Shown one piece after another: positions 1-64,000 of a stretch of DNA of 64,000 nt. This DNA comes from Gnetum montanum. Taxonomy: Eukaryota > Plantae > Gnetophyta. The stretch lies in assembly GCA_015680685.1 (NCBI GenBank), contig MNCI01002152.1, positions 249,344 to 313,343 on the forward strand. The letters run 5' to 3'. Within the stretch, counting starts at the first letter, position 1, and every line of letters starts with the position of its first letter. The notes beneath the pieces were generated by a model. It searched no databases, was not told the origin of the DNA, and saw only the letters and a list, made by a program, of their open reading frames with translations. Made by a program: the position numbers and the translations under genes.

Positions 1-296
1 TCGCTCTATCAAAACCTAGAAGTGCAAAGGTAGGGTAGGGAGGAAAGCATAGGAGGGATTTTACAGATGTGAGGGAAAATAGGTTTGGGGAAGACTCAAG
101 CACGTGAACATGAAACTTTTACGAACAAGTCATAGCATCCTTCCGCGAATGTATTTGCGAGAGGTTACGCCATCATATTGTATATGGAGGGTTTGCGCGG
201 ACAAGTTGTGTTACACCCGCGTGGCCTGGATGAGTTGTTTTACATCCATTTTGCCAAACTTTGCCCTTTTTTTTGAACTACTTTCCACTAAGCGAA

Positions 297-1080
297 TTAC
301 ATAACACCAGTTTGTGGACACGAAGATGCAAAAGAGTTTCCTAAATGTTCATGCTCTGTACAAGCAAAGTGAGGGGTAAAGGTGGTCATGAGGACAAAGG
401 GAGGAGAAAATGAAGTAATGCGTCTGATGGAGGGAGAGGTAGGGTTTGCACTCCTAAGTGGCCAGGCTAGTCTGAGCAACCACTTCAGGACACTACGACA
501 CCTCACCTTCTGATGAATGCATTCTAAATCAAGGCTATCATCGCAAGTAGCTTGCAAAACATAACAGAGCAGAAGCAATCGTCCTAATCGCTAAGGAGGG
601 AGGCTGTTGAAACAAGCACCATCCAAAGCAAAAAGGAGAGCGTAGGCCATGAAAAAGGGACTGTAACAAGGAGCAAGCATCCCAATGTTGGTGCCGCGGT
701 TCATGTAGCTACCGTTGACAGCTAGATTCATCTTGCTCAAATGATTGGGCAAAGAACAAGTCAGATGAATCTGCTAGGCTGGAGCTTGGTGACGGCGATG
801 GATGGAGGCCGCTAAGACTATGGATGACCACAATTTCTTTGGGCCCCAAGTGGCAAAGTTAATCCTAGGAGTTGCAGCTATAGAGCGGTTGTCGTAGCAA
901 CATCTCAAAGGGGTCAGTAGTATGCCTTTCGGCAAGTTCGAGGAATCAGCAGGATGCCGGTGGGGTAACGGCGTTGCATCTATTCCAATGCCTGACCTGT
1001 TCCATATGGTAGGGATGCTGTGCAAGAATGACCACGCTTGCTTGCTTCATGGAATGCTTAGAAGATTCCACTTTTGAGTC
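297..1080 (-). pseudogene. Degenerate extra ORF downstream of Tat pol, unknown function
   Basis: ORFs 774-1025 and 297-578 share a frame; read-through gives ~243 codons with two internal TAG stops. No clear ATG. Confidence 0.5.
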
Positions 1081-1099
1081 CTGGTTGAGTGTTGTTGTT

Positions 1100-1438
1100 G
1101 GTTTTAAGCCTCAGTAGGCCGTGGTCCCGGTTTAACGTCTGGGCAAACTAGAACCTACTAGTTTTACATCATAGTGGACAGTGGAAGAGCTGGTTTATGG
1201 TCCCAGTAGACCATGCTATGGGTGTCAATTTTATGTTGTGACCCAGGGACAAGGCTATGCTAGTTTAGCATCTTAGCAGATGTATGCCTACCTTGCCAGT
1301 TTCACGTCATGGCGGACGGTCAGAAACTTTGCTAGTTTAGCATCTTGGCAGACGCGTGCAAGAAGTGCTAGTTTTATGTCGTAGTGGACGTGTACAACTT
1401 TGCCAGTTTTACATTGTAGCGGACGTTTGTTACCTTGT
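1100..1438. repeat. Degenerate ~35-36 bp tandem array in the Tat 3' UTR (about 8-10 units)
   Basis: Units start near 1157, 1189, 1224, 1260, 1296, 1332, 1368 and 1403; approximate core CYAGTTTWACGTCRTRGCGGACG with a variable tail. Confidence 0.8.
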
Positions 1439-1457
1439 GTTTGAGCTGAGTTGATGT

Positions 1458-3018
1458 TCAGATGTAATACTGCTTCAAATATAGATGATTTATTGGATTT
1501 GATAACTCGTTGTTGTCAATATCCACTAACTTGAATGCTCTGTTGCCGTATGCACCGATGACCAGGAAAGGGCCTTCCCAGTTTGTAGAGAACTTGCCTA
1601 CTGGTTCACGAATGGTCTTTAGAACTAAATATCCTTTCTTGATTGGTCATTGATGCAGGTTATGCTGATGCTTTTGTCTGTATTTATCCTGATATCTTTC
1701 GATGGTGTCGAGCGTCTGGATGCGTTTCTCCTCCACTGAGTCTAAATCCACGATTCTAGACTCATTGTGTTGAGTCTCATTTATAACCATGGATAGGACC
1801 ATCCGCAATGAGGGAACCTATAATTCCAAGGGCAACACTGCATCGGATCCGTAGACCAGGTTGTAGGGCATCCTGTCTGTGGTTGTTCTGCACATCGTAC
1901 GATGTGCCCATAGCACGTAGAGGATTTTTTCATGCCATCATTTTTTGTTATTGTTGAACATATTCTTAAGTATATTGATAATTACCTTGTTTGTCACTTC
2001 TTATTGACCATTCTCTTATGGGTAATAAGGTGAAGAAAAAGATTGCTTGATACCAAGATTATCGCAAAAAGATTTGGTTTCTGTGCTACTAAATTGTGGT
2101 CCGTTGTCAGTCACAATAGTCATAGGGAGCCCAAATCTAGTTACAATATTGTCTAAGATGAAATGGAAAAATTGTTGAGATGTAATCTTCCGTAGGGGGA
2201 TAGGTTCAAATCACTTTGTAAAATACTCAGTGGCGGTGATAATGAAGCTATGTCCTGCGAAAGATTTAGGCGCGATGGGACCTATGATGTCCAGTCCCAA
2301 TTGTTGGAATGGCCAAGTAATCTAGGTAGTGTGTAACTCAGTTGGTGACATGTGTATTTTGTTTGCATAACGCTAACATGTATCACACATCTTAACTTTG
2401 ATAAGGTAGTCTCTTTCCATGTATGGCCAATAGTACCCTAGGTGTCTAATTTTAGCAGCCATGGCTCGCTAGGCTATGTGTCCTTCACACAGCCCCTCGT
2501 GAACCTTGCTAACTATTCGCTGTGTTGATCATTATTAATGCAGGTGAGAAATACCCCATCAAAGTAGCGTCTACAGAGAGTACTGTCTCCAATGATGACG
2601 TATTGCCTGGCACGCTTGCGCACTGCATCCTTTTGTGCATGCGTTAGCTCGTGTAGTGGTTCACCATGCATAAGGTAAGTCTTAATGTTTTCATACCATT
2701 TTGGCATTCCCCCTATGTTTAATGAAGAAATCTATGCTTCTTGAATGACAGGATCTGTACATTCCATCATTAAAGCGGGCCAAGTGGCAAATAAGTGTGG
2801 TGACATGTTTAGTGCCAGTGTTGCCAGTGCATCGGCAATGACATTTTCGTTACGTGGCACATGTTGGGCATCAATCATCACAAATTGTTTCAAGAGATGT
2901 TTAGCCATATTGCAGTAGGGCTATAGGTGCACAGCATTGTAGGCATAGACTCTTGTGATTTGATTGATGATGAGCATCAAATCACCTCGGATCGCCAGGT
3001 GTTGAACGTTGAGCTGTC
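1458..3018 (-). pseudogene. pol: pol fragment (aRH-integrase) with premature stops
   Basis: ORF 2513-2707 (PKWYENIKTYLMHGE...RRYFDGVFLTC) plus integrase core motifs; ends NPINHLYLKQYYI* at 1458. Confidence 0.88.
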
Positions 3019-3508
3019 TCCATCATTTTCTTCCCATTACTTACCTCACTGTGATTTTTATGTTTTGAATGTCTATCGTACTTTGCTAGAACTTCTAATT
3101 CTTAGGCTGGTTCTCCTAGATGTGAGTATTACCTCGTGGTCACCATTAATTAACTATGGGGTCCATGGACTCCTATGTTGATAATGTGAAAGGGCTATTG
3201 AGGCTACTACCTGCTATGGGGAGGACCCACTTATACATCCTTTAGTTTTGTTTATTAATATCCTATCCCTTTGATATAGTTGGTTGATCATTTCTATGCT
3301 ACCCATTGTGCAACCCTTCATCCACTAAGTTCCATACTCTGATATTCTCCTAATTTTGACTCTTCCTTTGATCACAATTTTCCTTCCTTTTTCTCTCATA
3401 TTTTTCTTTGGTCTCAACATTCTCAAATCCCTTCAATGTTGTGCTACAATTCATAACTTTGGACTTTTAATTAATTGGTCAATGCTGGTCAACCCCATCA
3501 AACAACTG

Positions 3509-3597
3509 TGTCAATTAGGCTTCGTATATGCACCCACTATATTTACACTGCCTTGTTTATGGAGTCCCATCAATATAAGACAAAAATACTATATATA
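3509..3597 (+). promoter_or_regulatory. Putative internal promoter of ORF2 in A (phased palindrome remnants plus TATA)
   Basis: TATATATA 3590-3597 preceded by decayed CGTCGACG-like 8-mers at 3509, 3523, 3540, 3554 and 3568; donor AG|GTATGC at 3745 and acceptor TTGCAG directly before ATG 4055. Confidence 0.5.
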
Positions 3598-4054
3598 CCC
3601 ATGTTGCACCTTTGAAATTTATCCATTTCTTTAAAAGCTAGGGGAGATTTTTCATTTTCCTATGTCAAGTCTTCTTTTTGCACACTAAACGTGTCCACCA
3701 TGTGTCCCAATCTAACCATTCTTTCAACCCTTTTGCTACCGGAGGTATGCTATACATTGTTGGGGGGGGGGGGGGGGGGGGGGGGGAGGTCAATGATTAT
3801 TATGATTACAAAATTATATTGATTATCAAAGCCTTGACACCTCTTAGTGGATAGAAAAAAAAATAAACAATAAAACAATTACAAATTGAAACTCATCATG
3901 TTTTATTATTTTTTTCTAACCCCTCAACTACACTCCGAAGAACCTAATAGGATGCATGTGTCAATGTCATAGCTTGGTCAAAATGAGAAGGTGTAAGATT
4001 GCCATTTTGAGTAATTTATACACATTATAATTCATGGTTATGTTGTGATTGCAG

Positions 4055-6958
4055 ATGGCACCTAAATCGAGGCATCCAAGGGGAGAAAGATCGTCCCAAC
4101 CAAGGGACAAGTGACCTAGAATAGGAAGAGGATGAGGTGCATGACCTCAAGAGCATGCAAAGGGCTCACACACAACTAGCCCCCTCTGTGAAGGACCTGA
4201 CATGGAGTCTGTTCATTAGATTCTTGGAGAGGACATCCCCAGTAAACAATCGTGAAGGGATGCAAATTTGGTGGTAGCACCACGGCTTGAGGTCACCCTA
4301 ACCCAAGCCTATATTAATGCTATTAGGCCAAGGGAGCTACAACGAATGGTCCTTCAAGAGTTGAACTTTGGATTATTTCTAGAAAATGCACAAGAAGAAG
4401 TCAAAACTCAACTACAAAATTCTTCTATGTGGCCAATCATCACATTTAGTGGTGAATGGTACCTAGGAGAAACTTATCTCTTCTGGACATTTCAGTAACT
4501 AGGGTCTAGAGTAAGAATCAAAGACATTCATGTATCTTACTCTATATAAGTAATTGCACAAGCTCTTGGGTTTCTAGAGACCAGAGCTTACATGGCGGAG
4601 ATTCCCAAACAAGAAGATCCCGAAGTAAAATGGGAGTGTATTAGGCAGTTCTATGGGGTAGAATGTAAGGAGTTTGGTACACTAACCACCATAGATATGG
4701 TTTACTCAAAAATCATCTCTTATCACTTAAATCCAACGGTAAGACCCAACAAGATCACTGCCTTCTCTGCTCATTGATGTGCTACTCTAAGCAAAAAGTT
4801 TCTTGTTAACCTTCCATAGTTGCTTTTTCCTGAAATTAAGAAAAGATTTGCTAAAAAACAACATGGAAGGCGAGCTCTACCCTTTTCTTGCCTAATTAGA
4901 AAGTTGTATAAACAAGTAGGGATAGCATGATATGTCAATGATACATTGTGTTATGCCCCAATTGCCTCACGGTGAGAAATGATAAAAGACAAGACTCCTA
5001 CCACCACACAACTAAGGGAAGAGCAACAACCACCTCCACTACTTATATAAACAATAAGGTCAGGCTCATAGATGATCACAAAACACATACACAAGATTTA
5101 ACAATTGCTCTTGAGTCAGCAGGAGTAATCAGTAGGAATCAATGGTGGAGAATGCCCTTCGGTCTAGCACCCTGCAATGAGCCATCTTGAACAACTAGCT
5201 CAATCGACGAGTTTTCTAGAGAGAGCAGGGTTGATTTTTTTGTCACACGAACACAAGTGCCTACAAGAATAGACCCTAGTGTCTGAGAAGAAATGGTGTC
5301 CACCCAAAAATTATTTCCTAAAATTTTAGGANAAGAAGAAATGGTGTCCACCCAAAAATTATTTCCTAAAATTTTAGGAAATGTCGCTACTTTTTTAGTG
5401 CACTTGGAGGATGGAGAAGGGGCGACTATCTTGGTAATGCAAAACTAGGGATAAGAAGTTGCAGTAGAAGTGGTTGTTGACACAATTGCTATAGCCCTTA
5501 ATGCACCCATGGCACCTGTATGAAATGTACATGGACTTGAAGATATACAGATGTTCACAAGAACTCAACGTAATAGAATCAATGCATCCCAACATGAAGA
5601 GTTGTTGGACTGATTGGTGGGAACTAGACAATTGCTTCCAGATATTATTGATCTTTCAGAAAACATCACTACAATCTAGTTGAAGCTACTATTACCAAGG
5701 GGTAAGTGCCTTATCTTGGAGGGGCAACTTGAAGTAGCTCAGGGCGATCATCAACACTTGGCTATGGAAGTTGCCCAACTAAGGGACCAACTTGTTTATA
5801 TAGCTCTTCTCAACCATGAACTTACTACGGATGAAGATTTTTGAATAGCTTCAAACCAAACTTTAGATGGTTGAGAATGAGTGAGAGTCATCAATCTTTG
5901 ACAAGTCCTTGACAGATGCCCATTCTTACCATCTAAATAAGGACTTGGCAAAGGTTTGCTAGGAGAATGTTAGGTTGACCGCAGAAGTTCATTGCCTATG
6001 CCATGTTGGTGTTGAAATTCAACACATGAAAGATTTTATCGATCAACAATAGGAGGAGCTAGCTAGGGTAAACACTGATGTAAGGAGATTTGTGGTTGAA
6101 AATCGTAATTTGTCCATGGAGGAAGTTTGAGCCTTACAACAAAAATTAGCTATTGAAATCACTGCATGGAAAAATGAGGCCCTTAAGTTTGAACAAGTCA
6201 AAAATCATTATAGAGACCAAGTGGAATTGCAAAAGGAAGTAAATGAAAAAGAGATTCAGGTCGCAAAGGCTAACATGAACCAATAACTCCAATAGCTTAG
6301 AGAAGGAGGCAAGGTATGGCAACCCATCTTCGATGGATTGAATGCCTACAACCAAGCTGAGATCTGTCTTAAAGAGCTACAGATTGAAGAGATGATAGAA
6401 TACATGGAATTAGCCAATCTCTATTATGCAAACCAAGCTATGCTAATAGCTAGAAGGCTGCGGTTTGACCTAGAAAAGTAAGTGGCCACCTCATATTCTT
6501 TATATGAGGGTGAGTTCCAAGTGCATAAAGAAAGAAAAAAAAAGTTAGAAATAGTAAATGTGGAAATCAAAGTTCTCCACACCCATTTTGAAGGACAACA
6601 TGAAGTTGTAGAGAACTTGGCTTGATAAATGAATGACTACTAGTAGCTGCAAACATTGATCCGAATATTCGATATTAAACGAAAATAGTTTGCTACTTAG
6701 TTTGTCAATTTGAAGGAACTTTTTTCTGCACTTCCATGTTCTTGGGATGTTCCTATTCTGACACACATTGGCAAAGCTACCTAGGTAGTGAATGATCCCA
6801 GAAGTAAGGAAGATAAAATGAGGGCATTTTTGGAGGCTTTTCAATTGCCTCTAGAAGTTGTAGCTACTATAGGGCAACTATCATCAATGTCTCAACTGCC
6901 ACATGTGCCAGAAGCTTGTGAAGGCCCATCAAAACCACCGCCATTAGGGACGATGTGA
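4055..6958 (+). pseudogene. Athila env-like ORF2 of A: plant-transposon-protein domain plus long coiled-coil and conserved C-terminus
   Basis: Starts MAPKSR; motifs LQELNFGLFLE...SGEWYLGETYLFW and NLP.LLFPEIKK...ALPFSCLIRKLYKQVG; E/K/Q/L-rich region ~5700-6700; ends PPPLGTM*. Confidence 0.8.
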
Positions 6959-7195
6959 CATTTTCCAGCAACTTCAGAATTTTTGGTAGGGTGGAGAATC
7001 AATTGCTATCAAGGTGTTCAATTTTTTCTCTGAATACCACAATTTTGTAATTTATTTTTCTGTACACTTGGGCACTTGGTATGTCGATAGAGTCAGTGTT
7101 TGTGTAGATGTGTCTTGTTAATTGTGCTGTAATAACTTCATACCTTCCAAATTGTAATAAACTCAAGGAAAAGTTTCCATGTAGTCATGGAGGTA

Positions 7196-8127
7196 TGATG
7201 AAGTGTTCAGTTGATATGTTAATTGGGACACATTAATGGAGCCTCGTTGATGCAGCCACGATGACGTGACCCCATCAACATATCCATCTATGCATTAACA
7301 TGATCCCGTTAAGGCAGAGTCAGACTCTTACTATAAATATGCGCACACCCATAGAATTTATGGCATATTTTGAGTTAATTGTAGTGAAGTTCTTACAGTT
7401 TTTTTTGTACAAGTTAGAATATTTTCCAAGTGCCCACAGTAGGAGTGAGAAGGATGTACAAATCTTTATTCGAGCGCTAATGTACTTGAGCCCATTGGCA
7501 TGAGCGACAATAAAGATGAGCTTTTTGAACATTCCTTGTAGCATTTGGACTTAATTACTTAAGCATTAAAACACTTTAACATTTTAACAATTACTTAAGC
7601 ATTAAAACACTTTAACATTTTAACATTTTAAGCATTCCAAAGTCCTTTATTATTATTACTTTATGGTTATAGCCCTTTTCATAGTTTATAAGAACCATAG
7701 GCATGACCATCTTGAACATATACCTGACACTTGGCAACCTAGTGATGCTTAACATTTGGTAACCCAGTAGTGGTTAACGTATGCTTAGGGTGTGCACGAA
7801 AGATGGGATTAGATGCTTATGCTAGGGAGAGTTAAGCGATAGAGTAGAATAGTCACAAAATTATACCACTTTCCATTTCCTACACTAGAAGAATCAGACC
7901 TTAAAAGATAAAAAGAAAACTAATAAAAATCATTTACCTCAATCTCACTCAACCATCACTTTAGAATGTCACAAGTGAGGTTGGGAAGACAATGACCATT
8001 CTAATTAAGGTTTTGCTAGCTAGAATTTTGTGTACTTAAGTGTTTGTAGTCTACAGAATTTGACTGAGTCATGCATGCACGCTCGTGATTTGTATGGTTG
8101 GGCATAGGGGTACCTCACCTCTCATCA
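7196..8127 (+). repeat. 3' LTR of element A
   Basis: TGATG...CTCATCA termini, preceded by PPT; TATAAATA ~7333; homologous to the other Athila-like LTRs. Confidence 0.85.
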
Positions 8128-9005
8128 TAAGTTGACAAACCCTAGTACTAGTTAGATAAATAAAAGACTAATAAAAGAATTGTCGACAATGGCTATTATG
8201 AGTACCCATGACAACATTTCACATGCTACATTGAGCACAGATATGCTAGCATCCACGTGGGCTATGTATGTGATAGTATCGGTTTGTGAGTCATACTGGT
8301 TAGAATAAGTGTTCTATTGGGATTATGATTGTATGGATCATGGACTATTTATGGTATATCATGGATGTGATGACATGGGCATGATAGATGATGTCGAATC
8401 ATAAATTTATTTGTGATTGTGTGATTGCATGATAGTATGTTAGCTTTATGGGGAATATGGTGTGTGTTGTTTTAGCATGCATAAGACTAAGAGTGTTGTA
8501 GGTTGCCTTGAACCCCACTCCTCTCCTCTAGTGTAGCACTTTTTGACCATCTAGCAGGGGAAGTGTAAAGGCTTCTCACTTAGTTCTGTACTAACTTTAT
8601 TTAATTACATGTGAAAGGCACAGGAGCCTAGAAAAGCATGGAGAGGAAGGGTAGAGGAGGGGAAAATCTTCTATGCTTGGTTGATGTTTATTTTTATGTA
8701 CAGTAGTGTGGAATAGATACCCTTGTATGGAACTCTTTGTACTCTTCTATATATGATAATGAGGGTTATGTGTGTTTTTTTTTGTATTTTTGCAAAGTAG
8801 TGTATAGTTTGCTTTATGTAGAGACATGCATTTTTATAATGTGATATATATGTTTAGTTTTTGGTATGGTAGGAAAGTTTTGTATTGTTTGACTTTTCTT
8901 ATTATCATGGATTCTGCACATTATTGGTTCTATATATCATGCTTCCATGCTAAGATAACTTGATTCTAGGCATCACCCTACCCTATGTTAGGGCAAGGTG
9001 TTACA
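8128..9005 (+). repeat. Right part of Tekay 5' LTR
   Basis: Aligns to ~16793-17668; ends GGTGTTACA. Confidence 0.9.
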
Positions 9006-9008
9006 TTA

Positions 9009-9020
9009 TGGTATTGGAGC
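9009..9020 (+). promoter_or_regulatory. PBS (tRNA-iMet type, decayed TGGTATCAGAGC)
   Basis: TGGTATTGGAGC 3 nt after the LTR end. Confidence 0.8.
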
Positions 9021-9329
9021 TAGTTTACTCTGATGTGGTGTAATGGTGGGGGTACTCATCCATTTGTGTAATTTCAAGTTATAGAGATGTATAGTAGACA
9101 TGGTCATGGTGTCGGTGGGGCCTGTAGAATAGAAGGGCCTAATGATGGACAAGAATAGCCTTCTTAGACATCTAGTAGTGGTCTTGCAAATAGGTAGGTG
9201 GAGCTTATACAACAATTGTTATAGATCCTATAGTAGCATGTTGTAGCTAGTGATGTTCTTGCTCTTATTCCCATGATTATGGAAGTGGAAAGTGGTAGTG
9301 GTAGTGAAGGCTTAGGAGAAGCAAACGGG

Positions 9330-12300
9330 TAGCCTATCAATAGGAAAATTGTGGAGCATTTTTAGAAATTTGGACCTTTAAAATTTGATGGCACCAAGAA
9401 TCCCACTATGGCTACAGAATGACTAGAGGAATTGAAGAAAACATTTGATTTGATGGATTGTTCATCAATTCAATAGACTTGCTTGATAGCTTATCAATTG
9501 GTTAGTACTACTTGACATTGGTGGATGACTAAAGAGTAGGTCAAGGGATGGACTAGTCAAGAGGTGGCATGGGATGATTTTCTAGCATCTTTTAAAGGTC
9601 ATTATTGAAACACTATGAAATTTCGAGATCTCAATGATTCAGCAAAGTCTCAAAGCTTAGGCAAGAATTTCCACAAGTGAAATGTCAAGACATCCGAGCA
9701 ATGGAAGCACCAAAAATAGTTGCACATCTCAGCAAGTTGTTTTTTCAGTTGAGGGCCTACTATGCTATGCTATGGAGCTTAGCATAGCAGACTTTAGGAG
9801 GACAGAATAGAACAAGGCATGCATGGTGACAACACTTCAACTTTGCAAGTTAACCATGTTTAAAAACCTTATCTTTTTGCATGTTACACTACGTTATGCT
9901 ATGTAGCATAGAGCAACATAATGCAAATAGCACAGTTAATATAGCTGCAACAATAAGGATAGAAAAATTCAAATAGTAGCAGTCATTACTCCATGATACG
10001 CTTCCCAGCGTATCGCAGCGTAGCTGTGGGATAGTTTATTCTTTTTCACCAAAGATCTTGAAATCCTTTAACACGAAAGATAAGGTTAAAAATTGCATCT
10101 ATTTTTGAGGTGGTTATGCTATGCTATGCTTCAGAGCATAGCACAGCGTAGCATCACAAGATTCAGCTGTAGCACACTAGGTCAATGACATTCTGCGGGC
10201 CCAGGACACGTGTCATCTAAACCGCGTTCTTCTCCTAAACCTAATCCTATAAATACCCCAGTGGACAATGCTCAAGGGGTTGGAAAAAAAAGGTTGGTTA
10301 GTTGGTTGATGAGTTGGCGAAGAGAACAAAAAGAGTTGGTAAGAAAAAAAAAGAGGTCAAAAAATTTGAGGTAGTCGACAAAGTTGGAAAGAGCATCAAC
10401 GGTGATAGAGAGAAGCTTTTTGGCTAGAGATTACAAGTTAGTGAACATTTTTCTTCAAGCTTGACTCCCTTGCATCCAGATTGGCTAGTGAACAAGGTAG
10501 ATTGGCCTTTTGCTTATTTAATCTATAAATAGCTTCTTGTTGGTGGTGAATACTTCGTCCAAACTGGAGTCCTCTTGCAAATCCCATTGTATTCATCATA
10601 TTTGTCCATAAGACAGATCCCAGATCTCGGGATCGTGCATTTTCTAAATTCAATTCATTGCATCCTATTTACATTGAATTTTACAGTCATTCTACATAGT
10701 TTACATCATTTTTGATTGCCTTCAAGATCTGATCTTGGAGTAGATCTCGTTTTTTTCTCGTTAGTTGGTATTATGTTCGCATATCAAATTGTCATCTCAT
10801 TATATGATCGTTAACAAATTTACTGATTAAGTAAGTTCTTGTCTGATCGACAAGATAGTTCAAGGCACCTTGGATTCTTTTTCTCTAGCATGGCCCTCAC
10901 ACGGATCTGGGTTGAAACTGTGTACATGGAAATCCTCTTGGTGTTTCCAGCAACTAAAATTTTCCATCGTTACAGTTATGTGTCTACCTAATATGCATAG
11001 GCCAAGGAGGATGAATTCTACCATTTGTATTAGGATAGTTAATTTGTAGTAGAGTATGATGCTTGTTTCTCTGACCCAAGTAGTTATGTACCCCAGATGT
11101 AGACAAATGCTTAGGCATAGGAGAATAGGTTTGTTTGAGGCTTGAGACCATATTTGAAGGATCACCTATTATCTCTTAGATTAACTTCCTATGATGAAGC
11201 TTGAGAAGTAACCATGGATTTAGAGAGGAGTCAGTGAGAGGAGACAATGTGTAGAGAGAGGCGACATGAGCAAAAGAGAGAACCAACATCTAGAGAGAGG
11301 CCTAATCCCTCTAAGCAAGCTCATGACCATGGAAGAGAGTGTCCAATACCCACTCATGGTCCTACTATTGTAGTTTGTCATGGAGATATTATTTTTTATA
11401 GATGTGGATAACCTGGTCATCTATAGAGGGATTTCCAGAATTGTTTTGCATATGGGTAGCTAGGGCATCGAGCTTAGGAGTGCCCAACGTAGGTTGGAAG
11501 TAGCAAAGGAGGTAGAGGCCAAGGACAATGAACTCTAGTTCAAGGTGGATAGGATGCACCATTCACTTAACCCAGAAGAGGGGACCAGAGGACTCCAGGA
11601 TGGATGTATGCCTTAACAGACCAACATTTGGACATGTAGAAAAACATAGTGATGGAGATGATAGATATGATTTTGGGCTTTTTTTTGTTAATGTTATTTG
11701 ATTCCAATGCTAGCCATTCTTTCATAGATCCTATAATTGCACATCATGTAGATCTTGTATGTCATTATATTTCTCCTAGGTTGATAGTACCTTCTACTGG
11801 GGGTTATGATACTTGAGTTGATTAGGTATGTAGGAATGTGCTAGTAGAATTGGAAGGTGTGCAATGGGCTAGTGATTTACATGTTATGGCTCTTGGGATG
11901 TATGATGTAATTTAGGGGATGGATTGATTGTCAAAGTTTAATGCTAGTTTGGATTGTCAGCAAAAGCTCCTACGATTACAATCATTTGATGGTGCTCCAA
12001 TTGAGGCACAAATTTGTTTGAGGATTATGCACTTAGATTTGGTCATCTCTTGGATGTATCATAGGATCCTTCAAAAAGGGCATGAATTTTTTGTGACTAT
12101 AATCTATAAAATAGATATGGTGGAGATAGATCAAATTCCTATGGTTCATGAATTCCCTAATGTATTCTAGTCTAAATTATTAGGTTTATCAACTAGGCAA
12201 GAGATTGAGTTTGAAATTAAACTTAAACATGGTACAGAGCTTATTTCAAAGGCTCCACACAGGGTGTCTCCTATAGAGCTAGCAAAGCTAAAGATTCAAC

Positions 12301-14925
12301 TACAATAATTGCTAGATAAAGGCCTTATTCACCCCAGTGTATCATCATGGGATCCACCTATGCTATTGTTAAAAAGAAGGATGGGGATTTTTGGTTATGC
12401 ATAGATTATAGGTAGTTAAACTAATTGATTGTGAAAAATAGATATCCTCTACCATGCATTGGTGACTTGTTGGATCAACTTTGGGGAGCTCATGTATTCT
12501 CAAAGACTGATCTCAAGTTTGGGTATCATCAAGTGTGGGTTTGTGAGTAAGATGTATCAAATATAGCATCTAGAACATAGTATGGACACTATGAATTTTT
12601 TGTGCTACTCTTTGGGTTGATAAATGCACTAGTAGTTTTCATGCACCTCATGAATATTGTGATGTGTTCATTCCTAGATTATTTTATGATTGTGTTCATT
12701 GATGATATCTTAGTATATTCTCCTCATGAGCAATTGCATGCAGAGCACTTTTGGATGGTCTTACAGACTTTGAGTGAGAACCAAATGTATGCTTAGCCAT
12801 CCAAGTGTTCATTTTGACAATTAGACATTCAATTCTTAGGACATGTGGTGTTAGGAGCTAGTATCTTTGTAGATCCTATAAAGACTATAGTTGTTTGTGA
12901 TTGGCTTAGGCGACAATTAGTAGTGGAGGTATGAAGCTTATTGGAGTTAGTAGGATATTACCAGAGGTTTGTGGAATATTTTTCTCACATAGCATCTCCT
13001 TTGACTCGATTGTTAAGGAAGAAGGCTATCTTTACTTGGGGCCCAACTTGTTAGGCTACATTTGAGATGTTGAAACATAGATTGGTGACTACTCATGTAC
13101 TAATATCTTCTACACTAGGACATCCATATGATGTTAGTACTAATGCTTTAGGGGATGGATTTGGTTGTGTGTTAATGTAGGATGAACAGGTTGTGGCTTA
13201 TCCATCTCATCAATTGAGGTCACATGAAACTAGATATTCCATGCATGCTTTAGAATTGGGTGCTATGATCTTTACATTGAAGATTTGGTAGCATTATCTA
13301 TATGTGGAGTAGGTGACTATTTGGATTGACCATATGAGCCTTCAATATCTTATGAGTCAACCATAATTAAACCTATGACAAAATTGATGGGTGAAGCTAC
13401 TTGTTGATTTTGATTTCACTATTAAATATAGGCCTAGCAAGTTTAACAAAGTAGTAGATGCATTGAGTAGAGTGGTGAGTAAGCTTAATAAATTAACAAT
13501 CTAATCAAATTTGCAAGAGCAGATACAGGAGCAACAATGACATGGTCTTTGGTATCAGACATTAAGGAAATAGATTACCTCTGCTAGACTACTCTTTATG
13601 GATAGTCATGGAGTATTATGAAGGGATGGTTGAGAATGTGTTCCAGAAGTTCTCCAAATTCAATTGATGGATGAGGCCTAGATGAGTAGATAGCAAATGC
13701 ATCTAGGTAGTCAAAAAATGTACCAGAGTTTATGATGAATGTATTGGTGGTCTGGTATGAAGAGAAACATAGGAGAGTATGTATCTCATTGTTTCATATA
13801 CCAGCAAGTGAAGACAGAGCATCAGAGACCTTGGGGATATTTACATTCCCATGATATTCTTTAGTGGAAATGGGATGTCACTGTTATGGATTTCATTATT
13901 AGTCTTCCATGAGTCGTAGTGGTTGTGATGTTATTTTAGTAGTTTTTGATTTGTTAACAAAGTTTTTCCATTTCCTTGCACCACAATCATCTGTAAGTGT
14001 AGTAGAAACTGTGCATCTATTTCTTGTAGAGATAGTGTAGTTGCATGGTGTGACACGATGGATTATTAGTGATAAAGATGCTCAATTCATGTCACATTTT
14101 TTGTAGGCATTTCAGAATGAGATGGGTACAAAGCTGAATATAAGTTTGGCATATCATCCAAAAATTAATGGTCAAACTGAATGGGTGAATAAAATTCTAG
14201 AAGACATGTTGAGAGCCTGTACTTTGTAGTATAGAGAAGGTTGAAGTCAAATGCTACCATTAGCTAAATTTGCATATAACAACAACTATCAGGAGAGTTT
14301 GCAAGCAACACCATATGATATTTTATATGGTAAGCCATGTAGAACACCTTTATGTTGGGATATAATAGAAGATTTTAGCAGGTGATCACTGATTTGGTGA
14401 GGTAGACTACAAAGTAGATTCAAGAGATTCAAGATAGATTGAGAGCTACATAGGATAGGTAGGCAGCATATGCCAATCAACGTCAAAGGCCACTAGAGTT
14501 TGGAGTTAGTAATCATGTATTTCTTTGTGTTTCTTCTTTGAAAGGCCTTAATCAATTTTGTTGAAAAGGGAAATTGGCTCCTAGATACATTGGTCCCTTT
14601 TAGGTGTTACAATAGATTGGAAAAGTGGTCTATTGAATAACATTACCTCCTCATTTGGCACATGTTCATGATGCCTTTCATGTATCTATTTTATAACATT
14701 ATGTGCTTGATGAACAACATGTGATTATCCATTCAGCAATACAACTACAATATGATGTTAGTTATGTTGAGAGACTAGTAAAGATTGTTGATCATATGGT
14801 GTGATAGCTACACAGTAAAGTTGTTCCTATGATCAAAATTTTATGGAGTAGACATGGAGCTTCAGAGGCTACTTGGGAGGTAGAGACTAAGATGCACGTA
14901 GCTCATCTTGAGATCTTCCATGAGG
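9330..14925 (+). pseudogene. gag-pol: Tekay gag-pol (gag, 2x CCHC, PR, RT, RH, INT, chromodomain), interrupted by solo LTR 9606-10974
   Basis: LKFDGTKNP...WDDFLASFKGHY|VST..AKEDEF; zinc knuckles ~11390-11490; LFDSNASHSF ~11695; FIDDILVYS ~12695; WKWD..VMDFI ~13865; KILWSRHGASEATWE ~14835. Start is approximate. Confidence 0.92.
9606..10974 (+). mobile_element. Solo LTR of an unrelated, apparently younger family inserted in Tekay gag
   Basis: TGAAAC...GTTACA termini; TSD ATTAT (9601-9605) / GTTAT (10975-10979); gag reading resumes across it; TATAAATA ~10248; strand inferred from the TATA box. Confidence 0.8.
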
Positions 14926-14934
14926 AAGATTCCC

Positions 14935-14947
14935 AAGGAGGGGAAAG
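14935..14947 (+). promoter_or_regulatory. Polypurine tract of Tekay element
   Basis: AAGGAGGGGAAAG directly before TGTTACA. Confidence 0.85.
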
Positions 14948-17668
14948 TGTTACACCTCACCTAGAGCTAGTAGGTATGGTCATATGCTTATGATTTAGAC
15001 ATTACATGTGGAGCCTTGGTGGATTTTTAAGCACAATTTAATGTATTTTATATGTTATGAGGCTTCATTTTTATGTTACGACTATGATGTATTTACGTGC
15101 TTAACTAACATGATTATGTACACTAGCCTTGTGTGATGTGTTAGATAGGTGATGTTGCTGGTAGGGGTGTTATATTAGGGTACAAGAGAACCTATTTGGT
15201 ATGTCTTTATGCTTTATGTGTGATTTTGGTATGTAGGAAATTGTACTATAACCCTATGTTGCATGATGTTCAAGTGTGGTTTTGGCATATGAATGTGTAG
15301 AGCATATGATAAGGATCTCGATGGTTCAAATGAATTTTGATTTAGAGTCTCGGTGTGTTTGTTACACAAGATTAAAGTTTATGATATTAGTTGCAAAGAT
15401 GGAAATTGAAAATAACTTATGAAAACTAATTTTGAAAAAAAAATTAATAAAGAATTTAAATGAAAAATAAAAAGAAAAAAAGAAAAAGTAATTCATGTGA
15501 TGTGAGGAGAGCACATTGTTGGTGTTCTTTTATGTTAACATAAAGGAAACATATAGGTTTTATGTTTATTCTATTCCCACTGCAAATGTTTACCACCATC
15601 CATTTTGGTCGCCACCCATAAGAATTGGATTTTGGGATTCTTTTTTTTTTGTTCATAGAAACAAAAAAGCATAGGAGTCTGTTTTCTACCATTTTCTTTT
15701 AACTCTCTTCTTTTTATAGATTTTGAGCCTTGTGGATGCTTTTTTCTTGTTCTTAACTTGGATTTGGGATTTCTGTGGTCATATCTACATGTGTGTAGAA
15801 CTTGTTGGGAGTGAAATAGAGTCCTACCAAATTTTTGAAGATTTTCTACTTTTTTGAACCTTTTGGCCCCAACAATTTTAATTGGTGGATTGTCTTTACC
15901 TTTTCCTTGTCTTTTTGTGTTGGATTAGTGTATATGATTGCATGCTGGGGGCATGTGGGGTGAATAGCTCAAAGTCTAATCATAGGCATGTTATTTTTTC
16001 ATATTTTCCAAAATTGTACAATTTTGGTTACAAATTATTTATTAATATATATGGGATGTATGGGATGATGTGGACTTGTGGAATATGATCTGTGGTGTTG
16101 ATGAGCCTTGTATGATTGGAATATGCTATTTGTGGGACCTATTAGGGCACAAGAATTTTTTTGGCCATTCCAAATATTATTTAAATATTATTTTATTAAT
16201 CAAACTTTGAACATGCATAACTTGGCTTCCGGGAGTCCAATTTAGGTAAAATTAGTGTCATTGGGATTATTGTGAAAAGTACTTTCTAATTGTGGGATTA
16301 GTTTTTTCTTTGGGCATATATCATTTTGAAAGTTATTATAGTGGTCACTTGTATGGAAGCATGTGTCTTTTGAGAAATATGGTATTTTTTAGTCATATCG
16401 AGGTCTTCATGTTGTCTTGTTGGATCATGGTATTGTTTTTTATGGAATGATTGTAATCGTTAGGGATAGATCTATGCGGTCATGTTTGGTTGGGTGGGTT
16501 ACGCTTATGACATGTGTTGGTGTAAGCTAGCTAGATTGTGTATATGTTTTCGCAATGACACTTGTGATTGTCGTTGGTGGGTGGTGCTAGCATGAGGGTG
16601 TGAACCGATTGGTGATGAGGCACCTTGGAGGGAGTATGGATTGACCTCCACTATGATGCATTGATGAGGCTCCTATCTCAGGCCTCATCTTGAGAGTGGG
16701 AGAGCATAGGTGTGATCATCCTTATGGCTGGTTCGTGGCATAGGTGTGTTCATCCCTATCGCCAGTTCTCTAGAAGGCTAGGTTGCGGGTCACAAGTTGA
16801 TGGACCCTAGCATTGATTAGATATATAAAAGACTAATAAAAGACCTATAGGTAATGGCTATTATGAGTACTCATGACAATGTTTCACATGCTACATTGAG
16901 CATGGATATGATAGCAACCACATGGGCTATGTATGTGATAGTATTAGTTTGTGAGTCATACTATTGAGAATAGGTGTTTTTTTTGGGGTTATGATTGTGT
17001 GGATCATGGACTATTTATGGTATATCATGGGTGTGATGACATGGGCATGATAGATGATATCAGACTATAACCTTGTTTGTGATTGTGTAATTGTATGATA
17101 GTATGTTAGCTTTATAGATGATATGGTCTGTGTTGTTTTCAGCATGCATAAGACTAAGAGTGTTGTAGGTTTCCTTGTACCCCACTCCTCCTCTAATGAG
17201 CACTTTTCAACCATCTAGCAAGGGTAGTGTAAAGGCTTCCCACTTAGTTGTGTACTAAATCTATTTAATTACATGTGAAAGGCATAGGAGCCTAGACAAG
17301 CATGGAGAGGAAGGGTAGAGGAGGGGAAAATCTTCTATGCTTGGTTGATGTTTATTTTCATGTATAATACTGTGGACTAGATACCCTTGTATCAAAGTCT
17401 CTATACTCTTCTATATATGATAATAAGGGTTATGTGTTTTTTTTCTTGTATTTTTATAGAGTAGTGTATAGTTTACTTTATGTAGAGACATGCATTTTTA
17501 TAATGTGATAAATATGTTTAGTTTTTGGTATGGTAGGAAAGTTCTATATCATTTAACTTTACTTATTATCATGTATTCTATACATTATTGGTTCTAGATA
17601 TCATGCTTCCATATAAGATTAGTTGATCCTAGGCATCACCCTACCCTAAGCTAGGGTAAGGTGTCACA
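14948..17668 (+). repeat. Tekay 3' LTR (~2.7 kb)
   Basis: TGTTACA...TGTCACA termini; homologous to 8128-9005 and to the minus-strand copies at 50611-55738. Confidence 0.9.
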
Positions 17669-17729
17669 ATAATTGAATCCATGATCTAGAGCTTTCAAAT
17701 CAAGAGTCTTACCATTAGGCTAATACCTC
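17669..17729 (-). pseudogene. tRNA-like or tRNA-derived SINE head remnant, cut by the Tekay insertion
   Basis: Minus strand has A-box TAGCCTAATGG and decayed B-box GATTCAATT at tRNA-like spacing; stems are poor. Confidence 0.35.
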
Positions 17730-18584
17730 ATTATTATTCTTGACAAGGTTTACCATTTTTATTAGAGACAAACCTGAATATCCCTATAAAAACAAGCTAG
17801 AATCGTAACATTTAGAAATAAAAAATAACTACATCAATAATGTTCTTCATCCTCATCATTATTATAAAGATATGTTTTATTATTTTTAATTATTATTACA
17901 AAGATATATAGACAATAGTCATCATAGGTTGGATTCCAATGGACAATGTTGAATTAAGAATAATAAAATTTACATAAAAGAAATTAGAAAATTTGTGTAG
18001 TATGATAGATTGAATAGTTTTAGTAGTCTTATATTGTATGTTACTTCCTTTGTTCAAGCATGTGATTTTTGGTTTGTAAGTTAGAGGTTTGACTCCAAGG
18101 GATATCCTAATTTAAGACCATCATGATGTTATTATGCATGTTTTGCTTGAGTTTTATGAAAATATCATCTTGGATATATATAATCAAATAGATTTTAGGT
18201 TGTAACCCCCTCCCCTAACCCAATGTTGGTTAAATGATATAGCTTGGAGTTTCCAAGTTACATGTTCTATTTTAATAGGTATGTTGATTTGACATACCAT
18301 CATGTTGAACAAAAGTATCATGAAAGTTTCATGTTGACTATCTATGCTTGGGGCACATAGAATCATCTAGTGAGGTTCCAAACCCACCCCTAAAAAAATG
18401 AAATAAAAAAATTAAAAAGAAATCCACATCAATTCAAAACTATAAAACACATATTTTTTGCAGAATCCATAACCTCCTCCATTCATGATTAGCTCTTGGT
18501 CGAGTTTTTTGAAAACTTTTGAAGCTTAGATTTAAGATTTTGGGAGATAAGGAGGACCTTATTTCTCCTATGTAACTTGACAAG

Positions 18585-19570
18585 AGGTATCAAATTTGAA
18601 GGGTGCAAAAATATAGAGAAGAAGATGGCCCCTACAAAAGACATTTCAAGGGGTAGTGTTATCTTTAATTAGTTTTAAAATTTCTCCTATTGGTCCTATT
18701 TGATGAGATCTCTATTTCAATTAAATTAGGTTTGGATATTTATTAAAAATGAATTGGGTATTCCATAAAATGTAAATACATTAAGTAGAAAAAAAATAAT
18801 CAATTAGAGAACACATTAAGTATAGAACAAAAGAAGTAACTAGAAAAAGGACAAAAAGTTAGATGTCCTAGCTAGAATGATAATTTGTACAAGTTTTAAT
18901 GAGTCCATTAAGACTAGGGTTATTTGTAAAGAGATCATAAAAGAGTATTGGGACATACTCCAAGAAGAATTAACAGTATCATGATAGATAGGAAACTTAA
19001 AGAGCTAAATATTAGGATAGAGTTTAATAATATGAAGATGATGAAGGGTGAGCGGCTTGTATACCTTTTGGAAAGGCTTATCATAACCCTTAGAAATCTT
19101 ACTGAATTCAATTGTAACTACACCATGGAGGAAAAGATGAAAAAATGTGATATAAATATTTTATATGGATTATAAGTTCACTCATGTAATCATTATCATC
19201 ATGCAAACAAAAGACCTCTCTAGTTACACTGTTAATGAGTTAGTCTCATTTCTTAAAACTCTTGTAGAGCTAAAAATACCAAGCTAAAGTTAAAAAATGC
19301 TTATGTAGCACAAAATCCTCAAAGGGGTGGAGTGGTAGAGGAAGAAATTTTTATCTTAAGAAATATCAATTCTCTTTTAAGAAAAAAGGTAACCTTCAAG
19401 AGGTAACTTAAGAGGAAGAGAGTAATCAAAAGAAAGAGATGGGCAAAGAGATGGGAGAAGTAACTTAGAGCAAAGTGATAACTTTCAAAGTGGATCTTCA
19501 TTGATTCCATGGTGTAAACATTGCAATAATTATGAGTGCTATGAAGATACATGTTGGCTAAAGAAGGGGC
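18585..19570 (+). mobile_element. gag: Ty1/copia fragment: possible PBS and degenerate gag (ATG 18625)
   Basis: AGGTATCAAA after ...TTGACA; FSYWSYLMRSLF..VW; IKEYWDIL; KLKELNIRIEFNNMKMMKGE; QTKDLSSYTVNELVSFL (UBN2-like); decayed knuckle CKHCNNYECYEDTCW ~19513-19557. Confidence 0.75.
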
Positions 19571-19652
19571 TTCAAGACTTGATCATTGAAGACAACTCTT
19601 CCAGGAAAGTCCAAGATGATAACCTACCTCAATACTCTTAAGAAAAAGGTAA

Positions 19653-20545
19653 TGATGAGTAGCCTATATCCCCTACACCCAACCATATGAATCATAAGTG
19701 TTCACTAGTAATCTAGTCAAATTTTGTGGACTTAGTTCCTAATTTTGCTTATAGTCTTAAACTATGAAGCAAGGGGTTTTATGATTGTTGGCTTCCTAAC
19801 TTACACTTGTCTTATCAGTATGTATGGTTAAATGTGAGTTAGGGCTCATGATCATTTTTATAAGTATTTTTATATACTTTCTTATCTTAATAGGTAAATA
19901 GTTTAATGAAGAATTAACACTTAATTATCTAACTACTTAGCTAATATAATAACTAGCTATCCTAATGTAAAGTAATTGTTCCCACTTATCGTACACATCC
20001 TAAACTAGTATCAATGCTACTGGGTTACCAAGTGGTTATTATTGGGCATAACAAATGACCATTGTTGGGATTACCAAGCACAACTAGTCATGCTCGAAGT
20101 GGTCATACTTATGATTTTATGACTAATTATATTAATTAATTGAAATAATGAATGTCAATTGCATTTAAAACAAAGTGTAGGTAGGAAAGAGTAAACTAAT
20201 CCAAGTGCTACAATGAATATCATAAATATTGACTTTACTGTCATTCATGCTAATGTATTCAAGTACATGGTATTCAAATAAAGCACTGTACAACATCTTT
20301 AATTCATAGTGCAGGCACTTAGAGGAAAAATATTCTAGCTCTAGAGAAATCAAACTATAAGGGCTTCATTATGCTATGAATTTAAGATGTCATAAATGCA
20401 GGTGACAACCACATTTATATAGGCTTTTCTTGCATCAACATTAATGCATCTACATCAATGCATCTAACCATGCATCAATGGGGATACATCAATGAGGTTA
20501 TGCCAATGCATGCCCATCTATATAAAGTGAGAGAAAGCTCTATCA
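19653..20545 (-). repeat. Athila-like solo LTR
   Basis: Reverse complement of the A/B LTR family (TGATGAG at 19653, CTATCA at 20545); flanks GGTAA/GGTCC match only 3/5. Confidence 0.75.
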
Positions 20546-22158
20546 GGTCCATCATTTCCACATATCTAGCAAGTGGACACATGTCATTACTAATAGGAGG
20601 AGAGGATGACTGGGCACAACAAATCTTAGGGAATGTTGATCATTCCAAGTCATGCTAGAAATTGGTGAAGGAGTCACAGTGGTGATTATGTAGCACCAAG
20701 ATGTAGTAGGAGCAACTAAAGTTATAACAAACCATATCAAAGAATCATTAAAGTTCCTATTGTGTCATCGGTTGATATTTTTGGAGCAAGAGATGCTCAA
20801 ATGCTTGCTGGTACCCCAATGAATCCTATGGAACATGAGGATATACTGGATAGACTATCACATAGACTATTGCAGATGGGTGAAGTCATGCAAAACCTTT
20901 TTAATATCCTAAGTCATATCATTGTAGTATAGTCTAATTTAATTTCGACAAAGGAAAATTTGGTTATGGAATAAACCAAAGTTGAACATGCTAAAAATGA
21001 AGTACAAAGGCTACAAGAAGAGTTAGTAGTTCTAAGATTTGAAAAGAGAGAGCATGCACAGTTCATATTGCTAGACCAACTTGATCAGCTTAGAACTAAT
21101 CACATGAGGTATTTGATTGGCTAGAACATGTAGATGGAGAAGGAGAATGAAAAGGAAATGTGGAATGCATTTTTCACAAAAGCATGAACATTTGCACATG
21201 TTAAAGCTCTCATCGCCTTATAAGAAGAAAACAAAAAGCTCATTGTTGAAAATACCAAGTTGACAAATGTAGAAAAGTAGAAAAATATTCTTAAGGAAAA
21301 AATTCACCAACTAAGAGAACAACTCATGAGAGTCAACTAGGATATGATTTTCTTGGGTAGAGAAAATAATAATTGCTCAATTAAGGAAATATTCACCATT
21401 CATAAAAAATCTATAATCGAAATAAGCATATGGCAGAATAAGGACAAGAAACATGAGCAATTGAAGGAGCATTTCAGAGATAGGATGGGCATTTATAAGA
21501 AAATAAATGAAAAATAAATCTAGATGGAAAAGGCCAAAATCAATTCCCTCTTTGCCTAAAATCTAGATTGGCAATTCATCTTGGATAGTCTTGCCCATGT
21601 CCACTAGGCCAAGGTGAAGAATAAAACTTGTAGATAGAGGAGTTGACAAAATACATGGGGTTAATGAACCTTTGCTATGCTAACTTAGCCATGTCAATAG
21701 CAAGTTGGCCTCAGAATGAGCTTGAGTAATAGGTAGCGATAGTTTATGTCATGTACAAGAAGAAGTTTTCCAACAAAAAAGATGCATTACAAAAACTACA
21801 TGTGGAAAACCCCAACATATAAATTATTAAAGCTAGCTACTAGTAGTAAAAGGATGTAGTAGTAAACATAGCATGTTGAATGTTAGATTACCAAGAACTT
21901 AGAAAGACAACTAGAGATTTTGAAGAGAAAAGAAGGTAGTTTGTGGCTTAGTACATGAAGGCCAACAAAATGTTTCCATAGCTACCATGTCCATGGGATG
22001 TACCTACTTCATCCAACATTGTTTAACAAGCATGGATGGTATATGACCGAAGGACAAAAGTAGAGAAGCTTTAGGCACTCCTAAATTGCTATCAATTTCA
22101 AAAGCCTAATGATAAGGGGAAGAAGCTAATGGAAGAGCCTCCACTACCTAGAACATGA
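20546..22158 (+). pseudogene. C-terminal two-thirds of env-like ORF2 (copy F)
   Basis: Coiled-coil region and LPCPWDVPT...AWM motif homologous to A and B; ends EPPLPRT*; PPT-like sequence 22331-22365 follows. Confidence 0.8.
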
Positions 22159-22365
22159 ACTACATTGTGCTACTACAAATTTTGTTTTTTATTTTGTGTT
22201 TTATCATGTTACTATGTTATTTTGTAAAAACACCACTAAAACATTCTAAGTTAGGTAAATAGTTAGTTAGTCATGTTAAGTTGAGTTTACCTCCCAATCT
22301 TGAAGGGGACTCTCTTGTCATTTTACTTTAACTTGAGGACAAGTTTCTAGTTATTTGCAGGGATA

Positions 22366-23243
22366 TAATAAAGTTAAATTTTTGGAGAATACGATATCAC
22401 TGTAATGAGATTGTATTAACAATGTCATAATCCATGTTATGTTATCATTGATGCAATGTCTCAGGATCTATGCAACCCTGTAAATACTGATACTTGGACA
22501 TAAAATCAACAACTTTTCTTTCCAATTCTTAGAGAAACTCTTGCAATTTCTTTTTGTACTTAGCGATAAAGTGAATGCCTACATTATGATGTTTAGTAGT
22601 TGAATGGAATATTTATTTGAGTGAATTATACTTGGATATATTTTATGACAAAAATAAAGATTAAGATTTCTTTCCATCATTGTATCATCCACTTAGTTTT
22701 ATTTGTTTACTTAGCATAATTTTCTTGTTTTCTTAGCTTAATCATTTACATTTTCCAAGAACTTTATTTTACTTGTTCATTACTAAAGTGGAATGAGTAC
22801 CAATGGTTTTGAGCATTAAAGTGTAATCATTTGGTAACCCAGTAGTGGTTTCACTAGACTCTCTCAGTGGTGAATTCACTTGGTAATCCTAGTAATGGTT
22901 ACATGAGTTCAAGGCATGTTTGGTAAGCTAGGAATGGATGCACATTGCTATAGGATATAATATATTTACATTTTTATTTTTTTTAGATTTACCATTTAAA
23001 TTCATTTTCATTACGTTTGTACTTAGAAGTAAAATGAGTCTTACAACATCACATAACATATGCTTGATTGTGAGTTAAAACATACACTTAGACTTCACTA
23101 ACTCAAGGTGAGAAGATGATGATCATGAAGTTATTATCAATAAATAGCATAATTACATTTTCTATCAGTGGATTATGATCTGGTCATGCACTAGCACTCA
23201 TGACTTATATGGTAGAGTGTTGGGATTGCTCCATCACTCATCA
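22366..23243 (+). repeat. Athila-like LTR acting as both 3' LTR of F and 5' LTR of E
   Basis: Preceded by ORF2 and PPT, ends CACTCATCA, immediately followed by a PBS. Confidence 0.8.
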
Positions 23244-23262
23244 TTGGCAATGTTGCTAGGGA
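23244..23262 (+). promoter_or_regulatory. Athila-type PBS (decayed TTGGCGCCGTTGCCGGGGA, tRNA-Asp type)
   Basis: TTGGCAATGTTGCTAGGGA directly after the LTR. Confidence 0.75.
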
Positions 23263-23386
23263 TGTGTCAATGTGGGCTAAGTAATTGATCTTACAAAGTT
23301 CATTGTATTAAGAATCAAAAAGTCTATCCTTATACATTGAAAAAATTTCAATAACACACACATAATTAAGTGTCACATATATAAAA

Positions 23387-25007
23387 ATGGCTTCAACACA
23401 TAAGGAAAAAGTATCACTTGCCAAATAACTACAAAAGAATAATGGTAGAACACATGATGATGAAGACTAGAGGATACCTATGAAAACAAGGATCTCATAT
23501 GCTCACATCAATCCTTATTATTCTAATTTTACATTCATCTTTCATCAAGATGGAAAGTTGAGGTGAAGAGACTTACAAGACAACATCATTTTACCTTTAG
23601 AGTGTTTAGCACTCGCCATGCTTCAAAAATATTTAAGGGGAATGAATCTAAGCCATGTACAAGAGGAGTATCATGTGATCAAACACATGATAAGATCCTA
23701 CTAATCCATAGATACACAAGTGTAGAGAGACATTGCTATGGGGACAAAACATGAGAATAACAAGGGAGAGAAGGTTAACTCTTATATTGTGCCAAAAGAA
23801 CTTGATGGTGATGCATTTATAGTAGAGAAACTTCACCATAATCATGAAGTCCATTCACAAATGCTTATTATTTGTCTAGAAGAACTTGTTAAGGTACAAC
23901 TATATTAATCCTTTGTAGAGACATCAAGAAGAGAAGCAAAGGACTCTAAATACAAGTGAACTCAAGGCCTAGAGTTTCTATTAGATCACAAAGAGATGGA
24001 TTCCAAAGTATTAGAAGGAGAAATAGCCAACATCATTCTTCAACTACTTCATCTTCCTCCTCATGGTCTTTGGTGAACTCTACAAAAGGGGACAAAGGTT
24101 TAGAGATCATAATTAGAAGAGAAATTGGGCTCATGATAGACATGGGAATCATCAAAGGTATCTTGAAGAAGAGGATGATGAGCATGAACCATGAAGGGAT
24201 AGGGACAAACATGAAGAAAGAGAGTGGTATGAGTACCAAAAGGAACATCACTACAACCAAGCATATGAACCCTATAACCATGAAGAACCCCTATTGGAAA
24301 CTTGTAACATGATCAACATAAGGGAAGTAGTGTACATTTCAACTAGGCATGTAAGAGATAGTCGCATCAAGTGACTAGATAACATAGATCTACATCATCA
24401 CCTTCAAGAATTTCATGATGATTGTGCCCTGTAGAATATTGAAAGTGACTAGAAAAAGCTTAATTTGTTCCCTTAGACCCTCATCAAAAAAATAGAAAGT
24501 TGGTACAGATCATTGAAGCTAGAATTTATCAGAAGGTATAGTATCATACTTGAATTCTTCAATGACAAATATCAAACTTACTCTAGGGTGTCCAATCTTA
24601 GAAAGTAGATCTAGGGCTAGAAATAAGGGACACACAAATCCCTTGATGTGGTGATGGGTAGATACTAATTTCTTCTACATAGGTGCCTAGGCCATGAATT
24701 TTTCCAAAGGGAGTAGCTTAGGCACATTGTCAATGGGTTGAGGAATAAAATTATGAAAACCCTTGGAGTCTATGCCTAAGGTAGACTATCCAAGATGACC
24801 TTCCATCAAATCTAGAGGTCAATTGGCCAAGTGGCAAAGGAGGAAGTTGAGTTAAAAAAGAGAGAATCAATCAAGGAATATAATTGAGATCCATCTATTA
24901 GAAAAAGAGATGTATGAATATGTGATAAGCAAGAGGAAGAAACCTTGGAAGAGGTGATTTAGAAAAATGCTCTACCAATTCAAAACTTTGTTAATGACAT
25001 AGAAGCT
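23387..25007 (+). pseudogene. gag: gag of E, N-terminal part (extension plus retrotransposon-gag core)
   Basis: MASTHKEK start; HHLQEFHDDCAL..KLNLFP.TL....SWYRSL homologous to gag of C and B. Confidence 0.8.
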
Positions 25008-27467
25008 TCTTGTCACATTTACACCATTTTGATGGAGTAGATTTTATGAGATAATATTGAGAACTAAATTACACAATTTAGCTTTTCAATGGTGATTGGA
25101 AGATAAAAGTTAAATTATTTATTTGAAAGGGCAATAGTAAGAAGCATGATGAAGAAAGGTGTTAAAGGAAAAAAAATTGAAAAATGCTCTTTATATTCAA
25201 GGTGTGCACATTTTAAGTTTGGGTTCATAATTCCAAATGCATGGAATTAATGAAAGCTTAATAAGGTGTTTCTAGCTTAAGGATGAAGAAATTGTATTTT
25301 CCCATGTAAAAGTATATATAATGGTGTAGGTGAAATTTGGGAAATGATTTGGGGATTGCAAATTAGTGTATTGTAGTTGTATCATCATTGGTTCTTACAT
25401 TGTATTAGTTTATCAGTTTTAGTTTTAGTGGTAAATTGGATGTTTCAAAGAATGATAAAAAATAAAGTGGATAAACTGGTGTATCCATTTTCCCTAAAAC
25501 TATGCAAGAACTTCTTAGGAAAATTGACAAGTAATTTCATTACATAAAGATCCATTGTTATGCTTTGGTGCAATTCATAATGATATATTCAATCTACGGT
25601 GGCTTCCAAATGATGGTAGAAAATTAAGTTGTAGAGTTATGAATTTTGAACAAAACAAGAGGAAAATATCTAGTTCAAAGGCTTAGTAGAATTTGATGAA
25701 TTTTGGCAAAACAAGATCATAATTTCAACACAAAGTAAACAAAATTAACAATATTCTTGTTAAATGGTGGATGAAATATTCAACAAAATTGTCTAAAAAA
25801 TTCATCATTATTTCAGAAGAGAAACCCTTGCTATAGAAAAAAAACATGGAAATATGAAGTGTAGCAAGAAAATAAAATTTCAAAAACTTGCAGAAGAATA
25901 CAAGCCCTGTGATTCATAAGAAGGTATATACAAAATCGATTTTTCAAAGCAAAAATGAGCATGCCAAACCTACAGGAATTAGAAATTTGGCTTCACACTC
26001 AAAATCAAAAGAAGCCCCAAAGTAGTGGCTATCATATATTTCAAAAAAAAAATGTAGGTTGTATAACCCTAAGCAAAGGGTATTTGTCATGGAAAATTTC
26101 TCCACAGTAGCACTAGAAATTTGAATGAAAGCTCCTCTCCAACCGCCCACACACAAGTTTCACCTCACAAAGGGTCACGCAACAGCAGGGCATTGACGTG
26201 GTGAGAACCAAAGTAGGGTCTAAATTTGTAGATTTCTTGTTTATTATGGAGGTAGCTATTTTGGAGTAGCACCAAGTAGAATAATGAGTATAGAGACGAA
26301 GGAAGAAATCATTGGGAGTGCCATGCCTATAGAATCACAGTAGTAGGATCCACGAGCAAAAGTAGGGGATCTAGGACAAACAAGAACTACATGCAATGGA
26401 GGCAACATGATAATGGACATGATAGCCATGAAACTCAAACATTGACACAAAGCACATCAAATATGAAACCATGTATATTAAGGTCTCATGGCCTTAATAA
26501 CAATTTTAATTAAAAAATAAATCATTATAAACAAAAACTTATGGTTTATTCAAATGATAGCTAGTAATTTTAAAAGGAGAGGTTTACGATTTGAAAAGGG
26601 GAAAATTTATAATCATTTAATAAATATAACTTTAATTTCTTTGGAAATTAAAAATTTTCAATGAAAGTTATAAACTTCCATGGAAGTTATAGATAGATCT
26701 CCTTGATATTTGTAAGGTTGTAATTGTTAAGAAGACACTTGCCAACTATGGCTTGATTCTCTCATAACTCTTTATAGAAGTTATAACTTTTTAAGGTATT
26801 TTTGAATAATATTTCCTAGATATTTAGTTTGGTAGTGAATAAGATTGTATTTTATGAATTTTCTTATTGAGCTTAGAAGGTTTGGGAAATTTGTAGTACT
26901 TAGATTAAATTGAAATAGCTTTATTATGAAGTGTTTCTTAATGTTTAATTTATCTTGCCTAAATGTATAAGATTTACACAAATCTTCGCTCCTTACTTTT
27001 CTCTTTCTAAAATCCATTGAATCTCACTCTATTTCTCATTTTCTTGTGGAATTTTCTCTCTTGGGGGAACTACAAGTAGATTGGCAAAATTGTGCTCAAT
27101 CATTTTTGTGAAATTTTATGTGTTTCAAGTAGCATACTATAGGGACTATATAGACTAAGTGATTTGACAAAAGAGGAATCTCAAACAACTTATAGTATTT
27201 GCTAAAGGTAGCTAAATTTCTTTTATGATAGGTAGTTATAATTCCTTACATGAATCCAAGCATTTCAACATTTACAATAACAAGCACATACTTAAGTTTA
27301 GTTCATTTCATAACTACTGAGTTTATTTAGAGGTATTTAAGCCTTGGTGTTGCTAGAAGATTAGCAAGCACTAAACCCTATTTTGAGGAACATCTTCATT
27401 TCGCATGATCCCCAAGGTCATGAGATCAGAGGCCTCCAATGTTGGTGGTCCCAAATGATCACCAACA
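25008..27467 (+). repeat. 5' LTR of D
   Basis: Collinear with 34520-37415; lacks the segment present at ~36345-37010 in the 3' LTR. Confidence 0.9.
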
Positions 27468-27474
27468 ATTCTTT

Positions 27475-27491
27475 TGGCACTAGAAGAAGGG
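27475..27491 (+). promoter_or_regulatory. PBS (decayed TGGCGCTAGAAGGAGGG, tRNA-Arg type seen in Tat elements)
   Basis: TGGCACTAGAAGAAGGG 7 nt after the LTR end. Confidence 0.75.
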
Positions 27492-27549
27492 TAATTTATT
27501 GTGTAAGTTCATAAGCCTAATAATTCTAATGCACCAATAGTTATTTTGG

Positions 27550-30500
27550 TGTTATAAGGAGGGTAGAACATTTGTTACCTAAGTTTATTAGATTTGAAGA
27601 TATTAATAGTCCTAGCACAACAAGAGTTCTTTTGTTACTAAGAGGGCCTGAAAGTTATTATTTCGAGTTAATGATAAAAAAGATTGGAAGTTTAGAAGAT
27701 TTTGAAAGTCCTAAATAATTTTCTGATTATAAGACTAATTATTGATCAAAAAAAGAACAAAAAAAGGTTTTTGAGTTTGGCACAAGTATTGGAGTACAAA
27801 CCAGAAGGGTAAGAAGATCATCTCTTTTGTCTAGTTTAGTCTATAAGAGAAAGTGAAAGAAATATAAGAGTTCAACAATCAAAAGGAATTCTAATAGGAT
27901 GGTAAATCATTGAAAAATACTTACACGATTAGGATTTTAGAACTACAATGATATTCCTCAGGTAGTTTATAAATATTTGCCTAAGCCTTTTATTCTTAGA
28001 AAAGCTTACTTAGTTGAAGAATACATCCTCTTAGTTGAGTTAGCTATAGCTCATGCAAATATTCAACATCAAGATCAAGCTTGTAGGTTGTTTGTGGAAA
28101 ATTTAGTGGATATGGCATAGATTTGGTATTCAAACGTGCCAAGAAATAGTATCATAAGTCAAGATAATATGAAAAGTCTTTTTCTAGCCCAATTTGACAA
28201 TCAATTGAATCAATAGCAACTGTACTATGGCTTAGTACGATCTAAGGAGTTAAAGAGTTAATTAGATATTTTAACATTAAATTTTGATGAATTTGTGGGA
28301 TCTTTCAAAGATAGTATAGAATATTAGATGAAATGCTGAGAGACACCAATCTTAAGGTTGTCGATCCCAATATTTCAATCTGGTTAAGGAGAACTCCAAA
28401 TTTTCTAACATTGAATGACTACTTTAGTGAGGCTATACAGTTAGAAAAATAACTAAACTTGAACAATGAAGAGATTGTCACAACTCAAAAAAGAGAAGAA
28501 AAGATGATGATTCTTGTGCAAGATGTTTCTCAACTTAAAGCATTACTAGGACCAACTTGTATTAAGATAGAGCAAGGGTTAGAAAATAGAGAATTTGATA
28601 AGGGATAGTTAACGAAAAATTTATCTAACAAAGTAGTGAAGCTAGAAAAAGCATTGGTGAAAGTTAAAATCAATGAAGAAAGAAAGAACAGAAAATATTA
28701 GATAGAGAAAGAGTTAGAAAGTAGAGAATTTGATAAGGGATAGTTAATGAAATATTTATCTAACAAAGTAGTAAAGTTAGAAAAAGCTTTGGTGAAAGTT
28801 AAAATCAATGAAGAAAGAAAGAATAGAAAATATAAGCATCAAGATACCAAGGTAGTAGAAGATGAGGATGAAGATGATCTTGTTATGTCTAACTTCCTTG
28901 ATATTGAATTAGGTAATGAGCTATCTAATGTTTATTATGTAGAAAAATCTTCTAATAATGGATCTAGCAATACCTCTTCTCTATCGAGTTCTGAAGAGGA
29001 TATGTTATTAGATGAGTGTAATCATAATGAAGAAAATGGATATAATCTTTGATCAAAAGAAAGATTAACTATGTCAAGGCCTTTAAACATAATTTTGGAT
29101 CCATCTACTAAGGGAAATTTTCTTGAATTAAGTAGAAGAGAGAAAAATAAAAATAAATAAGGTCAATTAGAGAAAATTACTAAAAATCAAACTCTTAAAT
29201 GGATGAAGAAACTAGGTTTGGATGGTAATGGAGAACATGATTTAGTTGAGGATCTTAAACATGTTAAGGCCAATATTAACATATATCAATTGTTACAAAT
29301 AGGAGATCAACAATGAAAATATTTAGATCTTTTTAAAGGTAAAAGGAAAGTTGGAGAATCAGAGTTAAGCTATGTATCCAACATTGATAAGGCAACAAAA
29401 ACTAGCTATGGGTGTACTCTTGATAAAGAAGTTCCTTCTTTTCTTTTGATAATAAAATTAAAATATAAATATGTTCACAATTTCTTGGCCAATTCTAGGT
29501 CAATTCTAGATCTACATCTATCATCATGCCATTGTCTATATGCACAAATCTCAATTTGATTCTTGAACAATCCAATAAGAAGATTGTTTGAGTAGATAAA
29601 AGTAGAGTAAAGATTGTGGGTTAACTACCAAATGTTCTATTGGAAATTAATTCTAAACCCCATATAACAAGAAAAGTGACTATTCAAGTAGCATATATAC
29701 TAAATTCACATAGTCTTTTATTAAGTAGAAGTTGGAGTAAGAATCTCTTAGGTTACATTTCAAAAAATTATTCTCATATGTGGCTACCTTGGAAAAGGGA
29801 GCCAAATCATATATATATATAGTGAGCCTTTGATGATGGAAAACATAACTTCGAATGGAAAGAATAAAGTTGTTGGAACAAGGGTTTATGAATCCAAAAT
29901 TTGCACACTTTAAGAATTTTATAACTTGGAAAAAGAGGAAGTTCAAGATTAGAGTAAATGAAAATTATATTTTGATGGGTCTTGTAACTTGAAAGGTGTA
30001 GGAGTTGGAGTAGTTATAGTAAAAGATAAATTTCCAAAAATATTCAAGGAAATTCATTTATGTTTTTCTTGTGCAAATAACAAGGTTAAATATGAAGCTT
30101 TGAGTATTGGAATTAAAATGACAGTGGAAATGGAAATCAAGGTAATCACCATAAAAGGAGATTCAAGATTGATTTGTGAATAAGTCAAGGGAAATTGTGA
30201 GGTCAAAAGCTCATTCTTGCAACCTTATAAATAGCTTGTCTACAAAATGTTGGATTAGTTTCATTATTATTAGATAGAACATATAGGTAGAAAGGATAAT
30301 TATATAGCAAATTATTCAACTAAGGCAACTACAATATTAGATGAGAGAAGGATAGAAAGTTATGAAGGAGTAGTAATTGAAAATGAAAAATCAATCATCA
30401 GTACCAAATAACATGAAGCATTTGCAAATATTTGAAGATGATGATCAAATACTTAGATTTATGAAGAATAAGCAAGAATTTGAAAGTTAAATCACACCAG

Positions 30501-33289
30501 AGATAATGTCAAGTTCTAAGTATAACTAGATTCCTAACACTGTGATTGGTTATGAACATGAGTTTAGTAAAAATTAGCTCATAAGGAAAAATATACAAAA
30601 TTTTGCTAATCAAGCTTATGAAGCACTAAATCTCAGATCTACCAAAATACCAAAGATATTAAATTTCAAAAAGGAAGATAACTCAATTTTTGGGAAAAAC
30701 GTGTTATTACTATTAAAGAATAATTTAGAAAATTTTTCTTAGTCTTATGATGATCTTAAAGCTTTCAAATCCAATGTGATGACACATAAAATTCCCTTAA
30801 TAGCTGGTGGTAAGATAGTTAAGCAAAAGAAAAGGAAATTTAATCCATCATTTGAACCAACTATGGAAGCTGAGATTAATAAGTTATTACAAGCCCAACT
30901 CATATATCCAGTTTAATATTTGACATGGCTTGCTAATGTTGTTCTAGGAAGGATGAAGAATGGTTAAAGTAGGTGGATTTTAAAAATTTAAATGAAACCT
31001 CTAAAAAAGATAAGTACCCACTCCCTATAATTGATGAAATATTGATCAAAGTAATGGGGTGGATAAGGGTCATAGATATAAAATAGCATTTATCACTAAA
31101 TAGGGGATATTTTCTTACAAAAGAATGTAATTCAGATTATCAAATGTTGGAGCTACTTTCCAAAGAGTAATGGACTTAGTTTTTAAAGGCTTGATAGGTG
31201 AGTTCATTGTGGTTTATTTAGATGATATCATAGTTTATTCAAAAAGGAAGGAAGATCATATCAGTCACCTCCAACATGTTTTTGACAAATGTTGTGAGTA
31301 TGGTATTTCATAAACCATAAGAAATGTATCTTTGGGGTTAAGTCTAGAAGTTTGCTAGGTCACATGATTTGTTAAGAAGGAACTACTATATATGACACAC
31401 AAATTTGAGCAGTACAAAATATTGAACATTTGACAAAGAAAATGTCTCTTACATCTTTCTATGGAAAAATAAATTTTGTTAAGAAGTTTATCCCAAGATT
31501 CACCAAAATTACTAAGCCTTTGATGCATATGCTCAAGAAGGATATCATAGTAAGGAAAACACTAGAATTAGAGAAAGCTTTAGCTAAGATTGAAAGGGCT
31601 ATTCAAGAAGCTTCATACTTGGTAAAACCAAGATTGAAGGAAGATTTCTAATTATATGATTTTGTCTCAAATGATTCAATTACTAATTTTTAAACTAAAA
31701 ATGACAAAGGTCAAGATGAACCAATTTGAGTTTTTTGGGTATCAGTTAAAAGGTTCAAAATTAAATTATTTAGATCTAGAGAAATAAGCATTTGTAGTCA
31801 TTAAAGCACTTCCGCAATTCAAATATTTCCTAGAAGGCCCATTGGTTCAGATTATGCTAACAAAACTTTTACTTAAGTAATTCTTGGCTCAAAATGAGAT
31901 TGAAGTGAAAAGAGAGAAATGACTAATAAAGCTGTAAGGTTTCAAATTTTCCTAGATATATGCAAGACTATTAAATAAATGGGGTTAGTCAAGTTAAGGT
32001 CTTGAGAGAATGAAATATGTGTGCTAAAATCTCATGAAAGAAATTGGTATTATAAAATTCTAGAATTTGTAAACACAAGAAAGGTTTCAAATAATTTAAC
32101 TACAAATAAGAAAAGAGATTTCTTCAAAAAGGAAATAAAGTTTGTAGTCAAGGATGGAATCTTATATAGAAACGACTTCAAAGGGTTTTGTTGGAATGTG
32201 TTCATAATGATCAAATCAGTCTTATTTTGGAATAATTCCATGATCATTCTAATTTATTTTATGAGTCCCTTAAGTCCACTATGCAACATATGCTCTATTA
32301 TGGTTTTTATTGTGTGAACATGTACCAAGATATTAGTTCAAAAATTCAAAAATATTACAAGTGTTAGATTCATGAACTATGAATAAGAAAGGCCAAAGCT
32401 CCCTTGAAACTAGTAGTTTTGGATAGATCATTTAAGAAATGGGGTTTAGATTTCATCAGTACAATTACTCCTTCAAAATCTAGGCATACGTTTATTCTCA
32501 TAAATGTCGATTAGTTTACTAAATGGTTAGAAGAGAAATCTCTAGGAAACTATTTAGCATTGGATATGATTAGGTTCCTAGAAGATAAACTTCTAAGTTG
32601 CTTTAGTATGCCTAAAGTTCTGGTATTTGATAGTGGACTTGCTTTTTAATATGAGGAGTTTATAACATGGATGTAAAAGGAATCCATCTTTCTATTTTCT
32701 TTATCTAATTATTATCCTCAAGGAAATGGTTTAGTTGAGTACAAGTAAAAAACTTATTTCCTACATAAAAAAGTTGATAGGGGAGAATCTAGGAAATTGG
32801 ATTGATTATTTGGAATCTATGTTATCAATTGACCATATTAGATTTAAAAAGGCTATTGGAACATCAACTTATAACTTAGTATATGGATTTCTTGCAAGAG
32901 TTATGAATAATATTATAAGCTTGGCCATTAATTTTGTACAAAGGTGCAGTGGAAAAATAGATAAAGACAGAAATTTCGTGACCTTGCTTATTAGAACGGA
33001 AGATAAAATAGATAGAGCCAAGGATAATTTATTAGAAAATGCTTATATAGTTAAAATATGGTTCAATAGAAAGGCCATGAAAAGGAATTTTAAATTTGGT
33101 GATCTAGTGTTATTATGGAATATGAAGAAACATAATATCTTTATAGCAAGATGGTTGGGTCTATTTTAGATCAAGAAGCAATTATTAGAAGACACATACA
33201 AGTTGTCCACATCAAGTGGAATGGGATTATGGCTTCCATATAATTTTTTACACATAAAACATTACTTTGAGCAACCACCCATAAGTTGA
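27550..33289 (+). pseudogene. gag-pol: gag-pol of D
   Basis: IWYSNVPRNSI (gag ~28120); PR ~29430-29800; LYFDGSCNLKGVGVGVV...NNKVKYEAL...GDSRLI (aRH 29965-30330); VYLDDIIVYS 31212; WGLDFI 32440; RWLGLF ~33150. Start is approximate. Confidence 0.88.
28565..28834 (+). repeat. 135-bp in-frame tandem duplication in D gag
   Basis: AGATAGAG...AGAAAATAT repeats at 28565 and 28700. Confidence 0.9.
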
Positions 33290-33810
33290 AATATATATTA
33301 ATTAATAATATATACATGTATATAGTAGTTAAATAATAACAATAATAATATTAAGCATACATAGTAATAAGTAACAATTTTTATTATGTAAGTCTTAATA
33401 TATCTATATAGTTAGTTATATAATATTAAATCTTAATATGTATTTATATCATATACATATGTTTAAGCATGTATATATGGTATCATAAAATATGTATACG
33501 ATATTAAATTTATACTATCTCAAGTAATCATTACTTGTGATGTGTGTAAGTAGGAGTGGTGGTTTAGATAATTGCATAGTGGTAAATTAATTTTAACAAA
33601 CAAATAGTGGAATTTCAATTAGCCAACCATATAATGATGGAAATTAAATAAGTTTTGGCTAAGTGGAAAAGTTGGTTGTTGGAATTGGTGGGAATTTCAA
33701 ATTTATCTTACACTATATAAAGAGATATGAATTTCTTGGAAATACAACATCTCTCAATTGAACACTTGAGTGAGAAAAGACAGTGATGTGTTTAAGTGTG
33801 AGGTAGAAAT

Positions 33811-34308
33811 ATGGTTCTTGGAGAGATGGTAGTAAGAAGGCCTTTTATCCCCTATGTTATAGGATGCTATCTAGAGCATGTCATGAGAGCCTATTGTAAG
33901 GCAACTACCTGGTGAGCATCTAGCAAAAACCCTTTCTTACTTTGGCTCTCGGATGAGTTTAGTTTCCTCACTGGTGATCACTCAATACATTTCAATGTTT
34001 GGGGTAGCTTTATCAATGTACGACTAAAGCTAAATACCAAGGAGAGTCCAATCAAGATGATTCTTGGGGAGAGGCTTTCATGTCTCAAGACACAGAAGTA
34101 ACTAGTATCAAGAACCAAAGAGTTGGATGAGAAAGAGAAAAAGATAGTTGTTGATGACAAGGATGAAGCAGACCAAGTTGAAGCTTCAACTATGGAAGAT
34201 GAAGGAAGAAAAGCATTCATTACCATAGAGATAGAATATGAAAGAATTAGCAATATGAGACTTCTTAAAAGAGTAAAATTAACTATTCCTTTCCCACCTA
34301 CAAAATAG
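33811..34308 (+). pseudogene. Extra ~165-codon ORF between INT and the 3' LTR of D, unknown function
   Basis: ATG 33811 is in frame with ORF 34123-34308; two internal stops (TGA, TAA); TATATAAA ~33714 upstream. Confidence 0.55.
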
Positions 34309-34519
34309 TTTGTATAAAGCTATGTTTGTACAGTTTCTTAGTTTTATACGATTGAAGTTTTTTATACCATCAAACCTTAAGTTTGATGGAAATTATCCTC
34401 ACAAAGATTTATGTTTTTTTAAAAAAAGCTCAATAAATTCTTGTTTTGATGATGATTTAGTTGGTGAATGATCTTAAACATCTTAAATCCTTAAGGAATT
34501 TAAAATGGAGGATAAGAAA

Positions 34520-37415
34520 TGTTGTCACATTTACATCATTTTGATGGAGTAGATTTTGTGAGATAATGTTGAGAACTAAGTTGCCAAATTTAGCTTTTCA
34601 ATGGTGGCTGGAAGATAAAAGTTAAATTATTTATTTGAAAGGACAATAGTTAGAAGCATGATGAAGAAAGGTGTTAAAGGAAATGAAATTTGAAAAATAC
34701 TCTTTATATTCAAGGTGTGCACATTTTGAGTTTGTGTTCATAATTTCAAACGCATGGAATTAATGAAAGCTTAGTAAGATGTTTCTAGGTTAAGGATGAA
34801 GAATTTATGATTTTCCTTAGTAAAAATATGTATAATGGTGGAGGTGAAATTTGGGAAATGATTTGGGAATTGTAAGATAGTGTATTCCAGTTGTATCACC
34901 ATTGGTTCTTACATTGTATCCGTTTATAATTTTCAGTTTTAGTGACAAATTGGATGTTTCAAAGAATGATAAAAAATAAAGTGGATAAACTTGTGCATCC
35001 ATTTTCCGTAAAACTATAGAAGGACTTCTTAGGAAAACTAACAAGTAATTGCATTACGTAAAGATCCATTATTATGTTGTGGTCATTGCAATTCATAATG
35101 TCATATTCAATCTATGGTGGCTTCTAAATGGTGGTAGAAAATTAAGTTGCAGAGCTATGAATTTCAAACAAAACAAGAGGAAAATTTCTAGTTCAAAGGA
35201 TCAACAACATTTGATGAATGTTGGCAAAACAAGATCATAATTTTAACATAAAGTAAACAAAATTAACAAGATTTTTGTTAAATGGTGGTTGAAATATTCA
35301 ACAAAATTGTTTGAAACAATTTCATCATTATTCTAGAAGAGAAACCCTTGCTACAGAAAAAAACCATGGAAATATGAAGTGCAGTAAGCAAATAAAATTT
35401 TATGAACTTGCAAAAGTACAAAGGCCCTACAATTGATAAGAAGATCTATATGAAATCGATGTTCTAGAGCAAAAATAAGCATGGAAAACCTATAGGCATC
35501 AGAAATTTGGCTCCACATTCAAACTCAAAAGAAGCCATAAAGCAATGGCTATCATATATTTCAAAAAAAGTGTAGGTTGAAGAACCCTAAGCAAAGGGTA
35601 TTTTTCACCAAAAATTTCTCCATAGTAGCACCAAAAATTTGAGTGAAAGCTCCTCTTCAACCATCCATGCACAAGTTTCACCTCACAAAGGGTCATGTAG
35701 TAGTAGGGCATTGACATGGTGAGAACCAGACTAGGGTCTAAATCTAAAAATTTCTTGTTTGTGATGGAGATGGTTATTTTAGAGTAGCACCAAGTAGAAT
35801 AATGAATGTAGAGATAGAGGACAATGCCAACAGGAGTGCCATGCTTGCAAAACCGCAATAGTAGGATTCAAGAGCAGAAGTAGGGGATAAAGAACACACA
35901 AGAACCACATGTGATGGAGATGGCATGGTAGTACGCATGACAACCACGAAGCTCAAACACCAATGTGAAGAACACAAAATATGAAACCATGTATATTAAG
36001 GCTACATGGCCTTAATAATAATTTTATTTAAAGAAACAAATATTCACAAACAAAAACTTATGATTTATTCAAATGACAACTAGTAATTTTAGAAAGAGAG
36101 GTTTACAATTTGAAAAGTTGGGAATTTATAATCACTTGATAAATATAACTCTAATTTCTTTGGGAATTAAAAATTTTAAATGAAAGTTATATACTCCCAT
36201 GGAAGTTATAAATAGATCTCCTTAATATTTGTAAGGTTGTAATTGCTAAGAAGACACTTGCAACTATGGCTTGATTTTCTCATAACTCCCTATAGAAGTT
36301 ATAACTTCTTAAGGTAGTTATGAATACATTTCTTATATATTTCATACTTACCTTAACCTTCAATGATGAATGTAACTACCATGAAGATACTATAAAAGGA
36401 ATTAAAGAGTAGGAGAATATATTTTTAGTGGGGGGGGGGGGGGGGGGGGAGGGGGGGGGGNNNNNNNNNNNNNNNNNNNNNNNNNNNNNNNNNNNNNNNN
36501 NNNNNNGGGTGCGGGGGTGAAGTTGGGGGGAAATTGGTAGAAGACATTGAAGATTGTAAAAGCATGGATTACTAAAGATATTAATTCAGCTGCTTGGTTT
36601 TAATCCTATGAGTACCTTAATTTCCATTTTGTTTTAGTTACTTAGCTAATGGTTTAGATAGTAATATGCTTGACATTTAATTTTTGGATTTTCTAGAGTG
36701 TTCTTAAAGCTCTATTTTTCACAATATTAAACTTCTATTAAGGTTTACTAGATAAGAGCTTATGTTATAGAAAAGCATCTTGAGCAATTTAATAGTAATG
36801 TCTTATAGAAATTGCCTATTTGAGTTTAGAGGATCTAGAGAGTCTTTGATACTTTGGCTTGTTTGAAATAGCTTCATTTTTCTAAGGTTATAGCCTTAGA
36901 ACTCTAATTTAAAAAATTGTCAAATTTTTCTTGTTAGTTCTACTATTTGAAATTCTTGACAATTGTTGGCTAGTTAAGTAGAATCTTGTACTTGTGGTTT
37001 ACAAAGTGTTTTGGTAGTGAATAAGATTTTCTTTTATGAATTTTCTTATTGAGCTCAAAATTTTTTGGAAATTTGTAATACGTAGCTTAAATTGGAATTA
37101 CTTTATTGTGATTTGTTTCTTCATGTTCAATTTATCTTGACTAAATGTTTGAGATTTATACAAATCTGCTCTCCTTTCTTTTCCCTTTTTAAAATCCATT
37201 GAATCTCACTCTATTTCTAGTTTTCTTATGATATTTTTTCATGTTTAGTTCATTTCTTAACCACTAAGTTTATTTGGAGGTATCTAGGACTTTGTGTTGC
37301 TAGAATACTAGCAAGCACCTAAACCCTATTTTGAGGAATACCACCATTTCCCATAATCCCCAAGATCATGAGACTGGAGGGCCCCAACATTGGCAGTCCC
37401 AAATGGTTACCAAAA
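34520..37415 (+). repeat. 3' LTR of D (contains poly-G and an assembly gap)
   Basis: TGTTGTCAC start after the PPT; collinear with the 5' LTR. Confidence 0.88.
36461..36505. other. Assembly gap (N run) next to poly-G
   Basis: 45 N. Confidence 1.
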
Positions 37416-37555
37416 AAACCAATGTAGAAAAGGTGTTGAACCTAGTGAAGAAAAAATTTACTACATCCTTAAAAATTGTAGAACAAAGAACTAAACAAGC
37501 TTTCAATAAGGGCAAGCAGAAGAAAAAGAAAAAGGACTATGAAGGTGAACACAAG

Positions 37556-38457
37556 TGATGAGTAGCTAGGTACCCCTACACTCAACCATATGAATACGAG
37601 AATTCATGCATGATCAAGTCAAACTTTATAGATGGCCTAGTTGTGGTATCTAGATAGTTACATGTTGATTTAGTTCGTTGTCTTCCCACCTAAACTAGTA
37701 TTTTCTTTATCATGTATGGTTTAGTCTAGAGTGAGGTGTATGATGTGGGCCTAAACTAGTGCTACTCCAAGAGGCAATGAAAAATAACTTTATTTCAAGC
37801 TAAGAGGAAGTGGAAGAAGAGAATCTAAGCTAGCCTAAGTGCAATAAGCATCCATCCTTAATCATCTCTACACATCTTGGACCTCATGTACTACTTCTAG
37901 GATTACCAGGCATATATTACTGAAGCACTTCTAGATACGCTACTGGGTTACCAAGTAGTCACACTTAAATGCTCATGATTGAGTCATACTCATTCCACGT
38001 TTAATAATAGGGATAGTAAAGGAAGGTAAAGAAACATTAATTAAGAAAGTAATAAATAACAATAACAATTAAGCAATTAAAACTAAGTGAATGCTACAAT
38101 GATAGAGTAATCTCGATCTTTATTGCTGGTCATGTGCATGTCCAAGTACGTCACACTCAAATAAAAGTTTCGTAGAATTACAATCATCACACTATAGGCA
38201 TGCACTGGGAAAAGAGTTGAGATGAACTAAAAATGAAAAAAAATACTCTACTTCTATATTGCCCCACTTCCTCCCTTCTTGTGCATCCAAAGGTGTATTT
38301 ACAAGCTTACACAGGAATCACGATATTGTGTATCCGATATCGTTATCCAGGCTATGATATCACATACCCAATAATGAGGGTCCAATATCAAGGGTCTGAT
38401 GTCAAGGATCTAATGTCAAGGGTCCAATATCAGCACTTGACAGACCATGATTCATCA
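37556..38457 (-). repeat. 3' LTR of C
   Basis: Direct repeat of 42686-43601; 14-bp repeats ~38320-38432. Confidence 0.92.
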
Positions 38458-38633
38458 TACCCCCATGACTAAATAAAAAATCATCCTCGAGTCAAAGAAA
38501 GTGAGGAAAAAGTTCATCCAATTAAAAATAGGGGATAGGTATGAGATTATTGAATGAACATGGATTGTTTCATGCCATAATTTGGGACTAAACAAAATTT
38601 GGACATAGACACAAAAGATAAAACTTGTGGAAC

Positions 38634-39064
38634 TCATGGGGTTCCCAGTGGTGATGGCTCCTCCATGGATGTCTTTCCTTTGTCTTGCATGCTAGGCTTC
38701 TGAGATTGATATTGTTGAAGAAGCACCTAACATTTCTCCTCTTCTATTCAAGGATTATGAGCCATCCATGTTTATATTCCAATGTTTGATGGAGTCGACA
38801 CTTCCCACACAACAACTACGAGAACACTTGATTATCCTTGACATGCCATGCCACAAATAGTCATTCTTCCTCTTCATAGGATTAGGACCTGACCTCTCCA
38901 CCTTTTACTTAGCTAGATTGTGCAATGATAGGAGTTCCTTGATGGATGATGAATGGTTGTGCCTCCTACTCTTCATGTTTTGCATGAGGTCCTTGGCCTT
39001 TGCCTTCCCCTATGTGTTTAGTTGCACCTTGAGAAGGTCCTTCTTGTCCTCTTTTAGGGGCCAT
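38634..39064 (-). pseudogene. Mini-ORF2 of C (N-terminus fused to C-terminal motif)
   Basis: MAPKRGQEGPSQG...LFVAWHVKDNQVFS.L...WEVSTPSNI..TWMAH...EPSPLGTP*. Confidence 0.7.
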
Positions 39065-40559
39065 CTCGAACCACATAAAGATCAATTATTAGTAAGATTA
39101 TTGAAAGAATTTCAATTAGTTCATACCTTACTCATTACCTTTAATGAAAGTTGAATTCTTTTCCTAGTGTGATTTTAGAGTTAAAAAATTTTTTCAAGGA
39201 AGTTGCCCTAAAATTTTAATGTCAGACTTGATTTGTTTAGGTGACACATAAAAGAACACATAATGGTTTTGAGGAACATTTGATAAAATGATGACAAAGG
39301 AAAGAATAGATTTGGCAATGAAGTACTCGGAGGATATAAATTGATGTGGTGGTGTGCAACAAGTACAAATTAGAAAAGCCATGCAAGTGGATCCTCCCCA
39401 ACGTAGGTTTCTACCTATCATGCCCTTACATAACTACACCTTAAAATGTTCGTAGGCACTAGAAGGGTTTAATGTAATCCACACCAACTCCAGAAAACAC
39501 ACACATGTAGATACCACCATGATGAGGTATGAATTCAATGCTACACAATACACGAGTTACAAATACATGAATAGCAAGATGAGGTGAACTATAGAAGGGA
39601 TTTTAGAGATTGGGACATGAGGTAACTAACCCAAGATACAATGGATCCTGAGTGTAGGCTGTGATTAATGTGTCATTAGCCCATCACTCCAAAATTCATA
39701 GCAAGTCCATTCCTCTAATTAGTGACATTGCATTATTTCATCCAATGATGGGCAACCATAAGAGTACCACAATAGCAAGGCATATGATCACTTGGCGTTT
39801 TGTCCAAGGGAAGAGTGATTTGGAATCTGTGGCATACACACACACTTTTTTCTTTTGATCTTTTCTTTTGTGGTTCATTTTTTTTGTTTTTTTCTTTCTA
39901 GCCACTTTGGCACTTTGTCCTTCCCAATAGTGAACTGGAGAAGTCACCAACCTTTAGGCATGGGTGCATGTCTTTCTAGTGGGACCTCCAGAGTAGCATC
40001 AAGTTTCTATTTAGTGCCTTTATTACTCTTACTCCCATTTTTTGTTAGATCTACAAGGACCTTAGTACAACCAAGCTGCATGATAGCACCTATAGATGTC
40101 CCCAAAAAGAATCCACAAGTCCCCTTGTTGTCACACCTTGTCCATTCCTTCTTAGTCCATCATTCTTCACTCTGGGCAAAATTACTTTAATTTTTAATGA
40201 TGTCAAGAATATTATCGTACCTAGAGTAGAACCTCTTATTAATAGAATGGGTGGGTGAATGTTGTGGGCTCACTATCCAAATACTTAGTCACTTGTGACT
40301 CGATAGTATAGAACAACCCCTCAACCGACTGGTTACATGAGTGTTTTATTCATAGATGAGATTACACAAAAAAAGATAAAAAGATAAAATGATAAATAAA
40401 TAAAAAGATGAAACAACAAATAAAAAGATAAAACAACAAATTAAAACATGAAAAAACTGGAAAACAAAAAATTGTAAAATTACAGAAAAGGAAAAACATT
40501 TATTAATTCTATTTGTTAGAATGGGGGATATCCCTCATATCTAAACTTGTGATCATGGT

Positions 40560-42558
40560 GAGAATTAATAAATGGAATGGTTGGATCCATGCGTTTGGAA
40601 ATATTGGGACCTGATCATATCCAAACCATTGGGTGTCTTTTGATGTGATGGTTGGACTATACCCACATAGAGGTTCACACACTTGATTAAAATTGACATA
40701 GTGGGCCAAGTTATAAGATGTGGTTAATTGATAAGGAGTTAACTCGCTACGGAATCCTTGACCATAAGATGGTATGCAAGGATCAATATGTCTCCCTATA
40801 TGGTTATATTCATTGGGCTACATGGTTGTTGGAGTATTAATTAGTGGCCCTGATAAAATAACACGAGGCATTGGGTTTGAGGAGAAAGATGCACCATAGT
40901 GTTGAACTTGTGCTGGGTGGGAGGATGCAATGGTCTCTGAACTATGTTGTCCCTTTCTATGATCATTTCTAAATAAGGGACACCTTTAATGTTGTGGAGG
41001 TTTCCCACTACAGTTGATAGTAGCAGCACAAGTAACATTTGTGGATCGATGTTGTGGTGCAAATCCTACTGGTACTATTGGTGGTGATGTAGAAGGAGGT
41101 GAAGGATGAGAATATTGAGACCAATGACAGGTGCAAGGAACATGAGGTGGTGATCTTGTGGAAGAGGACATGGGTTGATAGTACTTAGGAGAATGATAAC
41201 AATGTGGTGAGATAGAGGATGTTGACCTAGTTGGAAAAATAGGATGTTGAACATAATAAACACTTGGGTTCAGGTGGTAGGAAGGGTGAAACCAGTTTGA
41301 TGGTGGCCTCCCCCATGATTGGGGTTTTTGCCACTATGGTTGAACCTGGTATTTCTGTACAAACTCTAGATGTAACATTCTTCCCAAATGCTTATGTAAA
41401 TGTAACAAGATTGGGCATTAACCTTTGGGGTGATTGTACAGGCAAACGTTACATTGATACGTATGATTCATAGTTGAGTTATTATCCTTATTTTCTTCAA
41501 CCCATCTTTCTAATTGTCTAGTGGTGTTCTATCTATTTCTTGGATTATCATGGTTCTACCTCTAATAATGTTGGCATTTTCTCCACATATTTCATGTACC
41601 CAGTCCATCATCTTATTGATCTTTGCCTCAATTTCATCTAGTGATTGTAGTATTGGGAAAGATGATCCCACCTTGAGTTGAGTTGATTTCTCCTCTTCAT
41701 AATCATGGACCTTTGCTAATTTGAGACTTTGGTCTTGTTGAGAGCTTTCAACATTCTCCCATTTAGCCATTTCTCCTTCTTATTTTGCTAAATGCTTAAT
41801 AAGATCTTGGAATTGGTGGGTTTTTAGCTCATATAGTTGACCTTGGGCATACATCCCTAGCGTCTCCCTTATTTCATTATGAAGCCCATCCATGATGTGA
41901 TACATTAGCCTTCCCTTGGAGAACCCATGGCCTAGGCATTTTTTTAACAAAGAGTAGTATCTTTCTAAGGCCATATTCAAGGGTTCCTATTGTTCCTATT
42001 TCCATTCTTGGATTTTTCTCCTCAAGGCTGACACTCTTGCATAGGCTTGATATCTTTTGTTGAAGAGTTCTACCATTGTTAGCCAACGTTGAATTGATTT
42101 TGGTCTTAAGGACCTATACCATACTTTTGCTTTGCCAACAAGTGTCATAGGAAAGAGCTTAAGTTTTTTCCATCCATTATCAATATTGTTCCATACACAA
42201 GCATCATAGAAGGCTTGTAAATGATGTTCTAGATCTAAATCATAGCCTCCTAAAAACTTGGAAAAGTTTTTTAAATCAAGCCTGGGTAGACAGCTTTCCT
42301 TGTGATGCTTGTAGGATATTTGAATAGCCTCTTGTATATGCATTAGGCTCTTAGTGGCCAGAAGGGGTTCATCGTCACTAGGTAGGTTATGGAATTGTGA
42401 ATTGGGATGATGTTGTCTTTGTTTATGTATATAGGATACCATTGCATAAGATTTAGTACTCTAAAATTCATCTTCATCATCATATAATTCATTGGTTCTA
42501 CAATGAATTGCCTTACTAGTTGTTGCATTGTCAGAGTCTTGTGAGAGAGACATTGCAA
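40560..42558 (-). pseudogene. gag: gag of C with CX2CX3HX4C knuckle and Pro-rich tail; no protease seen
   Basis: ORFs 41996-42442, 41780-41980 and 41510-41770 (KLKLFPMTLVGKAKVWYRSL); CNVCLYNHPKG.CP ~41415-41455. Confidence 0.85.
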
Positions 42559-42685
42559 TGAATTGTGTATGGCTTAATTGCAATTACGTTTTCTCTAAAA
42601 GTAATATTATCAAGGTTTTGTCATAGCAATCTTGGGTGATGTAACTAATCTAGATAACTAGCATCATCTTCGACAATGGCACCAA

Positions 42686-43601
42686 TGATGAGTGGCTAGG
42701 TACCCCTACACTCAATCATACGAATACAAGCATTCATGCATGATCTAGTCGAACTCCACGAATGGGCTAGTTGTGGTATCTAGATAGTTACACGTTGATC
42801 GTAGTTTTCTTTCTTCCCACCTAGACTAGTATTTTCTTTGTCACATATGGTTTAGTCCAAATTGAGGTGTATGATGTGGGCCTAAACTAGTGCTACTCCT
42901 AGAGGCAATGGAAAATAGCTTTGTTTTAAGCTAAGAGGAGTGGGAGAAGAGAATCTAAGCTAGCCTAACTATGATGAGCATCCATCCTTAATCATCCATA
43001 CACATCTTGGACCTTGTGTACTACTTTTAGGATTACCAAGTGTATATTACTTGAGCGCTTCTAAATACACTATTGGGTTACCAAGTAGCCACACTTAAAT
43101 GCTCATGATTAAGTTGTACTCATTCTGCATTTAATAACAAGAATAGTAAAGGAAGGTAAAGAAACATTAATTAAAAAAGAAATAAATAATAATAAGAATT
43201 AATTAATTAAAACTAAGTGAATGCTGCAATGATGGAGTAATCTCAATCTTTATGGTTGGTCATGTCCATGTCCAAGTACGTTGCACTCGAATAAAGGTTT
43301 TGTACAATTACAATCATCACAATGTAGGCATGCACTAGGGAAAGAGTTGAGATGAACTAAAAATGAACAAAAGGAATCTACTTTTATACTAACCTACTTC
43401 CTTCCTTCTTGTGTGCCCAAAGGTGTATTTATAGGCTTACACAGGAATCCCAATATCGTGTATTCGATATCATTATCCAGGCTACGATATCGCATACCCA
43501 ATATTGAGGGTTTGATTTCGAGGGTCTGATATCAAGGGTCCAATGTCAAGGGTCCAATGTCAAGGGTCCGATATCAGCACCTAACAAACCATGATTCATC
43601 A
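42686..43601 (-). repeat. 5' LTR of C
   Basis: TGATGAA...CACTCATCA on the minus strand followed by PBS TTGGTGCCATTGTCGAAGA. Confidence 0.92.
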
Positions 43602-45240
43602 ACTAGAAATAAAAAGGAAAAGTTGCTTTAGTGGAAGAATGCATTAATTCAAGATCAGATGATGAGGAAGGGTATATAGTTTGCTAGTAAAAACATCCTA
43701 AAGGATGCTATCCTATGATGGAACATTTGCAAGAATCAAGGGCATATACATTTAATCCAATATTCATCAAACAAAAAATGCCAAAATAGGTACCTTACCC
43801 TCATGGTAACTATATAAAGTCCTTTAAACTTGCTTATTATCCATGTAGAGCTTATCCAGAATCATAGGAGCAATTTTAGTAGTAGTGGAAACAACCTTAA
43901 GTGTGGGCAATGTCACCAACAAGGCAACAATACCAATATTGGTAGCTAGACCCTTATGAATATTATGTGCGGTGTCCAATATTTGTAAGGAACATAGTAG
44001 TTTACACTTTTCAATATTATCCACTTGAGTACTATAGACCTATAACTCCAAGGATGGATTCTAATCCATATGTACATCAAACAATACCTAGTCCATTCAG
44101 TCAACCCTCCAACCCTCTATTGCCATTACCACCACTTGCAATGTAGAGAGAGTTGCCATCACAACCTTAGTAGGAAATTACAACAAGGATAGTGAATATA
44201 CAAAGAGAGGATCATACCAACAATGCTAATGAAAAATTAAGGAAATGTCCTTTCTTTAGGATATGTCTTGAAAATGTTGGTAGAGTTGAAGATTCATTGA
44301 ATCATGTTTCTTATACAACAAATCCTCTTACAAGCACTATGCTTCTACCACAACTAGCTCATAAATTTAAAACTATCATGTTAACTAAGATAGTATCGAA
44401 GAAGTTTAAGGTAAGAGCACTTCCTAAGAAAAGAATTGATCTAGGAATTCCTCTAATTTGTTTACAAGTAGTTGGAAACTCACCATGCAAAGCTCTACTA
44501 GACTAAAGTTTTGAAGTTAACTTGATATATCAAGAAACATACAAGGCATGGAAATTTTCACCTTTAAAAAAGTGTAACATAGGGTTAGAGCTAGTAGACT
44601 AGTTTGTCACCTTCCCTTTGGGACAAATAGATAATGTGGTGACCACTATCAATGGGTGGTCTTATCTAGTATATTTTCTAGTGATTGACATGAAGAATGA
44701 TGATAAGAAATTTCCTATGATTATGGGGAGAGCATGGCTTAGCACAATAAATGCTAAGTTAGGAATGAGAGATTTATCCATGGGAAATATCTAAAGAAGA
44801 TGAGTAAGGGGCCATACATACACAAAGGATTCCATGCATAACTAATGATAATGAAGGTTGTAGTTCTGAACTGAAACTTCAAAATTTCAACATAGTCCTT
44901 ACAATAGTTCACAACAGATGTGAGAAACAAGTGTGTGTACAAGAAGGAATAAGGGTCACCAAACCAAAAGATGCCTAGTGGCTGAAAATTGAGAACATAA
45001 AACTATCCAAAACATGCATGGAATTGTATGACTCACTTATTAACTCCTACCCTGAGAAAATGACCCAAACTGAGAACTCCCAAAAGGATATTATAAACCA
45101 CAATCATACACCAATGAATAATGAAAATGGAGAATTAAAATTTGAATTTAAGAATAAACAAGAAAGTATAGTTGGACCTTCTAAAATGGAAAGGCCATCT
45201 AGTCCAATAAATATATATCTTCAAACAACCAAAACTTGAT
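43602..45240 (+). pseudogene. gag C-terminus and aspartic protease of E
   Basis: Decayed knuckle ~43675-43715; LGIPLICLQVVGNSPCKALLD 44441-44503; followed by internal PPT-like sequence 45361-45381. Confidence 0.78.
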
Positions 45241-46958
45241 TATCATCAATATTACATGGGATAATAACCAAAAAACTAAATCACTAAGGATGATAAATGA
45301 GAAATCCAGAGTGTATGATCTAGGGGATCTAAGGGTCCATTTTCCAAACACTCAACCATGAGTTCAGTCATGAGAGAGATGCCTTACCTTAACTTAGGAA
45401 TTAATAAGTTCTTTTCAAATTTCTATTTTCTAATTCTTTTTGATTTATAATTTCTTGTTATACCTGTTCACATTTCTTACCAATTTTCACATTCTATAAT
45501 ATCTTTTCATTCTTTTGTATGTTTTGATTTCTTAATCTCTTTATATTATTTAATATTTTCCAAATTCCTCTTTTATTTTACCATTTTCTATAATTTGAAT
45601 TATCCATTTTGTGCATATTTTTGTTAATTTTTCAATAAAGTGCAAGGAATAAAGTAAGACGTAGTCCCAGTAAGATGAAGATTGCCCCATATTATCTAAT
45701 CATAAGGGATAGATTACCTATACAATGAGGCCATGACACCCATCCACCCATTCCAACAATAAAAGCTTCTTACCATGGCCATAATGATATTCTTCTCATA
45801 ATAAAACTAAGAATAAACTTGTGATCATTATGCCTAGACAAAAAAGGGAAGAATCAAGTGGTAATGACAAGGATGTGACATCAAGGGAACTTGTGGATTC
45901 TCTTGGATTACTACTATGGATTCTATCTTGTTGTTAAGGATGTATTTTTTCTTGAAGATCTAATAAAAATGGGAGTAAGAGTACAATAATTGTTGCAAAG
46001 AGTACAATAAGTGTTGCCTTATAATGTCACTAGAAAGACATGTTACCCATGCTTGTAGGTAGTCCTTTGGTAAGGCCGACATAGTCAAAAATAAAATTCA
46101 TGCACATAATAAATTTTTTGGGGATCCCACTGCAAAGACATGTTACCCATGCCTGAAGATATGTGGCTTCTAAAGAATCTCAAAAATAAAGAGTGTAACA
46201 AATAAACTCCTTCCTTGAACAACACACCAAGTGGTGAAACACCTTGCAATAGTGGTAGTCTTATGGTTTTGAATCCTAGGGATAAAACAATGCAATGTCA
46301 CTGGTAAGTGGTTTGAACTTGGTTTGAATCTTAGATAGAAAGGCTAATAATTACTTTAATCATAAAGTACACGTAAGAATTCATTATGCCTATGGTAAGA
46401 TACCTCATGTCATATTTTCAATAATCTCTTCTACAGTCCATTTCATCTCATTACATATTTCATCATAACCTTATGGTTTTGTATAATATAGTGAGATTTT
46501 CCAAATCTATTGATACTAACATGTGTTTTTTGCTAGATAGGTATGTCTTACATTCAACTCCTTGAGTAATTACAGACACTTTTAACCATGGTTATACATG
46601 GGAACTAACGGTTGGAGCCTACTTTAGGGAGGCCCCACTTGTATAATTGTTGTATCTCATACTTGACAAAAAATTACACATCATCTTGTACCTTTTGAAA
46701 TAATCAAGACATAATAAACACTCCCCATATCATCTTCAAACCTATCCATCAACTCTGAACATTCAATCTATCTCAAATTGACCCAATAAACTTTCATTAC
46801 TTGAGATTCCTTTCTTAGGAACTTTGAATGCCAAAGTTTTGAAAACTAAGCATCATTAATGATCCAAGACCCTTTGGACAAGCTTCACGTCTTCCAAAAA
46901 TTTCAATTGACTCATTTTCCCCAAAAAATTCAACAAAAAAATGGAAATTTTTTTATGG

Positions 46959-47049
46959 TGACATCATAGCTATGATGTTGTTGCCCATGCGATGTTGCAT
47001 CTACAATGACTCATCTGTAACATTGTGCACATAAAAATAGTATATATAT
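46959..47049 (+). promoter_or_regulatory. Putative internal promoter of ORF2 in E
   Basis: CGACGTCG-derived 8-mers at 46959, 46973, 46990, 47004 and 47018, then TATATATA 47041; CTGCAG|ATG at 47597. Confidence 0.55.
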
Positions 47050-47596
47050 GCATAGGAGGTAGCAAAATTTTCCATTCATTCATTTTATAGCAAGAGAAGT
47101 TTTTGTAGTTTTCTCTTTGAGCACTTTCAAGCTAACTTTACAAGGTCATAACTTCATCTACATAGCTTCAATTTTTTAAGTTCTTGAACCTTGTTGATTC
47201 TAGAGTGCTCAACTTAGTCATGGAGGGTATATTGTGAGGTACATTTGGAAACTTGGGCCAAAAATTTTCTAACTCATGGAAGATATTATAAAGGATAAGT
47301 ATAAGAAATTAATAAGAAGATCATCATTAATCAATCAAACCTAAGCTAAAGAACCTAGTTAATTCTCCTAATAAACTATACCAACCATTTTAGGACATAA
47401 TAACAAGGTAATGATAATTATAGGAGGTCTTAATAGTAAAGGATATAATACTAAAAAGGTTTCATTTTGAAAATTTCTCTAACTCTGTAGTTATAATGAG
47501 ATAAGAACTTGATCTAACCAAGAGTACGAGGAAGATGAGGAACTATTATGAATCGATTTAAACACTTTAATAATTTCAAACTCTTGATGACTGCAG

Positions 47597-47934
47597 ATGG
47601 TCTCAAAGAGACTAGCAACTGAAGGATCCTTTTAACATGGAAGAAAAAGACCAAGAGGCCATGAGAGAAGCTAAGAGAGAGAACAAACTCCACAATCATA
47701 AGATGCAAAGTAGGAAGCCCAATCATTTAGCATTCATCAACAAACTCCCACCATTGAGTACTTAGCCAAAGGAAAGGTAGAATCATTGCCTATACTTGAA
47801 CAATGGTAGTGGCTCACATTGTCTCTAGAATGCCTTCAAGCCATACAAGGAAAATCTCTAATGTCCATGGTCTTCATGGAATTGAACTTTGGTCCTTTTA
47901 TGGAGTTTTCTCTAGAAGCTATGAAGACACAACT
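47597..47934 (+). pseudogene. ORF2 of E, N-terminal part (continues at 63583-64000)
   Basis: MVSKRL...MVFMELNFGPFMEFSLEAMKTQL; resumes after B as QASPLWPTLSNSGEWYLGETYQFW. Confidence 0.8.
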
Positions 47935-48729
47935 TGATATTTCATCATCGATGGCCTATGTTGATGCATATGTGTCAATGTGGTGTCTTAATCTACCTAT
48001 ATAAATGTTCATACCCATCACATTTATGACATCATTAAATCCATAAATTATGGAAGTTCTTATAGTTTATTTCTCAATAGTTAGAATATTTTTTTTAGTT
48101 CCTGTAGTAGGAGTCAAAAAGTATATGGATCCTTATTCAAGCATTAATGTACTTGGACACTTCAATGTGATGGCAATAAAGATGAACTTCTTGAAATACC
48201 TTGCAACATTTGGAAATAGCATAATGTTTACTTTAATGCACTTTATTATTCATGAAATTTACTTCAATGCTCATTGGTTAATTAAATAAGACTAATTAAT
48301 TCACATAAGTACAACCAAATTGAACATAACTTTAATACTTGGTAATCCTAGCAGTGACTCACACTTGATAACCTAGCAGCAATATAATGTGTTCAAGATG
48401 TGTACAGTAGGTGGGACTGGATGCTTATGTCAGGAAATAGGTTAAGAAATTAGATAGTTTATTAAATTAATTAATACTTAATTACTTTATTTTACACTTA
48501 GGGTAACATAGAAAAAAATATAAACTTATAAAAATCATGTGCCTTAGTTACACTTAACCATACGCTTGTACTTATATAAGTGAAACCAAGAAGACAATGA
48601 TCATATCCCTAGATTCACTATCCTAGATAATGTGCATTTAGAGAGCTAAATTCTATGGAATTTGATTGGATTATGCATGAACACTTGTAATTCATATGTT
48701 TGGGTGTAGGGTATACTTGTCACTCATCA
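47935..48729 (+). repeat. 5' LTR of B
   Basis: Direct repeat of 62748-63577. Confidence 0.9.
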
Positions 48730-50610
48730 TTGGCATTGTTGCTAGGGACTTTAGTTAGCTACATGCACTACCTAGGAAGTTTGTAAAATTATTAAATGAT
48801 GTTTTAATGAATCATAAGGCCACATCATTGAGATAAATAATAATAACATACACAAACTATTTTCCTTAAGAACTAACATGGCTTCTTCTCATAGGAAAGA
48901 CTCTCTGCCATTGTTTGTAAGTGGATACAATTAATAATAAGAAGAAGGTCATAAGACACTAGTGTCCCAATAGTTCAAAGTGGTATATACTCATCTAGAT
49001 GAGTATACTTTGGACTTCACCTTCATCCTACATTAAGATGAGTAGCTACAGTGGAGGAACATGGAAGACAACATCATGTTGTCTCTCGACCAATTTGTTC
49101 CTACAATGCTCTTAAACAATCTTATCAAGTTGGGAATTACTAGACTTAATTCTAAATACGAAGTGCAAGATCATGCCTATTGGGATTATCATCCCACAGA
49201 GGCATAGAAAAAGAAAGATCAATAGATGGAGGCCCAATAAAGACCACAAAAGGTAAAAAGGGTCCTACCCAATTTTTATTGTAGACACATAAAGAAGGGA
49301 AGGACTTCCTTTTAGGGAGGTCTTAATACATTGATTCTCATCCTCTATTTGATGAGGAGGCCCTTAAACAGCAGATACAGTCAGTTGTAACCAAGCTTGG
49401 TTTTTCAAATAATGGATCTCATAATTAGAGAGCCTCGAAAGGGGGTAGCTAGGGTAGAAACGAGAATAAGCACTAGGATAAGGAAAAACATGGTAACTAT
49501 GGTAGGAACTAGAGAAGATAAAGTAGCATACATCATACTAGTGGTGGCTTCCCTTCCTCTTTTCCTTCTTCATCCTTATTGTTTTCCTCCTCCAACTCCA
49601 ATTGGAGCTACAGAGACAAGAAGGACCATGATGGAGGTGAGTGATGGGATTGGGATGATTGCTGATCCCATTGTAATGATAGAGACAATGGGAATGAGTA
49701 GTGAAGAGATGATTAGAACAAAGAAAGAAGGGACAATAGGGATCATCATAGGCCTCATGGTTATGATAGGGGCCACCTTGACTGCTATCAATATGATGGG
49801 CCCTTGCTGGTAACGAGAAACTTGTGGAACATTGTAGAGGTCGTTAGGATCCCAACAAGGCATGTGAAAGATAGATATGTTAAATGGTTGGATATGAATA
49901 ATATCCTTAAATTTAAAAGGGGATATAATTCATATCCACAAAATAATTTGTAAGAATTTCATGATTCTTGTGCCTTATAGAATATGGAATATGAATGGAA
50001 AAAATTGAAGCTATTTTTAGGACACTTGTCAAAGAAGTTAAAAGTTGGCACTAGTCCTTGGAACTAGAATCAATTTGAAGGTGGAGTAAAATGCTTAAAA
50101 TATTTAATGATAAGTACCAAAAGTACTCTCAAGTGTCCAAAGGAAAATCCAAGGATGAAAATAGAAAACTCATGAATCCTTGGATGTGGCCATGGACAAG
50201 TACTACTCTTTGTTATACCGATCCTAGGCCATGACTATTCTCAAAAGGACTAGACACAACCATATCATTGATGGGCTTCAAACTAAAACAAGAATAACTC
50301 TTAGGATCTATGCCTAAGGGAGGCTTTCAGAGTTAAGGACCCATAAGATCCAAAGGCTAATTGAGTAAGTGGCTAAAGAAAAAGGTTAGCTAAAAAAGAG
50401 AGAAAATGTAGAAGAGTATAATAAAGGCCCCTTCCTCTACAAAAGGGAGGTTTGTTTCTATGACAATGAGGGGGAGACATCACTTGATGAATTTGTATAA
50501 GAAAAAAATTTACCATTACAAAAATATGTATATGAAATATCAACTAAAGTTGATAAAATGTTAGACTTCTTGGATGAAAAATTTCAAACTACTCTAAGAA
50601 TTGCTTAGGA

Positions 50611-53600
50611 GAACACCCCATCCTAGCTAGGGCATGATGATGCTTAGGATAAAGTAATCTTACAATTAAAACATGATAACTAAAAACCAATGATGTGTAG
50701 AATACATAATATTAAGAAAGGTGAAACTGCATAGAAATTTCATACCACACCAGTAACTAAACATATATTTCAATTTATAAAACTACATGTCTCTACATAA
50801 ATCAAATTATGCACTACTTTGCTAAAATACAAAAACACATAAACATCATCATCGTATATATAAGAGTACAAATAGTTTCATATAATGATACATAGTCCAT
50901 ACTATTGTGCATGAAAATATACATTAATTAAGCATTGAATATTTTCCCCTGCTCTACTCTTCCTATCTGTGCTTGTTTATGCTCCTGCACCTGTAACACC
51001 CTGCCCTAGCTAAGGTAAGGTGATGCCAAGGATCAAGTAATCTTAGCATGGAAACATGATAACTAAAACCAATAATGCATAGAATATATTATAATAAGAA
51101 AGGTCAAATGGTATAGAACTTTCCTGCCACACCAAAAACTCAACATACATAAAGCAAACTATACACTACTCTGCTAAAATACAAAAACACATAAACCTCA
51201 TCATCGTATATAGAAGAGTATAGAGACTTTCATGCAAGGATATCTAGTCCACAATACTATACATAAAAATACACATCAACCTAGCACTAAAGATTTTCCC
51301 CTTCTCTACCCTTCCTCCCCATGCTTGTCTAGGCTCTTACACCTTTCACCTATAATGAAATAAAGTTAGTACATAACTGAATGGAAAGCCTTTACACTTC
51401 CCCTACTAGATGGTTGACAAATTCTACACTAGAGGAGAGGAGTGGGGTACAAGGCAACTTGCAACAATTGTTAGTCTTTTGCGTTCTAAAAACAACACAC
51501 ACCATATCACCCATAATTTTAACATACTACCATACAATCATAGATAATTCCATGGTCTAACATCATCTATCTTGCCCATGTCATTATATCCATGATATAC
51601 TATTAAACAATCCATGATCCACACAATCATAATCCAATCAGAATACATATGATCAATGATATGACTCACAAACTAATACTATCACATACATAGCCCATGT
51701 GGTGGTTAGTGGATCCACACTCAATGTAGCATGTGAAACATTGCCATGAGTACTCATAACAACCACTCCCTATAGGTCTTTTATTGGTCTTTTATTTATC
51801 CAACCAGTGCTAGGATTCGTCAACCTATGACCTACAACCACTATCCTTCTGGAGAATTGGTGATAGGGATGATCACACCTACACTCTCTCACTCTCACGA
51901 TGAGGCCTAAGATAGGAGCCTCACTAATGCATCACAGTGAGGATCAATCCATACTACCTCCAAGGTGTCTTATCACTAATCAGTCCACACCCTCACGTTA
52001 GCACCACCCCTAACAGTTACAATCATTCCATGAAAACAATACCATGATGCAACAGAACAACATGAAGACCTCGATATGACAAAATAATACCATATTTCTC
52101 AAAGACACATACTTCTATATAGATGATCAGTATAGTAACCTTCAAAATGAGATATTCCCAAAGAAAAACTAATTCCACGATTATAAAGTACTTTCCAAAA
52201 TGATCCCAATGACACTAATTTTACCTAAATTAGACTCCTGGAAGCAATGTTATGTATGTTTAAGGTTTGATTAATAAAATAATATTTAATTACCACCAAA
52301 AAGGATTGGAATGCCTAAATATGCTCATGCCCTAATAGATCCCAAAAATAGCATATTCCAATCATATGAGTCTAATGAACACCACATATCCTATGCTACA
52401 AGTCCAAATCATCCCCTATATTGCATATATATTAATCCATAATTCATAACCAAAATTAGACAATTTTGGGAAAATAGAAAAAATAACATGTCCAAGCTCA
52501 ATCCCTAAGCTATCTGCCCCACATGCCCACATTGCATAATCATAGATACTAATCCAACAAAAAAATACAGGGAAAAGGTAAATACAACCCACCAATTAAA
52601 ATTGTCAGGGTAGAAAGGACAAAACAAATAGAAAATCCTAAAAAATCTAGTAGGACTCCCTTTTTCTTCCAACAAGTTCTACACCCACGTCGATATGATC
52701 ACAGTAATCCCAAATCCAAGTTTAGAGAGAGTAAAAATCATCCACAAGTTTCAGAATCTAGAAAAAAGAAGATAGCAAAAAGAAAAATGGAGAAAATAGA
52801 GTCCTATGTATTTTTGTTTTTGCGAATAAGAAAAAAATAGAACCGAAAATCCAATTCTCTCACAAGTAGTGGTGAGGTGGTGCCATGAAAAAGATGAAAC
52901 ATAAAACATATACTTTATGTTAAATAATATAATGATGCACTTTTCTCATGTGACATGAGGTTACTTTTTGTTTTTTCATTTGCATTATTTATTTATTTTT
53001 ATTTTTTTATGAACGAACAATTTTCATAAGCTAATATATTTTTCTCCTCTACAATTAATATTGTAAACTTTAAACCTACGTAATAAACACATCGGGACTT
53101 CAAATAAAAATTCATTTGAACCTATGAGATCCTTATCATACGCTCTACACACTCACATGCCAAAACCACACCTAAACATCATGCAATATAGTGCTATAGT
53201 ACAAATGTTAAAATACTAAAATTGCACATAAAACATAAAAATATACCAGATAGATGCTCTTATACCCTAATCCAACACCCCTGCTAGCAACATCACCTAT
53301 CTAACACATCACATAGGGCTATTGTACATAATCACGTTAGTTAAGCATGTAAAGACATCATAATCATAATATAAAGACAAAGCTTCATAATATATAAAAT
53401 ACATTAACTCATCCTTGAAAACCTATGGGGACTCCACATGTCATGTATAAATCATAAACAAATGACCATACCTACTATCTCTAGATGGGATTTAACAACA
53501 CCTTTCACTTGAAATTAAATAAAGTTAATACAGAGTCGAGTGGTAAGCCTTTACACTTCCCTTGCTAAATGGTTGATAAGTGTTGTACTAGAGGAGAGGA

Positions 53601-55738
53601 GTGGAGTACAAGGCAACCTACAACGACTATTAGTTGTATGCATGCTCAAAACAAGACACACACCACATTGCCCATAATGCTAACATAATCATTATTGAAT
53701 ATTATAGATGGCTATGATACAATCACAAATAAAGCCATGATCTAACATGATCTATCATGCCCATGTCATCATACCCACGATATACCATTAAATAGTTCAT
53801 GATCCACATAATCATAATCCAATCCTAACACATATTATCAACAATATGACTCGCAAACTAATACTATCATATACATAGCATATGTGATCACTAGCATATT
53901 TGCACTCAGTGTAGCATGTAAAAAATTGTCATGAGTACTCATAATAGCCATTTCTTGCAAGTCTTTTATTTATCCAACTAGTGCTAGGGTCCATCAACTT
54001 GTGACCGTAACTACTAGCCTTTTGGAGGACTAGTGATAGGAATGAATACACCTATTTGATGTACTAGCCATAGGGATGAACACACCTTTGCTCTCCTACT
54101 CTCAAGATGAGGCCTGAAATAGGAGCCTCATTGATGCATCATAGTGGGGGTTAATTCATGCTACCTCCAGGGTGCCTCATCACCAACTAGTCCACACCCT
54201 CATGCTAGCACCACCCACTAACGATCATCACAAGCATCATCACAAATACATGTACACATTCCAGTTACCTTAATAGCACAATATGACAAAACAATACCAT
54301 ATTTCTCAAACTACATGTACTTCCACATAAATGACTACTATAATAACCTTTAAAATGATATATGCCCAAAGAGAAAAAAAATCTTAAAATTAGAAAGTAC
54401 TTTCCAAAATGATACCAATGACAATTTTACCTAGACCCTTGGAAGCAAAGTTATGCACATTTAAAGTTTGATTAATAAAATAATATTTAATTACTAATAG
54501 GAAGGATTGGAACTCCCAAAAAATGCTCATGTCCTAATAAGCCCAAAAATATCATATTCCAATCATACCAGTCTCATCAACATCAGATATCATATTCTAC
54601 AAGTCCACATCATATAATACATCACACATATATTACTATATAATTTGTAACCAAAATTGGACAATTTAAAAAAATAGGCAAAATAACATGTTCAAGCTTA
54701 ATCTTTGAGCTATCTACCCTAGATTCCCACATCACATAATCATATACACCAAGAATATAGGAAAAAGGTAAAGACAACTCACCAATTAAAATTTTTAAGG
54801 TAGAAAAATTGAAATAAGCAAAAAACCATTAAAATTCTAGTAGGACTCCATATTGCTTCAAACAAGTTTTGCACTAATGTAGATATGATCTCAACAATCC
54901 CAAATCTAGGTTCAAAGTAAGCAAAAACCATTCACAAAGCTTAGAATTTAGAAAAATGTGGAACAAAAGAAGAGATAAGAAAGAAAAATGAAAGAATAGG
55001 CTCCTGTGCATTTCTATGGGTAAGAACACATCCATAGGAAAAAAATAAGAAACCCAAAATCCAATTTCTATGGGTAAGAAATGGTGAGGCAGTGGTACAA
55101 AAAATAAATAAACATATAACCTATACTTTTTTTTTACTATATGCTTTGTATTAAAAAAAAACTAATGATGCACTTTCTTTCTCATGTGACATGAGTTCAC
55201 TTTTAAATTTTTTCCTTTTTAATTTATTATTATTATTTTTAAATGAACTATTTTCATAAGCTATATTTATTTTTTCCTCTACAACTAATGTTGTGAACTT
55301 TACTCATGTGTAATAAACACACTAGGACTCCAAATCAAAATCCATTTGAACCTACGAGATCCTTATTATATGCTCTACACATTCACATGATAAAACCACA
55401 CCTAAAAATCACAAAACATAGTGTTATAGTACAAATTCATAAATACCAAAATCACACATAAAGCATAAAGACATACTAGATAAGTGCTCTTGTACCCCAG
55501 TCCAACATGCTTGCTAGCAACACCATCTATCTAACACATCACACAATGCTAGTATACATAGTCACGTTAGCTAAGCATGTAAAAACATCATAATCATAAC
55601 ATAAAGACGAAGCCTCATAACATACAAAATACCTTTACATTACATTAACTCATCCTTGTCAACCCATTGGGACTTCACCTGTAATGTATAAATCATAAGC
55701 ATATTACCATGCCTAATGTCTCTAGATGGGATGTAACA
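50611..55738 (-). mobile_element. Tekay-family solo LTR (outer), inserted in B gag
   Basis: Reverse complement of 14948-17668 in two pieces (50611-50991, 53498-55738); flanks TAGGA/AAGGA; left terminus eroded. Confidence 0.85.
50992..53497 (-). mobile_element. Tekay-family solo LTR (inner), nested in the outer copy
   Basis: TGTAACA...TTTAACA termini; TSD GCACC/ACACC; outer LTR sequence resumes across it. Confidence 0.88.
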
Positions 55739-57716
55739 AAGGAGGTAGTGAATGTGATAGAAAGAAGAAAAAAGAAGTTGAATGTGCCCATCATAAGGGT
55801 AAGGACAAAATTATTGTAGTAGAAAAGGTTGGGGATTCTAAAATAGATGATGATAGGTGTGACATCTGTTAGTATGAACATCCTAAGGGATGTTGCCCAA
55901 TTGTGTCACACTTGCAAGAATCCAAGGTGTGTGCATTGAATCATAGATTGGCCAAATGGCAAGCACCTAGAAGGTTTTCTTACACCCCCCAAGGAAACTA
56001 TTGGTAGTTCCACCAATAATCCTAATATTCGATTGGAGCACCACCTCAACCTCATGAATAGTCTCAATAGTGGCAACACTCATAGTTCTGAGGGATGCCA
56101 CCACCAAGGTAGCAATATCCTTTCCACCAACTAGATCCATACGAGTGCTACATTCAATAGCCCATCTTACCATGTTATTCTTCTAGTCACACTTCTAACA
56201 CCATTTCTACCTTTTTAAATATTATAGAGCACCATATCCAAGGGGAGAGTCCCCATTTCCTTATCACCCTTCTTATCCTTCCACTTTTGCGCCTATGTCC
56301 TCAACACCTTTGCCACCTAGTTCACCTATGTAAGGTGAGATCCTAGCACAGCCATAGTAGACACATGTTGTAAGGCCTATAAACATACAACAAACTTCTT
56401 AGTTGAGTGGCTCTAAATAAAGTCCTTGTAAGACATCATTCTTTAAAACCAAAAATTCCCCAAAGTCCTCACAAACATCCATGGCTATGAACCCTACTTC
56501 TACATCATCTGTAGTATCCATTGAGCCTCCTTCAAAACAAAGCACTTTTCAATCGCACACTGCTATGTTGACCAATGTGGTTACTATTTAGATAAAGGCT
56601 AGCTATCTTCCCAAGAAGAGATCTCATCCTAGGAGTCCCCTTATCTATTTGTAGATTGCTAATGAAAAACCTTGTAAAGGTCTTTTGGACTCAAGTGTTG
56701 GAGTCAATTTGATTTCATCGGAGATGTACAAAGCCTAAAACCTTCCTCTACTAAAAGACAATAATATAAGGTTGGAATTGGTAGACCAACTCATAATAGT
56801 TTATTTGGGATTGATTGAGAACATTATGAGCATCATTTGTGGGTGGTCTTATCTTACTAATTTCTTGGTGATTAACGTAAAGAATAGTAGGTGGGGCTTC
56901 CCTATTATCATGAGAAGGGGATGGCTAAGTACTATAGATGCATGGTTGGGGATAAGAGATCTCTCCATGGAAATTTATAGGAAGAATGAATTAGGTAAAA
57001 TAGAGAAGAAGAAAGTTCCATGCATCATGTATAGTGACACAAAGTGCCATTGTATGCACAAACTATGAACCATAAAGAGCATATCACTTTTGACATGTAG
57101 ATAGTGTGCTAATGTCACAATGATTCAAAGGTTCCTATATGCAGTAGCCACTAAGTAACAGGACACTCATTGGTTGAAAACTAAAAGGAAGGATGAACAA
57201 GAAATATGCATGGAACTAGCTGAGAGCCTCAAAAATTCTTGTCTAGAAAGCATGGCTCAAGTGAGGCTAGTTTCTGACCACCATATGCAAGGTGCAAAAA
57301 ATATGATCGTTTTCAACTATTCATCATCTATGGTGGCCCAATTTGTACAACCTAGTATGATAAATAGGTTTGGTATGCCATGTGCACAAATTTCTAATAA
57401 CAAAACACATTTAACAAATAAAGCATGCAAGGCACATACTACATAATGTTATGACCTAGGTTTAGGAAGGAAAAACTATAACAAAATAATAAGGTGCCCT
57501 ACTTAAACCCTACACATATGCCTCAATGCACAAACTTTTGAACATTATGGAAGGAGCCTTTCATTAATCATAAGATATTGCCACTGGGGGCATGCTAATA
57601 TACCAGCCTGATAGCACACATAAAAGAATTATGACCAATTCCTTGCAATGTAAGCCTTTCCTTGAAACCCCTTGATAGGCTTGCAAGCTCAATCCTTCAG
57701 ATATTTCCCTTTCAAC

Positions 57717-57732
57717 TTAGTCATGGGGGAGA
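57717..57732 (+). promoter_or_regulatory. Internal PPT-like site (PPT1) of B
   Basis: TTAGTCATGGGGGAGA resembles the family's terminal TTAGTCATGGGGGTA; equivalents at 45361 (E) and ~40525-40548 (C, minus). Confidence 0.6.
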
Positions 57733-59175
57733 TGGCCATCCATGTTAGGATCTTATAAAGTGGCTTCTTAGTTTTTAACGTTTTTTGTTTTATACCATTT
57801 TTAGCATGTTTTCCATTTTCTTGAGTCTTTTTCAAATTTTCTATATTCTACCTTATTTTGGTTATTTGAATTTTTCTTATGTTTCTATGCTTTTTCTTTA
57901 TTTCCATCAGGACTTGGTACAAGCTACAGCTACTATTGATGGTGGTTTAAAGTTTATCAATTATTTGAGTGTAAATGGCTGGATTTCATTTTGGAATTAT
58001 AATGTTCACTAATGGAACATTGATTCTTTTCATGTTAACAGGTAGTGAGTCCATTTCATCCATCACTCCAATCAAGTCTATGGTGCTTCCTCATTTTGGA
58101 AATCTAAGGTCCCTTTTTAATAAGAACTTATAATGAACTGGTGACCTTTGTACTTTCCAAGCTTGGGATGAATTAAGTGGATTGAAAAGGGTGTGACTTC
58201 AAAGGGATTTTTCACTTTTGTGCTTACCTACCGTCTAAGTTACATGAGTGTTTCCATGGATTTCTCATCACTCCACTATTGACTAATAATAAGAAGCAAA
58301 GTCTTTGCATGGTGTGGTTTCCATTCAAGAAAAAAAAAACAAAGAAAAAGAATGGAAATTCAAAGCACACCCCTTAGACATAATAACAAGCTACAAGTAT
58401 TAGTTATGATGCTAGAAAGACATGTTATCCATGCCTAAAGGTACCCCTCTATCTAAGGTCCTCTTCACTTCCTACTTCTCTTTTATTCTCCTTTAGGAAT
58501 GGTGTGTGGTCTATGGGGATGTTCTTATTTCTTGGAGGGTGGCATGATCTCAAGTATCAATGTGAAGTCACTAGAAGTAGATGGTATTAACTTGGACTAA
58601 GCAAGGTGGTCCACTGGTCATATTTAATCACATCTTCCACAAGGGACTTCATGTGACCACCATGGGAAACTCTATTTCATTCTCTTATCCACTAATTCTT
58701 TCCATACACCATCTCACTACCTATTTTTATGATTGTTTCAATGGTTTCATTAGTAAAAAATTAACATTCTTTGATGAATTCTTTGGTGATTTGATCTTTA
58801 ATGATCCACAACCATTAATAATCCTTAGGACCCATGGACTTCTTGGTTTGAGGGCATGCAAGGGCATTAAGAGCATAAGCCTACTATGAGGAGGATCCAC
58901 TTGCATACTCCTTGGTTGGGATGGTTAAGTTCTGTATCCCTTAGACATTTTTCTCTCAAATCCTATGCATTCCACATCAATTTCATCTAGTTTTGAACTC
59001 CTTAACCAATAAAAGTTGACTCAAATATCCTTTTTTTTTTTGCATAGTCTAAACCCTCTTTAAAAATTTTGTAGTATTCTAGGTTTTTTTTTTGGCTTTC
59101 TTTGGACTCCAATTTCATTAAAAAAATCCTTACTTTTACTTAGTTTCTAAATTGATTTTTTTTTTCTTTTAGCTA

Positions 59176-59250
59176 TGTTGATGCATCCTTATCAATGCAG
59201 TGCAATGCGTTGACACATCCTCATCAATGTAGCATAAAAGGCCTATAAAT
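59176..59250 (+). promoter_or_regulatory. Putative internal promoter of ORF2 in B
   Basis: Two dyads TGTTGATG-CATCCT-TATCAATG and CGTTGACA-CATCCT-CATCAATG, then TATAAAT 59244. Confidence 0.6.
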
Positions 59251-59698
59251 GGCAGCAAGGACTTAGCTAATTTCTCACTATTCTCATTCAACACCAAAGG
59301 AATTTTTTAGCTTTTGGAGCCTAGAGCCTTCCTAAGCCCATAACTTTTGAGCTACTTATTTGATTCACTCCGTTCTTCAATTCTATAGCTATCAAGGGTC
59401 AACTCTACATTGTGAGGGCCACAAATCTTAGGCTTTTATAGAAAATTTTTCAAAACTTTTCTAACTCCCATAAGGTTTAACTAAAAAAATAATATTAAAT
59501 AGCACTAATCCACTTTAGTTAAACCTCATAAACAAACTCTAGTAGCTATCAAAGTAAAATAATAAGAAAATAATATTCAAATATTAAACCAACCATAATC
59601 ACAACATTATCCTAAGTGTAATGAATCAAAGGAGACAAGGTGTCAAGTGTTCTAAGTTACACATCAATTACTAATCCTTGGTCATGTTGTGATTACAA

Positions 59699-62507
59699 AT
59701 GACACCAAGACACAAAAGAGTGTAGGAGGGAGGACTATCCTAAATGAGGAATAAGTGGTCTTGAGGAGGAAGAGGCTAATAGTAGCAGTAACCCCAAGAG
59801 GAAGTAATAGAAACACATGAAATGGGACCTCTTTAAGAGGAGCTTGAAGTGAAGTCTATTTGAGGCCTAGGTTGGGACCCAACCTAGAAGTCACTTTGAC
59901 AAAGGCCTGCCTAAAGAAAATCAATTCCAAGGAGGTTAAAGGTTCAATTCTTCAAGAACTTACCTTTGGTCCTTTCTTGGACTTAGCACAAAAGAGGTCA
60001 TAACGCAACTTCAAAGTTCTTCCATGTGGCTGATCCTTACTTTTAGCAGGGAATGGCAGATGGGGGAAACATAACTCTTCTAGAACAATAGGTAGGCCAA
60101 CACCACTATGAAAATAAAGGACATCAGTGTGTCATACTCTATGGAGGCCATCATAGAGGTCCTCAGGTTTCTAGATACTAGAGTAATCTTGGGGAAAATC
60201 TCAATGTAGACCCTAAAGTAAAGAAATAATGGATCCAATGGTGCTATGGAATGAACCATAATGAGTATGGTGTACTCACCAAGGTAAAAAGGGCATAATT
60301 TGAAATTATGACCTATCATCTTAATCCAATGATAATTCCATGTAAATTCACATTCTTTTCTACCTGTGCATGTGCTACTCTAAGCAGGAAATTCCCTATC
60401 AACATCCTGTAGCTCATCTTTCTTGAAATGGAGAAGTGCTTCAAAGAGAATAGCATGGGATAAAGACACTCCTATTTTCATGCCTAATCCAAAAATTATG
60501 TAAAGGGGGAGGAATAGACTACTATGTCAATGATATGTTGCATCATTCTCCTATCACATCCTAGAAGGATATGATGAAAAACAAAGTAGCCACCAAGTTA
60601 CAAGAAGAGGAGTAGACACCACCACTACCCACTTAAGAACAAGTAAATTTGGAGGCTTGTGCTACCATTGAGTGAACATACAAGCTCCATGAGCAACTCA
60701 TATAGTAGTAGTAGATAGCATAGTGTGATGGGAACCCATTAGTTTATTAGCCAACTATGAGCCATTTGAATAAGGTAACCAAAACCATTAGATGACCGGA
60801 GGGAACTACAACATTGTTTTCTACCCAAAGGATATAGGTGCACACAAGGTTGATTCCTAGCACTTGGGAAGTAATAGTATCCCTCTTAGAATAATAATAA
60901 TTCCTAGAAATTTTTGGGAACACCACCACTTTCTTGATGCACTTAGAGGAGGGAAAGGAGGTAATTGTCTTGGTGATGTAGCACCAAGGGCAGGAGACAA
61001 CCATGAAGATGGTAGCTAACTATGTGGTAGAAGCATTGAACACTCTTATAGCCTCTATGCCTAATATTTCTCAACTTAGGAACATGTAAAAATTTGCAGG
61101 AGTAGTAAGTGGAAAGCTAAGTGTAGCCTAGCACAAGGAGGTGTTGGATCAATTAGTGAAAATTGAGCAACCACTTCTAGAGATCTTTGATCTCCTAGAT
61201 ACAATCACTACAATATAGTCAAAGTTGCTAAAATCTTGGGCAAGCTCATCATTTTCAATGCCCAACTTGAGACATCTACATCTAAGAATTAATAATTGGC
61301 TATCCAAGTTATAGAGTTGAGAGCCAAACTAGCTAATCCCATCATGCTTAGCTAGGCCTTAAAAAGAGATGAAGATTTTTTACAACTTCAATACAAACAT
61401 CAAGACACTGAGCATGTAAAGGAGATGGAAAAATTTGATCAATCCTTAGTATAAGCCATGAACTACAACATCAGAAAGGATTTTTTAAAAGTTTGCAAGG
61501 AGAATCTAGTTTTAACCTAAGATAATCATTGCTTGCAAAATATTAAGGCACAAAAAGAACAAATGATGGAATTTGTGTAACAATAATGAGAGCATCTTGC
61601 CAAGGTGAATATGAATTTGAGGAGGTTGGCTACTAAGAATCGAAATCTCTTAATGGAGGAGGTTTTTTCCATTTGCTAGAAAATAGTAATTGAGGTAGCC
61701 ACCTAGAAGAACAGAGCCCTAAAATTTGAATGGGTGAAAAATCATTACAAGGACCAAGTTGGACTCTTCAAGGATGTGAATGAAAAAGAGATTTAATTGG
61801 TGAAAGCAAAAGTCAATGAGGCCCTCTAGTAACTTCAACAAGGAGGTGATGTGTGGTAGCCCATTTTTGATGGACACAATGTGTACAACAAAGATAAAAT
61901 CTACCTCAAGGAGTTGTAGATCAAGGAGATGAATGAGTACCTGGAGTTAGCCAATCTTTGGTATGAAAACTTGGTAATGCTGACTACTAAATTGTCAAGC
62001 TTTGAACTTGACTTGCAAGTGGCCAGCTCTTACCTCTTGTACAAGGCATAGTTCAAGCACCATAAGAAAATAAAGAAAAAGATAAAAATAGCTAATGCAA
62101 AGCTTGAAGTCTTCTGCATGCACTTCACACATCAATGATCAATCATGGAGAACTTTTCCAAGAGGATGAATGACTACTAAGAGCTACAAAACACTATTAA
62201 GATGTTTGACATTAAATGAAAACAATTTGCTACCTAGTTTTTCAACATCAAGGAGTTGTTTCCAACCATGCCCTATCTATGGGATGTTCCCATACTAGCT
62301 TACATTAGTGATGCCGCATGGACCATGTATGATTCCCAAAGAAAGGAGGAGAAGATGAAAGAAATATTGGATACTTTCTATCTTCCACTAGATATTGCAG
62401 TTGTAGTAGAATAGCCACAACCACCTCAGCCTTAACCACTGCATGCACTAGAAGTAGGGGAAGATCCTTCAATACCTTAGGAGTCTTCACCTAATGGGAC
62501 TATTTGA
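59699..62507 (+). pseudogene. Athila env-like ORF2 of B
   Basis: Collinear with 4055-6958 (LQELTFGPFL, MWLILTFSREWQMGET, LLFSCLIQKLC, YLWDVP). Confidence 0.82.
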
Positions 62508-62747
62508 TCTTATTATCATCTTTGATCATTAGAGGAGTTCTAGCCATCAATTTTTGTAAAGGTACTAAATTTTATTTTCATGAATACCCATTTTTTATAA
62601 TCATTGTCAATCTATATACTTGGACACTTAGCATTAGTTTTGGAGTTAGTTAGTTAGTCAATGGCTCAATACCTTCCAATATTTTGTAAGAAGCTTGATC
62701 CTTATTTTGTTCACTTGAGGATAAGTTTTTAGTTAGTTGTGGAGGCA

Positions 62748-63577
62748 TGATGAATCATCACCAATGGGATGTGTTGATAGGCATGCTTCAACGCATTCTC
62801 ATCAATGCATGATTTGATGCATCAATGTGGTGTTTGAGTATACCTATATAAATGCATGTACCCATCACATTTATGGCATCATTAAGTCCATTGCTTAGGG
62901 AAGTTCTTATAGTTTGTTTTCTCAACAATTAGAATATTTTCTAAGTACCCGCAATAAGAGTGAATAAGTGTATAGATCCTTATTCGAGCATTGATGTACC
63001 TGGACACTTTGGTGTGACGAGAATAAAGACCAACTTCTTGAAATACCTTGTAGCATTTAGAGATAGCTTAATGTTTACTTTAATGCACTTTTTTATTCAT
63101 GTAATTTACTTCAATGCCCATTAGTTAATCAAATAAGATTAATTAATTGAAATAAGTATAACCACCTCAAACATAATGTTAATGCTTGTTAATTCTAGCA
63201 GTGACTCACACTTGGTAACCTAGCAACATTATAATGCATTCAAGATGTGTATAGTAGGTGGGGCTAGATGTTTATGTTTAGAAATAGCTTAAGGCATTAC
63301 ATAGTTTATTAGATTAATTAATAATTAATTACTTTGTTTTAAACTTAGGGTAAAATAGATAAAAAATATAAACTTATATAAATCATGTGTCTTAGTTACA
63401 CTTAACCATATAGTTGTACTTATACAAGTGAAACTAAGAAAACAATGATTGTGTGCCTAGATTCACTATCTTAGATAATGTACATTTAGAGAGCTAAAGT
63501 CTATAGAATTTGACCAGATTGTGTGTGAACACTTGTAATTCATATGATTGGGCATAGGATATACTCGTTTCTCATCA
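62748..63577 (+). repeat. 3' LTR of B
   Basis: PPT-like sequence 62712-62747; TGATG...CTCATCA termini. Confidence 0.92.
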
Positions 63578-63582
63578 CAACT

Positions 63583-64000
63583 CCAAGCATCTCCCCTATG
63601 GCCTACCTTATCAAATAGTGGTGAATGGTATTTAGGAGAAACCTACCAATTTTGGTAGAAAAAAAGTAGATGCTACAGTGAAAATTAAAGAGTCTCTATG
63701 TCATACTTAGTAGAGGAAATTGCTAAGGCCCTCAACATTCCAAATGAAGGAGCCAATGTGACACAAATTTCAACCAATTTAGACACCAATGCCAAGAGAT
63801 TATGGTTGCAAATGAAATACAACAAAGAAGACAAAGACTTGAGTGAACTCTCAATTAAAGAAAATATTTACTTCAATATTGGGACCTATCAATTATTTTC
63901 AACTAAAAGGCTTTAAAAAATTTCAACATATGTGACTAGAGGAAGTGCAATTTTAATTGGAAAATTTAATGTCAACATCATCCATTTGTTCTTCCTTGAA
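63583..64000 (+). pseudogene. Continuation of ORF2 of E
   Basis: SGEWYLGETYQFW motif; ORF 63698-63916 is homologous to A ~4520-4750. Confidence 0.8.

Follow-up and report, generated by a model that had tools for sequence, protein, structure and literature searches.

Arrays of short palindromes, mostly in 14-bp phase, stand upstream of the TATA boxes of both the LTR promoter and the predicted ORF2 promoter in a family of Athila-like retrotransposons of Gnetum montanum, and the type of palindrome carried by an element follows the relatedness of its ORF2 protein. The arrays were found in a stretch of 64,000 nt, hereafter the window (contig MNCI01002152.1, positions 249,344-313,343, forward strand), and their reality at the promoters of this family is confirmed. 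As to their function, the chances seem evenly balanced that ORF2 is a self-encoded activator, or part of an anti-silencing loop, acting through both arrays.

Elements of the window

The window shows the anatomy of LTR retrotransposons, not of a Mutator-like DNA transposon, with the landmarks of Athila: TG...CA LTRs, PBS- and PPT-proximal motifs and a 5-bp target-site duplication (Table 1). The matches to the PBS (23242, 42687, 48728) and to the PPT (22330, 62712) are decayed. Element C contains Retrotrans_gag (PF03732), which together with the Athila-type landmarks and ORF2 shows that these are not Ty1/copia Sireviruses. No reverse transcriptase was seen in elements B, C or E, and element A is truncated. 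The LTR that the sequence-only reading had assigned to E is indeed its 5' LTR, but element D, which lies upstream, has it as its 3' LTR too.

Table 1. Features of the Athila-like elements, in window coordinates.
Feature	Position	Strand	Details
Element A predicted ORF2 promoter	3509..3596	+	5 weak type-1 units, steps 14,17,14,14; TATA 3589
Element A predicted 5'-UTR intron	donor ~3745, acceptor directly 5' of ORF2 ATG	+	
Element A ORF2, broken	4055..6960	+	N-terminal Transposase_32-like domain; long E/K/Q/R-rich C-terminus, likely coiled coil
Element A 3' LTR	7196..8127	+	type-1 array 7217-7314, 7 units; TATA 7331
Isolated type-1 LTR	19653..20554	-	array 20439-20522; TATA 20422 on minus strand; no matching target-site duplication
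Element D ORF2 C-terminal remnant	21143..22098	+	followed by PPT-like motif at 22330
LTR common to D (3') and E (5')	22364..23243	+	type-2 array 22392-22461; decayed TATA 22478; PBS-like motif downstream
Element C 3' LTR	37556..38457	-	type-2 array 38321-38432, 8 units
Element C ORF2 remnant, internally deleted	38590..39064	-	no ORF2 promoter array found upstream
Element C 5' LTR	42686..43601	-	type-2 array 43451-43576, 9 units, tandem-expanded spacer; TATA 43434
Element E predicted ORF2 promoter	46959..47050	+	5 type-2 units, steps 14,17,14,14, 4 exact; TATA 47040
Element E ORF2 start	47597..47934	+	broken up by inserted element B
Element B 5' LTR	47935..48729	+	type-1 array 47946-47980; TATA 47997; CAACT target-site duplication outside, flanking B; followed by PBS-like motif
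Element B gag and protease-like remnants	49741..57050	+	carry a nested insert (about 50612-55739); RT, RNase H and integrase not seen
Element B predicted ORF2 promoter	59176..59250	+	4 type-1 units, steps 14,18,14; TATA 59243
Element B ORF2, broken	59699..62500	+	43-53% identity to A ORF2
Element B 3' LTR	62748..63577	+	type-1 array 62772-62827; TATA 62844; PPT-like motif at 62712
Element E ORF2 resumes beyond B	63578..64000	+	

Phase, composition and position of the arrays

All 8-mers listed in the sequence-only reading are present at their coordinates. When each CG is allowed to be any YR step (type 1, YR-T-YR-A-YR; type 2, YR-A-YR-T-YR), the window holds 6 exact type-1 pairs at 14 bp among 90 sites and 10 type-2 pairs among 107. 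About 0.1 pairs are expected, and the maximum was 2 across 200 resamples drawn from a local order-2 Markov model; the remaining 14 YR-x-YR-y-YR patterns, used as controls, gave 0 pairs at this distance. A chain scan, whose link lengths (13, 17-20 bp) were picked after the arrays had been seen, returned 9 chains with a score of at least 6 in the 64 kb, every one at an LTR or ORF2 promoter, compared with 0.15 and 0.07 chains per 64 kb under the null. The call of phased arrays upstream of TATA boxes is thus upheld, as is the remark that the array before the ORF2 of element A is weak (chain score 5, under the cut of 6). Two arrays (38321-38432 and 47946-47980) and two further units of the B LTR (62772 and 62820) had been overlooked, while the unit at 22446, taken to be of the other type within the E LTR, is likely a chance match because the type-2 register runs on at 22440 and 22454.

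These counts bear on the reading that the units fit a degenerate pattern by chance, given CpG decay of the DNA, or are tandem repeats under no selection. The patterns are degenerate, with about 100 exact sites each, the array of element C is a recent tandem expansion, and copies are not independent. Nevertheless, the empty controls, the confinement of strong chains to promoters, the CpG enrichment described below and the intact array versions that occur in young elements of other plants make this reading highly improbable, and we regard it as largely refuted.

Most units had been explained by CG decay of one palindrome. This stands for the outer positions, 18/112 of which (16%) are still CG, while CG makes up 1.6-2.4% of YR steps across the window, and which show T/C, G/A, C/T and A/G variation in other copies of the family. 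It does not stand for the centre, a degenerate YR dinucleotide that is often TA and is CG in 1/56 units; the motifs are therefore CG-T-YR-A-CG (type 1) and CG-A-YR-T-CG (type 2). Both types have a CG-N4-CG frame, within which bases 3 and 6 read T..A in 24/26 type-1 units and A..T in 17/19 type-2 units. The last unit lies 24 bp upstream of the TATA box in 7/7 LTRs, both types included; in 3/3 predicted ORF2 promoters this distance is 21-22 bp. The arrays thus hold equivalent positions even though bases 3 and 6 are exchanged between types. The CATCCT-like spacer occurs outside element B as well, as the type-2 promoter of E carries CATCTA/CATCTG.

Motif type and ORF2 relatedness

As claimed from the sequence, the LTR and the ORF2 promoter of an element share one motif type. 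This type co-segregates with ORF2 relatedness. Elements A and B (type 1; ORF2 identity 43-53%) separate from C, D and E (type 2): the ORF2 of E or D is 30-38% identical to those of A and B, and the C remnant matches D only. The contrasts available are only two within-host clade contrasts and one further family, and kin share labels. The step from matched motifs to a co-evolving binder is borne out in part: the co-segregation agrees with it, but the LTR arrays of young elements have their spacers, too, in common with the arrays upstream of ORF2 (29/34 and 30/36 bases, one inverted), and therefore sequence exchange alone could match the two arrays. The window gives no support for an ORF2 promoter that arose as a recent wholesale copy of the LTR promoter, as alignments downstream of TATA score 19-44 between LTR and ORF2 promoters compared with 35-180 among LTRs; the two promoters may have an old common origin.

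Athila loci of other plants

Athila loci of other plants show the same two-site design with other motifs at a spacing of 20-22 bp. The shared motif is therefore general, while the 14-bp phase stressed in the sequence-only reading belongs to the window family. Motif classes picked blind from LTRs were enriched 5' of the ORF2 of the same family (z 4.2, 4.9 and 5.0) and reached z <=1.5 upstream of the ORF2 of other families. This blind scan, which ignores phase, failed to separate the window types (z 2.6 at the E ORF2 promoter for a type-1-like class) and missed locus L067. Altogether five motif classes that differ in internal gap and spacing were distinguished, and two of the five occur in sister subfamilies whose LTRs are closely related; one sister subfamily, with ORF2 46-53% identical, bears a different motif at both LTR and ORF2 promoter. 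Motif counting gave 0 copies in the LTR of L054 itself and 0 in the internal region of L053, and motif d, which had been defined visually, gave scores in two regions of the window as well. Among ORF2-less families, palindrome arrays were seen in 0/8 loci of one LTR family and were likewise absent from L075; no LTR array was seen in L065, which carries an ORF2 fragment.

The ORF2 protein and its expression

Every ORF2 in the window is interrupted by stops. The ORF2 of element A matched Transposase_32 (PF20167) with E=6.4e-5 and 23 bits, under the 45-bit cut-off, and a comparison of the ORF2 profile with intact members was weak and supportive (probability 42%, E=2.6e-4, 145 columns). With Pfam at E up to 10, Transposase_32 was found in 10 of 11 pieces, the only other hit being one noise match. 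Homologs of the window ORF2 numbered 0/600, 0/1917 and 0/141 in three sets of candidates, and a search of 1.84 billion representatives gave one 103-aa fragment (P0001); PDB sequences gave no match, and viral contigs gave nothing related in all searches but one, which returned 3 loci. AlphaFold2 models from shallow alignments (pLDDT 35.2 and 35.0) were too poor for fold comparison, and a fold search with the second had no match at E 0.001, its best Z of 3.3 being meaningless at pLDDT 35. Five pieces of ORF2 contained no strong hydrophobic segment (KD19 no higher than 1.68). For a Transposase_32 ORF of a sunflower Athila, a nuclear location is predicted (PMC11728184), and both the Athila domain and VANC are predicted to oligomerise via coiled coils (PMC13547354).

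The geometry of TATA, donor and acceptor is conserved in A, E and L054, the last repeating the order array, TATA, donor, intron and ATG of the window elements; the donor of B is unclear. RNA reads at 56000-64000 were mostly <90% alike, 97-99% of them ran on into unlike sequence, and most come from other copies, as do the strand signals there; no start site was called at the ORF2 promoter, and the reads say nothing either way. Counting against the proposed loop, the ORF2 mRNA of Arabidopsis ATHILA has been described as a splice product of the full-length RNA (PMC7197481).

Proposed mechanism and alternatives

In the proposed loop, ORF2 would be driven by an internal promoter with a 5'-UTR intron and would bind the palindrome arrays of its own family as an oligomer. 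The N-terminal Transposase_32 domain would be the DNA-binding part, and the C-terminal coiled coil would oligomerise and so set the family-specific spacing, 14 bp here and 20-22 bp elsewhere. Bound ORF2 would activate its own gene, in positive feedback, as well as the genomic RNA, or would protect the two from silencing. Tandem slippage and exchange between the arrays would keep both matched as the specificity of ORF2 drifts, and copies deficient in ORF2, such as C, would rely on the protein in trans.

The same layout could arise if host transcription factors bound the arrays, either as a family enhancer tuned to one host factor or through a factor reading the two CpGs loosely, with exchange keeping both sites alike and ORF2 doing something else. 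The fixed distance to TATA would suit any activator, and the CG-N4-CG frame of both types and the spacers common to both arrays fit as well. ACGT cores are of the bZIP type. In the units read the type-2 centre is never CG, and such a core is therefore excluded; moreover, a host factor sits poorly with five motif classes of unlike gap and spacing, of which two occur in sister subfamilies with close LTRs, and with the absence of arrays from ORF2-less families. The published discussion points both ways: subfamily variation of U3 repeats is treated as host adaptation in the part of PMC4728375 drawn on here, whereas for the motifs of Sireviruses Bousios et al. (2010) could name no one factor common to all, according to the part used of PMC2829016. 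Overall, we consider host factors rather unlikely. Properties of the nucleic acid itself, made family-specific by concerted evolution, could also be at work, as CpG-island-like promoter chromatin or as genomic-RNA hairpins and long-range pairing that feed or evade small-RNA silencing. Indeed, the palindromes of Sireviruses fold into hairpins and are hotspots of siRNAs (PMC4728375, in part), inverted alignments join the LTR and ORF2-upstream arrays, and RNA duplexes between these regions of one family beat shuffles (z -2.6 to -3.3) while cross-family pairs do not. However, better own-family pairing follows automatically from shared palindromes, and both the spacing exact to the base (14 bp in A, where the spacers diverge) and the invariant 24-bp TATA distance of both types are left unexplained, so that we judge this account quite unlikely.

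Returning to the ORF2 loop, its extension to Athila at large is a tentative proposal, which we consider less likely than not: the "env-like" ORF2 would be not an envelope but a family-specific, PMD/VANC-like DNA-binding anti-silencing activator, with cognate sites readable from the shared arrays, in a co-evolving lock-and-key loop to which the env-like genes of Sireviruses may offer a parallel. What plant "env-like" ORFs do has been a question for about 25 years, and more recent papers, in the parts consulted, still only speculate on a VANC-like action (PMC12844716, PMC11963269). The arrays supply a predicted cognate site for each Athila ORF2, which makes cross-family specificity directly testable. 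If the proposal is true, a retrotransposon lineage that ranks among the most abundant in plants would have its own sequence-specific counter-silencing switch, which would help to explain family-specific bursts, clade-specific LTR hypomethylation, as reported in a sunflower Athila clade, and the keeping of ORF2 by elements that lost pol.

Relation to known systems

A literature search found no report of the two-site palindrome layout for Athila, but env-like elements among the Sireviruses have it, as published by Bousios et al. (2010; PMC2829016, in part). There, element-specific CpG palindromes likewise precede the LTR TATA box and the env-like gene (PMC2829016), and an internal promoter was proposed (PMC2829016, PMC4728375). 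In contrast, the hosts are Ty1/copia and not Athila (Ty3/Gypsy), the core is CGG-CCG instead of the window motifs, and the portions of both papers used here report neither fixed phasing nor co-evolution with the env-like protein and propose host factors and siRNA hairpins, not self-binding.

Foamy virus Tas resembles the proposal in that, besides the LTR promoter, an internal promoter serves an accessory gene whose product feeds back on that promoter (PMC5210030, in part), although this is an animal retrovirus and feedback in the window is inferred only. The antisense ORFs of Retand/Tat TRP28 are Gypsy accessory ORFs also proposed to bind DNA and regulate transcription; they belong to another Pfam family than ORF2, and the section of PMC11963269 used identifies no cognate motif. 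The PMD proteins MAIN/MAIL1/MAIL2 oppose silencing and are targeted to promoter motifs, one palindromic, but MAIL proteins are host genes of another Pfam family (bioRxiv 10.1101/2024.09.27.615353). VANDALs are Mutator DNA transposons in which binding and demethylation by VANC are proven, whereas those by the window ORF2 are putative; VANDAL motifs are non-palindromic and in one orientation (PMC5735166), and the VANC fold, DUF1985/PMD, is beyond comparison with ORF2 models of pLDDT 35. Nevertheless, VANDALs share with the window dense, family-specific non-coding motif arrays, introns included, that evolve as tandem repeats and together with an element-encoded accessory protein (PMC5735166). In the L044 family, motif copies also lie inside the predicted 5'-UTR intron.

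Palindrome arrays at LTR and predicted ORF2 promoters of the window elements

The arrays consist of phased palindrome units upstream of TATA boxes, in the LTR promoters and in the predicted promoters of ORF2 (the 'env-like' gene) of the old Athila-type LTR retrotransposons A to E. Type 1 units (CG-T-YR-A-CG) belong to A, B and an isolated LTR, and type 2 units (CG-A-YR-T-CG) to C, D and E. All the 8-mers listed in the sequence-only reading were recovered where it had placed them, and their 14-bp phasing was confirmed, with 6 (type 1) and 10 (type 2) exact pairs where ~0.1 would be expected, and none of the 14 control patterns yielded any. The proposed decay of a CG palindrome holds for the outer unit positions, where CG is kept at ~7-10 times the background rate, but not for the degenerate centre; contigs of other copies differ at array sites in the manner predicted by CpG decay. 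In the window scan, 9/9 chains scoring ≥6 were located at promoters and the own motif type outscored the other in 10/10 promoter regions (weakly for A's ORF2 promoter), although link lengths were fixed after inspection of the arrays and, given the kinship among copies, few of the events are independent.

The last unit starts 24 bp before the TATA box in 7/7 LTRs of both types, a regularity absent from the sequence-only reading, and 21-22 bp before it in 3/3 ORF2 promoters; the final steps are 20 then 14 in five of the seven LTR arrays. Bases 3 and 6 are type-consistent in 24/26 type-1 and 17/19 type-2 units (one twin per LTR pair excluded). Given the equal TATA distance, both types are one array with bases 3 and 6 swapped. 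Motif type also tracks ORF2 relatedness, albeit in one contrast only: ORF2 identity is 43-53% between A and B and 30-38% for E and D against A or B, and the sole match of C's ORF2 remnant is D.

The two LTR arrays of B are unequal (3 and 4 scored units, ~35 bp difference), indicating contraction or conversion since insertion. In C the array at the ORF2 promoter is gone, as is most of ORF2 itself, yet its LTR arrays are the longest of all (9 and 8 units, with a tandem-expanded spacer), as expected, in this single case, for an element using ORF2 in trans.

Shared motifs in other Athila families

Metagenome contigs were scanned with an Athila PPT motif, giving at least 125 stretches, from which 119 loci were used (many redundant, a few non-plant). 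CGCCWGGCG is found in the LTR and upstream of ORF2 in L044 (8 and 11 copies; intact ORF2, Transposase_32 E 9e-54), L037 (5 and 12) and L026 (6 and 9). L067, from the same LTR cluster as L044 but with an ORF2 merely 46-53% identical, carries CGCTSARCG at both sites, with 5 copies at one and 3 at the other, the latter number not significant. In a third family, TCGC-N4-GCGA occurs 7 times upstream of the ORF2 of L054, 3 times in the LTR of the related L070 and 0 times in L054's own LTR; the TATA, donor, intron and ATG geometry of L054 matches the window. These three motifs were picked by eye. In a blind test, scoring the top palindrome class of each LTR upstream of ORF2, enrichment upstream of the own ORF2 was obtained for L044, L037 and L054/L070 (z 4.2-5.0; others ≤1.5), while L067 failed and the decayed window was ambiguous.

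In 11 of the 46 LTRs scanned (47 listed, one excluded as too short), a palindrome class exceeded the maximum of the shuffles in 99 or more of 100 trials. No significant class was detected in any of the 8 loci of an ORF2-less family, whose integrase stops ~1.1 kb short of the PPT and in which ORF2 has no match, nor in L075; this array-negative ORF2-less set represents two families, and many other scanned loci were likewise negative. Thus, the motif shared by LTR and ORF2 promoter recurs in other families and the arrays are real and apparently general in Athila, whereas the 14-bp phase is the window family's own value, as pairs elsewhere are spaced by 20-22 bp.

L044 and L037 have additional motif copies in a predicted 5'-UTR intron, within the last ~350 bp ahead of the ORF2 start codon, recalling the intronic motifs of VANC21. 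Three other Athila-like LTRs (L010, L028, L066) have palindrome classes of their own (CGCGCG-type, TCGC-N5-GCGA).

Co-evolving binder or sequence exchange

The same motif at two promoters had been taken to indicate a co-evolving binder, but the match alone is no proof because spacers are shared too. In young families, LTR and ORF2-upstream spacers are alike at 29/34 bases in L070/L054 and, inverted, at 30/36 in L053/L067; in the window, spacer sharing with the own LTR is favoured for B, tied for A and fails for E. Exchange between the two sites is therefore likely. Nevertheless, base-exact spacing with divergent spacers and the invariant TATA distance point to a protein on the DNA, and five motif classes changing with ORF2, together with arrays missing where ORF2 is missing, point to a reader encoded by the element. 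That each ORF2 binds its own arrays is thus plausible, with about even chances on sequence evidence. Such binding might lead to activation or anti-silencing, and ORF2 may be kin to PMD/VANC proteins; the Transposase_32 helix-hairpin-helix pattern may resemble PMD. At 10.5 bp per turn, 14-bp steps rotate successive sites by ~120 degrees and 20-22 bp leaves them on the same face, so that oligomer geometry would vary by family.

The acceptor before the ORF2 ATG in the window is compatible either with transcription from an internal promoter followed by removal of a 5'-UTR intron or with splicing from full-length RNA, the latter being described for Arabidopsis ATHILA ORF2 mRNA (PMC7197481). Two RNA reads match B's ORF2-promoter array and then jump to the LTR TATA box; they probably stem from a different copy, one with an LTR array similar to B's ORF2 array. 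The LTR and ORF2-upstream arrays of L067/L053 and L054/L070 align inverted, spacers included, which suggests that the sites exchange sequence or that RNA may pair over long range around ORF2.

Previous studies described, for Sireviruses, CpG palindromes that are specific to the element and lie both ahead of the TATA box of the LTR and upstream of the env-like gene (Bousios 2010, PMC2829016), treated these as hairpins and siRNA hotspots (Bousios 2016, PMC4728375), defined VANC motifs (Hosaka 2017, PMC5735166), tied VANC to the PMD fold (PMC13547354; bioRxiv 10.1101/2024.09.27.615353) and speculated on regulatory roles of extra ORFs (PMC11963269, PMC11728184, PMC12844716). Our search, which covered mostly freely available article text, retrieved no description of Athila elements with phased arrays common to the LTR and the ORF2 promoter. 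As a variation on the Sirevirus layout the Athila arrays are new, and they turn the old env-like question into a testable one.

Anatomy of the window

The LTR retrotransposons nested in the window are old plant elements in which CpG is strongly depleted (observed/expected mostly 0.04-0.35). Nowhere in the window is an ORF of 160 codons left, and stops are numerous in every ORF2 copy.

Coordinates of features in the window
Feature	Position	Strand	Remark
Tandem repeat	1258-1409		72 bp
Tat-like RNase H-integrase fragment	~1500-3050	minus	inverted; truncates A upstream
Apparent assembly artefacts	3762-3786, 5286-5381, 36430-36506		poly-G runs, 48-bp duplication around an N, N gap
Second family, LTR-like repeats	8125-17671		~2.2 kb; adjoins A's 3' LTR
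Region with the single LTR common to D and E	21143-23260		tandem or recombined arrangement
C, including its LTR arrays	37556-43601		9 and 8 units
B	47935-63577		CAACT target-site duplication
B, LTR array	47935-47980		3 scored units
Second family, LTR-like repeats	51339-55739		~2.2 kb; tandem, inside B's gag
RNA reads, jump	59199 to 62843
B, LTR array	62748-62827		4 scored units

B, with LTRs 85% identical, is inserted in E's ORF2. Nine sequencing-run rows, carrying five different organism labels, contain its region in whole or in part (share >0.2 in four labels), so the family is older than the split of those species or widespread among them. B and E share the order gag, protease-like region, ~2 kb non-coding and ORF2, with no RT, RNase H or integrase seen in either; the protease-like region, recognised by a motif, has no Pfam match. 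C is an inverted element within E, with an internally deleted ORF2. Upstream of the LTR at 22364 lie an ORF2 remnant and a PPT-like motif, and downstream of it a PBS-like motif; this LTR therefore serves as both the 3' LTR of D and the 5' LTR of E. For the ORF2 of A the match to Transposase_32 is weak (E 6.4e-5, under the cut-off), and this ORF2 can be aligned with intact members from other plants. The fragment truncating A carries RNase H-integrase-like motifs.
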